The notes under the pieces: model-generated
What the model was told of the DNA's origin: nothing
The model's input: the letters and a program-made list of their open reading frames with translations, nothing else
Databases searched by the model: none
Made by a program: the position numbers and the translations under genes
Part shown: in pieces, positions 1 through 64,000 of the stretch
Layout: each line of letters begins with the position of its first letter
How positions within the stretch are numbered: the first letter of the stretch is position 1
IMG/VR virus record: IMGVR_UViG_3300034117_002447
Location: 186,001-250,000 of that record
Length of the DNA stretch: 64,000 bases
Strand: one strand, 5' to 3'

Positions 1-203
1 TCAATGTAATAAAAGATAAGTTGACTCAAGTTCTCAACTACGATCAATAACTGACCGAATGGAGAAGCCGCGGTGAATACTGAGCGACTCTGTTTAAAAG
101 TAGTTTGTAAGAACTGGATACTCTCACTAAGAATATCGCGAACTCGTATGCGAAGACTGGTGAACAGCCTGAGGTTTGTATTTTGATTAGTAAGACCTGC
201 CAT
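1..203 (-). CDS. Truncated CDS running off the window edge, possibly a baseplate wedge subunit (T4 gp6-like N-terminus)
   Basis: Hand-translated open frame from ATG at 203: MAGLTNQNTNLRLFTSLRIRVRDILSESIQFLQTTFKQSRSVFTAASPFGQLLIVVENLSQLIFYYI. A late-promoter-like motif lies 22 nt upstream. The product call rests only on loose resemblance. Confidence 0.45.
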   Translation of the reverse strand, partial: MAGLTNQNTNLRLFTSLRIRVRDILSESIQFLQTTFKQSRSVFTAASPFGQLLIVVENLSQLIFYYI

Positions 204-225
204 TTAAAGTGTGACTTCTTTTAGG

Positions 226-234
226 TTATTTATC
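226..234 (-). promoter_or_regulatory. Putative late promoter GATAAATAA
   Basis: TTATTTATC on the + strand; divergent partner of the copy at 269-277. Confidence 0.55.
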
Positions 235-268
235 AGTTGAGTAAAACGTTTATGAAGGGAAGCCTTTT

Positions 269-277
269 GATAAATAA
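269..277 (+). promoter_or_regulatory. Putative late promoter GATAAATAA upstream of tmRNA
   Basis: Exact motif 22 nt before the tmRNA 5' end; resembles the T4 late promoter TATAAATA. Confidence 0.55.
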
Positions 278-299
278 AGGAGTATAATAACATTATTAT

Positions 300-666
300 G
301 GGGATGACCGGATTTGACAGGAATTATCGGTTACACCTGCACGCCGAGGAAGATGCTAAGACTCGTTAAAATGTATTAAAACTATAAGTGGCAACACTAA
401 TTTCTGGAGTCTAGTTAACGAAAGCGTTAACGCTCCTGTTACTGAAGAGCTTTTAGCTGCATAAGTGACCAAGCGGCAACTGCTTGACTAACCCAAAGTT
501 GCAAAACCAGCATGGCGTAACGGCCAAGTCGAACCGTTACCGACTTTAGCTTTAAGTCGTTAAAGAATAAGATATTTGGTCCAGTTAGAAAATGGGACTA
601 AGCGTGTAAACGAAGGTCTAATTAGAGGTTTTTTGGACGAGGGTTCGAATCCCTCCATCTCCACCA
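300..666 (+). ncRNA. ssrA: tmRNA (transfer-messenger RNA)
   Basis: 5' GGGGATGACCGGATTTGAC. The 7-bp acceptor stem GGGGATG/CATCTCC has the G3:U alanine identity pair. T-arm GAGGGTTCGAATCCCTC, encoded ACCA 3' end, internal tag ORF ending LAA-stop, and pseudoknot-forming pairings at 517-546. Confidence 0.95.
390..464 (+). other. tmRNA tag reading frame GNTNFWSLVNESVNAPVTEELLAA* (24 aa)
   Basis: ATAAGT precedes the GGC resume codon; open frame to TAA at 462-464; C-terminal LAA degron. Confidence 0.75.
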
Positions 667-672
667 CTTCGT

Positions 673-702
673 AAAAGCCAGTCTCTAGGGATTGGCTTTT
701 TT
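673..702 (+). terminator. Rho-independent terminator after tmRNA
   Basis: AAAAGCCAGTC-TCTAGG-GATTGGCTTTT hairpin followed by a T run. Confidence 0.8.
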
Positions 703-728
703 GGTAATGGTAGAATTGAATAATGTCT

Positions 729-737
729 GATAAATAA
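729..737 (+). promoter_or_regulatory. Putative late promoter GATAAATAA
   Basis: Exact motif 23 nt upstream of the ATG at 761. Confidence 0.55.
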
Positions 738-760
738 TTAGAAATTCAGTTTTACAATAA

Positions 761-2392
761 ATGGCAAATGGAGTAAAGTATTCTACTGGCTCAACCCCAG
801 CAGGTTGCCTTAGAAAGGGCAATATGTTACTCGCGGTCGGGCAGCAAGATTACGGGACGTCCTTTTATTCGGGAGTTAATCCACCGGCTGGCGGATACAC
901 GATTTACGTTAATAAGGCAACTTCTGGTCCAAGCATACACTGCCCTCGAACTGATGCTGAACTGATTAGATTAACTAATCAAATCGCTGGAGCAAATTAC
1001 ACAACAACAAGTCAGTGCTTTAGCTATTTAGCCTCGCAATCGGATAAGATAATAGTCGATTTAGCGTATCCTGATATTGCGACCTCTGGTTTACTTTTAA
1101 AGTTAGACTCAAGTTTTACAGCGTCATATCCTAAAACTGGAACTACTTGGTATGACATAAGCGGAAATAGTTCAAATGGAGTAATTTATAATGGCCCAAT
1201 ATGGAATTCGAATGGGTATTTTGAATTTGATGGGATCGATGACTATGTTGATACAAATAAAACTTTTCAATTTACTAGAGACAGTCAATTTTCAGTTTGT
1301 GGATTTATAAACATTAGAGATCATAAATCTAGAGCAAGCGCTGCTGCTGGTATTATAGGAAAGGGCCATTGGTACTCTAATAGTTGGGATGTTTGGTTAA
1401 GTAACGATAATCGAATTTACTTTGAAACTAATGGAAATAGTAATCCAAATAACGTTCATTTCCTATATAGTGATCCGTTAACAATAGACCGCTGGTATTT
1501 CTTCACCGCTATATATGAAAATGGTAGGAAACTTCTCTATCTCAACCACTCTCAATATGAAAACTTTGATGGAGGAGTCGGTGATTTCACGAACAATAAT
1601 TCTGTATTAATTTCTAGGCGATATGATGACGTATATAGAAGCTTAATGGGATACGGGGCTAACTACTCAATATACGATAGGCAACTAGAGGAAACTGAAG
1701 TATTTCAAAACTATTACGGTGGAAATATTGCGCTAGACGGATTAGTCTTATCCGTAGATGGTGCAAATATTGTTTCTTATCCCGGAACCGGTTCTACTTG
1801 GTACGATATGACTCAAAGTGAGTACTCTGTTACTAATTGCAATATACAAAAGAGTAAAAATAACTACTATTCCTTATGGAGTAATGGAAATGACGCTGAT
1901 GTTGCATCTTCCCCAATTCTAAACAATGACTATCATTCGGTAGAACTTCTGCTAATGTTTAAAGGCTCAGCGACCTATCCAAACGGATACACTGGCAGTT
2001 GGGAACAATTTTTCGGTTATTTCAGCGCAGGCTCAGATCGATCACCGGGCGTTTGGAGATTTCCGTCAGCTAGACTAATACACTGGCAATACGCTCCAGG
2101 ATTCAACGGTCCTAATTTTGGAAAGAACTCAGCTAATGATGAGTTTGACCTAAATACTTATTATCATATCGTTGTAACAAAAGAAGGAGGCACCGTTAAA
2201 ACTTACATAAATGGCGTTTTAACAAACACAGTCGGCGCCTCAAATCCTAAAACCGCAGGAGACTCGATTATCAGATTTTTTGACTATTACTCAGCCGATT
2301 TAATGGAAATTCAAGTATGCAGAATATACGAAAGAACCATATCTCAAGACGAGGTCTCTCTTAATTATGCAGCAGTAAAAAATAGAATGTAA
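761..2392 (+). CDS. Virion protein with two LamG/ConA-like lectin domains
   Basis: Two copies of the GLxLxLD...SYPxTGxTWYD signature followed by LamG-like segments (WYFFTAIY, YYHIVVT...YINGVL, RIYERTIS). The N-terminal ~100 aa is shared with the CDS at 2507. Confidence 0.75.
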   Translation: MANGVKYSTGSTPAGCLRKGNMLLAVGQQDYGTSFYSGVNPPAGGYTIYVNKATSGPSIHCPRTDAELIRLTNQIAGANYTTTSQCFSYLASQSDKIIVDLAYPDIATSGLLLKLDSSFTASYPKTGTTWYDISGNSSNGVIYNGPIWNSNGYFEFDGIDDYVDTNKTFQFTRDSQFSVCGFINIRDHKSRASAAAGIIGKGHWYSNSWDVWLSNDNRIYFETNGNSNPNNVHFLYSDPLTIDRWYFFTAIYENGRKLLYLNHSQYENFDGGVGDFTNNNSVLISRRYDDVYRSLMGYGANYSIYDRQLEETEVFQNYYGGNIALDGLVLSVDGANIVSYPGTGSTWYDMTQSEYSVTNCNIQKSKNNYYSLWSNGNDADVASSPILNNDYHSVELLLMFKGSATYPNGYTGSWEQFFGYFSAGSDRSPGVWRFPSARLIHWQYAPGFNGPNFGKNSANDEFDLNTYYHIVVTKEGGTVKTYINGVLTNTVGASNPKTAGDSIIRFFDYYSADLMEIQVCRIYERTISQDEVSLNYAAVKNRM

Positions 2393-2397
2393 TAAAG

Positions 2398-2493
2398 ATG
2401 GAACAAGTATATGGAAATTGTGCAGAATGTGAAACAAACGGGCCATTGGATAATCAAGGTTTGTGTTCGATTTGTGGTACTAAAGACAAATAA
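2398..2493 (+). CDS. 31-aa CxxC-x11-CxxC zinc-ribbon-like microprotein
   Basis: MEQVYGNCAECETNGPLDNQGLCSICGTKDK*. It fills the gap between two genes almost exactly and is absent from the ORF track (below the size cutoff). Confidence 0.6.
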   Translation: MEQVYGNCAECETNGPLDNQGLCSICGTKDK

Positions 2494-2506
2494 TCATTTA
2501 TAATAA

Positions 2507-3487
2507 ATGCCAAATCTAATAAAATATTCAGTAGGTGCGACACCAGTAGGTTGCCTCAGAAAAGGCAATATGCTGATCGGCAATAATACAGCCGATTACG
2601 GGTCGACCTTTTTTAATGGTATCGATCCACCGACTGGAGGTTATACGATCTACTTGAATAAAGCATCACAGGGACCAAGTATTTACTGCCCAGAGAATGA
2701 TGCTAAATTAATTGAACGTACTAACCAAATTGCTGGAGCTAGTTATACGACAGTTGCTCAATGCCTAGCCTATTTTGCTGGGCAAACAGATAAAATCGTG
2801 GTTAAGTCGAACTATGAGGGAATAGTTACTAGTGGGTTAGTTTTGAATTTAGACGCTGGTTTTTTACCGTCATACCCAACCACCGGAACTACTTGGTATG
2901 ATGTAAGTGGAAATAATTCAAATGGAATATTGACAAACGGCCCTACGTTTAGTTCCGCAAATAGCGGTACAATTGTTTTTGATGGGACAAATGACTATGC
3001 TGATTTTATTGCACCAGGCTTAGGGACTACGACTACCGTAGAGATGTGGTGTAAAATCGGAGCGGCATACAGCGGTAGAATGTTCTTCGGTTGGGACCGT
3101 TATGATGTTTGGTGCGGTAGCGGTACTTTAGGATTCAATACGGCAGCAAGCGATGTTTATGGTATATCAGCATCCGCAGTTTCGGCATTAGGCTTAGTTA
3201 ATAATTGGAAACATTATACTTTTGAAATGCGAAGTGATGTTGCATACACCAACAATAAAATTTATATTAACGGGGCTTCTCAAACACTATCGCAACAATT
3301 ATCTTCTGAAAATGCTAGTGTTAGAAACTTTAATAGTGGTAACGGTAGAATCGCAATATGGAGGGCTACTGAAACATCATTTCAAATGCCAATGGAATGT
3401 GCTATATTTAAAGTTTATAATAGAGCATTAACTCAAAATGAAATAACTCAAAACTATAACACAACAAAGGCTAGATTTGGACTTTAA
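2507..3487 (+). CDS. Virion protein with a single LamG/ConA-like domain; paralogue of 761..2392
   Basis: GLVLNLDAGFLPSYPTTGTTWYDVSG and KVYNRALTQNEITQNY motifs; shared N-terminal module. Confidence 0.75.
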   Translation: MPNLIKYSVGATPVGCLRKGNMLIGNNTADYGSTFFNGIDPPTGGYTIYLNKASQGPSIYCPENDAKLIERTNQIAGASYTTVAQCLAYFAGQTDKIVVKSNYEGIVTSGLVLNLDAGFLPSYPTTGTTWYDVSGNNSNGILTNGPTFSSANSGTIVFDGTNDYADFIAPGLGTTTTVEMWCKIGAAYSGRMFFGWDRYDVWCGSGTLGFNTAASDVYGISASAVSALGLVNNWKHYTFEMRSDVAYTNNKIYINGASQTLSQQLSSENASVRNFNSGNGRIAIWRATETSFQMPMECAIFKVYNRALTQNEITQNYNTTKARFGL

Positions 3488-3524
3488 TACACAACTAAAA
3501 ATAAAAAAATAAAATAAAACAATA

Positions 3525-3788
3525 ATGGCAGAACAATACGAAGACCGAAGATTTGTTATCTTTAATGTTAGCGAACTATCAACAATTGATTTTGATCAAG
3601 TATTTGAAACTTCAGCGGACACCGTTCGAAAGTCAGTTAACGGGACTTTGACTTTTGTAAAATACGACTTGCCGATGCCTTCATCAGTTACGGCATTAAC
3701 TAGCCGATCACAGGAGTACACGTTTTCGCAAATCGTACCTATCTTGGCAACCTCGGCTTGGACAGATAGTTCAATAATGATACCGTAA
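3525..3788 (+). CDS. Small conserved phage hypothetical protein
   Basis: 87-aa ORF with an A-rich leader. The FDQVxETSADTVRKSVxGTxTFVK motif is recalled from aquatic phage proteins next to LamG genes. Confidence 0.6.
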   Translation: MAEQYEDRRFVIFNVSELSTIDFDQVFETSADTVRKSVNGTLTFVKYDLPMPSSVTALTSRSQEYTFSQIVPILATSAWTDSSIMIP

Positions 3789-3798
3789 TCATACTCTA

Positions 3799-3807
3799 AA
3801 TAAATAA
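3799..3807 (+). promoter_or_regulatory. Putative late promoter AATAAATAA
   Basis: Motif 4 nt upstream of the gp15-like start; the short spacing lowers confidence. Confidence 0.4.
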
Positions 3808-3811
3808 CTGT

Positions 3812-4558
3812 ATGAAGACACTTAATACTGATGACATTTTCTTAAGAAATTTAACCATTGCTCTGCTTGATCTGCTTAATGGTGAAATGGAAATGAGCTT
3901 ATCCCGTGAAGATCACAAGGACACTTTCAAGGTTCCATTCGTTTATAATTACGGAACTGACGAGGGATTCCTAAAGGATTTCTATATTGGACTTCCGGAT
4001 AACTGCCGAATTCCGGTAGCTGAAGGAACCTATGACATTATCCCTAGAGGAATCGTTACTCTTTCTAGTTTCCAGGTAAAATCATCTGACATGACTAACA
4101 AATTTGTTAGAGGTAGTTTTACTGAAACTGAACGTGGATCAAACGATCAAAATATCTTAACTGGATACTCTGCTCAACTCTTCTCTATTCCATTAGCGGT
4201 TAAGTTCGATGTAAAGATTATATGTGATAACTTAAATAAAGCATTTAAAATCGCTGAAAATATGTTGACAATTAACTACTCAAACCGGGTGGTTTACTTT
4301 CAATACAATGGAGTTAGGATTCCAGCTCAACTGCAATTCCCTGCATCAGAAACAATTGATAAACAGTACAAATTCAGCTTAACCGATAGTAACAAAATTA
4401 ATATTACTCTTTCAGTTGACGTTGAGACCTATTTACCGAGCTTCGAAAAGACCTCTAAACGTAAGAGCTCAAATGTAATGGAGCGAATTAACGTAAACCG
4501 TAAAATTGACGGTGGAGACTTAACGGTTGGTAGCGGTTGGACTGATCAGAATAGTTAA
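3812..4558 (+). CDS. Tail sheath stabiliser/terminator, T4 gp15-like
   Basis: FLRNLTIALLDLLN...KVPFVY and PLAVKFDVKII parallel the T4 gp15 segments FRRYATLMGDLFS...RVPITY. Confidence 0.6.
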   Translation: MKTLNTDDIFLRNLTIALLDLLNGEMEMSLSREDHKDTFKVPFVYNYGTDEGFLKDFYIGLPDNCRIPVAEGTYDIIPRGIVTLSSFQVKSSDMTNKFVRGSFTETERGSNDQNILTGYSAQLFSIPLAVKFDVKIICDNLNKAFKIAENMLTINYSNRVVYFQYNGVRIPAQLQFPASETIDKQYKFSLTDSNKINITLSVDVETYLPSFEKTSKRKSSNVMERINVNRKIDGGDLTVGSGWTDQNS

Positions 4559-5172
4559 TCAAAGTCTAATTCTAAATCGAAATTGTAATACTTAAACGTT
4601 GCAGTAAACGTTGTGAATTGTGGAGTGATTGATGAATAAGATAAATTCATTTCACTTAATGACGTTAGCATTGGTCGATTGAAAATAATCGAAGAAACTG
4701 CATAACCTTCATTGTTTAGAAGAGTCAGCCTGATTGGCTGAAAGAACGGGTGATTTCCATTTGACATTGCTGGCACGGATAGTGCTTGGCCTAATGAATT
4801 TCTTCCAGTATTTTCAGTAGAAACATTGGCTGGGTCCAAGTAGTTAAGAGCATTATCTAAAAAGATAAAGTAATTCAAATACGCGTCTGTTAACTTAAAC
4901 GTCACCTTTAACTCTCTAGTAAATTGATCAGCTATTGGTTTTGAGCTCTGTAATTCTTGAGTTTTTCCAAGTGTCCTAGTTTGAGTAGGAAGAACTGAAC
5001 TAAATCCTGGAAAGTTTACACTTTGCACAGTGGATGCCATAAAGTCCGGAAGAGACTTGTAAGGTAGCAGCAGATTTCTGTAATATTTACTGTACTTCTC
5101 CTGTACAGCAGAATTAAAGAAATCTGCTGGAAAGTTTATAAAAAAGCTGTTCTGTCTAGAATTAAGTATCAT
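4555..5172 (-). CDS. Tail tube terminator/completion protein, T4 gp3-like
   Basis: QSVNFPG, IRLTLLNNEGYAVSSIIFNRPMLTSLSEMNLSY and TATFKYYNFDLE align by eye with gp3 QSVPIPG, ITLYILDNSKTEIVMSINFYKPWVSDLSEVEFSY and TATIPYTYFQVE. Confidence 0.7.
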   Translation of the reverse strand: MILNSRQNSFFINFPADFFNSAVQEKYSKYYRNLLLPYKSLPDFMASTVQSVNFPGFSSVLPTQTRTLGKTQELQSSKPIADQFTRELKVTFKLTDAYLNYFIFLDNALNYLDPANVSTENTGRNSLGQALSVPAMSNGNHPFFQPIRLTLLNNEGYAVSSIIFNRPMLTSLSEMNLSYSSITPQFTTFTATFKYYNFDLELDFD

Positions 5173-5182
5173 ATAGAATTAT

Positions 5183-7915
5183 CTATACGAGAATTTTCTT
5201 AAGTTCAGCGATTACTTGTTCGCTAGTTATCAATTTAGAACACTCAAATTGGCGACTAGTTCCTTTATGATCAGGGCACCAATTCCAGTCTCCGGCATCA
5301 AGTCTCAAACGATTGGCACAGCCTGAGCATGCACCAGCCGGGGCAGCTAATTTAACAATTCCATTATCAGGTTCGTTGTAGGGTTCAGTAAATCCAGATA
5401 CTTGAATGGTTGGGACGTTTGCTGCCCACGCTAACCAAGTTAAGCCGCTGCTTATTCCAATGAATGCTTGACACTCAGATATGTTTTTAACAGCCTCCTC
5501 GATTGAACCTTCCGGTAACTTAGCGGCTCCGATTGGATGGCTATTTCCCATATATCCATCGTGTTCTCTTGACATAATGACTGGTTCATATCCATTTTGT
5601 AATAACCAGTCAGTAACCTCCTGCCAGCCATTTGGATTGTTCCAATATTTGGCTTGAGCAGTTCCGTGAATTCCTAAACCTACTTTTTTAGTGACAGTAG
5701 ATCGGTCGTATGTTTTAATTAAAGGCTTGATTTCAGTGTAGTCTAATCCTAAAATATCAGCAGCAGTTCTCTGTAATGGACCCAACTTAAAATCTCTAGG
5801 ATTCATTGCTGAATCGAACACTTCGTTATTATTGTACCATCCGATTTTATACATTGCATAAAGGCCTGTTATACTGGAACCGGGTGCAACTAATTCGATT
5901 TCCGGATATTGCTCAGCAAATAAGTTATTCCAAAAAGTAGAGCAAACAACTTTACAATTATGTTTCTTTCTGAATTCTTCAACGTAAGGGAACCATGCTA
6001 AATTATCACCTAGCGCCTTAGAGTCAAGTGAAATATAAACCTTCTTTCCAGCAATATTATAATTAATTTCTTCAATGACTTCGCTGTTCTGATCAAGTAT
6101 TTGAATTTTCCAATCTTTAAAGTATTTAGAGTAGGTTTTTGCCCAAGTTTTATTACCTAGAGTAGTTAAAAATTCTTCTGAACCAGTTACATTATTTATG
6201 AATTTAACTGGGTACTTAAAACTTGATGATGTTTCGATTTCAACATAGGCTCCATCCATAAAATTATAATAAACAGTTGGACTCTCTGCGTCTGAGAAAA
6301 GGGTTAATCGATTCATTACGATAAATTCAGATAGGTCGTTTTGTAAAAACTCAGAATAAACGCTCTTTCCTAAATAATTAACGGTTGCCGTTAATCCCTT
6401 TTGGTATTTACCTAGATCAACTAATGAGTAACCGTCTTTCTGTAAGGTTACGAATTTTACAAATTTACCGTATCTAACTTCCAGTAAATAGTCGCTATCT
6501 GCTTTTTCTTCGTGAAATCCTGAAATTAGGTGTAGGTATAAATTTCCATTATCACTCGCAGCTGGATAGATTTGGAATTTACCATCATCTCTTAAGATAC
6601 CGTCTCTATTCCAAACAGCTTGAGTATTTAATTCGTTTGAGTTCGCAATATACTCGGTGTGACCTATGTTAGTTGTAAATTTTCTTAAGTATTCAAGAAA
6701 TACTCTCTCTAACTGCCAGCCCTTTGGCTTATTTGTAAAGTATTCGCGTTTTGTTTTTATTTGATCCATCATCTTAACGGCGATATCCGTCTTTATCGAA
6801 AAGATGAAAGTTGCCATGAAAGGCGACAATTGAGTGTCTACACTTGAACCTTCGTGATATTCATAGATAATAGCATCATGCAATTTTGATTTTTCCAAGA
6901 AGGCTTGTCTGTATTGGAATGTATCGATTAGGTTATCGTATTCCATGAAGTGAATCATTTTCTTTCCTAGGAATTTACAGAAATTAAAAGCAATCGTCAT
7001 TGATGTCCATATTGCATAATCATGATGGTACGGCATTGCATTGTCAACTTGATAATCTGCAAATCTGGTCCATCTACCGCTTGATACTGAATGATCTTCA
7101 AATTCTGAATTTAAAAGTAGTGGATTTTCTTTATCAAAGATATAGTAATCAACCAATTTTTGAATTTCAGGCTTTATTGCATAGTGAGATACTAATAGGA
7201 TTGGGATACCTGCAAATTCTCTAAGTTTTGAAATACACTCAATTAGGTCCTGCTCTTTTTCTGGAGTATTAGGCCACGTGTCTAAAACAAAAATGTCATC
7301 CTTATATTCTTCGGAAATAATAATGGATTCTGGAGTAGGCTTATTATAGAGTTGGTCATTCTTAATTCCGCCCTTTACTCCAAAGAAATAGAGATCTCCA
7401 GGATGAGCTGTATATTCAAAGACTCCGTCTGGAAATGCTTGCTCAAAACCTTTAACTTCACGAATGGCCGCTTCAGTTAAATTCTTATAATAGTCAGACC
7501 ATTCTTCTGAAATATTCGCAAGCAGTGGAGCGGCTGAACTGCCGTCTGATCTGCGAGTTCCGTGTTCAGGTCTACCAGTTGAAGCACATGTAAAAATGAA
7601 TGCTCCTCCAGGTTTTAGCATTCGGATAATATTCTGTAGCGATTTCTCATAGAACATGTCGTGTTCAAATACTTCAGTTGAAATAATAAGATCAAACTGT
7701 TCGTTTGGTGCATCGTATAGATGAGCGACTTGAATAACGTCTACGTTTGGACCTTCACCTACATCTAATCCAATATAGTTACAATCGGTTAAGAAGAATC
7801 GGTTATTTCCATTAATATCAAGAGATCCGATATCTAGGACCTTTTTTCCAGTGAAATACTGCGGAAATACTTCACTCATTTTTTTACAAAATTCTTGCTG
7901 TTGAGGATGTGCCAT
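5183..7915 (-). CDS. Fusion: class I SAM methyltransferase + unassigned central domain + Aah/TibC-family (autotransporter heptosyltransferase-like) protein O-glycosyltransferase
   Basis: N-terminal VLDIGS...STEVFEHD...LKPGG. C-terminal LGDNLAWFPYVEEFRKKHNC...YPEI, FIGISSGLTWLAWA and the four-Cys cluster CSGC...WCPDHKGTSRQFECSKLI typical of TibC/Aah. Confidence 0.8.
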   Translation of the reverse strand: MAHPQQQEFCKKMSEVFPQYFTGKKVLDIGSLDINGNNRFFLTDCNYIGLDVGEGPNVDVIQVAHLYDAPNEQFDLIISTEVFEHDMFYEKSLQNIIRMLKPGGAFIFTCASTGRPEHGTRRSDGSSAAPLLANISEEWSDYYKNLTEAAIREVKGFEQAFPDGVFEYTAHPGDLYFFGVKGGIKNDQLYNKPTPESIIISEEYKDDIFVLDTWPNTPEKEQDLIECISKLREFAGIPILLVSHYAIKPEIQKLVDYYIFDKENPLLLNSEFEDHSVSSGRWTRFADYQVDNAMPYHHDYAIWTSMTIAFNFCKFLGKKMIHFMEYDNLIDTFQYRQAFLEKSKLHDAIIYEYHEGSSVDTQLSPFMATFIFSIKTDIAVKMMDQIKTKREYFTNKPKGWQLERVFLEYLRKFTTNIGHTEYIANSNELNTQAVWNRDGILRDDGKFQIYPAASDNGNLYLHLISGFHEEKADSDYLLEVRYGKFVKFVTLQKDGYSLVDLGKYQKGLTATVNYLGKSVYSEFLQNDLSEFIVMNRLTLFSDAESPTVYYNFMDGAYVEIETSSSFKYPVKFINNVTGSEEFLTTLGNKTWAKTYSKYFKDWKIQILDQNSEVIEEINYNIAGKKVYISLDSKALGDNLAWFPYVEEFRKKHNCKVVCSTFWNNLFAEQYPEIELVAPGSSITGLYAMYKIGWYNNNEVFDSAMNPRDFKLGPLQRTAADILGLDYTEIKPLIKTYDRSTVTKKVGLGIHGTAQAKYWNNPNGWQEVTDWLLQNGYEPVIMSREHDGYMGNSHPIGAAKLPEGSIEEAVKNISECQAFIGISSGLTWLAWAANVPTIQVSGFTEPYNEPDNGIVKLAAPAGACSGCANRLRLDAGDWNWCPDHKGTSRQFECSKLITSEQVIAELKKILV

Positions 7916-7922
7916 TTGTTAA

Positions 7923-8588
7923 TTATCTTTTTGTTATAATAGTTATACCGTTTAGGAAATTTACAGATTCAATATCTGTTCTGATTTCCAAACCTTTTTC
8001 TTTTGTTTGTTTAGTTAGGAAGTCTTCTCTTCGTGCATGAACGTTCCAAAATTCTTCCTGCATTTGACCGTTAAAGTTAACATCGTCTACTAGCTTTTTG
8101 CAGAATTCAATTGACGAACCTGGATGCATAAAGCCGCCTTCCCAATCTTCCCAATACGAAGTTGAAGTATCTTCAATAACGTAGACTCCTTCAGGTTTTA
8201 CGTAGTCAATTAGATTATTAAATGAGATAATTACATGTCGATTGATATGTGAACCGTCATCAAGTACCATATCAAATGGTCCCCATTTTTTAGCGACCCA
8301 ATTTAAGAACTGAGGATCGTCTTGTGAACCTATTTCAACAAAAACATTTTTACTAGAGTCTTCGTATTGTTTACATGAAGGTTCAATATCAATTCCTATA
8401 ATTGTTGCATTTGGATAGTATTCTCTCCAAGTCGAAAGAGATTCTCCGTGAAGAACTCCGATTTCAAGAATGGTTAAAGGTTCTAATCGATTGAACGGTA
8501 ACCATTTTTCGTACTTTTCACAGTAATTGTGAATTTCTGAAGATTTGTCTGTGCCTTTAGACTTGGCAATAGTATTTAGTGATCTCAT
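7923..8588 (-). CDS. SAM-dependent O-methyltransferase, MycE-like sugar methyltransferase family
   Basis: GTDKS..H.Y, ILEIGV..G.SL..W, GSQDD and FDMVLDDGSH motifs. Confidence 0.7.
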   Translation of the reverse strand: MRSLNTIAKSKGTDKSSEIHNYCEKYEKWLPFNRLEPLTILEIGVLHGESLSTWREYYPNATIIGIDIEPSCKQYEDSSKNVFVEIGSQDDPQFLNWVAKKWGPFDMVLDDGSHINRHVIISFNNLIDYVKPEGVYVIEDTSTSYWEDWEGGFMHPGSSIEFCKKLVDDVNFNGQMQEEFWNVHARREDFLTKQTKEKGLEIRTDIESVNFLNGITIITKR

Positions 8589-8601
8589 ATAAGAGTATGG
8601 G

Positions 8602-11388
8602 TTATTTCCAAAAGTAGATTAATTGTAGTGCATTATTGTAGCCGCACATTAGCATGTAAGAATTAAAACCTAGTTTATTTAGTCGACTAACGAAATTGTT
8701 TCTAAGGTCTTCATTAAACCCTAAGTGTTCGTGATGGTACTCTACTGCGATATTTCTGATCTTTGATAAATTCTCATCGCTTATTCCATTTAGCGCAATA
8801 ATTTCAGAGCCTTCAATATCTACCTTTAAAAAGTCAATTCGGTCGATTAATTTATTCTCCAGAATGAAATCTAAGGTATATAAGTTTACGTCGTATTGGG
8901 TCTGTAATGGATCTTTATGATGCCATAAGTTAGATCCCCCTAGGTGAGAACTTTCAGTAAGAGTTAAGGTTCCCAAGTTATCAGCAATTGCTGCATTAAA
9001 TAGGACCGCATTTTCTGGAGCATTCTGTTTTAAGATTTCAAAGTATCGACGATCAGGCTCGAAAGTTACAATTTTACTTGCGCCCATGTGATATGCATAT
9101 CGGGTAAAGATTCCAAGATTACCGCCCAAATCCACAACAACATCGCCGGGTCTAACCTTAACTTCTCCATGTTCGTAATCTTTTAGATTATAGATCTCAT
9201 GATAGATTGCGTAATCCCAACCGTATTGATGAGCAATATCCATTGTTCCTCCTGGTACATCTTTAATTGAGCCAAGATTTTTGATTTCATTTTTACCAAC
9301 AAAGAAGTATTCAGTATCGTGGAAGTTTTTATCACGCTGAGTCTCGATATAGTCTGTCATAACCGTTGCGAATCCAAGATCTTTATTTCCATGAAAGTAG
9401 AGAATATTTGATTTATCTTTAGGTACGAATTGCCAGCCGAATATTTTTCCAAAGTTCTTTGGGCCAGAGTCTCTCCAAAACGAGATAAAGTGTTCCATTG
9501 CTTTGCCAGTTGTTCCCAATAAGTCGCCGTCCCATTCTGAGACATCAAAGTTTGAAATTGGCAAAAATGTCGTAAAATTGTGTTTACTTCTCAAGTAATT
9601 ATCGAGACCTTCATCGTTCCATTGTAGTAATTCGTCGTATTGGTCAAGCGGTGTTTCTTTGTACATTTTAAGAATCTCATCAAAGAACCAGGTACACTCT
9701 TTATTGTAGACGTACATGCAAATATGAGCCTTTGTAAATAACCTCTTGACACCATCTCGGTCGCAGATACTTTGGTTAAATAATTGTCTTCCACGAAGTC
9801 CGTCTTTTCTGGTAAAGAAGCCAATAAAATCGTCCTGTATGTGAACGTCTGGAATTGGATAATTTGTAATCTGGCTAAAGTACTTAACGATATTGTCAAT
9901 ATTATAATTTGCAACAATATCTCCGTCTAACCAAACTAAATTCTCGAAACTTTCTTGAATAGCTGCTTCTTTACACGCATACTGTTTCCAATACCATTTA
10001 TCGTGTTCTGAATGATATGGAATACTTAATGTTCGGCTAATAACGTTTGGATGATTAAACGGAACTTCACAGTCTATTCCATATACGAGAATTTTACGAT
10101 TTGAGAATTTAGCTAACGATATAACTAATTTCTCAATGATTGGCATGTATGCTAGATTACCACAGGTCACCCATGCAAAGTCAGTTGAGTATTCAATTGA
10201 CTGCGGGCTAATAAGTTCCTGAATGTGATCTTGTGCGATCGTGGCAGCATTCTGCCAAGTAAATTCATTTCTAATTTGTTCTGATTCCATTAATGCTGAT
10301 TTTTTATAATTTTCAAACTGGTCGTAAACTAGTCTAAGTTTTATTTGAAGATCTGAGAAATTAGGCTCACAGAAATTACCTGGAGTATTCTGATTCCAAG
10401 ACTCCTCATTTGCTACACCTGCTGGAACTTCGCCAATAATTGAAACTGGAATACCCTTACCTTGAGCAAACTGCAGTTGTGCTCCCCAATTTGAGTACAT
10501 TGATGGAACTCCGCATGACATTGCCTCAATTAATGGAAGATTCCAGCCTTCACTTCTGGCACATGACACAAAAACGTCAGCCGACTTAAGTAGTTTTACG
10601 TAATCTTCTTTTGACTGATGGTGTAGTACTTTAATTCCTGAATGAGAAAGCTCAAACTTAGCTAATCTCTCCTCAGTAGAAGAGAGGCCGTCCGTTGCAA
10701 ATCGATTATCTACGCTAATGACAAGCTCAACATTCTCATCTTGTGAAAAGGTTTCAGTAAAAGCTCTGATAATTTCTTTGGTTGACTTACGATATTCCCA
10801 GCGACCCACTACGACAAATCGGAAAGGCCTGTTCTCTGGAAAAGCCGAATCCGGTGAGGTCGGTTTAAACATCTCAGTGTCTACTCCCTCTGGTACAACT
10901 TTTACTTTATGTGATGCGATTCCTTGCTCAATTGTGCACTGTTTTTGCCATTCACTAGGAACCCAAACTTGATCGAACTTTTTAAGTTGAGCAAAGAAGT
11001 CTTCAGGTTGTCTAGTTGTTTCCCATACATTGTATGCAATTGATGGACCTGAGTAATCTTGGCTAAAGTACAGGTGACCTGTGTCATTTAGCACAATATT
11101 AACAGTTGGCTCAGTAGATTGAATTGGGTACTTCAAGTATAGAGGAAACTCCGCATGACCTGTTTGAGTACCTAACGTTTGTTCAGATAACATCGTCTTT
11201 AACTCAGAGTCTATATAATACTCCCCATTGTGAGGCTCATCGTCATTGTAACCTTTCCATGAATCGCCGATCGTCCAATTTCTAACTGAAACTGGCGTTA
11301 ATTGATTTAGAGCTTTAAAGAAATTTCGTGAATGGCAATTATATCCGGTATCGCCTATTATTGAAGTGTGAGCTTTGATTAGAGTCAT
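8602..11388 (-). CDS. Tri-domain enzyme: GT4 (GT-B) glycosyltransferase + GT-A-like DxD domain + FkbM-family methyltransferase
   Basis: GRWEYRK and DVFVSCARSEGWNLPLIEAMSCGVP (GT4); VWLDGDIV (DxD); VVDLGGNLG...FEPD...LKVDIEGSE (FkbM). Start moved to the ATG at 11388 (MTLIKAH). Confidence 0.8.
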   Translation of the reverse strand: MTLIKAHTSIIGDTGYNCHSRNFFKALNQLTPVSVRNWTIGDSWKGYNDDEPHNGEYYIDSELKTMLSEQTLGTQTGHAEFPLYLKYPIQSTEPTVNIVLNDTGHLYFSQDYSGPSIAYNVWETTRQPEDFFAQLKKFDQVWVPSEWQKQCTIEQGIASHKVKVVPEGVDTEMFKPTSPDSAFPENRPFRFVVVGRWEYRKSTKEIIRAFTETFSQDENVELVISVDNRFATDGLSSTEERLAKFELSHSGIKVLHHQSKEDYVKLLKSADVFVSCARSEGWNLPLIEAMSCGVPSMYSNWGAQLQFAQGKGIPVSIIGEVPAGVANEESWNQNTPGNFCEPNFSDLQIKLRLVYDQFENYKKSALMESEQIRNEFTWQNAATIAQDHIQELISPQSIEYSTDFAWVTCGNLAYMPIIEKLVISLAKFSNRKILVYGIDCEVPFNHPNVISRTLSIPYHSEHDKWYWKQYACKEAAIQESFENLVWLDGDIVANYNIDNIVKYFSQITNYPIPDVHIQDDFIGFFTRKDGLRGRQLFNQSICDRDGVKRLFTKAHICMYVYNKECTWFFDEILKMYKETPLDQYDELLQWNDEGLDNYLRSKHNFTTFLPISNFDVSEWDGDLLGTTGKAMEHFISFWRDSGPKNFGKIFGWQFVPKDKSNILYFHGNKDLGFATVMTDYIETQRDKNFHDTEYFFVGKNEIKNLGSIKDVPGGTMDIAHQYGWDYAIYHEIYNLKDYEHGEVKVRPGDVVVDLGGNLGIFTRYAYHMGASKIVTFEPDRRYFEILKQNAPENAVLFNAAIADNLGTLTLTESSHLGGSNLWHHKDPLQTQYDVNLYTLDFILENKLIDRIDFLKVDIEGSEIIALNGISDENLSKIRNIAVEYHHEHLGFNEDLRNNFVSRLNKLGFNSYMLMCGYNNALQLIYFWK

Positions 11389-11486
11389 TGACTTGATAAT
11401 TGTTTCTATTTTATACTCGATTTTTATATTTTGTTTAGGTAAACCGTAAAAAATATTTAAGTATAAAAGTAAAAACACAAAGATAC

Positions 11487-12077
11487 GTGGAACGAAGATT
11501 AATGTTTCCTCAAAAAGAGGTAGAATTATTGAACTGGTACTGGTTTAGCGAGGGCTTCTCAGCGGAAGAAATTGATAGAGTTCGCAAAGTATCAGAACTT
11601 TTTGAATATCATCAAGCTGTTACTTTTGGAAATCAAGGAGAAAACCATAAAATTAGAAAGAGCAAAATTAAATGGTTAGGCGAGAATAACGAATCGACTA
11701 AATGGATTTATGATAAGTTGATGGAATTTGCAATAATTGCAAATCGAGAACTTTGGAATTTTGACCTAATATCAATAATTGACTCAATCCAGTACACTGA
11801 ATATTATGAAGGTGGTGGTCACTATGATTACCATGTAGATCTTGGACCAGGTTCAGCATCTCACCGGAAAATTAGTATTGTTGTACAATTAAGCGACCCT
11901 TCTGAATACGAAGGCGGCGATTTTGAAATACTTAAAGGAATAACTCCTGATAAATTGCCCCGAAATAAGGGAGCAACTATTTTATTCCCAAGTTACCTAT
12001 TACATAGAGTAACTCCAGTAACCAAAGGAATTAGGCGAAGCCTAGTTATTTGGATAGGAGGAAATTCATTAAGATAA
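11487..12077 (+). CDS. 2OG-Fe(II) oxygenase, prolyl-4-hydroxylase/PKHD-like
   Basis: HxD (YDYHVD), RKISIVVQLSDPSEYEGG, distal His in HRVTPVTKG and the 2OG-binding RRSLV; GTG start. Confidence 0.85.
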   Translation: MERRLMFPQKEVELLNWYWFSEGFSAEEIDRVRKVSELFEYHQAVTFGNQGENHKIRKSKIKWLGENNESTKWIYDKLMEFAIIANRELWNFDLISIIDSIQYTEYYEGGGHYDYHVDLGPGSASHRKISIVVQLSDPSEYEGGDFEILKGITPDKLPRNKGATILFPSYLLHRVTPVTKGIRRSLVIWIGGNSLR

Positions 12078-12083
12078 AGTTAC

Positions 12084-12109
12084 GGGAGAGTCAAAGACTC
12101 TCCCTTTTT
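12084..12109 (+). terminator. Rho-independent terminator between convergent genes
   Basis: Perfect 9-bp stem GGGAGAGTC-AAA-GACTCTCCC followed by TTTTT. Confidence 0.8.
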
Positions 12110-12110
12110 G

Positions 12111-12359
12111 TTACGCGGCAGTTAAGCCTAATGAAGTAAGAACTTTTCCAATTAGCACAGAGTCGTCTGTTCCCCAATCTGAAATACTTGTTAAGAGCCT
12201 GTCTCCGCTACAAATTGCAACCTCACTTGAATCAAGTATCTGAAACATAACTTTTACCGAAGTTGAATTCAATTTATAGTGTACAGAGAAGATGCTTAAT
12301 GTTACTCCAGTTTTTCCAAGAATAGTTATTGGGTTTATCGATATTGTAGTATTTTCCAT
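12111..12359 (-). CDS. Small hypothetical protein, last gene of the fibre operon
   Basis: 82-aa ORF ending WGTDDSVLIGKVLTSLGLT, a pattern recalled from small fibre-associated phage proteins. Confidence 0.55.
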   Translation of the reverse strand: MENTTISINPITILGKTGVTLSIFSVHYKLNSTSVKVMFQILDSSEVAICSGDRLLTSISDWGTDDSVLIGKVLTSLGLTAA

Positions 12360-12386
12360 TTTACTTTATTTTATTTTTAATACGTA

Positions 12387-14999
12387 TTACATTGGTATAA
12401 CATTAACAAGTAATCCGTTGACAAATTGCAACAGCATCATAGATCGACCATCAAAAACCATTATATCACCAGTATAGCCGCCTCCGCTGCCTCCGCCGCC
12501 TCCATCCGCACCAGGAGGTCCGGGTGCTCCAGCAGGTCCAGTTCCTCCAGGAGTTCCAGCAGGTCCAGCAGGCCCGGCTGGACCAGTTAATCCGGTAGGT
12601 CCAGTTAATCCAGTAGGTCCTTGAATTCCTTGAGGACCTGGGGCACCAGCAGGACCAGTTCCTCCAGGTGAACCGTCTCTACCTGAAGTACCTGAAGAAC
12701 CGGCTTCTCCCCTAGGCCCTTGAATTCCCTGAGGTCCAGTTGCTCCAGCTGGGCCAGTTAATCCAGTAGGGCCAGTTAATCCAGTAGGTCCAGTATTACC
12801 AATTGGACCCTGAATTCCTTGAGGACCAGTAGCTCCAGTAGGACCAGTTATTCCACTTGTACCGGAAGAGCCTGCTTTTCCAGAAGTACCTGAGCTACCT
12901 GGTGCTCCAGCTAATCCAGTAGGTCCAGTTGCCCCAGCCGGGCCTTGAATTCCCTGAGGTCCAATTGGGCCAGTTAATCCAGTAGGTCCTTGAATTCCTT
13001 GAGGACCTGTTCCGCCAGGTGAACCGTCTCTACCGGAAGTACCAGAAGAACCATTTTCTCCCCTAGGGCCTTGAATTCCTTGAGGACCAGTTAATCCGGT
13101 AGGGCCGGTTAATCCAGTAGGTCCAGTATTACCAATTGGACCCTGAATTCCTTGAGGACCAGTAGCTCCAGTAGGACCAGTAGCACCGGTTGGACCAGTT
13201 ATTCCGCTTGTTCCAGAAGTACCTCTTGTTCCAGAAGAACCTGAGCTACCTGATGCACCAGCAGGTCCGATTGGGCCGGTTGCTCCGGCTGGACCTTGAA
13301 TTCCTTGAGGACCAGTAGCACCAGTTGGACCAGTTGCCCATGATCCATATCCTGAACCTGAATACCAAGTATGACCGGTTGGTATAGTAGTAAATCCAGG
13401 ATTCCATTTTAGTGAGCTATTATCTCCGTTTGATGCACATATAAAGATCCATGTATCTGAGGGTCTTTGAGTGTCCGTATATGATTTAACTATTAAATAA
13501 CTTGCGTTATAGGGACTAGCCATTCCCCTAGGAGGTGCATAGTATAGAGCAGACCATGTTCCAAGAGCAACTGTTTCTGGGCCAATATCGAAATGACCAG
13601 CTGTTCCGAAAGCTTTAGCGACAGGTATCGCAATTACTCTACCTGACCAAGTGACATTATTTCCGTCCCATGATACGTTACCTCCACCCGAGACAGTCCA
13701 TGTTGCATTAACTGTGTCGTATTCAGTTGGGCCCTGAGGTCCAGTAGGTCCAAGAGGTCCAGTAGGTCCAAGAGGACCAATCGGACCAGTTGCTCCACTT
13801 GTACCGGAAGTACCTCTTGTTCCAGAAGAACCTGAGCTACCTGGTGCTCCAGTTGGACCAAGAGGACCAGTTGCTCCAGCTGGACCTTGTATTCCTTGAG
13901 GACCAGCAGGTCCGATTGGACCAGTTGCTCCACTTGTACCGGAAGTACCTCTTGTTCCAGAAGAACCTGAGCTACCTGGTGCTCCAGTTGGACCAAGAGG
14001 ACCGGTAGGACCAAGAGGACCAGTTAATCCAGTTGGGCCAGTTTGACCGCTAGTTCCTGAAGAACCATTTGCTCCAGCTGGACCTTGGATTCCTTGAGGA
14101 CCAGTAGGCCCAAGAGGTCCAGTAGCTCCAGCTGGACCTTGAATTCCTTGAGGACCGGTTGGACCGGTTATTCCACTTGTACCAGAAGTACCTCTTGTTC
14201 CAGAAGAACCTGAACTACCTGGTGCTCCAGTTGGGCCGATTGGGCCAGTAGCTCCAGTAGGACCAGTTGGTCCAGTTATTCCGCTTGTTCCAGAAGAACC
14301 ATTTGAACCTGAAGTTCCAGAAGCACCTGACATACCGCTTGTTCCTGAAGAACCAGTAGGACCAGTCGCTCCAGTTGGACCAGTATTACCAATTGGACCT
14401 TGAATACCCTGAGGGCCAGTTGGTCCAGTTATTCCACTAGTTCCAGAAGAACCGTTTGTTCCGGCTGGACCTTGAATACCCTGAGGACCGGTTGGTCCAG
14501 TTATTCCACTTGTACCAGAAGTACCAGCAGTTCCTGAAGTACCTCTTGTTCCAGAAGAACCTGAGCTACCGGGTGCTCCAGTAGGTCCAGTTGCTCCAGT
14601 TGGACCTTGAATTCCTTGAGGACCAGTTGGACCAGTTATTCCACTTGTACCAGAAGTACCAGCAGTTCCTGAAGTACCTCTTGTTCCAGAAGAACCTGAC
14701 GAACCGGATGTACCTGAAGTACCTCGTGTTCCGGAAGAACCTGAACTGCCGTTTGAGCCTGACGTTCCGCTTGTTCCAGAAGAACCTGCGGCTGACACCC
14801 AAGAGGTTCCATTAAACCTATAAATGTTTTTATCTGCTCGATTGTAGAGAATCGCGCCTTCCTTTGCATTAGCTCGACCTCTACTTATATTATCAACTAG
14901 AGTTAGAGCAAAACCGTTTACGCCGGAGGTTCCAGCGGTTCCGCTTGTACCTTCTCCAAATTCTACTCCGCCTGGTGCATTAATTTTATAACTACTCAT
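12387..14999 (-). CDS. Collagen-like fibre protein (GPT/GPQ/GIQ triplets interleaved with GSS/GTS triplets) with a central ~130-aa globular insert
   Basis: Gly at every third residue over most of the 870 aa; non-repetitive insert at about 13340-13725. Confidence 0.85.
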
Positions 15000-15013
15000 T
15001 TATATTCTATTTT

Positions 15014-18000
15014 TTATGGAAGCATTCCATTACTTATTATTTCATATCTAGCTGCTAATGTAATACGATTATTGGCATTATTGTTAATCTTTACAGCAAG
15101 ATCAGTTCCACCGGCTCCGACTGTAATTGTGGCAGTCCATAGGGATGCATCTTGAGCAACAACAATTTCGGTGAAACCTGCACCTACTAGTGAAAGAGCA
15201 CCGGCTATATTCTTAACCGCTCCAGTGTAGTGGCGATAATCAGTTGAACCGGTAACCTCTTCAGAACCTACTACGTATAATTCAATACCGTATATTCGAT
15301 TAGGGGTTGGAAAGTCAAATAGGATAGGTGTACCTGGATCAATGAATAATTGACCAGCTGCCATGGGGTTAATCCGTCCAGAATAGAGTACTCCATTATG
15401 AACTAATTTTTCGCGATCGTCAGATGCAGACTGTTTACCGTAAATGTATTCTTTAGGTCGACCGTCATATAGTGCAACTGGTCCTAATAGTAAAACATCA
15501 TTAGTATCGTCTTCTCTAATATCGAAAGTTGAATCTTCAATAGTAGTCCCAGAAGCACCGTATGTTACGTATGTATTAAATGTACCGGACGTTGTGATTG
15601 ACGTACCTGATGTTCCAGCTGAACCTGAAGTACCAGAAGTACCTCTTGTTCCAGAAGAACCTGAAGTACCTGAAGAACCTGTTCCACCAGGTGCACCAGT
15701 TGCTCCACTAGTTCCAGAAGTACCAGAAGTACCTCTTGTTCCAGAAGAACCAGACGAACCGGATGTTCCAGCCGTACCGCTTGAGCCGTTTGAACCAAAT
15801 GTTACAAACGAAATTGTATAGTTTATTCCATTCGTTAGTGTTCCATTTGCGGCGATTGGCGCAAGTCCAAGATCAAACCATGTTGTGTTATTGGTAATTG
15901 AAATAAGTCTGTAAATACCTATTATGCTATTATTACCAACTTCGGTAATTTGAATTAAGCTATTAGAGGTTATTAATGATAACCAGGTTGCGTAGTTTAC
16001 ACTAGCAGAAGAAGTTGTAGATACGCTAAGTTTAGCTAGCGCAGCGAAGGTAGCACTATCTGTTCTAAAGAATGTTGCTCCAGGGTTAGAGTGTGCTGGT
16101 ATACTTGAATCAAATAACCATCTACCGCTATTTGAACCGTCAATACCGGCAATACCAGTCGCTCCGGATGTTCCGCTTGAGCCGTTTGAACCAGAAGTAC
16201 CAGAAGTACCTCTTGTTCCAGAAGAACCAGAAGAACCATTTGAACCAGAAGTACCAGAAGAACCAGAAGAACCATTTGAACCAGAAGTACCAGAAGAACC
16301 AGAAGTACCAGAAGTACCTCTTGTTCCAGAAGAACCAGAAGAACCATTTGAACCAGAAGTACCAGAAGAGCCTGATGTACCAGACACTCCGTCTATACCG
16401 GAGGTTCCGCTTGAACCAGCTGATCCTGAAGTACCACTTGAGCCGTTTGAACCAGAAGTTCCAGAAGTACCGCTTGTGCCTCTTGTTCCAGAAGAACCTG
16501 AGCTACCATTTGAACCGGAAGTTCCGCTTGATCCATTTGAACCTGAAGTTCCTGATGTACCTGAAGAACCGTTTGAGCCGCTTGTTCCAGAAGAACCTGA
16601 GCTACCATTTGAACCGCTTGTTCCACTTGATCCATTTGAACCAGATGTTCCAGACGTTCCAGAAGAACCGTTTGAACCGGATGTACCTGAACTTCCAGCT
16701 GAACCTGATGTTCCAGAAGAACCGTTAGAACCGGAAGTACCTGATGTTCCACTTGAGCCGTTTGCACCAGAAGTACCTGATGTACCGCTTGATCCATTTG
16801 AACCTGAAGTACCTGATGTACCACTAGTACCTCGTGTCCCAGACGAACCTGAGCTACCATTTGAACCGGATGTACCTGAAGAACCTGAAGTTCCGGATAC
16901 TCCGTCTATACCAGAAGTTCCGCTTGAACCGGAAGTACCTGAAGTACCAGAAGTACCTCTTGTTCCAGAAGAACCAGAAGAACCATTTGAACCGGAAGTA
17001 CCAGATGTACCTGAACTTCCATTAGAACCTGACGTACCTGAAGTACCTGAGCTACCATTAGAACCCGAAGTTCCACTTGATCCATTTGAACCAGAAGTAC
17101 CAGATGTTCCAGAAGAACCGTTAGAGCCGGATGTTCCGGAAGTTCCGCTTGATCCATTTGAACCAGATGTACCTGAAGTTCCACTTGAGCCGTTAGAACC
17201 AGATGTTCCTGAAGTACCAGAAGTACCTCTTGTTCCAGAAGAACCTGAACTACCGTTTGAACCTGAAGTACCAGAGCTTCCATTCGAACCAGAAGTACCT
17301 GAAGAACCACTTGTACCACTTGAGCCGTTTGAACCTGACGTTCCAGAAGAACCATTTGAACCTGAAGTTCCCGAAGTTCCCGAAGAACCATTTGAACCTG
17401 AAGTTCCAGAAGAACCATTTGAACCTGATGTACCTGATGTGCCTGAAGAACCGGCTGTTCCAGAAGTACCGCTTGTACCGCTTGTACCTCTTGTTCCAGA
17501 AGAACCTGAGCTACCATTTGAACCTGACGTACCGGAACTACCATTTGAACCGGAAGTACCTGACGAACCTGAAGTTCCTGATACTCCATCTATACCAGAT
17601 GTTCCACTTGATCCGTTTGAACCTGACGTTCCAGATGTACCAGATGTTCCTGAAGTACCTCTTGTTCCAGAAGAACCGGAGCTACCGTTTGAGCCTGACG
17701 TACCTGAACTTCCATTTGAACCTGAAGTTCCGCTTGTTCCAGAAGAACCATTTGAACCAGATGTTCCTGAAGTTCCAGAAGAACCATTTGAACCGGAAGT
17801 ACCAGAGGTTCCACTTGATCCATTTGAACCGGAAGTACCAGAGGTTCCACTTGATCCATTTGAACCAGATGTACCTGATGTACCGCTTGTGCCTCTTGTT
17901 CCAGAAGAACCGGAGCTACCGTTTGAGCCTGAAGTACCTGAACTTCCATTTGAACCTGAAGTTCCGCTTGTACCTGAGCTACCATTAGAACCGCTTGTAC

Positions 18001-21000
18001 CTGATGTACCAGATGTACCAGAAGTACCTCGTGTTCCAGAAGAACCGCTTGATCCGTTAGAGCCTGATGTTCCAGAAGAACCTGATGTTCCAGATACTCC
18101 ATCTATACCAGAAGTTCCAGAAGATCCATTAGAACCTGAAGTTCCAGAAGTACCGCTTGTTCCTCTTGTTCCAGAAGAACCACTTGAGCCGTTTGAACCT
18201 GAAGTACCACTTGAACCATTTGAACCTGAAGTCCCGCTTGAGCCGCTTGAACCGTTTGAACCTGATGTTCCAGATGTTCCACTTGATCCATTTGAACCTG
18301 ATGTACCAGAGCTTCCATTAGAACCAGAAGTACCTGACGTACCTGAGCTACCGTTTGAACCTGAAGTACCTGACGTACCTGAGCTACCGTTTGAACCAGA
18401 CGTACCTGAGCTACCGTTTGAGCCGCTTGATCCTGAAGTACCAGAAGTACCTGATGCTCCAGATGCGCCGCTTGTTCCAGATGAACCGTTTGAACCGGAA
18501 GTACCAGCTGTACCGCTTGTTCCAGAAGTTCCAGAGCTACCATTTGAACCTGATGTTCCTGAAGTGCCGGAAGAACCATTAGAACCTGAGGTTCCAGAAG
18601 AACCGTTTGAACCTGAAGTTCCACTAGTTCCAGAAGAACCATTTGAACCGGAAGTACCAGCTGTACCTGAAGTACCACTAGTTCCTCTTGTTCCAGAAGA
18701 ACCACTTGAGCCGTTAGAACCACTTGAACCGGAAGTACCTGAGCTTCCATTTGAACCGGAAGTACCAGCAGAACCTGAAGTTCCTGATACTCCATCTATA
18801 CCTGATGTTCCACTTGAACCTGACGTACCTGAGGTACCGCTTGTACCTGAAGTACCTCGTGTTCCAGAAGAACCTGAGCTACCATTTGAACCACTTGTTC
18901 CAGAAGAACCGTTTGAACCTGATGTTCCACTTGAGCCGGAAGTACCTGAAGAACCTGAAGTACCAGCTGTTCCGGAAGAACCGTTAGAACCAGATGTTCC
19001 GGAAGAACCATTTGAACCGGAAGTACCGGATGTTCCACTTGATCCGTTTGAACCTGAAGTACCACTTGATCCGTTTGAACCTGATGTTCCGCTTGTTCCT
19101 GAGCTACCGTTAGAACCAGAAGTCCCGCTTGTTCCTGAAGAACCGTTAGAACCAGAAGTCCCAGAAGATCCATTTGAACCGGACGTCCCGCTTGTTCCTG
19201 AAGTCCCGCTTGTACCGGATGTTCCTCTTGTTCCAGAAGAACCTGAGCTTCCATTTGAACCAGAAGTTCCACTTGAGCCGTTAGAACCTGATGTTCCAGC
19301 TGAACCTGAGGTTCCGGATACACCGTCTATACCTGAAGTACCTGAAGAACCGGACGTTCCAGCTGTACCACTTGTTCCGGATGTACCTGAAGTACCTCTT
19401 GTTCCAGAAGAACCTGAGCTACCGTTAGAACCAGAAGTTCCCGAAGAACCGTTTGAACCAGAAGTACCTGATGTACCTGAGCTACCATTTGAACCAGACG
19501 TGCCAGATGAACCGTTTGAACCTGAAGTTCCAGAAGTACCTGAACTTCCATTAGAACCTGAAGTTCCACTAGTTCCAGAAGAACCATTAGAACCTGAAGT
19601 TCCACTAGTTCCAGAAGAACCATTAGAACCAGAAGTACCTGAAGTACCGCTTGTACCTGAAGTACCTCTTGTTCCAGAAGAACCGCTTGAGCCGTTTGAA
19701 CCACTAGTTCCAGAAGAACCGTTTGAACCTGAAGAACCTGATGTACCAGAGCTACCATTTGATCCTGAAGTTCCGCTTGTTCCAGAAGTACCAGAGCTAC
19801 CATTTGAACCTGAAGTACCAGCTGAACCTGATGTTCCAGAAACACCGTCTATACCTGACGTTCCAGAGCTACCATTTGAGCCTGATGTACCTGATGTTCC
19901 AGAAGTACCTCTTGTTCCAGAAGAACCAGAAGAACCATTTGAACCAGAAGTTCCACTTGAGCCGGAAGTTCCTGAAGAACCTGAAGTTCCAGCGGTTCCA
20001 GAAGAACCGGAAGTACCGCTTGAGCCATTAGACCCAGAAGTTCCGCTTGTTCCAGAAGAACCTGAGCTTCCATTAGAACCAGATGTACCGGATGTACCAG
20101 TTGAACCTGATGTACCAGATGTTCCAGCAGTACCGCTTGAACCATTAGATCCAGAAGTTCCAGAAGAACCTGAAGTTCCAGACGAACCGTTTGATCCTGA
20201 AGTACCTGAAGTACCCGAGCTACCGTTTGAACCGGAAGTTCCTGATGTTCCAGAGCTTCCATTAGAACCAGAAGTTCCAGAAGATCCATTAGAACCAGAT
20301 GTACCAGAAGTACCTGAAGAACCTGAAGAACCGGAAGTTCCGCTTGAACCGGATGTTCCTGACGTACCTGAACTTCCATTTGAACCAGAAGTCCCAGATG
20401 TTCCTGAAGAACCATTAGAACCCGATGTTCCTGAAGTACCTCTTGTTCCAGAAGAACCAGAAGAACCATTTGAACCAGAAGTTCCAGAAGTACCAGCAGA
20501 ACCTGACGTTCCTGATACTCCATCTATACCTGATGTTCCGCTTGAACCTGAAGTACCTGAAGTACCTCTTGTTCCAGAAGAACCTGAAGAGCCATTTGAA
20601 CCAGAAGTTCCAGAAGAACCGTTTGATCCTGAAGTACCTGAAGTACCTGAACTTCCATTTGAACCTGAAGTCCCAGATGTTCCGGAAGAACCGTTTGACC
20701 CGGAAGTTCCAGAAGTACCTGAGCTTCCATTTGAACCGGAAGTACCTGATGTTCCTGAAGTACCCGATGTTCCTGAGCTACCATTTGAACCTGATGTACC
20801 TGAAGTACCAGAGCTTCCGTTTGAACCAGAAGTTCCAGATGTTCCAGAAGAACCATTTGAACCGGACGTACCGCTTGTTCCAGAAGAACCATTTGAACCT
20901 GATGTTCCGGATGTTCCAGAAGTACCTCTTGTTCCAGAAGAACCAGACGAACCGTTTGAACCAGAAGTTCCGGAGCTTCCATTTGATCCTGAAGTACCAG

Positions 21001-24000
21001 CTGAACCTGACGTTCCTGATACTCCATCTATACCGGAAGTTCCCGAGCTACCACTTGTACCTGAAGTACCGCTTGTTCCAGAAGTACCTCGTGTTCCAGA
21101 AGAACCTGAACTTCCATTTGAACCGGAAGTTCCTGATGTGCCAGAGCTTCCATTAGAACCAGAAGTTCCAGAAGAACCGCTTGTACCACTTGATCCGTTT
21201 GACCCTGAAGTTCCAGATGTTCCAGAAGAACCGTTTGAACCTGATGTACCTGAAGTTCCAGAAGATCCATTAGAACCAGATGTACCAGAAGATCCATTAG
21301 AACCTGAGGTTCCAGAAGAACCTGAAGTACCGGATGTACCATTTGAACCATCTACTCCGCTTATACCTGAAGTACCAGAAGTACCTCGTGTTCCAGAAGA
21401 ACCTGAGCTACCATTTGAACCACTTGTTCCAGAAGAACCGTTTGAACCTGAAGTTCCACTTGATCCGTTTGAACCTGAAGTTCCAGAAGAACCATTAGAG
21501 CCTGAAGTACCAGCAGAACCTGAAGTTCCAGATACTCCATCTATACCGGAAGTACCAGAAGAACCGGCTGTTCCGGAACTTCCATTTGATCCTGAAGTAC
21601 CGCTTGAGCCGTTTGAACCAGAAGTACCTGACGTTCCTGAGCTGCCGTTTGAACCTGAAGTTCCAGCTGTTCCAGAAGAACCATTAGAACCGCTTGTCCC
21701 AGAAGTACCTGAGCTACCATTAGAACCAGATGTTCCACTTGAGCCGTTTGAACCAGAAGTACCGGCGGTTCCTGAGGTTCCAGACGTACCTGAAGTTCCT
21801 GAGGTTCCGCTTGTACCAGTCGATCCTGACGTTCCGGATGTTCCGCTTGTACCAGCAGTGCCTGATGAACCTGATGTTCCAGAAGAACTTGAAATTTGGC
21901 CAGTTGAGGTTAACACAAAAGAGTAATTTTGAGTTCCCTCAGTGTACCAAGTCACATCATGATTTCCACTAGACTGATCGACTACGTATATTTTAACAAT
22001 CATTCTATCCGTTGGATTAATAGTTGTTGTTGGTAGCACTACATCAACGTTAGCTTCAACTGGAATCGTTGAACTAATCCAACCTATAAGAACTTGATTA
22101 GTTGGTATTACTGTTCCATAACTAACACCTGCACTATTTGCTAATTCAATAGTAACAAATGTGTCTGTATTAAATCCTGCGCCGTCTTTTAAGAAATGTA
22201 AATGGAATCTTTGTGTTCCTCCTGGTATTACAGAAAATCCTAATTCAGGAGTTATAAATTGTTGTACTAATACTGGAGTAGTACCTGTTGTAGTTTTAAG
22301 TATTGATTGTTGAGCAGCGCCGGTCGGATTAATATTTAGGTCTCTATACGTACCTATTCCAGAAGCAACTGACTGATTAAAATAATAAATTTGACCTGCC
22401 GATATTCCAGTAGCTCCACTAGTTCCTGAAGAACCAGATGTTCCACTTGAACCGGAAGTTCCAGAAGTTCCGCTTGTTCCAGAAGTTCCTGACGAACCTG
22501 AAGTTCCAGAAGTTCCGCTTGTACCCGCCGTGCCGGATGAACCTGATGTTCCCGAAGTTCCACTTGAACCAGAAGTTCCAGTAGTTCCAGAAGAACCTGA
22601 TGTTCCAGCCGTTCCGCTTGATCCATTTGAACCAGATGTTCCTGACGAACCAGAAGTACCTGAGCTACCGTCTGAACCTGAAGTTCCAGAAGAACCATTT
22701 GTTCCTGAGACTCCGTCTATTCCAGAAGTACCTGAAGAACCATCTGATCCTGACGTTCCAGAAGAACCATTTGAACCTGATGTACCAGATGTTCCTGACG
22801 AACCATTAGAACCACTTGTTCCAGAAGTACCTGAGCTACCATTTGAACCGGAAGTCCCTGATGTTCCAGAAGAACCGTTAGAACCTGATGTTCCTGACGA
22901 ACCAGAAGTACCTGAGCTACCGTCTGAACCCGATGTTCCAGAAGAACCGTTTGAACCTGAAGTACCAGATGAACCGTTAGAACCTGATGTTCCTGACGAA
23001 CCAGAAGTACCTGAGCTACCGGCTGAACCTGACGTACCAGAAGAACCATTTGTTCCTGAGACTCCGTCTATTCCACTAGTACCTGAAGAACCATCTGAGC
23101 CTGAAGTTCCAGAAGAACCATTTGAACCTGATGTACCAGAGGTACCATTTGAACCTGAAGTTCCAGAAGAACCATTTGAACCAGAAGTACCTGATGTTCC
23201 AGAAGAACCGTTTGAACCTGAAGTACCAGTTGAACCAGAAGTACCGGATGTTCCTGAAGAACCGTCTGAACCTGAAGTTCCTGAAGAACCGTTTGAACCT
23301 GATGTTCCAGAGCTACCATTTGAACCTGAAGTACCTGAAGTACCTGAGCTACCATCTGAGCCGGAAGTTCCGCTTGAGCCGTTTGTTCCTGAGACTCCAT
23401 CTATTCCAGAAGTTCCAGAAGAACCGTCTGAACCTGATGTACCGCTTGAGCCGTTAGAGCCTGAAGTACCAGATGTACCAGATGTTCCCGAAGAACCGTT
23501 AGAACCTGAAGTACCTGAAGTTCCAGAAGAACCTGAAGTACCAGAGCTACCGTTTGAGCCTGAAGTACCTGAGCTACCGTCTGAGCCACTAGTACCAGAA
23601 GAACCATTTGAACCAGATGTTCCTGAAGTACCAGAGCTACCATTTGAACCGGAGGTACCTGATGTTCCAGAAGAACCTGAAGTACCTGAGCTACCATCTG
23701 AACCTGATGTTCCCGAAGAACCATTTGTTCCAGAAACTCCGTCTATTCCAGAAGTTCCAGAAGAACCGTCTGAACCGCTAGTACCGCTTGAGCCGTTTGA
23801 ACCCGAAGTTCCAGAAGAACCGTTTGAACCTGAAGTTCCGCTTGTGCCGGAAGTTCCAGCTGAACCACTTGTTCCACTTGATCCGCTAGTACCCGAGCTA
23901 CCATTTGAGCCACTAGTACCTGAGCTACCATTTGAACCTGAAGTACCCGAAGTACCAGATGAACCAGAAGTACCGCTTGAGCCGTTTGAACCTGAAGTTC

Positions 24001-26206
24001 CTGAAGTACCTGAAGAACCGTTAGAACCAGAAGTACCTGAGCTACCGTCTGAACCTGACGTACCTGCTGAACCTGAAGTTCCTGATACACCATCTATTCC
24101 AGAAGTACCTGAAGAACCATCTGAACCTGAAGTTCCAGAAGAACCGTTTGAACCTGATGTACCGGATGTTCCAGAAGAACCGTTTGATCCTGAAGTTCCA
24201 GAAGAACCATCTGAACCTGACGTACCAGATGAACCATTTGTTCCTGAGACTCCATCTATTCCTGATGTACCTGAGCTACCGTCTGATCCTGAAGTACCTG
24301 AGGTACCATTTGAACCTGAAGTACCTGAGGTACCATTTGAACCGTTTGAACCTGAAGTTCCGTTTGAACCCGAAGTTCCAGAAGAACCATCTGAACCGGA
24401 CGTACCGGCAGAACCTGAAGTTCCTGATACTCCGTCTATTCCAGAAGTACCTGAGCTACCGTCTGATCCTGAAGTACCTGAGCTACCGTTTGATCCTGAA
24501 GTTCCAGAGCTACCATTTGAACCTGAAGTACCTGAGGTACCATTTGAACCTGAAGTACCGCTTGAGCCATCTGACCCTGAAGTTCCAGCCGAACCTGATG
24601 TTCCTGAGACTCCGTCTATTCCTGATGTTCCGGAAGATCCATTTGAACCAGAAGTTCCAGAAGAACCGTTTGAACCGGAAGTTCCAGAAGAACCATTTGA
24701 ACCGGAAGTACCTGAGCTACCGTCTGAACCTGACGTACCTGCTGAACCTGAAGTTCCGGAAACTCCGTCTATTCCTGATGTTCCCGAAGAACCGTCTGAC
24801 CCTGAAGTTCCAGAGCTACCATTTGAGCCTGATGTACCGCTTGAGCCGTTAGAACCTGAAGTTCCAGAAGAACCGTTTGAGCCTGATGTTCCAGAGCTAC
24901 CGTCTGAACCGCTTGTTCCAGAAGAACCGCTTGTTCCTGAGACTCCATCTATTCCTGAAGTACCTGAACTACCGTCTGAACCAGAAGTACCTGAAGTACC
25001 GGCTGACCCTGAAGTACCTGATGTTCCCGAAGAACCTGAAGTACCTGAGCTACCGTCTGAACCTGAAGTTCCAGCTGAACCTGAAGTTCCGGAAACTCCA
25101 TCTATTCCTGAAGTACCTGAGCTACCGTCTGAACCAGAAGTACCTGAAGAACCTGATGTACCAGTTGAACCAGAAGTACCTGATGTACCTGATGTACCTG
25201 AGCTACCGTCTGAACCTGAAGTTCCAGAAGAACCGTTTGTTCCAGAGACTCCATCTATTCCTGAAGTACCTGAGCTACCGTCTGAACCAGAAGTACCTGA
25301 AGAACCTGATGTACCAGTTGAACCAGAAGTACCTGATGTACCTGAGCTGCCGTCTGAACCTGAAGTTCCAGAAGAACCGTTTGTTCCAGAGACTCCATCT
25401 ATTCCTGAAGTACCAGAGCTGCCATCTGCACCAGAAGTCCCAGCTGAACCAGACGTTCCACTTGAACCGTTTGAGCCGGATGTACCAGAAGTACCGGTTG
25501 AACCGGACGTACCTGAAGTACCTGACGTACCAGATGAACCGGCAGTACCGGAAGTTCCACTTGTTCCTGAAGTACCGGATGAACTAGTAAGTCCATCTTC
25601 TAATGTTGTACCAATATAGTAAAAACCTTTAATATATGGATCAACTGATCCATAAGTAGAAGTTAAATAAGTAACCATTGAATCTGATAATAGTAGAATA
25701 CCATTATCGTAATTAAAAACCCAACTTACTTCAGTGCCTGCATTATCAGTAGTTAAGATTTGGGTTCCGCCTGATGCAGGATTACCATTCCAAAATTCAG
25801 CGGTCCATCCAATTGAAGGAGCACCGCTTGCTTGCAATATCTTTTGAGGTTGAATCCAGTCTAGGATTTGTGTGTTAAAATCGTTAAGCGTCGAACAGGC
25901 TACCCATGTAGTATTATTACCTGAAATAACTTGACTTAATTCTACGGCATTTCCTGTAGAATATGCGTCTGCTACAATCGTTTCCAACGGTTGACCTGAT
26001 GCTAATAGAGCAACAGCCGCTGATTTATTTGCAACTGGGTTTTGTTTAACAACATCGAACTGAGTTAAAACTCGAGCAGCTGATATATTAGGGTTAAACG
26101 CAAACTTTGCTTCGTACCAATTAAAATTAGAGGCAGAATCAATTACGTTTGCGGCTTGGACCTTAAATACGAGTTTTAATCTTTCATTATCTGTATAGCC
26201 TGCCAT
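15014..26206 (-). CDS. Giant 3730-aa Gly/Ser/Thr repeat fibre protein (proline-free Gly-X-Y) with four non-repetitive domains
   Basis: Uninterrupted ORF. Unique domains at about 25585-26206, 21895-22410, 15790-16170 and 15014-15600, separated by (GSS/GTS/GSN)n blocks. Confidence 0.85.
16170..21895 (-). repeat. Repeat block 2 (~1900 codons of Gly-X-Y; GSN/GTR-type)
   Basis: Degenerate 9-nt unit array with 10 GIDGVSG landmarks, all encoded GGT-ATA. Confidence 0.9.
22410..25585 (-). repeat. Repeat block 1 (~1050 codons of Gly-X-Y; GSD-type, Arg-free)
   Basis: Degenerate 9-nt unit array with 13 GIDGVSG landmarks, all encoded GGA-ATA. Confidence 0.9.
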
Positions 26207-26213
26207 TTACTAA

Positions 26214-26414
26214 TTATATTATTTCGTTTTCTATTGATTCTTCCTGGTTTGCCTCATATAATTGACCTTCGTATTCTGCAACCATAATATTAAATTCATT
26301 TATTGTTGTTTTAAATACGTTAACCATATCATCAGAAACTCGTATACTAAGAGAAACACTCTGCTTATCTTTATCTATTTTAACCTTAAGCTTTTTATCG
26401 AAACTTTTTTCCAT
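26214..26414 (-). CDS. Small hypothetical protein
   Basis: 66-aa ORF tightly packed between two same-strand genes. Confidence 0.55.
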   Translation of the reverse strand: MEKSFDKKLKVKIDKDKQSVSLSIRVSDDMVNVFKTTINEFNIMVAEYEGQLYEANQEESIENEII

Positions 26415-26429
26415 ATTATTAATTTTTTT

Positions 26430-28313
26430 TTAGTTGAATGTTACAGTCACTGTATCGATTCTAATAGCTGAATTGTGGATTTTAAATTCTACGTATATTC
26501 CGTTTGTTGCATTAAATCCTCCAAATGTTCCATTTATTGTATTTCCACTGGATGAACCTAATCGGATTTGACCATCAGTTGCACCATCATCAAATGTTCC
26601 AAAATTATAACCTGAACCGTTTAGGATTAATGGATACGAAGTAGGTCCAAAAACTCCAACGGTTGCTCCTATTTTACGAACAGTTACAGTAAGAGCACCG
26701 CTAATTAAATCAGCTAGAGCAGATCCGCCTGCGAAAGTTCCAGCGAATACCATTGAAAAACTAGGAATTGGAACGCTTGACGAACTTAGTGTAGTATAAA
26801 ATTTTCTATAGTACGATGCAGCTGCAGTAAGTGAAGAATAGTTTGGGTTTGAACCATTTAAGTCTGATTTAAAAGCAGCTAGATCGGGTTGAATTGTTGC
26901 AGTATTTGGTGCAGTTAAGAAATATTGATCAGGTCTAACGATTGTACCACCGACAACGCAAGCATTTCCGTTTGATAGACTTGCGGTAGAAACCCATGCA
27001 GTCGTGTAATCGCTTTGTAATCTAAAAGCCTCATCGTCAAATCGCTCTACGTATTGAGTGCTATTTCCACTAGTTGGATATGTGTCCACTAATATTGAAT
27101 GAGTTGAAGAAGATTTAGTTCCGCCTGAAGACCATGGATCAAATAGTGAAGCAGTCGCGGCTGCAGTTGCTCCTCGATACCTAAAATTTGAAGAATTAAT
27201 CGCCCAATTTAAAATATCATATTCAGCAGCTGTATTGTTGAAGAAATTGGTCCATCCAGTAAAAGTACCAGAAGTTGGTGACCATGCATATTCAGCAATA
27301 GTTGGAACTCCGTACGATGGTGCAACAAATTGAAAATTAGTATTTGCGCCAAGAGCACGGCCTTGAGTATTTGCGTTTAGGTTATTAATTGCATCAACGT
27401 GTGCACTAAACTGTGAAGTTAGAGTGTAGTACTCAACACCGCTTAGATGCTTGGTTACAATATTTCCTAGAGTTTCTTCGATTGTACAAGTTGAACCGGC
27501 TCCAAAGCTTGGAGTAGATGCATTTGTATCAAAGAAAACTGCAGATTGTGTATAAGTGAAAGTTTGAGCACCATCACTAGTTGAATCAGTTAGGTTTGTA
27601 ATAACTATATTGTATTTACCGCCGTCTATTAAACCTACGCCAGATAGTACTTGATCAATATCAACGGTTACGGTAATGTCAGCTTTTTGTTTTAAACTAT
27701 CAGTTGCAAAACCGGCAATAATAATGTCAATACCGTCTGTACTTGAATATGTCCCGTCTGCAGTAACTCCCTGAGAAAATGTTGAAATAATAGTGGTGCC
27801 ATCTGCATCATATACATCAACGGTTACCGTAGCGTCTCCGCCTTGACCAGTTACCGCATTTGCTGTACTGAATGAGACTGTGCTACTAGTTGTCGTTGAC
27901 TGATTTGTACCTGCCCAAGTTCCAGCCTTAAATGGAGTTCCTTCAGTCGTTGGATTGCTTATTCTAACCGTTGATCTAGCTAAAGTTTCTGATACTAATC
28001 CAGACGAGGTTCCGTCGTTTGTGCCAAAGTGACTTGCGAATGTTGGAGTAGGAACGTAAACATTTATTGTACTTGAATCTCCAGGTTTCTGAGCTCCAAG
28101 TATATCAATTCCAACAAAATTAACTTTTGAATAATTTCCGACAAGAACGCCTTCATCATAAAAATCAATTCCGCTAATTCCACTTGAGCCGGTATTTGGA
28201 GAATCATTCCAATATAAATTACCCGAATTATCTATTGCTAAAAATTTAGTCTTGGTGTTATCCTGGGATACTCCGCTAAGATCAACTTGTTTTATTTTAA
28301 GTTTGTGGGACAT
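26430..28313 (-). CDS. Ser/Thr/Gly-rich putative virion structural protein
   Basis: 627 aa, rich in beta-type T/S/G residues, first gene behind a late-promoter motif; carries a vestigial TGSSGISG. Confidence 0.6.
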   Translation of the reverse strand: MSHKLKIKQVDLSGVSQDNTKTKFLAIDNSGNLYWNDSPNTGSSGISGIDFYDEGVLVGNYSKVNFVGIDILGAQKPGDSSTINVYVPTPTFASHFGTNDGTSSGLVSETLARSTVRISNPTTEGTPFKAGTWAGTNQSTTTSSTVSFSTANAVTGQGGDATVTVDVYDADGTTIISTFSQGVTADGTYSSTDGIDIIIAGFATDSLKQKADITVTVDIDQVLSGVGLIDGGKYNIVITNLTDSTSDGAQTFTYTQSAVFFDTNASTPSFGAGSTCTIEETLGNIVTKHLSGVEYYTLTSQFSAHVDAINNLNANTQGRALGANTNFQFVAPSYGVPTIAEYAWSPTSGTFTGWTNFFNNTAAEYDILNWAINSSNFRYRGATAAATASLFDPWSSGGTKSSSTHSILVDTYPTSGNSTQYVERFDDEAFRLQSDYTTAWVSTASLSNGNACVVGGTIVRPDQYFLTAPNTATIQPDLAAFKSDLNGSNPNYSSLTAAASYYRKFYTTLSSSSVPIPSFSMVFAGTFAGGSALADLISGALTVTVRKIGATVGVFGPTSYPLILNGSGYNFGTFDDGATDGQIRLGSSSGNTINGTFGGFNATNGIYVEFKIHNSAIRIDTVTVTFN

Positions 28314-28343
28314 TCGGTTTTAATTTACATTTTTCTACTACAG

Positions 28344-28352
28344 TTATTTATC
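28344..28352 (-). promoter_or_regulatory. Putative late promoter GATAAATAA heading the fibre operon
   Basis: Intergenic, 30 nt upstream of the 28313 start. Confidence 0.55.
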
Positions 28353-28374
28353 ATCACTAGTAGATCCAAGTAAT

Positions 28375-29331
28375 CTATTTCCGTTTCTCCTTGGCATATA
28401 AAATAGCAGCAACGTATTTCCCAGATGCGCTTTCCGGATCAACGTACGATAGATCAGTATCAAATGGACTACTTGATCGAAAATCTGCTTTATAAAATAA
28501 CGTATCTTTGGTTGAATCAGTTACTCCAGCATTGTGCATAATTGGGCACTTATTGTATGCATGGATATCAGAAGTTCCCCAACTAAAATCAAGTTCAGGA
28601 GTAACAATCGTCTGGGCTCCCATTTTCCATGCTCCCCAAAGAACTGACCACATATCAGCACACCACTTTTGAATTGGATTAAATTGAGCCGCTTCTTCTG
28701 TAGATAAATTAGAGCGGTCTTGATGCTCTCTATCACACATGTACTTGTAAATAGTCAATGTGTCCTCGGCTACTTCTTTCCAGAAATCGGCAGTTACACC
28801 TTTCATTAAGTATTGAGCACCGCCTGAGCCAGCCTCATTTGCTTCCACTAATTCCGGTGGAATTCCTGAAAGACTGCATAGATCTGTGAAAATATCTTCT
28901 GATTTGCTCTTAATGTACTTCGCACCAATGTATGAAATTGTGTCGCTTACGTACCAATAAAGATCTCCATGTAGGGCATCAAAGTTAGGAAGTTCTCTAA
29001 AAATAATATCAGAATCATGGTAAAAGACAGTTTCTCCACGAAGTTCCGGATGAGCTCTAAAGTGCTGTTCTAGAATATCAGGTCTTAGGATCGGAATGTA
29101 TCCATAATTTTCAGTTATTCTCTTTTTATAGAAAAAGAATCTTACCATTGGATATTTGGAAGCAAGAGCTCTACCTTCAGGCGAAGGTTCATTATCATAG
29201 GCAAATAGAATATCTATCCAGTTAGGGTTTATTCCGCTCTTCATAAAATTATGAATTACTACCTCAACTTGCCAATGAAAATACGGGTGGTCCGGCTGAG
29301 CGGACATAAATATAGTCTTCTTAGTTAGCAT
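28375..29331 (-). CDS. GT-A glycosyltransferase resembling plant Hyp O-arabinosyltransferase (GT95) / peptidyl-Ser galactosyltransferase (GT96)
   Basis: PYFHWQVEV, YGYIPILRP, FYHDSDIIF (DxD), GGAQYLMK and WCADMWSVLWGAWKMG echo HPAT/SERGT motifs YxxWQ, GYxxLNRP, EPDHxF, GNSPxII and WVLEMYAY. Confidence 0.55.
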   Translation of the reverse strand: MLTKKTIFMSAQPDHPYFHWQVEVVIHNFMKSGINPNWIDILFAYDNEPSPEGRALASKYPMVRFFFYKKRITENYGYIPILRPDILEQHFRAHPELRGETVFYHDSDIIFRELPNFDALHGDLYWYVSDTISYIGAKYIKSKSEDIFTDLCSLSGIPPELVEANEAGSGGAQYLMKGVTADFWKEVAEDTLTIYKYMCDREHQDRSNLSTEEAAQFNPIQKWCADMWSVLWGAWKMGAQTIVTPELDFSWGTSDIHAYNKCPIMHNAGVTDSTKDTLFYKADFRSSSPFDTDLSYVDPESASGKYVAAILYAKEKRK

Positions 29332-29361
29332 ACTAATTTATACTACTAATTGGCTTAAGGT

Positions 29362-31788
29362 TTATCCTCTAATGGTAGTAGTTGTAGTTAGATATTCAGT
29401 TACGTTAACTTCATACAGACACTCATCTAATATGATTTTCCACTTACCAATTGGGTCGATTGTAAATATACCTTCGATTATAGTATCAGATCCGTCGATT
29501 GTTACAGTATACATACCTTCTGAAATAGGCGCGTTTATATTATCAAATATTTGAATTACTGAATACTCAGTTGTTGATAAAACAAACGATATAGTCTTAG
29601 CCTCACGGTCTTGATAATACTCAATTGATACAGATGGGCATCCAATTGTAGTAGTAGTGGTAGTTGATGGAGCAAGCGTAGTGGTTGTGGTCGTTGCCGC
29701 TAGCGTTGTAGTCGTAGTAGTAATTCCGCTATACAGTCCGCAATCTATCACAGTTAAAGTTTGAGCACCTGCATCAAATTCATAACAGAATGTACATGTC
29801 GAGTTAATTGTTACTTTGAGAGGTCCATCGATTAGCGCTAAATTTTCAGCCGGAATTCTAGTTGTACCTGTGTAAATAATATCGGCAAATTGCTGGATCG
29901 TATAAAGTAATCCTCCAGGCCCAGTAACTTGAAAAGTATATTGACTTTCGCCAGTCTGGGATGGAGTAACTGTGAATTCGCTACATGGATCAATCGTCGT
30001 CGTTGTAGTAGTCGGAGCAATCGTCGTTGTAGTAGTCGGAGCGATTGTTGTAGTGGTAGTCGGCTCAATTGTCGTAGTAGTAGTCGGCTCAATTGTCGTA
30101 GTAGTAGTCGGAGCGATTGTTGTAGTGGTAGTCGGTGCAATCGTCGTAGTAGTCGGCGCAATTGTCGTCGTAGTGGTTGGAGCAGCGGTGGTAGTTGTTG
30201 TGGTAACTGCACCAAACTCAACGTTAACTACGTATTGGCAGCCTGCCGCATTGGTAAACGTGTACGTACCATATACGGTATTAATATTTGAAGATAAGTA
30301 CTCAGAATCAGTTCTGTTAAATATCCATGAAAGACTTATGTTAACTCCATGCAATTCAGTCAGATTGTAGGTAGGTCCACCTGCTGACGCAAAGACTACT
30401 GAATACGGACCAGTTGGAGTTCCTATAAATGATATGACTGTTGCATTTAAGTTTTCAGCAACTGAGTAATTAATTGAGCCTGGAGCACAAGTCGTTGTTG
30501 TACTTGTTGGTGCGATCGTAGTAGTCAAGGTAGGCGAAACCGTTGTAGTTGTTGTAGTTGGAGTAGCCTGAAAAGGAATAGCGTAAAAAGGACTAAATGA
30601 GGTTACTTGCGCCCATATTTTTCTAGTTGCATAGTCAGGAGCATACGGTCCAGTTAAGACAGTTTCATCAACATAGACTCCATTTACATTATGGAATATT
30701 CGAACTGTGTCAAATACCGGCTCAGTCATTGCTTGAGGTAGAGTAAATTCAAGAAGAGCTCCAATAGTTAATGGAGTTGAAATATCAAATGCCATTGCTG
30801 CATTATTTAAGTAATAACCTGCCGGTAAAATACCAGATGGAGATAGAGTCGGCGCTGGTACAGAACATACTGTGATTGGCGCAGATTCTGTAGCGTTTGT
30901 ATCTAACACAACCGATACTCCAACCTGTGGGTGATTCGTTGAACTTTGACCAGCTTGCACAATTTCGGTCGTACATAAAACGCCAGCTGCTCCGCAATAA
31001 GGATCAGCTGATGTGTAAATTAGAGTTACAAAATCGCCACCGTCTAGTCCATATCCAGCAACAGAAGTGTTCCAATAAAGTTCATCAGTTGAATCAACTG
31101 CCCCGTAATTACTTGCAGTAGTCCCATTGTCTTTACTAAAGTACGCTGGCGCTACTTTGGTGCCATCTCCTATGATTATTTGTTGGCCGTTAATGAACAA
31201 TAAGTACTCACTAGTCGTGATCGGCGCGGGCATCGGAAGTAATCCTGGTGAAACTAAAGCAGAGTCTCCAGTAATTACATTTGGCGTTACCGATCTGGTT
31301 ACAGCCGCTCTACAAGAACCTGCACCGCCTCCGCTGAGTAGCGTCCAGCCAGTTGATACTAAATATCCATAAAATCCTTCAATTCGGCCGCCCTGTTGAG
31401 TAATGTAGATTACTTCTCCTGGAACTCCAGTTGGCGGAATTGCTCCGTATACTTTAAGTCGAAGCCTTTTACCTTCAACTACATCTTCCATTACCGCATT
31501 TTTACCGGTGATTGCGCCAGTTGGGTAGAGTTTTATTACTTCAGGATACGACCCATTTTGTTGCTGTGCACCGTATACAGTTAGACCTTGCCTAACGATG
31601 ATTGTGTTTGCTGAAATTCCTTCAATGTCAACTGAAACTCCACCAGTTTGATCGAAGTTAACGGCTGATAGAAACTCAGTTATTGCTGACTTTATTGTGC
31701 TAAAATTAAAATTAGCCAAATCAACAACGCTAGTTAAGCTAGCACCGTTAATTGATTTTACACTTGAAATTTTTAATTGAATTGACAT
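29362..31788 (-). CDS. Mucin-like virion protein with poly-Thr/Pro stalks separating globular domains
   Basis: (I[AE]PTTTTT)n and further T5-T6 tracts; globular segment ending WAQVTSFSPF; N-terminal ANFNF motif. Confidence 0.7.
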   Translation of the reverse strand: MSIQLKISSVKSINGASLTSVVDLANFNFSTIKSAITEFLSAVNFDQTGGVSVDIEGISANTIIVRQGLTVYGAQQQNGSYPEVIKLYPTGAITGKNAVMEDVVEGKRLRLKVYGAIPPTGVPGEVIYITQQGGRIEGFYGYLVSTGWTLLSGGGAGSCRAAVTRSVTPNVITGDSALVSPGLLPMPAPITTSEYLLFINGQQIIIGDGTKVAPAYFSKDNGTTASNYGAVDSTDELYWNTSVAGYGLDGGDFVTLIYTSADPYCGAAGVLCTTEIVQAGQSSTNHPQVGVSVVLDTNATESAPITVCSVPAPTLSPSGILPAGYYLNNAAMAFDISTPLTIGALLEFTLPQAMTEPVFDTVRIFHNVNGVYVDETVLTGPYAPDYATRKIWAQVTSFSPFYAIPFQATPTTTTTTVSPTLTTTIAPTSTTTTCAPGSINYSVAENLNATVISFIGTPTGPYSVVFASAGGPTYNLTELHGVNISLSWIFNRTDSEYLSSNINTVYGTYTFTNAAGCQYVVNVEFGAVTTTTTTAAPTTTTTIAPTTTTIAPTTTTTIAPTTTTTIEPTTTTTIEPTTTTTIAPTTTTTIAPTTTTTTIDPCSEFTVTPSQTGESQYTFQVTGPGGLLYTIQQFADIIYTGTTRIPAENLALIDGPLKVTINSTCTFCYEFDAGAQTLTVIDCGLYSGITTTTTTLAATTTTTTLAPSTTTTTTIGCPSVSIEYYQDREAKTISFVLSTTEYSVIQIFDNINAPISEGMYTVTIDGSDTIIEGIFTIDPIGKWKIILDECLYEVNVTEYLTTTTTIRG
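29994..30207 (-). repeat. Thr-rich tandem repeat (about 8 x I[AE]PTTTT(T))
   Basis: Direct ~24-nt repeats visible in the DNA, and the translation. Confidence 0.85.
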
Positions 31789-31815
31789 CGTTATTTAAAG
31801 TATCTAACTTTTTAG

Positions 31816-31824
31816 TTATTTATT
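31816..31824 (-). promoter_or_regulatory. Putative late promoter AATAAATAA
   Basis: Intergenic, 27 nt upstream of the 31788 start. Confidence 0.55.
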
Positions 31825-31842
31825 AACTTGAAAGAAGAATCG

Positions 31843-33195
31843 TTATTTTATTGGATTTTTACTGCCTTTTGCTGTACCTGAAAGAACTTCTGTTTTACTA
31901 TCAACTTCTGCATCTAGTGCAATAATACCTGATCTAACGATACACTCATTTAGATTAGCATAGATGACACTTTCTGGAGAACTTTTGATATAACTAAGGT
32001 CTATTCGATTAACGCTACCTTTTTCAAACATACACTCGTCTAGGTGACAGTATCGGATATCGTTTCCGGTTAGGATTCGACATTCGGTTATATGTGATGA
32101 TCTTACTTTGCAGCCATAAAGCATACAGTCTGTAATCTCTGCCTCAATTGAGCAATTTATCAAGTCAAGCCCTTTAATTCCAAATCCTTCCTTTAACGAA
32201 GAATCTTTTAATTGAACTCTCTCCGTATCAGTATCATAGTTAATAGAACCTTTAGTCATTTGGCCAAAAGTAATTAAGTCAAATAGGCTATCTCTAACCT
32301 TTAGGTAATTTGCTTCAAGAATACGAGGGTCATCTTTTAAGTCAACGTAAAGATCGATATTTGGAAAATTCTTAGTGAAATTTTCGTATGACTTTAGAGC
32401 AAGAGTGTTATCTCTTTGTTTTTTCAAAACATCGTGAACTTTTTTCTGTTCATCAATTGAGTATTGGTAATTAGATTGAAGCGTGTTGTACAGAGACTCG
32501 GCTATGTAGTTAACTAAGTTAGTTGCACTAGATCTCTTATTTTGATAGTCGGCTCCACCTGCGTATCTAACTTCAACGTAACCGTCTTTTAACTTATCGA
32601 AATTAATTCCAAAGTATTTAGATTGAGGGTAATTAAATTCAAGTGGACTGCTGGGTTTTGAATAGGCGATTGACGTCTCAGCTAGGAACTTATTTTTAGG
32701 GTAAATATTTGTTACTGGATTCTTGTAAATCTTTTGAATTCTAGATTTAGCAGAAGGCCACATGTCAAAGATTTTCTCCTCATTTAGTCCAAGAATGTAC
32801 TTAAAAACATTTAGATTCTGAAGACGCTCTCTTAAACCAAGATCAAATTCATTTAGTGACATATTAATATGCAGTCCAGTACGTTCGGTCGTGAATCCAT
32901 TTTCATCGATAAAATTCATAACTTTATACATAACGTGAATTGCTTCATTATATGGCATTACTCCAGTAATAAGCTCATTCATTTTAAATCCGCCTGAAAA
33001 ATCTGGCTCTAATTTGAATTCTGAGTAACTTACGGCAATATCTGAATTGTATTCGTTTGTGCTGATTACTTTTTTGCCAAGTAATACTTCCAATTTTTCA
33101 GCAAGCTCAGCCCTACCGATTGGAGAAAAGAATTCAAATTCGAATCCAATATTTACGTTGTCAAAAAGACGTTGTTGATTTAGATCTTTATACAT
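31843..33195 (-). CDS. Putative amidoligase (COOH-NH2 ligase type 2) with a C-terminal pentapeptide-like repeat tail
   Basis: GFEFEF, KLEPDFSG..NELIT, RTGLHINMS, KYFGIN and YVEVRY motifs; C-terminal (I/L)xxCxI periodicity. Confidence 0.7.
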   Translation of the reverse strand: MYKDLNQQRLFDNVNIGFEFEFFSPIGRAELAEKLEVLLGKKVISTNEYNSDIAVSYSEFKLEPDFSGGFKMNELITGVMPYNEAIHVMYKVMNFIDENGFTTERTGLHINMSLNEFDLGLRERLQNLNVFKYILGLNEEKIFDMWPSAKSRIQKIYKNPVTNIYPKNKFLAETSIAYSKPSSPLEFNYPQSKYFGINFDKLKDGYVEVRYAGGADYQNKRSSATNLVNYIAESLYNTLQSNYQYSIDEQKKVHDVLKKQRDNTLALKSYENFTKNFPNIDLYVDLKDDPRILEANYLKVRDSLFDLITFGQMTKGSINYDTDTERVQLKDSSLKEGFGIKGLDLINCSIEAEITDCMLYGCKVRSSHITECRILTGNDIRYCHLDECMFEKGSVNRIDLSYIKSSPESVIYANLNECIVRSGIIALDAEVDSKTEVLSGTAKGSKNPIK

Positions 33196-33200
33196 AATTG

Positions 33201-35273
33201 TTATTTGTTTATTGCAATGAATGGTACATTTAGTCGAGGTCGAGCATTATCAATTATAGCTAGAGTAGATTCGTCTCTAACGAATAGCTGACTCACTATA
33301 AATTCGTGATCCTCTGACTGAACCATTGTATTAAATAGTCTAACATTTGCAATTGAATAATTAGCAGAAGGTAGAGCCCAATTTTGAGTAGTTACAAAGC
33401 TAAATGTTCCAGGTTTAGCTGAGCCGTTAAATACTAAGTCAAGTCGATTGTAGTTTTTAATATTCGCTGGGTCCTGATTAAATTCATATACGTTAACTTC
33501 AAGCTGGCCGTATTGAGCGGATACTGGAACGATTATTGAATACCATTCATCGTATAACAATTCGCCAACAGTAAATGAGTATTGACTGCTATTAATTCTT
33601 ACGTGAATCGTTACGCTAGGTAATCCAGAAACGTCAGTTATTCCACAGGAGATGACTAAGCCTTTACTATTGATGTTATCATATCCATCAAATATTCGGA
33701 TGGTCTGTGATCCTGCATTGAATTTAACTAGCGCGCTAAATGTCATATTTGGAGTAACTTCAGTTGAGGCAACTGCTTTATAGACAACTGCATGCTCGGA
33801 TTGCTTGAATTGAAATTTGCCAACAAAACTTTGGGTTAAATCTTGAAATCTAGAGGTTAGGCTCAGGTCTCGATAACCTTCAACTACCACATATTTGCCT
33901 AAGTGATCAAGGAAAGAATCTTTGGGCCCATTCATTTTAACTGAGACTAATTTACCAGTAGAATCTAGGTAACTGTCTCCAGTATTTAATTGGTTATTCA
34001 GCCATGCACTGTAAATTGAACTGCTTTCGTATGCCCAAATTTCGTAAGGTTTTGCAGTAGTTTTTAGGTACTGATCTTCCTTTGTGTTTGAGGTAGTAGT
34101 TATGTAATTTTGCAAGACTGGTTTAACTGCACTCATATCGTAATAGTACTCGATTAATGGAGCATAGTTAAAAGTTTTATCCAAAATTTTATTATCAAGA
34201 TCTGGGTGTAGTGATCTACGAGTCTCATCGAATTTGTGCGAAATCGTTTTAAACTGTTGTTTATCCAGAGCATCATTTGTCTGAACTTCAGCTTGTACAC
34301 CGAATAGTTCATCGCTTGTCATAATAATATTGTCAAGGAATATTCGATCAGGCTCTTTCATTAGCATATCGATATTTGGATGAAATTTAGTTAATTGAAT
34401 TTTCCAGTAAAGAGGCTCCATCATGAATCCTCTAAACAGATAAGATCCTTGAATTTCGTACATTCGATTGGTTAATGGAAAGTACATGTAATCTCTTTTA
34501 CGAGGTTGTGTGTTTGGTCCAAAAATAGACTGAAAGTAGATATTATCGATATGAATCTCAAATGGTATTTCAAAATCTACACCAAACTCAGTAAAGTTAG
34601 GTTTATTATCTGGGAATACATTATTTGGAACTACTACTTTAACACATTTTCGATCCAGTGTTTTAAATAGAGTCCACTCTTTAAATATAAAATCTCCGCC
34701 ATCTCTATCCGGCTCAGTTTTAAAGTAAACTACTTCATGGCCAAACAATTTATTTGTTTGTAGGCTCAATTCCTTAGAGATTCCGATCGCACTTCCAACT
34801 TCATAAGGTTTAAATGAAGCTTCTCTCTCAGCGATTAGAGCTGGACAGCGTTCAGCTGAACAGTAAACGGTCGGTGTGTATAGAGTTACATCAATGTGAG
34901 TGCTTTGAACTCTAAATTTAATATTGTTAACGATTAATGGAGAGGTAAGCGCATCGTAATTAATTCCGTTATCGTATTCGTACTTGACCTCAAAGAAGAC
35001 GTCGCTATTTGCAAAGTCTAGCACGTTAATTTCAGAAAGATCGTCTGGGCTAAAGGAATACCAAAGTGACCAGTTTCCACGGTTTAACGAATATCTAAAT
35101 TTACGATTAATATTAGTAGAGACCGCTGTTCCAAGCTCAAGCGATTCATCGAATCCCACGATTTTCACAGCCCCAGGTAAAGGTTCGCCAGTAGAAAATA
35201 TTCTATAATTTTTACTGTACGCAACCGAGTTCTTATCAGGTTCCGGAATTATCTTGTAGGTGACTACTTGCAT
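33201..35273 (-). CDS. Neck/head-completion protein, T4 gp14-like, with N-terminal extension and C-terminal LamG-like domain
   Basis: LFGHEVVYF...DFIFKE...FGVDF...PRKRDYMYFPLTNRMYEI matches the gp14 pattern; C-terminal WYSIIV...IANVRLFN is LamG-like. Confidence 0.65.
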   Translation of the reverse strand: MQVVTYKIIPEPDKNSVAYSKNYRIFSTGEPLPGAVKIVGFDESLELGTAVSTNINRKFRYSLNRGNWSLWYSFSPDDLSEINVLDFANSDVFFEVKYEYDNGINYDALTSPLIVNNIKFRVQSTHIDVTLYTPTVYCSAERCPALIAEREASFKPYEVGSAIGISKELSLQTNKLFGHEVVYFKTEPDRDGGDFIFKEWTLFKTLDRKCVKVVVPNNVFPDNKPNFTEFGVDFEIPFEIHIDNIYFQSIFGPNTQPRKRDYMYFPLTNRMYEIQGSYLFRGFMMEPLYWKIQLTKFHPNIDMLMKEPDRIFLDNIIMTSDELFGVQAEVQTNDALDKQQFKTISHKFDETRRSLHPDLDNKILDKTFNYAPLIEYYYDMSAVKPVLQNYITTTSNTKEDQYLKTTAKPYEIWAYESSSIYSAWLNNQLNTGDSYLDSTGKLVSVKMNGPKDSFLDHLGKYVVVEGYRDLSLTSRFQDLTQSFVGKFQFKQSEHAVVYKAVASTEVTPNMTFSALVKFNAGSQTIRIFDGYDNINSKGLVISCGITDVSGLPSVTIHVRINSSQYSFTVGELLYDEWYSIIVPVSAQYGQLEVNVYEFNQDPANIKNYNRLDLVFNGSAKPGTFSFVTTQNWALPSANYSIANVRLFNTMVQSEDHEFIVSQLFVRDESTLAIIDNARPRLNVPFIAINK

Positions 35274-35289
35274 TAATTTTGTCTTTTTG

Positions 35290-35298
35290 TTATTTATC
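35290..35298 (-). promoter_or_regulatory. Putative late promoter GATAAATAA
   Basis: 16 nt upstream of the gp14-like start; divergent pair with 35324-35332. Confidence 0.55.
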
Positions 35299-35323
35299 GC
35301 AGAGTATTACGGTTTTAGACTAA

Positions 35324-35332
35324 AATAAATAA
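35324..35332 (+). promoter_or_regulatory. Putative late promoter AATAAATAA
   Basis: 20 nt upstream of the 35353 start. Confidence 0.5.
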
Positions 35333-35352
35333 TAAGAAAATCGGGGTTACAC

Positions 35353-36144
35353 ATGAAGCCTTTGAACCCGAAGCTTGTCCTAGACCCTATGTGGCTATGC
35401 CAAGCGAATTTTGTCGATCTGGAATACTACACGTACATTCTAATGGACGCAAAACAAAAGTATCTCAATCAGCTTGAGACTGATTTCTCTAACTTTTACG
35501 AAATTGCATTTCACTACCTAAATATCAATACTATTATAGCTGATAAGAAGGTCTACGATTCACATTTAAACGCAGTTAGGGCACATCAAAACTTAATGGT
35601 TATAGTATCTCAATTGGCCCAATCGAATGACTCTAATGGTAAGGAAATCGTTCGAATGGCGTCAGCTATTCTATCTGAGGTAATGACGGTTTACTTAAGA
35701 AAACAGATTCCTGTATTGGAGCACCTAAACTTTCATTTGACTAATACTGCTCTACATAAACAGGCTGTGATCTATATTGTATGTAAATCAGAAAAGCTTG
35801 ACCGGTACGAGATTTTTAAACTAAATACTAAAAGCAATAGACCGTTAGGCTACTCAATTAGCCGAAAGGCTGTATTGCATCTTCCGGGATTAAAGAATAA
35901 TGAGTTCAAGGATAGGCTTCTGGTTGAGATGCCGACTCTCACTGATTTTCAACCGGATAAAAACGTTATTGTTGTATCTGGCACGGACCAAGTTGTAATA
36001 TCGGATGGAATTTGTCTGACTAAGGACATTATTTTACTAAATAAGATAATGAACCTTAGCCATGGATTTGATGCTAATGTATTACTGGACTATGAACGTA
36101 TGCTTGATAAAAAGAAAGCTATTCCGTTTAAGCTTAAGGTTTAA
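35353..36144 (+). CDS. Hypothetical protein
   Basis: 263-aa ORF with no recognisable motif. Confidence 0.65.
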   Translation: MKPLNPKLVLDPMWLCQANFVDLEYYTYILMDAKQKYLNQLETDFSNFYEIAFHYLNINTIIADKKVYDSHLNAVRAHQNLMVIVSQLAQSNDSNGKEIVRMASAILSEVMTVYLRKQIPVLEHLNFHLTNTALHKQAVIYIVCKSEKLDRYEIFKLNTKSNRPLGYSISRKAVLHLPGLKNNEFKDRLLVEMPTLTDFQPDKNVIVVSGTDQVVISDGICLTKDIILLNKIMNLSHGFDANVLLDYERMLDKKKAIPFKLKV

Positions 36145-38495
36145 GCGGTCGCGTCATACGATCCAGAGATTCGAATAGTTACGTTACCTCCATATTCTCC
36201 GTTTGAGGTGTTTAGCGGAGCGCGAGCAGCTCGGTTAAATAGCGAAAATTGGCTTAGTCGATTAGTAACAGTTGAGCCTTCATTTGCTGGAAAAGCGTGT
36301 TGTGACTGCAGATAAATCCATCCTCTCGCGGCATCACCATTAGAAATAAGGCTTCCTAAATAATTAGAGTATGTTTGTATATACGAGATTCCAGTATAGT
36401 CAGGCTGAGGATCCGGTAAAGTAGTTATATCAGTAACGGTCACTTGTGCATTTAGATGACCGTGTGCACTTGCTGAAAATGGTAATGAAAGCCCTAACCC
36501 AGTGTATGTATAGTAGCCTGAACCTGATGTCATGTCGTCAGCTGGCCAAGAGTTGAGGTCTAGTGTATAAATTGAATTAAAATGAACGCGTCTACCTATT
36601 TTAGTGTATGTGAATGACTGAGACAGCTGAAAGCCTGAAAATGAGTTAGCCGTCGCGTATGAATGATAATTGGTTGGAAGTATGAGTTTACCACCACTAA
36701 GAGTTTCATATCGTCCTAAGAATAGAGCATTAGTAACGGTACCCTCCTCGTAATCATCTAGCGTATTTGCATCCGCTGATGGAATTTGTGTAGCTGGAAA
36801 AGGGATTCCTTGATTAAGACGATCACCTTTGATCTTAATTGCATTATTAAGACGTAGCTCTTTAGTGGCGTCTACTGTTAATATTGCTAAGTCTGTAACC
36901 GGCGCCGCAATCGTAAATGAGTTGCCGCTAGTAGGAACGCCAGTTATTCCAGTACCTCCGTATGTAGTAACTGCGCCGGTTGAGCTAATGACTTGAATGG
37001 GGTTTCTAAACTCAAATACTGAACTGGTACTCCCTATTTTAAAGGTAATATTATTGTTGGCTGAGTTAAAACCTGCTCCCCAATAGGCAGCAGCTGATCC
37101 GCCACCAAAACTTGCGTTTCTCTTAAAAAATAATCCATCGATTGAAATTGTACTGGCTGACTCAGTGTCCGTTAAGATTCGATAGTTCGTAAACTTCATT
37201 TCAATTGAACGACCGTCAGCTTGAAGAGCCTCAGCTCGGTTAATTTTCCAAATTTGCTCACTACTTCTTCTTGGAGCAAATGACTCAGGCGAAGCAGTTA
37301 TTCCGCTCGAAGATAAGTCGTATTCCGCTCTTAGAAAATAGGTTCCAGGATTAGCTTCATTACCAAAAGAAGTTCCGTACGATAATCGATATTTACGCAT
37401 TCGTAGATTTTCAAAACTTGGACTAATTACGTAAGATTCGCCAGCTGAGCCTGAAGTATATGAAGTGGAAAGGGCATCAATTGATCCTAATTCTAATTGA
37501 TGTCGGTATCCTTTACTTGTTGTTGCAAATTCCTTAGCCTCAGTTGCGGTTCCATTAAAATAAGAGTATAATGATAGGTTTGAAGTAGCTGGAAACATCT
37601 TCTCAGTAGAAGAAGGGTACGTTATTAATTTATGCGGAGAGGTTCCTGAACCAGTAGAAGTTAAATTTATTGGATTTGTGTTAGTAACATCAGCGGCAGT
37701 TTCACATAATTGAATAACTGTATCGCTAATCTTAAGAACAAAATATCCATTGAAATTAGAAAGTCCGCCTATTGCAGTTCCACCTTCCGCTGAGTATGTA
37801 ACAAATTGGCCATCCACTAATCCGTGATTTGACGTAAATGTAATTTCTTCAGTTGACGTATTAACCGCGGTTGCTGGAGCAAAGGTCTTAGCGGTTGACG
37901 AGTTTGCACTAATTACGATATTTGATCCATCGAATATTACAGATTTAGAGTTTAACTCATTAAAGTTATAAAGAACAGTTTGATAGTTAACTCCTGCTCC
38001 AGGAGTTGCATAACTTGGATCAGTTGATGTTGCACTATTTGTTAAATCAGACCCAGACGATACTCTAGCTTTCAGTATTCTAGAGGTAGGAGTTAATCTT
38101 ACAAATGGCGAAATATTTGAACTTAGGGCAGTTTGTACAAGAGTATTAAAATTCGCTAATTCTAACCAACCGTTTCCACCGGATACTTTCTTTAATATAG
38201 TGTCGGCTGTTATTAAAATATCGCCCAAAACCATAGCAGACGGATAGGATCCGCCAGTCGGTGCAGTTACTGGTGCAATCGCAGCAGATAACCCATAAGT
38301 TACTGAGCCCTGCGGTCCAGTAAGTCCAATTGGCCCAATTGGACCGGCTGCTCCAGTTAAACCAGCAGGTCCAGTAGGACCAGTTTGGCCAATCCCTAAT
38401 GCGATTAGCTGGTTAAAGTTGAAATTTAATTTACTAGATAAGTCAGATTGACTATCAAGTGCGGATACTTCCCTTAGATTTATAATGACTGCCAT
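36141..38495 (-). CDS. Tail fibre-like protein
   Basis: N-terminal KLNFNFNQL anchor, short GPT collagen, an NHGLVDGQFVTY module and the ADANTLDDYEEGT tail-fibre motif. Confidence 0.7.
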   Translation of the reverse strand: MAVIINLREVSALDSQSDLSSKLNFNFNQLIALGIGQTGPTGPAGLTGAAGPIGPIGLTGPQGSVTYGLSAAIAPVTAPTGGSYPSAMVLGDILITADTILKKVSGGNGWLELANFNTLVQTALSSNISPFVRLTPTSRILKARVSSGSDLTNSATSTDPSYATPGAGVNYQTVLYNFNELNSKSVIFDGSNIVISANSSTAKTFAPATAVNTSTEEITFTSNHGLVDGQFVTYSAEGGTAIGGLSNFNGYFVLKISDTVIQLCETAADVTNTNPINLTSTGSGTSPHKLITYPSSTEKMFPATSNLSLYSYFNGTATEAKEFATTSKGYRHQLELGSIDALSTSYTSGSAGESYVISPSFENLRMRKYRLSYGTSFGNEANPGTYFLRAEYDLSSSGITASPESFAPRRSSEQIWKINRAEALQADGRSIEMKFTNYRILTDTESASTISIDGLFFKRNASFGGGSAAAYWGAGFNSANNNITFKIGSTSSVFEFRNPIQVISSTGAVTTYGGTGITGVPTSGNSFTIAAPVTDLAILTVDATKELRLNNAIKIKGDRLNQGIPFPATQIPSADANTLDDYEEGTVTNALFLGRYETLSGGKLILPTNYHSYATANSFSGFQLSQSFTYTKIGRRVHFNSIYTLDLNSWPADDMTSGSGYYTYTGLGLSLPFSASAHGHLNAQVTVTDITTLPDPQPDYTGISYIQTYSNYLGSLISNGDAARGWIYLQSQHAFPANEGSTVTNRLSQFSLFNRAARAPLNTSNGEYGGNVTIRISGSYDATA

Positions 38496-41400
38496 TAAAT
38501 GAACTTAATTTTTATTTTTGGAACTAATTTAACTCCAGTATTCGGTTTTATCAAAATCGATCCTTCAATTACATTAGATTTGGTATTATTTATTCGGACT
38601 GATCGAATTAAGTCGTAACCTAAGTCTCCGAGTAAATCATACTCAACCGATTCGAATGAAACTAAGTTATTATTGATCGTTCTATCATCTAATTCATAAA
38701 ATTCAAATGCTTCTACTTGATATAATTTTGTTAAGTTAGTTGAGCAATATTGAGATAAGTATTCTTCAAATGTAAGCTGATCTAGGAATACTGGGTCTGT
38801 TGTAATTTGAGAACCGTTTGAATATTTAAAGAACTTTAAAAATTGGTCACGAAGTCCGTTATTTGATAAGTGCTTAGTTATTAAATCTGGTATATTTAAT
38901 TTGAATTTAATCTCAGTTGCAAATTGAGAATACACAATATTTGCTTGAGTAGCGGACGATGCTAAAAAGTCAGTATTGTTTAATTCAATTGAAGTAAAGT
39001 CTTCCATTATGAATTGCATAGGAACATTTAATAACTTGGAAATAAATGAATAATCTTCAGTAACTCGACGTGTTCCTGGAACCTTTACGTAATCTGTTTT
39101 ATTAGAGTATTCGAAATGATATCCGTAATCCCAACTCGAAGATAACATATTAAAGTCAGTTCGACTAATCGGAGTCTCTCCGATATATGGATAAACGGAT
39201 GAGTATTTTTGACTGTTTTCAAGATCAAGAATTGAAGATTTTGAGTATTTCACAAATTCATAGTCCTTTATAATAAAGAAATTATCGACGTATGGATTTA
39301 GGCAAACATTTGCTCCATGTAAAATATTATCATTTATTGAAAATTCATATTTGAATCCAGCTACAGGTTTTGTCAATACTTCATATTCGGAAGAATATCG
39401 GTTGACAGAATACTCTTGAGATGGGACTTCTGAATAAGCGAATCCAGCCACTCCATTAATTTGACCTGAGTTAACTTCAACTTGGTCAAGTTTTACAATT
39501 GTCGATTTATTAATTTGGTCAGCTTGTACAATTTCAATCGCCATTGTTTTGTATGGAGTTAATATTCCATCAGTATACGACTCCCAACTAATAACGCCTT
39601 GACTCTTTTCAGTTAAGTTTAAAAATTTAGCGAATGATAAATTTTCAAATACTTTTTCAAAATATTTTACTCCACCGAATATTTGGAATTGATTAATGTC
39701 TTCTATCCAATATGAAGTTGTGTTATTTGGCACTGGGTTTGCTGAATATACGTATTGTACTAAATCGCCAAGCCCAGTTGGGAGTGGAATGATTGTGTAT
39801 GGTTGTCCGCTGATATTGGTGATATTAACGACATCTTGTAGAGCACCATCTACTCCATCAATCGTTAAGGCTGAATTGCCTAGTGCTGCGGTCGTTACGG
39901 ATACACCGGCTGCAAGTTTAAGAAGCACGCTTTTTTCACCCGCTTTAATTATATAAAGAGGTGCAAAATCATTACTAATTCGATTTATTTCAGAATCAGC
40001 TAATGCGTCATAACTTTCTAAGCCTGGAAGTAATGATGTGCGTATTGACTCGATAACTAGAGTTGATGGATTTAAGTTAAGGCCGCTCGCGGATAAATTA
40101 ACTCCCCTAGACAGTTTAATGGTGGAATATGCAGTAGCTTTAGTGTTATACTTTTTATCCTTTGCATAGTAAAGGAATGAGTGAGTTAAATTAGAAACGC
40201 TGTTTGAGTTAAAGGATATTCGATAGTCTCCAAAAAGAGAATCCATGTAAGATACTTTATGATACACTGAGAAAGTGCTGTTTTGAGTTGGCACTGACCA
40301 GTCGGCTCTAAATAATATAGGTTCGTCATACGACGCTGATCCTAACGATCCGCTTATGTACGTTACGTCAAAATCGTATACTCCATTACTTGATGAAAGT
40401 GTGGATGGATCTACCTCGTACACAGCTTCATTGTATACGATACTTGAAATATCGCTATAAATTAAACTAAATCGAGTATTAGTTGATAATAATTCGTCAA
40501 GTATTTCTGTTTGGTTAATACCACCACCATCATTAAACTGGAAATATCCAGTTACAGATTGAGCTGGAGTAGCTGAGGTGCTTGATAATGCAAAATGAGT
40601 AACCGTTGCCCCGATTGGATCATCGTCTGCAATAATCGTACCTACTATTCCGGAAACTTGGTTTACCCATGCATCTTCGAATACTCCCTGGATTCTAACG
40701 CCTGAGTATACTCCACTTGTTAATATAATTGGCGTAGACTGATCGACTTTTGCATAAATTCGAGTTCCTAATTTATCACCAGTAGAAATTAGTGAATTAC
40801 TAACAGCCTCGTATACTGGAGACCCTAATGTTGCTAATATCGTTGACTTATTTCCATATACGACTTGTATTGTGTCGCCTGGACTTGCTGAGATGGCAGA
40901 ACTTCCGGAAATTAGGTTATTGTACTCAAGCAATGACGCTGCTGTAATTTCTTGGTCAATTTGGTAATTTACCGGAGAAGACATAACTGAACCGGTGAAT
41001 AGATTAGCTTGCGTTACTTGGTCGTTTGTACCAGCTGACCAATTACTAGATAAAATAGTTTCAGGTAATAGCTCTTTATGTCCCAATACTAATTCAATAA
41101 CCACAGTAATCGATTTTGAATTAGTGTTCTCAATTACTCGATATTTAACAGGTTGTCTATTAATAGTAGGATCTTCCTTAACCGGTTTTAATATTACGCT
41201 AAACTTATAATCTTCAAATCGTAGAGTATCTGAAACAGCTGAGCCGTTTTGAGCTAACTCATAAAATCTAAACATTGCCCCTTTAAAAAGAGTCTCATAC
41301 TGTTTATTAAACTGATTTTTATTAAGAATCGAATATCTATACTGAGGTCTAGCTATTTGAATTGAATTAATAACCGGCACATACGTAAAATATTGCTCAA

Positions 41401-44400
41401 AGTAATTAGAATCAGAAATTAGTGAGTTTATATTTAAGTTTTCATTAAAATACGAATAATTATTTCTAATTGATTTAATATCATCTGAGTATCCAAAGTC
41501 CGACTCTATATAAAACCACTCATGTGTCATTTTCTCAGGGGTAGGAGAAGTCTCTCTATGAGATGGCCCAAAATTGTCTTTTCCAAATAACAAGTCTGAG
41601 TTTAGTCGGTATGGATTATCTCGACTATCACTAGAGTCTGCAATTCCCCATTTAGCAATGTATGGAATTACCCGACCATCTGTTGCAAAATCAGAAATGA
41701 AATTTTCCAAGTTTGCATGATACTCACTAGATAAACTGCCAGACAAAAACTTTTCACGATACGGATATGTAGCTAAACTCGTAGAGGCTGACGTATGATC
41801 CGCTTTTAAGCTGAATGGGCCTATATAGTCAAATGCGTCCTCGGTCTCGTCAAAGTAAGGAATATCGAGACGATTACTAAAGGCTGAATCTCCTGGGTCA
41901 AGCGTAGTTAGCGGCAATTTATTTCCATATATTAGGATAACGTCGCCGTCTATATTTTCAAAGTATGAAATTAAATCAGTATTTTGCCATATTAAATTAC
42001 GTTCGCCACTTGCTGCAATATCAGTAGAATCGTAGATTGTTCCGTTTATTGAAATTGCACCGGTACCTATTGCTTTATACGTATACTTAGTAAAGTCAAG
42101 GACCTTTGCTCCAGCTGGAATGTAAAAATCTTTATATAAGTCAATTAGTAAATTTCTAGAATAGTCACTAGAATAAGTTGAGAAATTAAAATCCATTGTC
42201 TCAAATATGGAAAGAACTCCTACGGTTGGTCTAAATAATTTACGAATTTCAATTTTTCCGTATTTGACATTAACTGTCTCGTCGTCAGTTAACTGAATGG
42301 TTGCCTTTGTGTTAAAATTAGAAATTGCTGATAGCTTAGCATCACTAGATAACCCATTAGTAATTAAGTCAGAGGCGTTGCATAATCGACTAATGCTTGA
42401 CCAGTTTTGATCAGTTTTAATTACTAGAGTATCTAGTAATTGAGTTAACTTGGAAATATTTCCAATATCAATTATTGCATGGGATTTATTTAAAAATCCA
42501 CCATCTGCGTAAACAATATCAGTAGTTACTGAATTATTTAATTTGACAAAATTGTAACTACTTGAAACTGGAAGAACTTTAACTTTTAATTCACCGTATG
42601 CATCTCCGAATCGATTTGTTTGTAGAAACGATGTAGTGTTTAAAGTTACTCCACTAATTGATGTATTATTTAGAATATCTGAGATATCGGATATTGATTG
42701 TGCGATTTGATCGAGATCACGGTCGCCATTAACGTAGATAGTTGATATCCCTGCTGAATAGGCTAAAGTATACGGTGTAGTAATAGGTAAATAATTTCGA
42801 GTAAATACAAGCTCATCGTATTTTCCATTTAGGTCTAGTGAATCAATAACTGATCCACTTGGGTGGTAGATTCGAATTTTATCTAAGTGGTTTGGCTTTG
42901 AAATAATTTCAATTGATATAGTTGATTTAGAGTCTTTCGTTGAAATCTCTGCAATCTCTTGAGTAACTAATTCTTTTGGGCCAAATGTTAAACCTAAATC
43001 AAATGAAGTATTGTCTATTTTAAAGTCAACAATACTACCAGATTGATTCCAATCTTCTGAATTTATTAAGTGAATATCTCCGTCTTTTGTTTTTAAGTAT
43101 GGAAAGAATAATGTGTCTTTTGATGTACGGTTATTAGTTAGATCAGATAAGTCTTGCGTAAGATTCATACCTCTTAGTTTAACCCCAGTTGGATTAGTTA
43201 ATAAAAATGATATGTCATCTGTTTGTTTATAGTTGATTGGTATCAACTGATCATTATCGATTCCAACATTTGCTAAATTAAGCAGTCCTCCAGTTGTAAC
43301 TTCCTGAAATTTAGTAAATCCTCCAGCTACATAAATATGAGATTCATCATGAACCACTATATCAGTAACGGATTGAGGACTAAGGCCGGTTGAAGTATTA
43401 AATGAAAAATCAAGTTCTCCATTTTTAAATATTCTAGCAATTCCTCTAGCTGGAACTCCTTTATATGACGTGAATGCTCCACCTATGTAAAAATTTCCAT
43501 TTAAGTCTAGTGATATTTTAGAAATGGTGCCATTTGCTCCAGTTTGATAATTAAATGCTAGATCGATTGCACCAGCCTCAGTTAATTTAATTAATCGATT
43601 AACTGTATTTGAATTATAACTGGTGAATCCACCGGCTACATAAACTTCGCCTACTTCGTCTAACACAATATCATTTACAGTAGAGACATTATTGAAACCA
43701 GTTCCATATACAAAAGTTGAATCGATAGTGGCGGTGTTCGTTAACTGAACAATGCCGTTTGCGGTGGTTCCTTTGTAGCTAGTAAAATCCCCAATTACAA
43801 TAACTTTATTCGAGGAATTTACTATTAGTTTCTTAACTAGTCCGGCGCCTCCACTAAATCCAGTAGAGCCGACATCAAACGACGAGTCAGCGACTCCGTC
43901 TAAATTAATTTTAACTAGTCCAACTGATGGTAATACATCTCCACTATTTGTGTATTCGGTAAAAGTACCTCCAACGTAAATGTCCTGTGATGGAGTTATG
44001 TGGATTGTACGTACAGTTGAGTCAAATGAAAAATCAGTCGATTCGATTGAACCGTCTGTATTTAATTTTATAAAATTGCTAATTGGTGTTCCATTATACG
44101 ATAGCATTTCTCCACCAACGTATACTTTTCCAAATTTATCAAGTTCAATTGATTCAACTTTAGCTGGGGAAAAACCACTTCCGTAATGAAATGAAAAGTC
44201 AATTTCGCCAGTTGAGTTAAGACGGATTATTCCATTTGCTGGATATCCATTATAACTAGTGAATGTTCCACCAATATACATTTTATCGGTAGCTGGATCA
44301 ACTGTTATTGTTTTAACTGTGCCTCCACCTATTTCTGAACTAGCAAGAGCAGTTGATATGTCTATTGAATCTGATGCTGTGATTTTTGAATTAAACATTG

Positions 44401-45328
44401 CAGTTAAGTCAATATCAAATGTTTCTAAATCAATATCGTTGCAATAGAATCCAAAATACCTATTAAATTCGTAAGGGTTAGACGTATCGTCATTAAATAA
44501 AAATTCCAGATTTAAAATACTAGGGTGAACTATATTATTTCTCTCAAATCCTTGAGTTATAAATTGCTCAACTTTTAATAATGGAAGAGCTCTAGTTAAG
44601 ACCGTACTTAATTGCTCAGGAAGTTCAACGTATGTTCCAGTTTTAATAGAAGGACCTCGGTATATCGAAAACCCGTCCGCTTTATAATTAACATAAAGTG
44701 GATTTTTTGTAAACATTGGATTCTTCTTTATGTTTTCCAAGTATTTTCCTATCTTGGAAGTAGGCCCCATGTCAAATACTTTAACGACGGTCGCATTTTT
44801 AAATAAGTCAGTTGCGAAATCCTCAGGTTTAACAATACCGTCTAGGTCCTTTCCTTGGCCAGCTGTATAGTTAGAAGGCCCAGGAACTTTAAATATTACG
44901 AATTTAGTCGGAATGATTTGGTCTACGTATAATGGAGCTAAGTAAGTAAATTTCTCAGAGTATTGTCTACTTGATAAGTACTTCGCGCCACTTGTATACA
45001 AGTCAAAGTCATATTGATCTTTTAGATCTTTAGCTGTCGCGGTTTTCCCAATAGTTGAACCAACTTCATAGGCAATAGTGGATGGAGTTTTTCCATTATC
45101 ATAGAACTTATATAAATTAACTTCATGGCTTGAATTCTCATTTATTGAGAATCGTTTGTATTTTTGATTCGCTAATTTTTCGTTAGCGTCAATTGAATTA
45201 AACCACAGATCTCCAACTGAATCAACGGTTAACTTTAAATTAGTTGTTAATTTAGGGTTAGTTCGTAATAATTGAAAACTGACATTTCTCTCAGCTAATT
45301 GAGTGTATGTTAAATTTGGATTCGCCAC
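38495..45328 (-). CDS. 2277-aa virion/baseplate-associated protein with a delta-60 (DUF5122-type) beta-propeller repeat region
   Basis: About 6-7 repeats of (Y/I)xGGxFTxY...xxxLxxxGxxDxxF at about 43270-44330; TAATG overlap with the next gene. Confidence 0.7.
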   Translation of the reverse strand: MANPNLTYTQLAERNVSFQLLRTNPKLTTNLKLTVDSVGDLWFNSIDANEKLANQKYKRFSINENSSHEVNLYKFYDNGKTPSTIAYEVGSTIGKTATAKDLKDQYDFDLYTSGAKYLSSRQYSEKFTYLAPLYVDQIIPTKFVIFKVPGPSNYTAGQGKDLDGIVKPEDFATDLFKNATVVKVFDMGPTSKIGKYLENIKKNPMFTKNPLYVNYKADGFSIYRGPSIKTGTYVELPEQLSTVLTRALPLLKVEQFITQGFERNNIVHPSILNLEFLFNDDTSNPYEFNRYFGFYCNDIDLETFDIDLTAMFNSKITASDSIDISTALASSEIGGGTVKTITVDPATDKMYIGGTFTSYNGYPANGIIRLNSTGEIDFSFHYGSGFSPAKVESIELDKFGKVYVGGEMLSYNGTPISNFIKLNTDGSIESTDFSFDSTVRTIHITPSQDIYVGGTFTEYTNSGDVLPSVGLVKINLDGVADSSFDVGSTGFSGGAGLVKKLIVNSSNKVIVIGDFTSYKGTTANGIVQLTNTATIDSTFVYGTGFNNVSTVNDIVLDEVGEVYVAGGFTSYNSNTVNRLIKLTEAGAIDLAFNYQTGANGTISKISLDLNGNFYIGGAFTSYKGVPARGIARIFKNGELDFSFNTSTGLSPQSVTDIVVHDESHIYVAGGFTKFQEVTTGGLLNLANVGIDNDQLIPINYKQTDDISFLLTNPTGVKLRGMNLTQDLSDLTNNRTSKDTLFFPYLKTKDGDIHLINSEDWNQSGSIVDFKIDNTSFDLGLTFGPKELVTQEIAEISTKDSKSTISIEIISKPNHLDKIRIYHPSGSVIDSLDLNGKYDELVFTRNYLPITTPYTLAYSAGISTIYVNGDRDLDQIAQSISDISDILNNTSISGVTLNTTSFLQTNRFGDAYGELKVKVLPVSSSYNFVKLNNSVTTDIVYADGGFLNKSHAIIDIGNISKLTQLLDTLVIKTDQNWSSISRLCNASDLITNGLSSDAKLSAISNFNTKATIQLTDDETVNVKYGKIEIRKLFRPTVGVLSIFETMDFNFSTYSSDYSRNLLIDLYKDFYIPAGAKVLDFTKYTYKAIGTGAISINGTIYDSTDIAASGERNLIWQNTDLISYFENIDGDVILIYGNKLPLTTLDPGDSAFSNRLDIPYFDETEDAFDYIGPFSLKADHTSASTSLATYPYREKFLSGSLSSEYHANLENFISDFATDGRVIPYIAKWGIADSSDSRDNPYRLNSDLLFGKDNFGPSHRETSPTPEKMTHEWFYIESDFGYSDDIKSIRNNYSYFNENLNINSLISDSNYFEQYFTYVPVINSIQIARPQYRYSILNKNQFNKQYETLFKGAMFRFYELAQNGSAVSDTLRFEDYKFSVILKPVKEDPTINRQPVKYRVIENTNSKSITVVIELVLGHKELLPETILSSNWSAGTNDQVTQANLFTGSVMSSPVNYQIDQEITAASLLEYNNLISGSSAISASPGDTIQVVYGNKSTILATLGSPVYEAVSNSLISTGDKLGTRIYAKVDQSTPIILTSGVYSGVRIQGVFEDAWVNQVSGIVGTIIADDDPIGATVTHFALSSTSATPAQSVTGYFQFNDGGGINQTEILDELLSTNTRFSLIYSDISSIVYNEAVYEVDPSTLSSSNGVYDFDVTYISGSLGSASYDEPILFRADWSVPTQNSTFSVYHKVSYMDSLFGDYRISFNSNSVSNLTHSFLYYAKDKKYNTKATAYSTIKLSRGVNLSASGLNLNPSTLVIESIRTSLLPGLESYDALADSEINRISNDFAPLYIIKAGEKSVLLKLAAGVSVTTAALGNSALTIDGVDGALQDVVNITNISGQPYTIIPLPTGLGDLVQYVYSANPVPNNTTSYWIEDINQFQIFGGVKYFEKVFENLSFAKFLNLTEKSQGVISWESYTDGILTPYKTMAIEIVQADQINKSTIVKLDQVEVNSGQINGVAGFAYSEVPSQEYSVNRYSSEYEVLTKPVAGFKYEFSINDNILHGANVCLNPYVDNFFIIKDYEFVKYSKSSILDLENSQKYSSVYPYIGETPISRTDFNMLSSSWDYGYHFEYSNKTDYVKVPGTRRVTEDYSFISKLLNVPMQFIMEDFTSIELNNTDFLASSATQANIVYSQFATEIKFKLNIPDLITKHLSNNGLRDQFLKFFKYSNGSQITTDPVFLDQLTFEEYLSQYCSTNLTKLYQVEAFEFYELDDRTINNNLVSFESVEYDLLGDLGYDLIRSVRINNTKSNVIEGSILIKPNTGVKLVPKIKIKFI

Positions 45329-45343
45329 TATTTAATTTTTATT

Positions 45344-48300
45344 TTAAGCAGAAGCACTTATCCCAGTTGAGTTAATCGATAATTGACTTACTGGAGTAAC
45401 TACTGCTGTTTCTTTCTCGTATTGTGTTTTAACAGTTACATCAAATGAGAAAACTGAATTTAATGAGTAAATATCAATTCCTATTTTCTTAGAGTACTTA
45501 ACATTTTTTAATCCAGCTGGAACAGCTGAACGCCATCCGCCTACATAGCCTAGGGCATCAGATGCTCGGAATTGGAAGATTAATGGAATCTTAATTGCTG
45601 AGTCTGCTCCGAACTCCAACATTTTTTGTGAACCTGCTGGGCTTAATCCGTCTACTGATATATTAGCATGAGAAGATGGTGCAATTGATAAGTAAGCACC
45701 ACATGTGTACTTACCAATTAAGTAAGCGTCTTCTATTAAATATCCATTTTTTATAGGATATTGGTTTTCTCTCATGTTTGCACTTGTAACTGGGGCAGTA
45801 ACGTTTACTGGAGCAGCATCACTGTACACTGCTTGTTGGTAATGTAGTGCGCCGAACGCGTTTGTTCCCTCAGCTTCAGTTATCTCAGAGTGAATTGCTT
45901 GGCTAAACGGTAAATACAGTTGATTAGTTGCGCCAGTCGAATACGCTGGTCTAGCAATAGTCAATGTTGTATTATTCCAAGCGATATTGTATGCACCGCC
46001 TACTTTAATGTATGGGTGGTCTTTATGAATACAGAATTCGCTTAGTTTTCCTCCGCCGATTGGAGCTTGGTTTGCATCAAGAGTTCCATTCCAAACTTTA
46101 GGATTAGCACTAGTTGCATATCCTGGAATAGTGGTTAGAGTTGGGTTAAATGGTAAATAGTGTCCGTATACGTAAGGTACAGTTACTGCACTGACGGTTC
46201 TTCCATTATATGCATAATTTCCGGAAACGGCATTTGAATAAGTAACGCCGACTGCTAAATTATCTCCAGAGTACAGAGTATTTGCAAGAGTTACGTTTTT
46301 ATATCTAGAATAAACAAATTGGCTCTTTACTTGAGACGACTGGTATGCATCCTTTTGAATAAACGATCCTAATACTGAAGTAGTTGAATTGTTAATTGCA
46401 ATAGGAGCTGTGTCATATCTTAGGTTAGTATGATAATTTACCGTAGGGTAGGCAGTTGGATCAGATAGAGTTGCGGTTTCTCCAATTCCCCCGTTTAATG
46501 TTGAAATTAATTGAAGAGGAGTTTGTGAAGTATTTTGCAGTTGAATTAAGTATTGAACTGCTACTACTTTACCGTGGTTATATGCAACTGGAGTTACGCT
46601 AGTATCTTTGATTAAATCTTTGTAGTATCCAGCGAATAGTTCAAGGCTTTGACCGTTAGTTAAAGTCTTGGTATTACCTACTTGATCAACGATACTTACA
46701 GTTAATGCACCAGCACCAGTAGATAAGGCCGTCTGTACAGCGGAAAGAGAATCTGATATAGATTTCAATTTAGTGTATAGATCAACAATATTTCCATCAG
46801 TTGCAAAGAATCCACTTGCAATATCTTCTGATTTATGAGCGTAGTACTTATCTCTAGTAGTAAATGAAGTTCCTAAGTGAATGTCTAATCCCTTTGAGTT
46901 AAGCTCTTCTTGAAATGATATTTTAGTTTCTTCAGCAAATGCCTGTTGAGAAACAATTGTTGCATCTTCGGCAGTTTCGATATTTGCTGGAAATTCAACT
47001 AAAATACTATCAGACCATGCGGATTCAACTGGTGAATCAGGCCATCCAGCTTCAGATAAACTCTTTATTCTAATTTCAAGAACTTCTCCTTTTTTAATTG
47101 GAATATCTAATTGGTTTGAATTTACTTCGTTTGGATCAGAGATATTTTCATCTGCCCATTCATAGAATCCAGTCGCTGAATTATAAATTTTAGCTCTAGA
47201 CTTAGATTTGAATTCTGTCCATGGAGAAAATGCTCCAGTAACTTTATTTCCGCTTGCGTCAACAAACTCAAGTTGATCAGCAGGTTTAGTGCTTCCAGTT
47301 TTACTTAGTGTTCGATATGCTATTTTAAACTGAGCTACTTGTTGAACTCCATGTAAAGTAGTTCTAGGTTCAGGTATTGCCCAAAATCCTCTAACACTAT
47401 ACATTGGATTAGTTATAAAGCTGGGAGTTGATTTAATTGAGGTGGTAATATCTGAAATTAAACTTTGCTGACTTTTAGTCAAAGTCAATCGCTTATCCGC
47501 AAAATTAGTTAAGTCCTTTTGTAGTTTTAGTCGCTGTGCTTCATTTAATGAAGCGTTTGTGTTTAAATTAGCTCTAGTATCAGAAATCTGAGTATCAATT
47601 TCCCTAATTTGAGAAGAGGCTTGCTCTTTTGCTGAAATTTTTTGCTTAATACCTAACGTATTATCAGCGTCTTGAATGTGCTGATCAGTTTGAATAACTT
47701 TAAAATTTTCCGCAGCGATAGTTACGGTATTTGGAGTATCTCCTAGAGCTGAAGGTAATTTTTTCTCTTTAGCATAACTTAGGAATAACATACCGAAATC
47801 AGAAACGAATGTCTGGTAAAAATCAGTTAGCGTCATTTGTTTTCCGTTATTCATTGTAATCTGTAACTCATTGGTTAAGATTCCAAATCCTTGCGAAAAT
47901 TGATCAGTCGTGACGGCTAGTCGGTCGCTTATTGGTTTTAAGAAGATAATATTTCTTTCGTTATAACCTAGGTTTAATTGAACTAATGAAGACCTAGTTA
48001 AAATAGGTTTCATTCTTAGTTGGGCTGCGCCGACTGCTAATCCATCAACTCCAAAAGTATTTTCCAGAATAATGGTTTTTGAGTTTGAGTCAACTGACTT
48101 AATTTTATACTCTGAATTATTTGAGCTGATTAAGATATTTCCAGCCTGTAGAGTTTTTTCAACGTCTCCACTAGTTGCTAAACTTGTGTATTTTAAAGAG
48201 CTTAAACGATACTTACGAACCTGCTCAGTTAAAGTTTGTCCGCCAATTACGGCAGTAGATGAATCTTCTAAAATATCTAAAATATCAAATGTTCCCCTAA

Positions 48301-48943
48301 CTGTATTTGTTGCTGGCGGTAGAGTCAATTCGCTTGAATCTTCGAAATAATCGATAGCCCTAGTCCCTAAATCGCTAATTACTGCAGAATATGAAAGGTT
48401 ATTTATGCCTTTGTAATTTGTATCAAAATATGCAATTTCAGTAGCAGATGTTGAAGTAATGATCAATCGCCTAACTTCAAAACGGTTAATATCTGGATCA
48501 GTTGTTAAAGTTGCTGTGTCGATATTAATATACAATAATGGATTTAAGAATGATTCAAAAAACCAGTTAGTTTTGTAATTAAAACTTGAAGGTACGGCAA
48601 CTCCAGTATTAGTAACATTTTCTAGATCAGAGATTACTGAAGAAATATCTTTTAATTCAAATGTTCTAAGATTTCCATCTGCATCCTTTACTCCTAATTG
48701 ATTTGCATTGCCGCTTAGTAATTCAGTAATTTTAGCATCAAGGTTGGAAACTCTATTGTCTAGATAGGTAAATGACGGGATTGTGAACACTTGAGTAGAA
48801 CCGTCTTGTAAAGTTTGATTTACATTGACGCTTTTTGCGGTTGTGGAAAGTGATGTAGAAAGTTTTAATAAAAACTCCTGCATATTGTTAACATCAACTC
48901 CAAGTTCTGCTAAGTAATCCGTTAATGATGATTTGTCTGCCAT
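45344..48943 (-). CDS. Large virion structural protein (coiled coil plus FN3-like segment)
   Basis: 1199 aa; heptad segment EQASSQIREIDTQISDTRANL; EIRIKSLSEAGWPDSPVESAWS. Confidence 0.6.
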   Translation of the reverse strand: MADKSSLTDYLAELGVDVNNMQEFLLKLSTSLSTTAKSVNVNQTLQDGSTQVFTIPSFTYLDNRVSNLDAKITELLSGNANQLGVKDADGNLRTFELKDISSVISDLENVTNTGVAVPSSFNYKTNWFFESFLNPLLYINIDTATLTTDPDINRFEVRRLIITSTSATEIAYFDTNYKGINNLSYSAVISDLGTRAIDYFEDSSELTLPPATNTVRGTFDILDILEDSSTAVIGGQTLTEQVRKYRLSSLKYTSLATSGDVEKTLQAGNILISSNNSEYKIKSVDSNSKTIILENTFGVDGLAVGAAQLRMKPILTRSSLVQLNLGYNERNIIFLKPISDRLAVTTDQFSQGFGILTNELQITMNNGKQMTLTDFYQTFVSDFGMLFLSYAKEKKLPSALGDTPNTVTIAAENFKVIQTDQHIQDADNTLGIKQKISAKEQASSQIREIDTQISDTRANLNTNASLNEAQRLKLQKDLTNFADKRLTLTKSQQSLISDITTSIKSTPSFITNPMYSVRGFWAIPEPRTTLHGVQQVAQFKIAYRTLSKTGSTKPADQLEFVDASGNKVTGAFSPWTEFKSKSRAKIYNSATGFYEWADENISDPNEVNSNQLDIPIKKGEVLEIRIKSLSEAGWPDSPVESAWSDSILVEFPANIETAEDATIVSQQAFAEETKISFQEELNSKGLDIHLGTSFTTRDKYYAHKSEDIASGFFATDGNIVDLYTKLKSISDSLSAVQTALSTGAGALTVSIVDQVGNTKTLTNGQSLELFAGYYKDLIKDTSVTPVAYNHGKVVAVQYLIQLQNTSQTPLQLISTLNGGIGETATLSDPTAYPTVNYHTNLRYDTAPIAINNSTTSVLGSFIQKDAYQSSQVKSQFVYSRYKNVTLANTLYSGDNLAVGVTYSNAVSGNYAYNGRTVSAVTVPYVYGHYLPFNPTLTTIPGYATSANPKVWNGTLDANQAPIGGGKLSEFCIHKDHPYIKVGGAYNIAWNNTTLTIARPAYSTGATNQLYLPFSQAIHSEITEAEGTNAFGALHYQQAVYSDAAPVNVTAPVTSANMRENQYPIKNGYLIEDAYLIGKYTCGAYLSIAPSSHANISVDGLSPAGSQKMLEFGADSAIKIPLIFQFRASDALGYVGGWRSAVPAGLKNVKYSKKIGIDIYSLNSVFSFDVTVKTQYEKETAVVTPVSQLSINSTGISASA

Positions 48944-48948
48944 TTAGT

Positions 48949-51129
48949 TTATCTTATTATTTTATCAACCGCAAACGTTAAAGTTTCAGCATTTGTACAA
49001 ACAATTTCTATAATAGGCTTAGCAGTTCTTCCGTAGTTTGTTGGAAAATCCGCAGCGGTTAATGTTGCTATAAGTACGCTGTTTGCTGACAGTGCATTTG
49101 TGATGTTTTGTGAATCAGTTTTTAGTGTTATTGTGTACGGCCCAGGAATAATTGGAGAGTCACATACTACTTTAAGTAGCTGACCCTTCTTCCAAGTATT
49201 AATAGAATCATCTATGTAAATCGTTAAATCTTGAGAAAGATTAAATGGAATTGGGCTACTTGATCCATTTAATTTTAGATGTCGGATTTGAGTTGATGAG
49301 ATTCCTAATGAAACGGTTTTTACGCCTAATGCATTTGTACTAAAGTCGACTTCGGTTATATCTGAATAGCCTTGAACGTTTGATCCTATTGTAATTTGAC
49401 CTGGGATAAGTTTTCCAAGAGAAATTCCGTAACCTGGCTTGAATGCATCCATATTATATGATATTTGCAATGAAGTTGTTCCTGTTAAAATCTCGTCTAT
49501 TCTATCATTTGTGCTCCCGATTAAATCCATAATTGCAGTTGACTCGGCAAAGGCTGCACTTGATGCAGAAACAGTTGTTTCCAATACGGCGATTCTTTTA
49601 GCTAAGCTAGACATCGCAGTTGAATTTAATAATGCGTCTTTTGCGGTATCGACGTTAACTCTTAAATTCTCAAGAGCCGCTAATTTATCGTTAAATTTAG
49701 TTTGAAGCTGTCTAATTTCAGTCAATACATCGGTAAACAAGTTCAATGAAAATGTATTGTAGTCATTAATTGATTTTTCAACTGAAACATCTTCAATTGA
49801 AGTATCAAATTTAAGGTTTACTTTGAATGCAAACGAGTTACCATTAGTTTTATTAATAGTATCCGGTTTGTTTTTGGTGATCATTGGGATAATAAATTCA
49901 CTTCCGCTTTGAACCACTCGGTTTAGGAAGTAAACTCCATATAAGTTAGAAACGCTAACTGGTTCGGTGCCGGCTACCGCGTTTGGCGCTGGATCATATA
50001 CGTCATAGTAAACTAAAATTGCATTAAATTCAAAATCCTCATTTCCAACGCTGTCATTTAGTTGAGAGAATGATTTGATTGTTGTATTTTGAGAAGCAAT
50101 TAAGTAGTCAGTTAAGTCAAAATCAATAGTCATACCGTCGTGGGTTGATCTAAGGTACTCGACTGTTCTGGTATTTAAACCTGCAGTGTAGGTCTTTTTG
50201 ATTCTTTGAGTTTTTGGAGCAGAGCTTCCAGTATTGTAAGGTGTTCCAAAGTATGCAGCCTGATCAGTGTAATATGAATTATTGACAGATGATGCTCCCC
50301 ACCAGAATCCGGTAGCAACCGGTGTAGTATTTAAAATATTCGAAGTATATGTAGTTACCGCGTTTGAATCTAAGTCATAAAACGCTTCTAACCCCATTCC
50401 AGCAAATGGATGAGTGTCTGTGTAGTGTCTACCGTTTAAGTATTCCGCGTCAAGTGGATCCCCTGGCGTATTTACGATTACCATTCCTGGACCGTAATTC
50501 TCGTCAGGCTTTGACTTGAATAAGACAGTTGGAGTAGTTCCAACATTAGTTGGCACGTGAATGTACAATTCGCTGTATGAATTATCTTTGCTGCGAACTG
50601 AGTTAACTACATCAATTTCTCCAATATACTTAACTACTCGGTCATAGGTAGAAGTAGTTGGATCGTACCAGTCTTCTGCCCATCTTTTTTCACTAACCGG
50701 TAGTGATTGATTAACTTCAGTTGAGTTAGCGTCTCTCCAACGAACTGCTCCAAGCTCCTTTAACCACTTCCAAAAAACTCTTTCGGAAACATTTAGCTTT
50801 TTTTCTCGATTGTATGACGATTGTGAAATCAGCAAACTCTCGAAATTTAGAGCGTAATTTTGGAAACTTTGAGCTAGGTTAATATTTTCATTTACTGATA
50901 AATTATTAATGATTGGAGTTTCACCTTGCGCAATAAACTGTACTTTGTTATCAGTTTCCATAGTAGTTGGTATACCTATTTCTGGAATACGTAACAGGGC
51001 GAATTTAGAAAACTTAAACTTATTTGTATTATTGTTAAATGTTAAGCTTAAGTCTTCAATCGCACTTTGAAAAGAATAGAACATTCCTTTCTGGGTTTGA
51101 ATTGGTTTTATTAATGGTGCAACTGCCAT
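48949..51129 (-). CDS. Virion structural protein (hypothetical)
   Basis: 726-aa ORF in the late operon with a coiled-coil region near residues 460-540. Confidence 0.6.
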   Translation of the reverse strand: MAVAPLIKPIQTQKGMFYSFQSAIEDLSLTFNNNTNKFKFSKFALLRIPEIGIPTTMETDNKVQFIAQGETPIINNLSVNENINLAQSFQNYALNFESLLISQSSYNREKKLNVSERVFWKWLKELGAVRWRDANSTEVNQSLPVSEKRWAEDWYDPTTSTYDRVVKYIGEIDVVNSVRSKDNSYSELYIHVPTNVGTTPTVLFKSKPDENYGPGMVIVNTPGDPLDAEYLNGRHYTDTHPFAGMGLEAFYDLDSNAVTTYTSNILNTTPVATGFWWGASSVNNSYYTDQAAYFGTPYNTGSSAPKTQRIKKTYTAGLNTRTVEYLRSTHDGMTIDFDLTDYLIASQNTTIKSFSQLNDSVGNEDFEFNAILVYYDVYDPAPNAVAGTEPVSVSNLYGVYFLNRVVQSGSEFIIPMITKNKPDTINKTNGNSFAFKVNLKFDTSIEDVSVEKSINDYNTFSLNLFTDVLTEIRQLQTKFNDKLAALENLRVNVDTAKDALLNSTAMSSLAKRIAVLETTVSASSAAFAESTAIMDLIGSTNDRIDEILTGTTSLQISYNMDAFKPGYGISLGKLIPGQITIGSNVQGYSDITEVDFSTNALGVKTVSLGISSTQIRHLKLNGSSSPIPFNLSQDLTIYIDDSINTWKKGQLLKVVCDSPIIPGPYTITLKTDSQNITNALSANSVLIATLTAADFPTNYGRTAKPIIEIVCTNAETLTFAVDKIIR

Positions 51130-51141
51130 AGTAGTTAGTTA

Positions 51142-52200
51142 TTAGTTTGTTATTTCAATGTTGTGTGAGCTTGTGATAACGAATCTTGAACTTACGAAAT
51201 TAAGGCCAGACATTGTATTTTCGAACTTGGTTAAAGTTACACTAGAACCAAATAGTCTAGAACTAGTAGTTGAAGCTTGCACGTTTGTATTATAAGTGGT
51301 GATATGTTGCACTGGTGTTCCAGCTGCTAATTGGCCGATTGCTGTACTCGCAGTAGTTTGTGCAACTAGGGTTCCTGAATTAATTAATCCTGGAGTACCG
51401 TTTGCAAGTAGAGTAAATCCTGGAAGAATTTTAATGTCTCCCCAGTTAGTTGTTGCAATTGTAGCTGAACTTGAATTTATGTATTCTTTAACAATCACAG
51501 TGAAGCTTTGTCCATTGTCTGGGCGGCTTGCAACGTCTTCGTAAACAAATAAGATAATCGGCTTACTTGAAGATGGGCTGTTATCTGCACATTTAATTGT
51601 GACATAGATGAATTGCTTGCTTGTTTTACTTAGTTTAAGAACTCCGTAATAGTAGTCAGTACTACTAACATTAATTGCGGTAGTTGTAACAACTGTATTA
51701 GTTGAACCTTCCGTACTTTGGGTGATTGCTTGCGCTGGAAAACTAACTTCTCCGTAAAACTGAGACTTAACAGAAGTACTTAAGTTACCTACGTAAAATC
51801 CATCTGCTGTTACACTAGCTAATGGAATACCTACGCCCAATCGAGTGATTGCCATTGCATTTGCTGCTCCAGTCATATCGATTGTTCCACCGGCTTGAAT
51901 AATTAACTTATCAATTGATAGAATTGACTTGCCAGCACTTTTTGTTAGACTTCCAATTGTATTGGTTGAGTCCATGAAAGTTATTCCATTTCCTAGAATA
52001 ACATTGTTTGTTTTTACTTGGTTAACGTAATTGTCTACCCCGATGTACTTATTAACTAAGTCGATTTCAAGAGTGTTAATAACGTCCTCAAGTTTTGACT
52101 TTACCACAGTGACATTGGCGTTAAGTATTAGACGCATGTCTGAGATAAAAGTAGTCTCAAGTAGAGTTTGAGTGTTTAAGGATACATTAGTAAATGCCAT
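51142..52200 (-). CDS. Virion structural/fibre-like protein (hypothetical)
   Basis: 352 aa, T/S-rich, first gene after a late-promoter motif. Confidence 0.6.
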   Translation of the reverse strand: MAFTNVSLNTQTLLETTFISDMRLILNANVTVVKSKLEDVINTLEIDLVNKYIGVDNYVNQVKTNNVILGNGITFMDSTNTIGSLTKSAGKSILSIDKLIIQAGGTIDMTGAANAMAITRLGVGIPLASVTADGFYVGNLSTSVKSQFYGEVSFPAQAITQSTEGSTNTVVTTTAINVSSTDYYYGVLKLSKTSKQFIYVTIKCADNSPSSSKPIILFVYEDVASRPDNGQSFTVIVKEYINSSSATIATTNWGDIKILPGFTLLANGTPGLINSGTLVAQTTASTAIGQLAAGTPVQHITTYNTNVQASTTSSRLFGSSVTLTKFENTMSGLNFVSSRFVITSSHNIEITN

Positions 52201-52223
52201 TGTTTAAGAATTTTTTGTCTTTT

Positions 52224-52232
52224 TTATTTATT
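52224..52232 (-). promoter_or_regulatory. Putative late promoter AATAAATAA
   Basis: GCTTAATAAATAAA, the same 14-mer as at 55545; 23 nt upstream of the start. Confidence 0.6.
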
Positions 52233-52251
52233 AAGCAAACCCAAGGGAACC

Positions 52252-55200
52252 TTACATTAAGGCTTTCCTACGATTTAACGTGTTTTCTATATGATCTTGG
52301 TAATCGTGAACTGTTCTTGGATCAAACGCATTAAATTCTTTAGTTAATTCATATACGTTGTTATTGACATCGGTTACTTTTACTGAAAGCAAATAGTCTC
52401 CAGGTTCAGAAAATCTCCAAATAAAAGTAGAGTTAGCTTTAATTTGAACCACAGTTTCTCCAAATAACGATAGTGTCCAAATACACTCCTTTTTGGAATC
52501 AATGTTAGATACTGCTGCAAACACTGGATGGTGTAGTGGAATAGTTATTCCGTCTAATCCGATTTTTAGGTTAGAGAAGTTAAAGCTGTTCTCGTCATAG
52601 TTTGACGGTAGGTACCCTCTCATTTCAACTTCTGGTACTTGATTATTTGTAAATTCTACAAATTTCTTGTTTATCCAATAATTAATATCTGATGCATTTG
52701 CGTCAACTGGTTTAACGTATTCAAACTTCCAATCGCTAACTGATACAGCTGAACCTGAACTTGAACTGGTTGTGATTACTATTGAGTTTGGACTATTTTG
52801 GATAACTGTTCCAGTTATCCATCTACTCGGATTAGATATACTTGAAGCTTTGATTGTAACTCCATTCGTAAAGGTAAACGCCCTAGCCAGAGTTAAAGTA
52901 ATGTTAGTTGGAAAACTCGTTGGGATAGTCGCTGTTGTATTTGAAGTAACAGTTTCGCCAGTTCTTTTTAAACAATCGTCAAACGGAGAATCTAAGAATA
53001 AAAGGTCTTCGTCTAATTCACGTGAAACTGTTGCTAATTGAGTATTAATTGAATCGATTAGCCCGTTTGAATAAACTCCAAATGGATAACAGAAAGTATA
53101 AATTCGGTAATATTCTCCAGAGTCATCAGTTACTCTAATGATTCGGTGTAGAGTTACATCCTGTCTTTTTGCATGAGCGTGAATTTTTCCGTTAACTAAA
53201 ACATACCGATATTCGCTAACATGTGGATTAGTTGACGCATTTAACTGGTTAGTTAAATCTTCACTTGTTGAATAAGAAGATACTACATAGCTATTATGAA
53301 CGTCCCAATCCGCAAAATTAATAAATTCCAAAACTCCCATAGTAGGTAAATCCAATATGAATCCATTAAGTCTATCTGGAACATACGATAAATCAATCAT
53401 TCGATTCATTTTTAAGTCCTTAATCATTGCATTTTCGTAATCGCCTAATGATGGTTGGCCAAATGCATGTGATCCAGTACCCCACTGTGATTTAAGTAAG
53501 TTAGTAGATGTTGAAATATCTTCGAAACCTATTCCATCTGTAAATATTTGAACTTCATTTTGTGGATTACCTACTCCAAAATTATTTGAATATGTGAACC
53601 AGTCTAAATAGTGAGAACTTAAAGTAGACGAAGTTTCTCCAGTCTGAACAATATTTGCGAATTGTAAGTAGATTGGATTGTTTTGAATTTGTCCTATCGT
53701 TACATTATGAAGATCTCTAAATCTATATGAATTTTTATCTTGAATCTTAGCAAAAACTTCAATAACCGGCTCCTCAGTCAATACAGTAACCGTTAGGTGG
53801 CTTACGTTTTGTCCTCCTTGTAAATCATATACATTTGAAGTTATTACGTAGGTCCCAATGTGAGGCAAAATATGAGGAAGCTTAACTAAATCAGCTAATA
53901 GTCCTCTCCATGAAAAATTATAACCTTGCGGTCCAGTAATGGTCCATTCAATTTCATATCCGTTACGGTATCTGATATTTCCGATTGTGAAATGCGAGTT
54001 TGCAAAGTCAATAAACTTAGATCCGTCTAGTCCTCCCAATGTAAAATCGGGAATATACGCCTCTAATGAAACTGGGCAACCTACTTTTCCATCGATATCA
54101 TCAACGCTTTGCATTGGATTACTTTGGCCGTGATACGCAAACTCATAATTCCGTAAGTTTAGATAATAATCCTGAATTCCAGTTAATAGAGATGGAATAC
54201 TTGTTACTGGATACTGTTGGTTAAACTCGTATGGGTTTATGTTTGATGTATTAAAACTTATTTCTGGAAATTCAGAGGTTGAGTTTGTTTTATGATACAG
54301 GGTTTTAATATCTCTAATCTGTAATAACTGAGAAGTTGTAACCGGCTGATTTATTACTAAATTATAGTCGTCGTTTATTTCTAATGAGTTGATGTAGGTA
54401 ACATCTGACCAATTACGAAGATTAAATTTGTCAAAATATATGAATTCTCCAATAATGTCCTTAATTACAACATTTACTGGAAGTATTTCTGTTTTTAATT
54501 TAGTTGAAAGGCGATTTAATTTATAGAAAATTTCATCTACTTCAAAATCTGTGGTAAATTCAACTTCTGGAACACCATCATCATCATAATTATCACTAGC
54601 TACGGAAAATTCGTAAGCTAAAGCTAGGAATTCAGTCTTTTTAAACTTGCCGCCTTTTTTAATTTGGCCATTTAGGTCAACTAGGTTAATTGAGTCAATT
54701 GAACCAGCTGTCATTAGGTCAGTAACATCAACCATTGCAAACTTATTGTAATACGGTGAGTTTGTATCAGCATCTTTCCAATACTCCTTTACTCGCAGTA
54801 CGTCACGATAGCCCAAAATGTCAATTAAGTTAATTAATCCTTTGTAAGTTCCAACATACGGGTAAATTTGATCTCTATTTACTAGAATCTCTTTTCGGGC
54901 TTGGTTAATTTGCTTCCAGTCAGGAAGACCTTCTTTTAAGTCATAATCTTTAAGTAGAAGGGCATCCTCTCTGTTAAATTTAATACCAAAGTTAGTTAAC
55001 CAAATTCGGAAACGCTCGTCTTCGTCCTCGCCTTCTCCATAAAAATAAATGGATGCGATTTTTGTGGTAGTTGATGAAGTTTCGTAATAAAGTTCAAGAG
55101 TTCGATTGTATGATACCTCTTCAGCTGGAGAAAAACTCACATTTAATTGAAGAGGGTAAGTTAAGTCAAGATTTGTGGTACCTGATGGCAAAAGATCCTC

Positions 55201-55521
55201 ATAGTCAATAGTAATACCAGTTTGTCTTGTGATATACGTGGTAGAATCAGTATGTGAGTCCTCTTTAGCTACGGTAAATAGGAAAAAATTATCGGAATTT
55301 TCAGAAGTTATCCATTTTGCAATAATCTTTGAACCTGGCTCCATAACTGGGAACCGGTAACCGCTATTTGTACTTTCTAGAATAAAAAGGTTAGATACAT
55401 CGTATAGAGCAGTTGAAATAGGAAGAAAATAGTCAGCACCTTCCCATACTCCATCCGAGTTCTGTGAAAAGTTGTACGATTCACCATTTTTATCAAAAAA
55501 TAAGAGATTATTAATATTCAT
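52252..55521 (-). CDS. Baseplate wedge-like protein with PKD-like domains
   Basis: YVGTYKGLINLIDILGY resembles wedge/P2-I-like motifs; PKD-like LPHIGTYVITSNVYD and FSEPGDYLLSVKVTD. Confidence 0.5.
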   Translation of the reverse strand: MNINNLLFFDKNGESYNFSQNSDGVWEGADYFLPISTALYDVSNLFILESTNSGYRFPVMEPGSKIIAKWITSENSDNFFLFTVAKEDSHTDSTTYITRQTGITIDYEDLLPSGTTNLDLTYPLQLNVSFSPAEEVSYNRTLELYYETSSTTTKIASIYFYGEGEDEDERFRIWLTNFGIKFNREDALLLKDYDLKEGLPDWKQINQARKEILVNRDQIYPYVGTYKGLINLIDILGYRDVLRVKEYWKDADTNSPYYNKFAMVDVTDLMTAGSIDSINLVDLNGQIKKGGKFKKTEFLALAYEFSVASDNYDDDGVPEVEFTTDFEVDEIFYKLNRLSTKLKTEILPVNVVIKDIIGEFIYFDKFNLRNWSDVTYINSLEINDDYNLVINQPVTTSQLLQIRDIKTLYHKTNSTSEFPEISFNTSNINPYEFNQQYPVTSIPSLLTGIQDYYLNLRNYEFAYHGQSNPMQSVDDIDGKVGCPVSLEAYIPDFTLGGLDGSKFIDFANSHFTIGNIRYRNGYEIEWTITGPQGYNFSWRGLLADLVKLPHILPHIGTYVITSNVYDLQGGQNVSHLTVTVLTEEPVIEVFAKIQDKNSYRFRDLHNVTIGQIQNNPIYLQFANIVQTGETSSTLSSHYLDWFTYSNNFGVGNPQNEVQIFTDGIGFEDISTSTNLLKSQWGTGSHAFGQPSLGDYENAMIKDLKMNRMIDLSYVPDRLNGFILDLPTMGVLEFINFADWDVHNSYVVSSYSTSEDLTNQLNASTNPHVSEYRYVLVNGKIHAHAKRQDVTLHRIIRVTDDSGEYYRIYTFCYPFGVYSNGLIDSINTQLATVSRELDEDLLFLDSPFDDCLKRTGETVTSNTTATIPTSFPTNITLTLARAFTFTNGVTIKASSISNPSRWITGTVIQNSPNSIVITTSSSSGSAVSVSDWKFEYVKPVDANASDINYWINKKFVEFTNNQVPEVEMRGYLPSNYDENSFNFSNLKIGLDGITIPLHHPVFAAVSNIDSKKECIWTLSLFGETVVQIKANSTFIWRFSEPGDYLLSVKVTDVNNNVYELTKEFNAFDPRTVHDYQDHIENTLNRRKALM

Positions 55522-55544
55522 ACGCTAATGCTAGCTCTTTACCT

Positions 55545-55553
55545 TTATTTATT
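55545..55553 (-). promoter_or_regulatory. Putative late promoter AATAAATAA
   Basis: GCTTAATAAATAAA, 23 nt upstream of the 55521 start. Confidence 0.6.
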
Positions 55554-55570
55554 AAGCCAGACAACTGGAA

Positions 55571-55990
55571 TTAAATAGTAAAGATCTCGCTCTCGCCTGA
55601 GTGGCTTAACGAAACAAATTCTACTTTTTCACCCTTGCCTATGTGCTTATAGATTTTCTTGTACTCTTTAGCATACCCGTTTTTAGAGATCTGAGTAAAG
55701 TATGCAAATGCATTATTTGATTTTTCCTCATTAAAGTTTCTCCAATATCGCAACAGGTCCAATAGAGCTGACTGAATACAGTCTTCTTTATCAAGTGGAT
55801 TACTGAACCTAAGTTTTAGGATCGCTCTATTTGCCAGGATTATAAAATAGTTAATTGCAATTGGGGATAATTCACCAGCTGTGTGCTGGTATCCAGTCTC
55901 TTCGTTTAGTAGACCGTGTTTACACCTAATTATTTCATTTGTAAAATCCCGGTTGTTGATGTAGTACTTACTTTCTCTAGCTTTTGACAT
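55571..55990 (-). CDS. Late-transcription sigma factor, T4 gp55-like
   Basis: YYINNRDF and WRNFNEEKSNNAFAYFTQISKNGY parallel gp55 YVNNKEL and [23 protein letters not shown]. Confidence 0.8.
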   Translation of the reverse strand: MSKARESKYYINNRDFTNEIIRCKHGLLNEETGYQHTAGELSPIAINYFIILANRAILKLRFSNPLDKEDCIQSALLDLLRYWRNFNEEKSNNAFAYFTQISKNGYAKEYKKIYKHIGKGEKVEFVSLSHSGESEIFTI

Positions 55991-55994
55991 TTGG

Positions 55995-56660
55995 TTATGA
56001 TTCTTTTAGTGACGTGTATATTTTAAGAACTGCTAAGTACGAGTCAATCATATCCATATACGGGGATCCAATTACCTCTTTTTTAACAATTTGATCTTCG
56101 TATTTAAGTAGTACTTGATGAAGACTACTGCCTTCGGCCAGCATAGGAGTTTCCTTAAATTGTTCGTACACGTCAAACTTACCGGCATTTCCTTTTGCTC
56201 CAATTGCATTTTTTAGTTCCCCAGGAGAAAATATGAATAGACTCTCTTGATTATTATTTAATAAATTGTCAAGTACTTTCTTTCTTAACATGCCAGTAGA
56301 TTGAGCAATATCAATTAGTGCATTGCCTTGAGCACCGTATGCTATACCTTCAATTGAAATGATTCGGTTAGGCTCATCTTTAATAACTTCTTCCACTCTA
56401 TCGATTAATGTATCGACTAGTAGCGAATAATTAGCTAATTTAGCCCTTTCTACTCCAGAATAGGTATCATATTTAAAGTTCTTAGGGGGGAGAAAAATAA
56501 ACTCTAGCTCAGGAAATTCTAATTGAGTGTCCTCTAGTAACTTCCGGTGGGCTTTAGTCGTATTGGAATTGACACACGCGATCCAGCGAAAACTTTTAAA
56601 GTCTTTGCAAATACAAACAGCTGGAAACTGTATTGAGAAATCTATTCCTATTACTACCAA
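55995..56660 (-). CDS. RuvC-like Holliday junction resolvase / RNase H-fold nuclease
   Basis: VIGIDFS, ISIEG, ELKNAIGAKGNAGK and DMIDSY acidic catalytic pattern; TTG start. Confidence 0.7.
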   Translation of the reverse strand: MVVIGIDFSIQFPAVCICKDFKSFRWIACVNSNTTKAHRKLLEDTQLEFPELEFIFLPPKNFKYDTYSGVERAKLANYSLLVDTLIDRVEEVIKDEPNRIISIEGIAYGAQGNALIDIAQSTGMLRKKVLDNLLNNNQESLFIFSPGELKNAIGAKGNAGKFDVYEQFKETPMLAEGSSLHQVLLKYEDQIVKKEVIGSPYMDMIDSYLAVLKIYTSLKES

Positions 56661-56765
56661 GAGTCATTCTAAGTGATTTGAAGTATTCTACTGAATAAAA
56701 AGATTAAGTTTTTTGAAACCTTTGTAAAATGTACTGTAGAATAAGGGTGTTGGGAGGGTATAGAG

Positions 56766-56858
56766 CTTAGAGTCTTAGGAACTTAGTCTACTTATATTAT
56801 TAATATAAAGAATTAAGTAAACTTACTACCTTAATCCTAAGCACTTAGCTACTTAGTC
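56766..56858. repeat. Array of CTTAG-type pentamers at 8-9-bp spacing flanking a 29-bp A/T core
   Basis: CTTAG at 56766, 56774, 56782, 56844 and 56852; variants at 56791, 56822 and 56830; inverted CTAAG at 56837. Core 56792-56820 has only 2 G and no C. Confidence 0.6.
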
Positions 56859-56899
56859 CTGATTTTTAGTATATTTCAACTAATTCATAAAATTAAAAT

Positions 56900-57643
56900 A
56901 TGTTTGATCCACATCAATTAGAAAAAATGCTGTTCTTCGATATAGAAACAGCTGGAACAGTTAGCCATTCTGGAGATCTTTCAGAGAAAATGCAAGAACT
57001 TTGGGCAAATCGTTCGGAAATCCTTAGAAATCAATTGGGTGCAAAGTATCCAGACAATAAAGATAAATCAGACGATGAGCTTTATCAAATGAAATCAGCT
57101 CTTCACGCTGAATTCGGTAGAGTTGTCTGTATTTCCTTCGGTAAAATTAAATGGGTGGACGGCGAACCCGTAGCTCAAATAGTTTCCTACTCTGGAGAAG
57201 ATGAAGAAGACATTTTACGTCAAGCCTTTAAGGTAATTGGTGGTCTTGGGAAAACTGGTGCTAAATTAACTGGCCATAACGTTAAAAGATTCGATGTTCC
57301 ATATCTTTGCAAAAGAGCATTTATACTAGGAGTAGAAACACCAATACCTCTTCAAGTATGGGATAAAAAACCTTGGGAAACTTCAATTATTGATACTTCT
57401 GAGCTTTGGTCATTTGGTGCATGGCAAGAAGGATTCACTTCACTCGACTTATTAGCCACTATTCTAGGAGTCGATTCACCGAAAGACGATATCAAAGGTG
57501 ATCAAGTTCATGAGAATTACTGGGCCGGTAATATCGAAAGAATTAAAGAATACTGCCAAAAAGACGTAATTACGTTAATTCAGATAGCTTTAAAGCTTTC
57601 TAACCTAAACCAAATTGAAAAATCTGGTATAATAATAAAGTAA
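56900..57643 (+). CDS. DEDD 3'-5' exonuclease, PolB-related stand-alone family
   Basis: FFDIET (ExoI), GHNVKRFDVPYL (ExoII), EYCQKDV (ExoIII). Confidence 0.85.
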   Translation: MFDPHQLEKMLFFDIETAGTVSHSGDLSEKMQELWANRSEILRNQLGAKYPDNKDKSDDELYQMKSALHAEFGRVVCISFGKIKWVDGEPVAQIVSYSGEDEEDILRQAFKVIGGLGKTGAKLTGHNVKRFDVPYLCKRAFILGVETPIPLQVWDKKPWETSIIDTSELWSFGAWQEGFTSLDLLATILGVDSPKDDIKGDQVHENYWAGNIERIKEYCQKDVITLIQIALKLSNLNQIEKSGIIIK

Positions 57644-57659
57644 AATAACCACACAATAA

Positions 57660-59243
<1,584 letters not shown>

Positions 59244-59262
59244 ATTTAAGATTAGCCATCGA

Positions 59263-59307
59263 AGAACGGCGCTTGTTGAGTAATACTCGCAGGCGCTGCT
59301 CTGTTTT
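59263..59307 (+). terminator. Long imperfect hairpin after groEL, probable terminator
   Basis: AGAACGGCGCTTGTTGAGT-AAT-ACTCGCAGGCGCTGCTCT followed by GTTTT. Confidence 0.55.
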
Positions 59308-59342
59308 AGAAGGGCGATAGATAAAATAAAGCAAAACCCTAA

Positions 59343-62300
59343 GTGGATAAAACATTTAAGGAAATATTAACAGATATTAAATGCGGAAAGCTAGCATCCC
59401 CAGCGTTTACGGAAGATGATTTAGCTAAAGTAAAAGCCTGTATTCCTGAACCAATAGCTCAACCTACTAAAGAGGTAAAAGTTACAGTTCCATCAGAGAG
59501 CTCATGCGTTAACGATGGATTAATCCAGGTTAAAAAGATCCTAACCGAACAGCTTTCGAAACAAGATGTAGTTGTTGAACTTGGAACAATTAAAGGTAAA
59601 GTAGAAGAAGCACTAGATCATTACAAAGTCATTTCTAATTATTATAAGGCTAGGGTTGAATTCTTTACTTCCACCATAAGTACAGTTGAACCTCTCACCT
59701 CCCAGTATCTGTATTGGACGGACGAGTATGATAGAACTAAAGCAATTGAAGATAAAATAATTGAGGACTATAATTCAACGTTTCAGTCGTTTGACTATGT
59801 AAATTATGGAATCAAGTTAGTAGTTTCACTAACTGATTCTCAATTTAAAACTATCACTACGTATAATTCAACTGTCTTATCTAATCTTATTACCCAAACC
59901 TATTTTAACTATATTGTCAATACTCCAATATACCTCAAGTATTATACAGCTAGAAAAAATAGAATCTTAGCAGAAGAGCGTCAACTTCTTTCTAAGCAAG
60001 GAGCAGCAAATGCACTATCTCAAAGTATTCAAAACTATCCAGCCTTAAGCGATAGTTCAACAGTTGAGTCCACTTTAAATTCGCTAACTTCAAAAATAAG
60101 CGGTCAATTAATACCTATTTTTTCAGATACTGAATCTTCTCTAACTGGAGGACTTATTGCTCCAGCTAGAACGGCTGTGTTTTCAATGAGATTAATCGAT
60201 TTAGATTTTACTAAATTAACGGTCCCTAAATTATTGGAAAATGGAGAAACTTCTCAAGTTGAAAAAACATTAGTTATACGCAATAGCCCATACCTAAAAA
60301 ATTCTCCATTCTCTAATTCAGTTGCTACTAGTTGTCAGTCAATTCCATTTGAGCAATACAAACAGAATAGAGACTATGATTTTATCTCTGGTGCTTTATA
60401 CAACTTAACTGCTAGCGGATATAGAGGGCTTTATAAAAAATTAGCCAATCCGATTTCAAATCTATATACACCAGAGGAAAGAGGATTAACTGTTGATCCA
60501 ACTAAAATTGATCCGTTAATAAAAGACGTTGAAAACGCGCCAGTTTCTTTAAAAGAAGGAGACATCACGTTTTATATAAGTAGTCAAGAAGCCTACTCTA
60601 CCTTCTATGATACTGCTAATAAAAGTTTACCTGATAGAATTAAGAAAGAAAAGGAGCAGGTGTTTCCAGCGGAAATAGCACCAACTTTAACCTCCCTATC
60701 TACTATTGCAAAAAGAGAAGTTGCTGACTTTTTTAGAAGGACTACTGACGCATCAATTAAATTAGCTAGACCGACTTCATATAGGGCAGGAGCTTCAACT
60801 GTTTATACACAAGGAGTATTCAAGTATTCTACGCTAGACACCGTGATTTCTCAAAGGTTAGCGTACTATCAAAAAGCATACGATGAAGCTGCTCTAAAAA
60901 TACAGGCTTGTCAAAAAGATATCGCTAACTTAGATCTACTAATAAAAGAAAATTCAATGGACCCCAAGGTTCTTGAAGTTAAAATTTCCAAGATAAAATG
61001 TTTTAGCGAAGCAGCTAAGTCAAAAGCCGTTGCCAAAGATTGTGAAGCTGAAACTCTCGCGAAATTAGGAAAAGATCCTCTCTTTATTAGAACATTAAAT
61101 GGAAATGATTCTAAATTACCTGACATGAATAACCCATGTTATTGGAAAGAGTTTGCAAAAGCGTTAAACAAAGTAAGTTTATTACCTATTCCTGATCTAA
61201 GCTCTCCATTATTTAGATATTATCCAATTAACAATATTATTCCAACTCCACTTGGTATAGTAATGATTCCTATACCTCAAAAGTGGACTCCGTTATTTTC
61301 TTTATCTACTCCGCTTGGCACAATTGTTACATTTATAACAATGCCAGTCGTAATTGTTGGAATCCCATTACCATCAGTTTACGTGTTATACATAGCACCG
61401 GATGGTAGAAAATACATGCTAGTTGCTCCAAATATTCCATTCCTACTAATCCCAGGTGGATCTAAAGTTGGATTTGAGGTAGACAACAGCCCAGCTTCTC
61501 AGAACCCATTAGGTATAAATCCAACTGACCCATTTAAAGGACAGCTTACTAAAGGCTCTCTAAGTATACCAATTACAATTTCAGCAAAAGCATCAAAGGC
61601 AATTAGAGTTGCAACCGTCGCCGCGGCTGTTGCATTAGGAAAGGGCATTGACATAAAGAATGGAGCAGGAGCAGTGTTAGGACAAATTGATCCTGTGACT
61701 TATCTTGCTAAATATACTGGGCTTTCTGAGAAATTAGCGGACGCCCTCGATATGGAAGCGTCCAATGATTTTACAAAACAAGTAAACGAATTTAAGAGAT
61801 CAATTAACAAGCAATTCGATAGACTTGGGGAAATTCAAATTACCGCGATAACTAAGTTAAAGGAAAAGACTAGAAACGAGAGAGACTCTCAAGTTAAAGG
61901 CGCTGAGTCTGAAGAAAACTTAGCAAAGAAGCGCGAAACTAAAAAGAAGGCTCGATCGCTTGATCCAATAACACTACAGTCTAAAATTGATGGAGTGCTA
62001 GAAGATTTCAATAAGTACATTGATAAAATCAAATTAGGAACAATTTCATTCCCTAACGATCCGACTAAATTAAATCCACCTCTACCTAATGCAGTTAGTG
62101 CGATGCAGCCAATTGTTGAACAAGCCGCAAAAGGCGAACTTAATCTTGACCTCGACTCAGTTAACTTTATTGCAAAGATTAAAAGAATGGCTGCTCAAGT
62201 AGATACCTCAAAATTAAAATCAAAAAAATCGTTTAATCTAAACAAGCAAGAAGATATTGTTGAATTTAAAAAAGCGATAAAAGAGTACACAAAAGAGGCA

Positions 62301-63701
62301 ATGGATTATCTGCAAGGAGTAAAGTCCCCAGCAGATGACATTGATCCAAATTTAAGTGATGAAGAAAAAGCAAGAATAAAAAAAGCAGCCGATCTTAGAA
62401 AGGCTCGCTTAAAGTCGGCACTGGCGTTTACTTCGCTATCAATAGTCTCACCGAGTTTAAAATTATTTGATCCATTTGCCCCATGCTGCTCAACTGAAGA
62501 GACTTCACTTGAATTACCAGCGTCTCCTCAAATATTAGCCGCGATTGCAATATTTAATGCGTTATTAGATGCAGTACTAAGCGGATTAACCGTTGAATCA
62601 CTAAAAGCCTTACTTGGAGATTCTCTATCTAATATTGGAATATCTAGCATAACAAGCCTATTTGATTCTATACTTTCAGCATTTCCACCAATTGTTTTAC
62701 CTAATAAAGCAGATTTAGTTGCAATTTCACAAGCAATGCTTATTCCAGTATTAACTGCATTACACGTCCCACAAGCACCAAATCCTTTGGGACTACCCTT
62801 TCCGATTCAAGTATCAATTCCATTAGACGCACTAATTAAGCCTCTTCTTAAATCAGCAATTGCTTACCTTCTTGAACTAATTTTAAGAATGCTAGCCGAT
62901 GCTGGAAATTTATTAACGTCCGGAGCCGGATCGGCTGCTTCTACGACAGTCGGTGAGATACTTCAATTAATACCATGTGGAAATTCACAAACCGCTACTG
63001 TAACTACAACCGCCGCTTCAAAATTCGTCACAATTACTTTACCTAATGGATTTAAACTTAAGCTTCCTAAAATTCCAATGATTCCATTAGACATAGTCAG
63101 TTATTTTTCATTACTTACCTCTACTGACTTGGTTGAATTAATCAGAAGCTTAATTAATACGGCAATCGACGGAATATTGCAACCGGTTAAGTCTATCGTT
63201 GAGCCAATTCTTGGATTAACTAAATCCTTAAAGGATCTATCGTTTAACATCATTGAATCAGCGAATCCATACATTCTTCCAATTAAATTAATTATAATGG
63301 CGCTTCAATTACAGATACCTAATTCAACAAAGGTTAGACTCACTAATTTAGATGCAATGGATTTGATTAAAGCCGCCTATATTCCAGTTATCACTGCTAC
63401 TGAACCAGTCGTAAAAGAGATAGCATACTTGGGCGCAATCATATCGTGTTCTTTTCTAAGTAAGCCCGGCGTTCAGTTAGCTAGAGTAGCATCAAGCCCA
63501 TTTTTTAACCAGGATGATCTTCCGCCTTGGGAAAGATTAACTCATAAAAATCCATTATTTGCAATATTTCTGGATGAGTTAGCTTGGAGATCAAGCCTAC
63601 TTTCAACCGGCACCTTAATATTCCAAAGTAAAATGCCAGGGCTGTATCCAACCACCTGGGCACCAAGTATATTTGTTGATCCAGGAATTCATACAATTTA
63701 A
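59343..63701 (+). CDS. 1452-aa hypothetical protein
   Basis: Long ORF, GTG start; helical/charged regions alternate with Pro-rich hydrophobic stretches. Confidence 0.7.
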   Translation: MDKTFKEILTDIKCGKLASPAFTEDDLAKVKACIPEPIAQPTKEVKVTVPSESSCVNDGLIQVKKILTEQLSKQDVVVELGTIKGKVEEALDHYKVISNYYKARVEFFTSTISTVEPLTSQYLYWTDEYDRTKAIEDKIIEDYNSTFQSFDYVNYGIKLVVSLTDSQFKTITTYNSTVLSNLITQTYFNYIVNTPIYLKYYTARKNRILAEERQLLSKQGAANALSQSIQNYPALSDSSTVESTLNSLTSKISGQLIPIFSDTESSLTGGLIAPARTAVFSMRLIDLDFTKLTVPKLLENGETSQVEKTLVIRNSPYLKNSPFSNSVATSCQSIPFEQYKQNRDYDFISGALYNLTASGYRGLYKKLANPISNLYTPEERGLTVDPTKIDPLIKDVENAPVSLKEGDITFYISSQEAYSTFYDTANKSLPDRIKKEKEQVFPAEIAPTLTSLSTIAKREVADFFRRTTDASIKLARPTSYRAGASTVYTQGVFKYSTLDTVISQRLAYYQKAYDEAALKIQACQKDIANLDLLIKENSMDPKVLEVKISKIKCFSEAAKSKAVAKDCEAETLAKLGKDPLFIRTLNGNDSKLPDMNNPCYWKEFAKALNKVSLLPIPDLSSPLFRYYPINNIIPTPLGIVMIPIPQKWTPLFSLSTPLGTIVTFITMPVVIVGIPLPSVYVLYIAPDGRKYMLVAPNIPFLLIPGGSKVGFEVDNSPASQNPLGINPTDPFKGQLTKGSLSIPITISAKASKAIRVATVAAAVALGKGIDIKNGAGAVLGQIDPVTYLAKYTGLSEKLADALDMEASNDFTKQVNEFKRSINKQFDRLGEIQITAITKLKEKTRNERDSQVKGAESEENLAKKRETKKKARSLDPITLQSKIDGVLEDFNKYIDKIKLGTISFPNDPTKLNPPLPNAVSAMQPIVEQAAKGELNLDLDSVNFIAKIKRMAAQVDTSKLKSKKSFNLNKQEDIVEFKKAIKEYTKEAMDYLQGVKSPADDIDPNLSDEEKARIKKAADLRKARLKSALAFTSLSIVSPSLKLFDPFAPCCSTEETSLELPASPQILAAIAIFNALLDAVLSGLTVESLKALLGDSLSNIGISSITSLFDSILSAFPPIVLPNKADLVAISQAMLIPVLTALHVPQAPNPLGLPFPIQVSIPLDALIKPLLKSAIAYLLELILRMLADAGNLLTSGAGSAASTTVGEILQLIPCGNSQTATVTTTAASKFVTITLPNGFKLKLPKIPMIPLDIVSYFSLLTSTDLVELIRSLINTAIDGILQPVKSIVEPILGLTKSLKDLSFNIIESANPYILPIKLIIMALQLQIPNSTKVRLTNLDAMDLIKAAYIPVITATEPVVKEIAYLGAIISCSFLSKPGVQLARVASSPFFNQDDLPPWERLTHKNPLFAIFLDELAWRSSLLSTGTLIFQSKMPGLYPTTWAPSIFVDPGIHTI

Positions 63702-63759
63702 AACTCTAGGCAGTTTCTGTGTATAATTTATTAGTTAACTTTTTTAATCTAACAAAAAC

Positions 63760-64000
63760 ATGCAAAAAAACGAAAACGTCCAAGAAGTTATTGATTTTGA
63801 CTTACTGTTTAGCCAGGGAAATTCCCGAGTAAACAAAAGCATTAAATTAACTCCAGCGGATAAAAAAGCGGGCTTAAAGATTTTCTGTAAAGAACCTTAT
63901 GCCCAAGAGCTTTACGACAAGTACTATTCATCAAATACATTCGGCGCAACCGCAAATAAAGACTTTGAAATAGGTCATGTTTGTAAAGTAACTGCCAAGA
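63760..64000 (+). CDS. Truncated CDS, possibly an S1-domain (ribosomal protein bS1-like) protein
   Basis: Hand-translated MQKNENVQEVIDFDLLFSQGNSRVNKSIKLTPADKKAGLKIFCKEPYAQELYDKYYSSNTFGATANKDFEIGHVCKVTAK; open to the window end. The product guess is weak. Confidence 0.35.
   Translation, partial: MQKNENVQEVIDFDLLFSQGNSRVNKSIKLTPADKKAGLKIFCKEPYAQELYDKYYSSNTFGATANKDFEIGHVCKVTAK

What the first reader, a model, noticed from the sequence alone, without database searches (positions are those of the whole stretch)
15014..26206. About 3000 residues of proline-free Gly-X-Y: a collagen-register megaprotein built from Ser/Thr/Asn
Seen: the apparent low-complexity GSSGTSG sequence keeps Gly at every third position ([18 protein letters not shown]) across blocks of ~1050 and ~1900 residues, with no Pro in those blocks. 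Established: a collagen triple helix rises ~0.29 nm per residue, so a triple-helical form would span roughly 0.3 + 0.55 micrometre. Ser/Thr-rich triplets are poor helix formers, but Y-position Thr glycosylation stabilises vent-worm cuticle collagen. Gly-X-X repeats also form polyproline-II bundles (snow-flea antifreeze protein, phage S16 gp38). Inference: either a glycosylation-dependent triple helix or a very large PPII bundle.
Basis: partly seen in the sequence, partly recalled or inferred. Interest (0 to 1): 0.75.

Follow-up and report, generated by a model that had tools for sequence, protein, structure and literature searches.

The report
Micron-long proline-free collagen-like phage fibre
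A 271-kb lake-water jumbo phage encodes a 3730-residue protein with 1014 unbroken, proline-free Gly-X-Y triplets; it is most likely a trimeric collagen-like virion fibre nearly 0.9 micrometre long, far longer than any comparable array among the best 150 matches in a search of 1.84 billion proteins.

Summary
ORF 15014-26206 (- strand, 3730 aa) holds three Gly-X-Y runs with no register break: 353, 639 and 22 triplets. There is no Pro in the first two runs. X is Ser, Thr, Ile or Val. Y is Ser, Asn, Asp, Arg or Ala.

It is not an assembly artefact. Five other lake-metagenome assemblies give the array at 99.6-99.9% identity over the first 10.6 kb. Four of them differ only by indels that leave every run unbroken. 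The longest exact DNA repeat is under 100 bp.

Four diverged orthologues carry 554 to 1149 triplets. One has a single unbroken run of 3447 residues.

The context is a T4-like jumbo phage of lake water. The N-terminal 210 aa are conserved and also head globular structural proteins of other phages. Beta-sandwich nodes separate the arrays. The C-terminal domain is predicted to trimerise and is swapped between orthologues. The genome's only GT4 glycosyltransferase lies downstream and is syntenic in three relatives.

Best reading: a homotrimeric, segmented collagen-like host-capture fibre, possibly O-glycosylated. A polyproline-II bundle is unlikely. The Thr-at-Y analogy fails because Thr sits at X. 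Short Pro-free Ser/Thr Gly-X-Y fibres are common; the length is the novelty. The triple helix, the glycosylation and the attachment site are untested.

The parts
15014..26206 (-). Whole ORF, 3730 aa (323 kDa, pI 4.3): segmented collagen-like fibre protein.
25577..26206 (-). N-terminal domain, residues 1-210. Conserved module and presumed virion anchor.
   Evidence: It matches phrog_33494 at E 1.7e-29. It is 78-83% identical in the giant orthologues and 28-42% identical at the N-terminus of 650-1074 aa globular proteins of Shewanella and Vibrio phages and of a 178-kb IMG/VR phage. Only its C-terminal half (residues 98-206) matches two Brevundimonas phages.
22400..25576 (-). Gly-X-Y block 1, residues 211-1269. 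353 triplets, 0 Pro, 40 Asp, no basic residues. The GIDGVSG landmark recurs every 48-60 residues and then every 111-117 residues.
   Evidence: Pfam Collagen 495 bits
21881..22399 (-). Internal node 1, residues 1270-1442. All-beta, probably a jelly-roll domain.
   Evidence: It is conserved at 52% and 32% identity in two orthologues and at 31% in an unrelated phage fibre, P0152. The AF2 model has 10 strands, pLDDT 63 and pTM 0.66. Foldseek matches to birnavirus VP2 and TNF-family jelly rolls reach only TM 0.45-0.5. An Atlas hit scores 0.97, and that hit's model resembles PepX_C/CBM folds.
16130..21880 (-). Gly-X-Y block 2, residues 1443-3359. 639 triplets, 0 Pro. It carries 22 Gly-Thr-Arg triplets within [10 protein letters not shown] landmarks, and GIDGVSG every 171-231 residues.
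   Evidence: Pfam Collagen 293 bits for its first 600 aa
15797..16129 (-). Internal node 2, residues 3360-3470. Small domain.
   Evidence: Atlas hits score 0.93-0.94 to viral clusters. The structural neighbours of the top hit are domains inside phage proteins that carry Collagen repeats, T4 gp9/10-like N-termini or phage fibre repeats. This is a lead only.
15599..15796 (-). Gly-X-Y block 3, residues 3471-3536. 22 triplets, 1 Pro.
15017..15598 (-). C-terminal domain, residues 3537-3730. Predicted homotrimeric knob and presumed distal host-binding tip.
   Evidence: Three copies of residues 3471-3730 gave ipSAE 0.81 against a best control of 0.00. The mark was reached by 21 of 30 proteins solved as pairs of one chain and by 0 of 23 solved as single chains. 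Confident contacts lie almost entirely in the globular part. There is no Pfam, PHROG or PDB sequence match. Orthologues carry unrelated C-termini: one looks like a beta-helix (by eye), one weakly resembles a cement protein.
26214..26414 (-). 66-aa ORF immediately upstream of the fibre gene. It is conserved in all four orthologous loci.
   Evidence: Vibrio phage 1.121.O has a 49-aa ORF in the same position.
26430..28313 (-). 627-aa partner gene, syntenic with the N-domain gene.
   Evidence: It matches phrog_31482 at E 1e-32. It is 29% identical (E 6e-38) to the gene preceding the N-domain protein in Shewanella phage 1/4.
12387..14999 (-). 870-aa second collagen-like protein. It mixes Pro-rich [11 protein letters not shown] blocks with the same GSSGTSG and [10 protein letters not shown] blocks, around an internal globular domain.
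   Evidence: Its DNA is about 64-66% identical to parts of the giant gene.
11487..12077 (+). 196-aa 2OG-Fe(II) oxygenase, PKHD-type hydroxylase-like.
   Evidence: Pfam PF13640 at E 4.7e-14 and PiuC at E 4e-10. It was not found in three relatives.
8602..11478 (-). 958-aa fusion of a GT4 glycosyltransferase and an FkbM methyltransferase. This is the only Glycos_transf_1 match in the 271-kb genome.
   Evidence: The GT4 half is 49-51% identical and lies downstream of the fibre gene in three relatives.
5183..8588 (-). A 221-aa methyltransferase (7923-8588) and a 910-aa methyltransferase plus GT9-like protein (5183-7915).

Best explanation
The gene encodes a homotrimeric, segmented collagen-like fibre of the virion of a freshwater T4-like jumbo phage.

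Shown:
- 1014 in-register, essentially Pro-free Gly-X-Y triplets lie in three runs.
- The array is reproduced in independent assemblies.
- The register, and the X/Y residue asymmetry, are conserved over 4538 triplets in five orthologues.
- The gene lies in a neighbourhood with weak T4 neck-protein and tail sheath stabiliser matches.
- The N-terminal domain is conserved, and the C-terminal domains are swapped between orthologues.
- A GT4 gene is syntenic downstream.

Predicted:
- The C-terminal 194-aa domain trimerises.
- The 173-aa internal node is a beta-sandwich.

Inferred:
- The N-terminal 210-aa domain, together with the conserved 627-aa and 66-aa upstream gene products, anchors the trimer to the particle. 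Neck or collar versus baseplate is undecided.
- The three Gly-X-Y segments form triple helices of about 303, 548 and 19 nm.
- The globular nodes and the C-terminal knob nucleate folding and hold the three chains in register.
- The C-terminal knob is the exchangeable host-recognition tip.
- About 1690 Ser/Thr hydroxyls per chain stabilise the imino-acid-free helix through hydration. O-glycosylation by the linked GT4 (and, in this phage, GT9 and methyltransferases) probably adds to this, at lake temperatures.
- A thin flexible line of about 0.9 micrometre contour (rms reach roughly 160-390 nm for persistence lengths of 15-100 nm) enlarges the capture radius for scarce hosts.
- Array length evolves quickly by indels that keep the triplet register.
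For: 1. Register and composition.

2. Pfam Collagen scores 293-495 bits against a cut-off of 27.2.

3. It is not an artefact. The longest exact repeat is under 100 bp and 95% of 31-mers are unique. Five other IMG/VR assemblies give the first 10.6 kb of the gene at 99.6-99.9% identity. Four differ by indels that leave every run unbroken (0 or +1 triplet); the fifth lacks 36 triplets of block 1. Contig pieces from four further lake runs match exactly.

4. Selection on the register. Orthologues carry 554, 869, at least 952 and 1149 triplets. Their N-domains are only 78-83% identical, yet there are no breaks except at globular domains. Repeat units are only 64-90% identical at the DNA level, yet every Gly codon stays GGN.

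5. X/Y asymmetry is shared by all five: Thr, Ile, Val and Leu at X; Ser, Asn, Asp, Ala and Arg at Y.

6. Fibre architecture. The N-domain heads globular 650-1074 aa proteins in the structural modules of other phages. C-termini are swapped. The C-terminal domain is predicted to trimerise, ipSAE 0.81 against a best control of 0.00, a mark reached by 21 of 30 proteins solved as pairs of one chain and by 0 of 23 solved as single chains. The node domains are of types seen in other phage collagen-like fibres.

7. Phage context. T4-type portal, gp15-like protein, weak gp13/14 matches and a gp55-like late sigma factor are present. Distant relatives PAU and PTm1/PTm5 are described as bearing flexible tail-fibre mops or head fibres (PMC7824862).

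8. Feasibility. Pro-free (GAS)19 of Bucl8 was reported to give a triple-helix CD signal at 25 C that is lost at 50 C (PMC7682875).

9. Glycosylation link.
Against: - No structural data exist. The trimer model placed only the globular C-domain with confidence and not the 22-triplet Gly-X-Y stalk.
- GSS and GTS triplets contain no imino acids, and the arrays carry few charges (52 Asp, 24 Arg). Stability is therefore uncertain.
- No read or contig spans the array. The Logan contigs are 170-520 bp pieces and no long reads were examined.
- No proteomic or EM evidence ties the protein to a particle, and the phage is uncultured.
- The N-domain fold could not be modelled (pLDDT 50), so the anchor role rests on architecture and synteny only.
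- The GT4 could instead act on DNA or on host glycans.
- One other Ser/Thr collagen-like phage fibre has no GT within 10 kb.
Confidence: 0.6

Rival explanations
1. It is a virion-attached but non-helical tether: an intrinsically disordered, probably heavily glycosylated mucin-like Ser/Thr/Gly brush. On this view the strict Gly periodicity is a by-product of amplifying 9-nt-multiple DNA units.
For: - Composition is 34% Ser, 29% Gly and 15% Thr, with no imino acids.
- A hierarchical tandem-repeat structure is evident.
- The folding model gave no confident contacts in the Gly-X-Y stalk.
- GT and methyltransferase genes are adjacent.
Against: - A disordered linker would tolerate Gly substitutions and 3- or 6-nt indels. 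None is seen in 4538 triplets across five orthologues, although repeat units have diverged to 64-90% DNA identity and carry many X/Y changes.
- Among the assemblies, every Gly-X-Y run stays unbroken despite length differences of +1 and -36 triplets.
- The X/Y positional asymmetry is conserved.
- The arrays are bracketed by a predicted trimeric knob and beta-sandwich nodes.
Confidence: 0.22
2. It is a very large polyproline-II or polyglycine-II bundle, like snow-flea antifreeze protein or phage S16 gp38. Antiparallel Gly-X-X strands would pack side by side within one chain.
For: - Gly sits at every third residue with small polar side chains.
- The phage lives in a cold-water habitat.
Against:
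- Here 1917 residues, and 3447 in an orthologue, run with no interruption or turn motif. The shortest landmark spacing is 48 residues, and Gly is exactly one third.
- The modular N-anchor, stalk and swapped C-tip with a predicted trimeric end fit a fibre and not a compact bundle.
Confidence: 0.05
3. The array length is inflated or otherwise wrong because short-read assembly of repeats failed.
For: - The sequence is repetitive.
- k=31 contigs break into 170-520 bp pieces with many spurious joints.
- One assembly is 36 triplets shorter.
Against: - There is no exact repeat of 100 bp or more, and 99% of 51-mers are unique.
- Five other assemblies from different samples agree at 99.6-99.9% over the first 10.6 kb.
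- Diverged orthologues independently give arrays of 554-1149 triplets.
- The reading frame stays open through conserved terminal domains.
Confidence: 0.04
4. It is a collagen-like trimer that is not a host-recognition fibre. Instead it would form a dense glycosylated coat of hairs on the capsid, Mimivirus-fibril-like, for protection, decoy or particle adhesion.
For: - A hydroxylase-like gene, GTs and methyltransferases cluster beside two collagen-like genes, which from memory recalls the Mimivirus fibril glycosylation machinery.
- In the Shewanella and Vibrio phages examined, and for a partial match in a Brevundimonas phage, N-domain genes lie just after the capsid genes.
- PTm1/PTm5 are described as having head fibres.
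Against: - Swapped C-terminal domains between close orthologues are the signature of receptor-binding tips.
- A 0.9-micrometre length is far more than a coat needs.
Confidence: 0.09

Closest known systems
Collagen-like tail fibre and minor tail proteins of phages and prophages (Pfam PF01391 in PHROG tail-fibre families; E. coli O157 prophage collagen-like proteins, PMC3368898)
   Same: - Both have a Gly-X-Y stalk between an N-terminal attachment part and a C-terminal globular part in a phage structural module.
- The neighbouring 870-aa protein hits these PHROG families at E down to 1e-125.
- Shorter Pro-free Ser/Thr versions with the same node domain exist in other environmental phages.
   Different: - Those in the best 150 of a search of 1.84 billion proteins reach at most 377 uninterrupted and 495 total triplets. 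Here there are 639 uninterrupted and 1014 total, and 1149 uninterrupted in an orthologue.
- There is no Pro at all in the two large blocks.
- The protein is segmented by in-line beta-sandwich nodes.
Burkholderia Bucl8 (GAS)n collagen-like region
   Same: It is an imino-acid-free, Ser-containing Gly-X-Y repeat next to a trimeric domain. A triple-helix CD signal was reported at 25 C for (GAS)19 made in E. coli (PMC7682875).
   Different: It has 6-38 triplets in an outer-membrane efflux protein of a bacterium. It has Ala at X, where this protein has Ser/Thr. It is not a virion protein.
Bacillus exosporium BclA and other Thr-rich bacterial collagen-like glycoproteins
   Same: They form hair-like surface filaments from a collagen-like stalk and a C-terminal trimeric jelly-roll knob. 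They are reported as glycosylated (PMC8968730).
   Different: BclA triplets are GPT-type, with Pro at X and Thr at Y (from memory, in line with the general statement in PMC8968730). Here Pro is absent and Thr is at X. BclA has tens of triplets, not a thousand.
Mimivirus collagen-like fibril proteins with virus-encoded hydroxylase and glycosyltransferase
   Same: It is a virus that produces, hydroxylates and glycosylates its own collagen-like proteins (PMC8968730). The locus here also holds a PKHD-type hydroxylase-like gene, GT4, GT9 and methyltransferases.
   Different: It is a eukaryotic giant virus. The canonical substrates are Pro and Lys, which the giant protein's arrays lack entirely. The hydroxylase-like gene here was not found in the orthologous phages, so it more likely goes with the Pro-containing 870-aa neighbour.
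Functional analogues: T4 fibritin (wac) whiskers and the phiCbK head filament candidate gp76
   Same: - Fibritin is a long trimeric fibre with an N-terminal virion anchor and a C-terminal trimerisation domain, encoded beside the neck genes (T4 details from memory). Weak gp13/14 matches and a gp15-like gene flank this locus.
- phiCbK gp76 is a 2799-aa Gly-rich, tandemly expanded protein proposed as a roughly 200-nm flexible head filament (PMC3556154).
   Different: Fibritin is a coiled coil of about 50 nm (from memory). gp76 has poly-Gly runs with 7% Pro and no reported Gly-X-Y register. Neither is homologous to this protein by any search run here.
Annelid and vent-worm cuticle collagens
   Different: In those collagens the stabilising Thr is at Y. 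Here only 11 of 489 array Thr residues are at Y. They are animal extracellular matrix proteins with Pro.

Membership tests
Collagen triple helix repeat (Pfam PF01391) | Gly at every third residue over many consecutive triplets | tested here: met
   Runs of 353, 639 and 22 triplets have no break. In total 4538 triplets are in register across five orthologues.
Collagen triple helix repeat (Pfam PF01391) | Profile score above Pfam's gathering threshold | tested here: met
   The scores are 293.4 and 494.7 bits against a cut-off of 27.2.
Collagen triple helix repeat (Pfam PF01391) | Imino acids (Pro/Hyp) frequent at X or Y. This is typical but not strictly required. | tested here: not met
   There is no Pro in 2976 residues of the two large blocks. 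Pro-free (GAS)n is reported to form a helix anyway (PMC7682875).
Collagen triple helix repeat (Pfam PF01391) | Three chains wound in a triple helix (shown by CD, EM or structure) | not testable with these tools
   Only a predicted trimer of the adjacent C-domain is available: ipSAE 0.81 against a best control of 0.00, a mark reached by 21 of 30 proteins solved as pairs of one chain and by 0 of 23 solved as single chains. The Gly-X-Y stalk itself was not placed with confidence.
Phage fibre protein (tail, neck or head fibre) | Encoded in the morphogenesis module of a tailed phage | tested here: met
   The genome is 271 kb with a T4-type portal, a gp15-like protein, weak gp13/14 matches and a gp55-like sigma factor. 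The neighbours hit phage-only PHROGs.
Phage fibre protein (tail, neck or head fibre) | Conserved N-terminal attachment part with an exchangeable C-terminal distal part | tested here: met
   The N-domain is 78-83% identical among orthologues and recognisable in other phage groups. The C-termini are unrelated.
Phage fibre protein (tail, neck or head fibre) | Physically present in the virion | not testable with these tools
   The phage is uncultured, and no proteome or micrograph was available.
PPII / polyglycine-II bundle proteins (snow-flea AFP, S16 gp38) | Short Gly-rich strands separated by turns or loops, folding back on one chain (definition from memory) | tested here: not met
   There is no interruption in 1917 residues, or in 3447 residues of the orthologue. 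The shortest landmark spacing is 48 residues.
Thr(Y)-glycosylated cuticle collagen (vent worms) | Thr in the Y position as the glycan acceptor | tested here: not met
   Thr is at X 478 times and at Y 11 times. Y is mostly Ser, 724 times.
Glycosylated collagen-like surface filament (BclA type) | Dedicated glycosyltransferases genetically linked to the collagen-like gene | tested here: met
   The only GT4 of the genome lies 3.5 kb downstream. It is syntenic in three relatives. An unrelated phage places two GT4 genes directly after a Ser/Thr collagen-like gene.
Glycosylated collagen-like surface filament (BclA type) | Glycans actually attached to the stalk | not testable with these tools
   This needs glycoproteomics or co-expression.

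The most novel reading that the evidence does not exclude
An imino-acid-free Gly-(Ser/Thr)-(Ser/Asn) chain forms a genuine collagen triple helix close to one micrometre long. That is 870 nm here and about 985 nm from a single uninterrupted run in an orthologue. It would be stabilised only by Ser/Thr hydration and/or phage-encoded O-glycosylation, and registered by in-line beta-sandwich nodes. As far as I know it would be the longest appendage of any bacterial virus and one of the longest uninterrupted collagen helices. It would also be a natural test of the minimal sequence needed for collagen folding.
Probability: 0.4. Interest if true: 0.85.

Novelty: new variant of a known kind. Interest (0 to 1): 0.66.

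Why it matters
- **Collagen biophysics.** A natural, strongly conserved helix candidate of 1000 triplets with no Pro, no Hyp and almost no charge pairs would show how far hydration or glycosylation of Ser/Thr alone can carry triple-helix stability. It would also offer a simple recombinant scaffold of tunable length.

- **Phage biology.** A fibre several times longer than the particle would change estimates of the encounter radius and adsorption kinetics of phages in dilute waters. This phage was found in at least 24 public lake-metagenome runs. The clade shows array length evolving by register-preserving indels while receptor tips are swapped. This is a clear case of modular fibre evolution.

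- **Virion glycosylation.** The linked glycosyltransferase and methyltransferase genes, plus the hydroxylase-like gene of this phage, point to virion glycosylation in aquatic jumbo phages. Known examples are mainly in mycobacteriophages.

Tried and rejected
- Megablast of 9.7 kb of flank against 50,697 phage records gave no match.
- A word-indexed search of 5.8 billion proteins with the N-domain, restricted to candidates of 2050-6500 aa, gave no hit. The orthologues came only from IMG/VR DNA.
- The C-terminal domain has no match in Pfam, PHROGs, PDB sequences or phage records. Its Atlas hits score 0.78 or less and were disregarded.
- The AF2 model of the N-domain from a 5-sequence alignment had pLDDT 50 and was not used for fold search.
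- The AF2 model of node 1 has pLDDT 63, and its jelly-roll matches reach only TM 0.45-0.5. I treat this as a lead only.
I used it only to show that short Pro-free Ser/Thr Gly-X-Y runs are common; the longest found was 323 triplets of GTT type.
- Logan contigs cannot span the array. They confirm local sequence only.
- The 627-aa partner shows no detectable similarity to the equally long gene upstream of the N-domain homologue in Brevundimonas phage Bajun.
- I considered membership of the published 'moraphage' lineage of aquatic jumbo phages (PMC12619734). It could not be established, and no HSP70 was found.
- The ice-binding or antifreeze idea has no support beyond a cold-water habitat.

Full report
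**What is there.** The finding's coordinates are exactly one ORF on the minus strand, 15014-26206, encoding 3730 aa. A scripted phase count finds three Gly-X-Y runs with no register break: residues 211-1269 (353 triplets), 1443-3359 (639 triplets) and 3471-3536 (22 triplets). That is 3042 residues in register. The two large blocks contain no Pro, Lys, Glu, Gln or aromatic residue. X is Thr 478, Ser 476, Ile 27, Val 24. Y is Ser 724, Asn 168, Asp 52, Ala 34, Arg 24. Block 1 is purely acidic, with 40 Asp. Block 2 has 22 Arg and 12 Asp.

Two landmarks punctuate the arrays. GIDGVSG occurs 23 times, at spacings of 48-60, then 111-117, then 171-231 residues. [10 protein letters not shown] occurs 24 times, only in block 2 and the C-terminal run. 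So there is a hierarchy of super-repeats. One point matters for its interpretation: Thr sits at X and not at Y.

**Is the array real?** The GC content of the gene is 0.45-0.48 against about 0.36 around it, which follows from the Gly/Ser/Thr codons. The repeats are degenerate at the DNA level. Tandem Repeats Finder reports 64-90% matches between copies. No exact repeat reaches 100 bp, and 95% of 31-mers and 99% of 51-mers are unique.

The same phage was assembled independently in IMG/VR from several lake metagenomes, with contigs of 271160, 270962, 270136, 98652 and 96711 bp. Five of these cover the first 10.6 kb of the gene at 99.6-99.9% identity. In four, every Gly-X-Y run stays unbroken and block 1 is 0 or 1 triplet longer. 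The fifth lacks 36 triplets of block 1. At least 24 public lake-water runs hold 74-87% of the sampled words. In four of them, k=31 contigs of 170-520 bp match pieces of block 2 without a single difference, although none spans it.

An assembly artefact is therefore very unlikely. The absence of a spanning long read remains a caveat.

**Relatives.** The window lies in a single 271,290-bp contig with 38% GC. Its large structural proteins are 24-30% identical to proteins of Sphingomonas phage PAU, Tenacibaculum, Chryseobacterium and Flavobacterium jumbo phages, and Lak megaphages. The genome has a T4-type portal, a T4 gp15-like tail sheath stabiliser, a 690-aa ORF with weak gp13/14 neck-protein matches from two libraries, and a gp55-like late sigma factor.

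Four diverged orthologues of the giant gene were found, with N-domains 78-83% identical:
- 2514 aa, with 68, 196 and 290 triplets.
- 3011 aa, with one run of 869 triplets.
- At least 3393 aa, with 322, 160 and 470 triplets.
- 3852 aa, with one uninterrupted run of 1149 triplets (3447 residues, about 985 nm if helical).

Over all five genes, 4538 triplets keep the register. They also keep the same positional asymmetry: Thr, Ile, Val and Leu at X; Ser, Asn, Asp, Ala and Arg at Y. Breaks occur only where a globular domain is inserted.

The repeat units have diverged substantially at other codon positions, while every Gly codon stays GGN with mixed third bases. No 3- or 6-nt indel is seen. I therefore read the periodicity as being under purifying selection, and not as a passive by-product of repeat amplification.

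**Architecture.** The N-terminal 210 aa match PHROG 33494. They are found at the N-terminus of 650-940 aa, otherwise globular, proteins of Shewanella phage 1/4 and several Vibrio phages. They also head a 1074-aa protein without Gly-X-Y in a 178-kb IMG/VR phage. The C-terminal half alone matches two Brevundimonas phiCbK-like phages.

In the Shewanella and Vibrio phages examined, the gene follows a roughly 600-aa gene. That gene in Shewanella phage 1/4 is 29% identical (E 6e-38) to the 627-aa ORF upstream here. Both lie shortly after the capsid genes. A conserved 66-aa ORF sits directly upstream of the giant gene in all orthologues.

Node 1 (residues 1270-1442) recurs in two orthologues, and at 31% identity in an unrelated phage fibre. 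It models as a 10-strand beta domain with weak jelly-roll matches. Node 2 resembles domains embedded in other phage collagen-like or gp9/10-like proteins.

The C-terminal 194 aa have no detectable relatives. With three copies they give a confident homotrimer interface: ipSAE 0.81 against a best control of 0.00. That mark was reached by 21 of 30 proteins solved as pairs of one chain and by 0 of 23 solved as single chains. The confident contacts lie almost entirely in the globular part. Orthologues end in unrelated domains: one looks like a beta-helix by eye, and one weakly resembles a cement protein.

A conserved N-anchor, a variable-length stalk and a swapped C-tip form the standard logic of phage host-recognition fibres.

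**Mechanism proposed.** Three chains trimerise at the C-terminal knob, and probably at the nodes. They zip into triple helices of about 303, 548 and 19 nm. The N-domain attaches the fibre to the particle. The distal knob binds the host.

Pro-free (GAS)19 of Bucl8 was reported to give a triple-helix CD signal at 25 C (PMC7682875). This shows that imino acids are not indispensable, and lake temperatures are lower still. All 24 Arg residues sit at Y, the position where Arg is known (from memory) to stabilise the helix.

A thin helix poor in imino acids should be flexible. For persistence lengths of 15-100 nm the rms reach would be 160-390 nm. That is a fishing line rather than a strut.

Whether the fibre sits at the neck (a fibritin-like position, suggested by the gp13/14-like and gp15-like neighbours and by the capsid-proximal position of N-domain genes elsewhere) or on the baseplate cannot be decided here. 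Distant relatives are described with both kinds of ornament (PMC7824862).

**Glycosylation.** Downstream of the giant gene lie, in order:
- An 870-aa collagen-like protein with Pro-rich and Pro-free blocks.
- An 82-aa ORF.
- A PKHD-type 2OG-Fe(II) hydroxylase-like gene on the other strand.
- A GT4-FkbM methyltransferase fusion.
- A methyltransferase.
- A methyltransferase-GT9 fusion.

The GT4 is the only Glycos_transf_1 match in the genome. It is conserved at 49-51% identity downstream of the fibre gene in three relatives. In an unrelated 161-kb phage contig, a 1601-aa Pro-free Ser/Thr collagen-like protein is followed directly by two GT4 genes and then by the tail sheath gene.

This makes fibre O-glycosylation a reasonable hypothesis, with mycobacteriophage virion glycosylation as precedent (cited in PMC12619734). 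It is not shown, and one further Ser/Thr fibre has no GT nearby.

The hydroxylase-like gene was not found in the relatives. The giant arrays have no Pro or Lys. It therefore more likely pairs with the Pro-containing 870-aa neighbour.

**Rivals.** A disordered mucin-like tether is the main rival (0.22). It explains the composition but not the absolute conservation of the register. A PPII bundle (0.05) lacks the turns it would need. Assembly error (0.04) is contradicted by the independent assemblies. A capsid hair coat (0.09) is a variant of the fibre reading that only localisation can separate.

**Novelty.** Collagen-like phage fibres are well known. The kind is therefore known.

What is new is the scale. 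Among the best 150 matches in 1.84 billion representative proteins, the longest uninterrupted run is 377 triplets and the largest total is 495. Here the figures are 639 uninterrupted and 1014 total, with 1149 uninterrupted in an orthologue. The complete absence of imino acids and the segmented, node-registered design add to this. No paper found describes it.

Noticed in passing
window 11487-12077 (+): A 196-aa 2OG-Fe(II) oxygenase resembles PKHD-type hydroxylases (PiuC). It sits between the glycosyltransferase gene and the Pro-containing 870-aa collagen-like gene. It was not found in three related phages. It may be a phage prolyl hydroxylase for the Pro-containing collagen-like protein.
   Followed up: partly
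window 12387-14999 (-): A second collagen-like protein of 870 aa is a mosaic. It combines Pro-rich [11 protein letters not shown] blocks, the same Pro-free GSSGTSG and [10 protein letters not shown] blocks as the giant protein, and an internal globular domain. Its DNA is only about 64-66% identical to the giant gene, so this is not a recent copy.
   Followed up: partly
window 26214-26414 (-): A conserved 66-aa ORF fills what looks like an intergenic gap directly upstream of the giant gene in this phage and all four orthologous loci. A Vibrio phage has a 49-aa ORF in the same position. It is a candidate assembly factor or adaptor.
   Followed up: partly
window 26430-28313 (-) and L001 7213-8988: A roughly 600-aa gene (phrog_31482) precedes the N-domain gene both here and in Shewanella phage 1/4 (29% identity). 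A similarly sized gene precedes it in a Vibrio phage. This looks like a conserved two-gene module of unknown role, placed soon after the capsid genes in those phages.
   Followed up: partly
window 38495-45328 (-): A 2277-aa protein carries at least six DUF5122 beta-propeller repeats. Next to it is a 784-aa protein with a 10-triplet Pro-containing collagen-like stretch (38301-38390). Both are probably further fibre or baseplate components.
   Followed up: no
window 761-2392 and 2507-3487 (+): Two proteins with Laminin_G_3 (concanavalin-like lectin) domains lie next to a T4 gp15-like tail sheath stabiliser (3812-4558).
   Followed up: no
window 31843-33195 (-): A 450-aa protein with an Amidoligase_2 domain lies inside the structural gene block.
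   Followed up: no
L152 10001-19251: In an unrelated 161-kb phage contig, a 1601-aa Pro-free Ser/Thr collagen-like protein is followed directly by two GT4 genes and then the tail sheath. This is an independent instance of the fibre-GT4 pairing.
   Followed up: partly
L085 (Betaproteobacteria MAG contig) and L046 (Nitrospiraceae MAG contig): Contigs binned to bacteria carry long Pro-poor Ser/Thr Gly-X-Y runs. One has 323 triplets of GTT type. Another has 104 triplets of [13 protein letters not shown] type, much like the phage landmark. These could be prophage or mis-binned phage DNA.
   Followed up: no
window 15014-26206: All 168 array Asn residues are at Y and are followed by Gly-Ser/Thr. The whole protein therefore carries 178 N-X-S/T sequons. 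This follows automatically from the repeat, but they are possible N-glycosylation sites.
   Followed up: no

Follow-up and report, generated by a model that had tools for sequence, protein, structure and literature searches.

Introduction

Plant hydroxyproline O-arabinosyltransferases HPAT1-3 (CAZy GT95, Pfam PF23452) are type II membrane proteins with a Golgi-type topology (PMC8012813) and a predicted GT-A type fold (PMC8476585). They are initiating enzymes that transfer L-arabinofuranose to peptidyl hydroxyproline of repetitive, extended polypeptides rich in hydroxy amino acids, such as extensins. GT95 is described as related to GT96, the peptidyl-Ser alpha-galactosyltransferases SGT1/SERGT1 (PMC8012813), while a deep-learning study predicted a non-GT-A fold for GT96 (PMC8476585). 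PF23452 also includes uncharacterized bacterial proteins. In phages, virion glycosylation is so far known to have been demonstrated only in mycobacteriophages, where glycans are reported on C-terminal extensions of capsid and tail-tube subunits, are added by phage-encoded glycosyltransferases (GTs) and alter antibody recognition (Freeman et al. 2023, as summarized in PMC12619734). Collagen-like and mucin-like surface fibers are also glycosylated in Bacillus (BclA), and chloroviruses and mimivirus encode fiber and capsid GTs such as PBCV-1 A64R; these enzymes belong to different GT families from the one described here.

Here we analyzed a 64,000-nucleotide stretch of jumbo phage DNA (positions 186,001 to 250,000 of IMG/VR record IMGVR_UViG_3300034117_002447; hereafter, the window). 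An initial annotation, made from sequence alone, had proposed that one of its genes encodes a plant-type peptide O-glycosyltransferase similar to GT95 or GT96 and located beside a mucin-like gene. We find that the gene belongs to a large uncharacterized family that is a remote relative of GT95, and that genes of this family in many phages and bacteria lie next to genes for proteins with poly-threonine tracts.

A predicted glycosyltransferase gene in the window

The ORF occupies positions 28375..29331 on the minus strand, starts with ATG and, with its stop codon, encodes 318 amino acids. The five motifs named in the initial annotation are all present and in the order claimed: YFHWQ (residues 17-21, positions 29269-29283), located after strand beta-1; GYIPILRP (residues 77-84, 29080-29103); DSD (residues 106-108, 29008-29016); GGAQY (residues 170-174, 28810-28824); and WCADMW (residues 223-228, 28648-28665). 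In an alignment of 56 family sequences Y78, D106, D108, G171, W223, M227, H266 and K281 are invariant, and W20, A172, Q173, Y174 and W228 are at least 90% conserved. The motifs are, therefore, not chance strings, and the initial observation is confirmed. They fall on the most conserved columns of a very large family, PHROG 4417 (unknown function; 861 clusters at 50% identity), whose profile matches the protein over nearly its full length (E 3.1e-65, residues 8-313 against profile positions 3-291 of 293). No published characterization of any family member was found, and literature searches on DUF7164, on HPAT in phages, on poly-threonine in phages and on glycosylated major tail proteins returned nothing relevant.

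The AlphaFold model of the protein (pLDDT 97.6) is a GT-A fold. D106-x-D108 is the DxD metal and nucleotide-sugar binding motif of such enzymes, and H266 (28534..28536, minus strand), located in an I-x-H-N-A-G context, is the likely third metal ligand, a role inferred from the general GT-A architecture. The first beta-strand of the Rossmann-like domain starts at residue 7 and no N-terminal hydrophobic segment is seen in either the sequence or the model. The protein thus has no type II membrane anchor, in contrast to HPATs.

Relationship to known glycosyltransferase families

The protein gave no hit to any Pfam or NCBIfam model, including HPAT and GT8 (Pfam searched at E <= 10). A six-frame search of the whole phage genome with PF23452 (gathering score 23.9 bits) found nothing, nor did PF23452 and PF23741 (DUF7164) searches of the phage genome and three phage records. 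None of 56 close relatives matches PF23452. A single family member, P0182, has a colinear sub-threshold hit (14.8 bits, E 0.019) in the region of the GYIPILRP motif. A sequence search of the PDB produced only TALE-repeat proteins aligned over residues 111-175, with no stretch passing on its own; we judged these to be chance matches amplified by the repeats of the targets.

More sensitive comparisons revealed a specific signal. Of the 30 nearest named ESM-Atlas clusters 22 carry PF23452, 6 carry DUF7164 and none carries GT8. The proximity to DUF7164 is limited to this language-model result; PF23741 has no hit in the phage genome at E <= 10, and no DUF7164 members to compare against were found in 201 Bacillota genomes. 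Next, the family profile was aligned by hhalign with an alignment of 31 bacterial proteins, all of which match PF23452 (best E 6.9e-16). The two aligned over 265 columns with a probability of 95.3% (E 2.2e-8) at about 17% identity. In control comparisons the same profile scored 11.2% against GT8, over 45 columns around the DxD only, and 1.1% or less against GT2, GT6 and GT32-like sets, whereas HPAT-type subsamples as small as the GT8 set gave 75-94% over 234-276 columns. The motifs Y-x-x-W-Q, DxD, W-x-x-D-M, I-x-H and K-x-x-Y are colinear in the two alignments: the YFHWQ motif aligns with an invariant W-Q of the bacterial HPAT-type family, DSD with its invariant DxD, WCADMW with its invariant W-E-S-D-M, and H266 with its invariant H231. 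In contrast, GGAQY has no counterpart there and is specific to the phage protein's family. Judging by their names, the bacterial HPAT-type proteins come from Acidimicrobiia and Proteobacteria, a different taxonomic range. Many are fused to a PqqD peptide-recognition domain, which implies a peptide substrate. Two word-index searches, seeded with a bacterial PF23452 protein and then with its alignment, returned only bacterial proteins, and the link to plant HPATs is transitive, through bacterial PF23452 members. We conclude that the protein is a remote relative of GT95, not a member.

At the level of structure, the model is nearest to retaining GT-A enzymes of GT8, GT24 and GT6 (glycogenin, LgtC, Gat1, UGGT, alpha-3-GalT). 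The similarity is limited to the fold, with 5-12% identity, TM of only 0.4-0.5 and extra helical elements around residues 132-236 of the phage protein. Firm placement in another GT-A family such as GT8, with no GT95/96 signal, had been named beforehand as the outcome that would refute the HPAT assignment; this outcome was not observed. The support rests on comparison with PF23452-type (GT95) proteins.

Finally, none of the 40 listed tblastn hits, nor any genus in the tally of 77 hit records, is a Mycobacterium phage, so the family is different from the enzymes that glycosylate mycobacteriophage virions.

Genomic neighborhood

The genomic context claimed in the initial annotation, downstream of a poly-Thr/Pro protein and upstream of fiber genes, also holds. 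The gene directly upstream in the direction of transcription (29362..31788, minus strand) encodes an 808-aa protein with mucin-like poly-Thr/Pro linkers, which contains 15 runs of four or more Thr and is 19% Thr and 6% Pro. It has no Pfam or PHROG hit. Homologs with the same tract precede the GT gene in related contigs, while tblastn searches of annotated phages with this protein, and with a common family of upstream proteins, returned only unannotated or hypothetical hits. Directly downstream lies a gene for a moderately Ser/Thr-rich 627-aa protein (26430..28313, minus strand; PHROG 31482, unknown function), followed by a gene for a giant 3730-aa Gly-X-Y (collagen-like) protein with Ser and Thr in the X and Y positions (15014..26206, minus strand; 29% Gly, 34% Ser, 15% Thr; Gly at every third position in 90% of triplets in residues 200-1400) and a gene for an 870-aa collagen-like tail fiber with G-P-T / G-x-T repeats (12387..14999, minus strand; PHROG tail-fiber families down to E 6e-125). 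The region also encodes T4 gp15-like and virion structural proteins.

Further along are genes of putative glycan-modifying enzymes. A 958-aa protein (8602..11478, minus strand) is a GT4 (GT-B) glycosyltransferase fused to an FkbM-type methyltransferase (Glycos_transf_1, 9e-15; Methyltransf_21, 1.4e-14; PHROG 2170 glycosyltransferase). A 221-aa protein (7923..8588, minus strand) is a SAM methyltransferase of the Methyltransf_24 type, and the same domain is fused to the family GT in P0126. A 910-aa protein (5183..7915, minus strand) has an N-terminal methyltransferase and a C-terminal GT9-like domain. On the plus strand, a 196-aa 2OG-Fe(II) oxygenase of the prolyl-4-hydroxylase type (PF13640, 54.9 bits, over the cut-off) is encoded at 11487..12077; the match at genome positions 197790-198056 corresponds to 11790-12056 of the window. 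A second copy is present elsewhere in the genome. In other members of the family the GT is fused to GT2, Gly_transf_sug, Glyco_transf_7C or methyltransferase domains, and in viral loci the genes just downstream are variable GT2+MTase, GT32-like and GT6 genes.

To assess whether the poly-Thr neighbor is a general feature, 31 dereplicated IMG/VR loci were examined. In 17 of them the gene immediately upstream (-1) encodes a 40-aa window with at least 60% Ser+Thr, compared to 4 of 233 distant genes and 12 of 397 genes at all positions other than -1 and -2 (Fisher p = 8e-15 against the latter set). The loci are phylogenetically related and, therefore, the p-value overstates their independence. Poly-Thr tracts are carried by 29 unrelated clusters of upstream proteins. 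About 45% of the dereplicated viral loci have no poly-Thr gene at -1, and several bacterial and MAG loci have none nearby.

In all 12 Firmicutes phages and prophages with the gene that were examined, a major tail protein or an Ig-like decoration protein ends in poly-Thr, and in 11 of them it is encoded directly upstream of the GT. Pairs of a GT and its poly-Thr partner include gp50 and gp51 of phiFL1A and gp8 and gp9 of iLp84. Conversely, phages S-CoN_Ph24 and SANTOR1 lack the GT, and their homologous proteins lack the tail. Five Firmicutes phages have no GT2 or GT1-group gene. In bacteria, 33 Bacteroidota loci place a fused homolog of the GT next to a C39-peptidase ABC exporter, and at least 7 of these have GG-leader peptides with Thr-rich or poly-Thr cores. 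Sphingobacterium detergens and Chitinophaga silvatica are examples of species with such Bacteroidota clusters.

Proposed function

Taken together, the data suggest that the gene encodes a soluble, metal-dependent (DxD plus His) GT-A fold glycosyltransferase that most likely acts in the cytoplasm of the infected cell as a polypeptide O-glycosyltransferase. It would transfer the first sugar from a nucleotide-sugar to threonine, and perhaps serine, in poly-Thr, mucin-like tracts of virion proteins before or during assembly. The candidate acceptors are the 808-aa protein and possibly the two Ser/Thr-rich collagen-like proteins encoded downstream. In this view, the GT4, GT9-like and methyltransferase genes at the end of the same gene string would extend and methylate the glycan, and in the five Firmicutes phages without GT2 or GT1-group genes the family GT would have to start it. 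We estimate the probability of this reading at roughly 0.6. The ORF, the size of the family, the fold of the model, the conserved catalytic-type residues, the profile-level kinship to HPAT-type proteins and the association with poly-Thr proteins in three independent settings are established by our analysis. That poly-Thr is the acceptor, that the enzyme initiates rather than extends a glycan, that it uses any particular donor sugar and that it is retaining (a guess from structural neighbors) is inferred, as is glycosylation of the virion itself, from genomics and without biochemical evidence. The association is by gene neighborhood only; poly-Thr/Pro linkers are common in tail fibers of Bacteroidota phages and could be neighbors for reasons of module order. 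A complex predicted for the GT, residues 545-604 of the 808-aa protein and Mn scored 0.00, which is not evidence either way.

The interpretation given in the initial annotation is thus partly supported. A GT-A enzyme with a signal toward HPAT was correctly recognized, and the suggestion that it initiates glycosylation on Ser/Thr of virion proteins gained strong comparative support. Membership in PF23452 was not supported, hydroxyproline is unlikely to be the acceptor as the general case because most phages with this enzyme have no prolyl hydroxylase, and the suggestion that the gene is informative on the origin of the plant families gained no support.

A broader reading, which remains tentative, is that a previously unrecognized two-part module, a poly-threonine tag on a protein and this HPAT-related enzyme encoded right after it, is used by a very wide range of phages, from Bacteroidota-type jumbo phages to Enterococcus, Lactobacillus, Staphylococcus and Clostridium siphophages, to coat tails, fibers and decoration proteins with mucin-like O-glycans. 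Bacteroidota would use the same module to glycosylate exported leader-peptide products, and the family would be the prokaryotic counterpart of the plant extensin-glycosylating GT95/GT96 enzymes. If the family does what its neighborhood implies, virion O-glycosylation is common in phages of gut, dairy and environmental bacteria and has a simple signature, a poly-Thr tail plus this gene, that can be read from genomes, including those of tractable phages such as VPE25, phiFL1A, iLp84/PLE3 and phiCTP1. This would bear on phage stability, host adsorption, mucus adherence and immune recognition in phage therapy. It would also assign a function to PHROG 4417, extend the plant HPAT family to bacteria and phages, and point to a class of glycosylated, exported Thr-rich peptides in Bacteroidota. 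The proposed system resembles that of mycobacteriophages in that poly-Thr C-terminal tails of major tail proteins are encoded next to the GT, but the hosts are Bacteroidota-type and Firmicutes.

Alternative explanations

An unlikely but surviving alternative is that the enzyme adds a later sugar to a glycan started by another host or phage enzyme, or modifies host surface polysaccharide, its position beside poly-Thr genes reflecting module order only. The nearest solved structures (LgtC, WbbM, LARGE1, XXYLT1) mostly act on glycans, bacterial homologs are fused to a second GT-A domain, and this phage has other GTs that could initiate. However, the family GT is the conserved element while the accompanying GTs vary, and in five Firmicutes phages it is the only GT among the GT2 and GT1-group types. 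Moreover, its presence or absence tracks the poly-Thr tail on otherwise homologous tail proteins, and the bacterial fused forms are found in peptide-export clusters with Thr-rich precursors, not in recognizable polysaccharide loci.

Less likely still, the enzyme may be truly HPAT-like, with a phage prolyl hydroxylase converting Pro in the P-T-n linkers or collagen-like G-P-x repeats to hydroxyproline, which the GT then glycosylates as in plant extensins. The kinship to PF23452, the prolyl-4-hydroxylase-type gene in the window and its second copy, and the fact that poly-Thr runs are usually preceded by Pro are consistent with this possibility, as is an Acidimicrobiales locus that combines this domain with PF11397, the Skp1-Hyp GlcNAc-transferase family. 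However, no PF13640 gene was found in the complete genomes of phages MA9V-3, VPE25 and iLp84 or in a 93%-complete 252-kb relative whose GT is 67% identical, and no prolyl-4-hydroxylase homolog was found within 10 kb of the GT in 80 viral loci. The feature common to all settings is Thr runs, not Pro.

A divergent member of GT8 (LPS or glycogenin type) is improbable: although the best structural matches are GT8 enzymes and their retaining GT-A relatives, there is no PF01501 hit at E <= 10, and the profile and Atlas comparisons described above disfavor it. A DNA-base glycosyltransferase protecting phage DNA from restriction is the least likely, for although many phage GTs do this and methyltransferase genes are nearby, those methyltransferases are FkbM/Methyltransf_24 types fused to GTs, no similarity to T4-type DNA GTs appeared in any search, and the gene is not found beside nucleotide-metabolism genes but inside structural modules in every phage examined, between capsid or tail-tube and tape-measure genes.

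The glycosyltransferase gene and its family

The region 28375..29331 corresponds exactly to one ORF on the minus strand, with an ATG start and a 318-aa product. The initial annotation had listed five motifs in a defined order, and this observation held: translation of the ORF placed YFHWQ at residues 17-21, GYIPILRP at 77-84, DSD at 106-108, GGAQY at 170-174 and WCADMW at 223-228. The motifs coincide with the most conserved columns of the protein's family. In 56 sequences that are 33-76% identical to the query, Y78, D106, D108, G171, W223, M227, H266 and K281 are invariant, and W20, A172, Q173, Y174 and W228 are at least 90% conserved. The window is part of a 271,290-bp viral record judged complete by CheckV and thus belongs to a jumbo phage. 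Three IMG/VR contigs carry an identical copy of the gene.

Searches of Pfam and NCBIfam returned no hit for the protein, even at E <= 10. In PHROGs the protein was placed over its full length in phrog_4417, a family of unknown function (E 3e-65). A phmmer search of PDB sequences listed only TALE-repeat proteins (E down to 3e-8) matching residues 111-175 (window ~28807-29001). No single stretch was significant. This is a chance match amplified by repeats and not homology. The family itself is very large. A word-index search found 1588 proteins, and an exhaustive search found 861 clusters at 50% identity with E <= 1e-3, of which 423 reach E <= 1e-30. At least 595 IMG/VR stretches encode a relative, and 77 GenBank phage records carry one, including Enterococcus, Lactobacillus, Staphylococcus, Lactococcus, Clostridium and Chryseobacterium phages, nearly all annotated as hypothetical. 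Many members are 500-1160-aa fusions with GT2, Gly_transf_sug, Glyco_transf_7C, GT25-like or methyltransferase domains, which already places the domain in glycan-building machinery.

Predicted fold

A model of the protein was built with AlphaFold2 using the 56-sequence alignment (pLDDT 97.6, pTM 0.94). A Foldseek search of the model against the PDB returned only GT-A glycosyltransferases: the WbbM C-domain, UGGT (GT24), alpha-1,3-GalT (GT6), and glycogenin, LgtC, XXYLT1 and LARGE1 (GT8), with TM scores of 0.40-0.50. All top neighbours are retaining enzymes that use DxD plus a distal His for the metal. The invariant D106-x-D108 and H266 fit this pattern, although their assignment as metal ligands is an inference. 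The protein starts directly with the first beta-strand at residue 7, so it is soluble.

Relation to the HPAT family

The initial annotation proposed a plant-type peptide O-glycosyltransferase similar to GT95 (HPAT) or GT96 enzymes, and this interpretation is partly supported, with the support bearing on GT95. Direct HMM tests failed, but several independent indirect tests point the same way. In an ESM-Atlas feature search restricted to named clusters, 22 of the 30 nearest clusters carry PF23452 (HPAT), 6 carry DUF7164 and none carries GT8. One family member, P0182, has a sub-threshold PF23452 hit whose protein and profile coordinates are colinear (aa 63-112 against HMM 64-114, E 0.019). An Acidimicrobiales MAG that encodes a fused homologue also encodes, 4 kb away, a 290-aa protein that passes Pfam's HPAT threshold. 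The family of this 290-aa protein (alignment A2, 31 sequences) matches PF23452 in 31 of 31 members, with a best E of 6.9e-16. Profile-profile comparison of the phage family (alignment A1) with A2 gave 95.3% probability and E 2.2e-8 over 265 columns covering residues 8-310. In this comparison Y-x-x-W-Q, the Tyr of GYxPxLRP, DxD, W-x-x-D-M, I-x-H and K-x-x-Y are aligned, while GGAQY is not. Controls were run in the same way. A1 against a 4-sequence GT8 alignment gave 11% over 45 columns, while six random 4-sequence subsamples of A2 gave 75-94% over 234-276 columns. A1 against GT2, GT32-like and GT6 sets from the same loci gave 1.1% or less. The family is therefore likely to be a specific, remote relative of the Pfam HPAT family and not a divergent GT8, but it is not a member by Pfam's own criterion. 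Kinship with the plant enzymes is transitive, being seen only through bacterial proteins. GT95 and GT96 are stated in the literature to be related (PMC8012813).

In the Acidimicrobiales MAG (L084/L085, contig JBDQKM010000005.1) one locus unites a 1013-aa fusion of the phage-type domain with an F5/8 type C domain and PF11397 (the Skp1-hydroxyproline GlcNAc-transferase family), a second PF11397 protein, a faint O-FucT-like hit (E 0.035, well below Pfam's cut-off) and a bona fide PF23452 HPAT-type protein. It is thus a cluster of eukaryote-style protein O-glycosyltransferase families in a bacterium. Half of family A2 is fused to PqqD, the peptide-recognition element of RiPP pathways. Among the proteins recovered in the searches for HPAT-type relatives (P0327-P0402), a bacterial family, mostly Proteobacteria by the names given, fuses a PF23452 HPAT-type GT to a PqqD domain, and in one case to an FkbM methyltransferase. 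These proteins are candidate RiPP glycosyltransferases.

Genomic context in the jumbo phage

On the minus strand, large tail or baseplate-type proteins (36141-55521) are followed by a 690-aa protein and then by a 450-aa protein with an N-terminal Amidoligase_2 domain (PF12224; 31843-33195), which is conserved two genes upstream of the GT in the sister jumbo-phage contigs (cluster c4). Next come the 808-aa poly-Thr protein (29362-31788), the GT and a 627-aa protein. The following gene (15014-26206) is a single ORF of 3730 aa made almost entirely of Gly-X-Y triplets with Ser, Thr, Asn or Asp in X and Y (29% Gly, 34% Ser, 15% Thr), interrupted by a few globular segments. Gly occupies 90% of every-third positions across residues 200-1400. 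As a collagen-like triple helix the product would be several hundred nm long, and relatives of 2200-2900 aa follow the GT in sister contigs. Long ORFs in other frames and on the opposite strand over this stretch, for example 16476-21926 (+) and 22530-25619 (+), are by-products of the repeat. An 870-aa collagen-like tail fibre with G-P-T repeats comes next. The end of the fibre gene string (5183-11478, minus strand) consists of three multi-domain genes, a GT4+FkbM methyltransferase fusion, a Methyltransf_24 protein and a methyltransferase+GT9-like fusion, a combination that implies methylated glycans.

A prolyl-4-hydroxylase (P4H)-type 2OG-Fe(II) oxygenase gene (PF13640) is located on the opposite strand at 11487-12077 (+), wedged between the collagen-like fibre gene and the GT4+FkbM gene, which suggests hydroxylation of the G-P-x collagen-like fibres. 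A second such gene is present at 151889-152173 (-) of the phage genome (G000); the two score 54.9 and 42.4 bits. T4 gp15-like and virion structural proteins flank the region. The GT gene thus lies in a virion module that also encodes a small glycan-building toolkit.

Poly-Thr proteins encoded next to the GT in viral contigs

Genes were called in 80 IMG/VR loci, the proteins were clustered with low-complexity masking, and each was scored for its richest 40-aa Ser+Thr window. Loci whose GTs are at least 70% identical were collapsed, leaving 31 groups. The gene directly upstream on the same strand has a window with at least 60% Ser+Thr in 17 of 31 groups, so that about 45% of the dereplicated loci lack a poly-Thr gene at position -1. 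The second upstream gene has such a window in 6 of 28. Positions +1 to +4 do so in 0-8%, and genes more than four positions away in 4 of 233. Comparison of the -1 gene (17 of 31) with all genes other than -1/-2 (12 of 397) gave a Fisher p of 8e-15, although the gene calls are heuristic and the loci are not phylogenetically independent. The tracts are true poly-Thr of the type T5-S-T4-A-A-P-T5 and occur in 29 upstream protein clusters that are not homologous to one another outside the tract. Downstream of the GT the genes vary and include GT2+methyltransferase, GT32-like and GT6 genes. A conserved first GT followed by variable ones is the pattern expected of an initiating enzyme.

In phages of Firmicutes the gene sits inside the head-tail module. 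The protein encoded just before it is the major tail protein in phiFL1A gp50 (annotated), phiCTP1 gp18, Staphylococcus phage RQ1 and six prophages; one of these prophage proteins is 49% identical to annotated Staphylococcus major tail proteins. In iLp84 gp8 and 521B it is an Ig-like decoration protein instead. Every one of these proteins ends in a poly-Thr or P/T-repeat tail. In phage RQ1 (L178, 4223-4925) the annotated major tail protein ends in a short Thr run, and an overlapping ORF in another frame continues with about 70 residues of poly-Thr repeats, which looks like a programmed frameshift giving a long-tailed variant. In VPE25 the GT follows the capsid gene, and the major tail protein a few genes on ends in T3-D-T10. 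Two phages that lack the GT genome-wide, S-CoN_Ph24 and SANTOR1, have homologous proteins without any Thr tail. No GT2 or GT1-group gene was found in iLp84, phiCTP1, phiFL1A, RQ1 and VPE25. If the tails are glycosylated by a phage enzyme there, this one must start the glycan.

Bacterial homologues

Most chromosomal homologues are 500-590-aa fusions in Bacteroidota (Chitinophaga, Pedobacter, Sphingobacterium, Mucilaginibacter), and they have no Ser/Thr-rich large neighbours. One metagenomic locus with precomputed Pfam labels shows a C39-peptidase ABC exporter, a HlyD-type partner, several small ORFs and further uncharacterised genes next to the fused GT. Homologues of this exporter lie within 6 kb in 33 of the genome loci, and homologues of the HlyD partner in 23. 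At least seven Bacteroidota loci encode small proteins with a conserved double-glycine leader followed by Thr-rich or poly-Thr cores, one with 13 consecutive Thr, beside fused homologues of the GT and C39-peptidase ABC exporters: L013 7400-7669 (-), L042 5608-5856, L063 250-495, L073 5615-5863, L053 1945-2172, L052 2293-2496 and L181 4109-4345. In L181 two neighbouring genes read, by eye only, like an ATP-grasp and a SPASM-type enzyme; Pfam records no family for them. The small proteins are possible glycosylated exported peptides. Together with the PqqD fusions in A2, these loci show that candidate peptide acceptors rich in Thr recur in a setting unrelated to virions.

Inferred function

In the most likely mechanism, the enzyme would bind a nucleotide-sugar through DxD/His and a divalent metal and transfer the first sugar to Thr hydroxyls of extended poly-Thr tracts on virion proteins in the cytoplasm of the infected cell. 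Accessory GTs and methyltransferases, where present, as in this phage, would build on it, and the result would be a mucin-like coat on fibres, tail tubes or decoration proteins. We put a probability of about 0.6 on this reading as a whole. That the protein is a GT-A glycosyltransferase is close to certain, and that it is a remote homologue of the HPAT family is likely. The ORF and its conserved residues, the size of the family, the predicted fold, the profile-level match to HPAT-type proteins and the association with poly-Thr genes were established by the analysis. Everything functional, including the acceptor and the initiating role, is inferred and rests on gene neighbourhood. Virion glycosylation of this kind is known from mycobacteriophages (summarised in PMC12619734). 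We found no paper that mentions this family, DUF7164, or poly-Thr tails with a phage GT, in a search that did not cover subscription journals. The enzyme family, the poly-Thr tag, the breadth across phage groups and the link to the plant HPAT family appear to be new.

A glycan-extending or polysaccharide role is an unlikely alternative. It fits the structural neighbours and the fusions, but does not explain the tail presence/absence pattern, or the phages in which the enzyme is the only GT among the GT2 and GT1-group types. Less likely still is hydroxyproline as acceptor, that is, true HPAT chemistry. The local P4H-like gene keeps this possibility alive. However, that gene is missing from three complete phage genomes and from a 93%-complete sister genome that carry the GT, and from the 10-kb surroundings of 80 loci. 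Membership in GT8 is rejected by the profile controls. A DNA-modifying role does not fit the structural-module position of the gene.

Additional features of the region

At the edge of the structural region (55571-59243) a late sigma factor-like protein (PHROG 234), a RuvC-like resolvase, a 3'-5' exonuclease and a full-length GroEL-type chaperonin (PHROG 5725, E 1e-158) are encoded. A 254-kb contig binned as an uncultured Bacteroidetes MAG (L005, CAIWBA010000291.1) carries a 75%-identical GT with the same neighbours. It is probably a sister jumbo-phage genome mis-binned into a bacterial MAG, which also hints at a Bacteroidota host.
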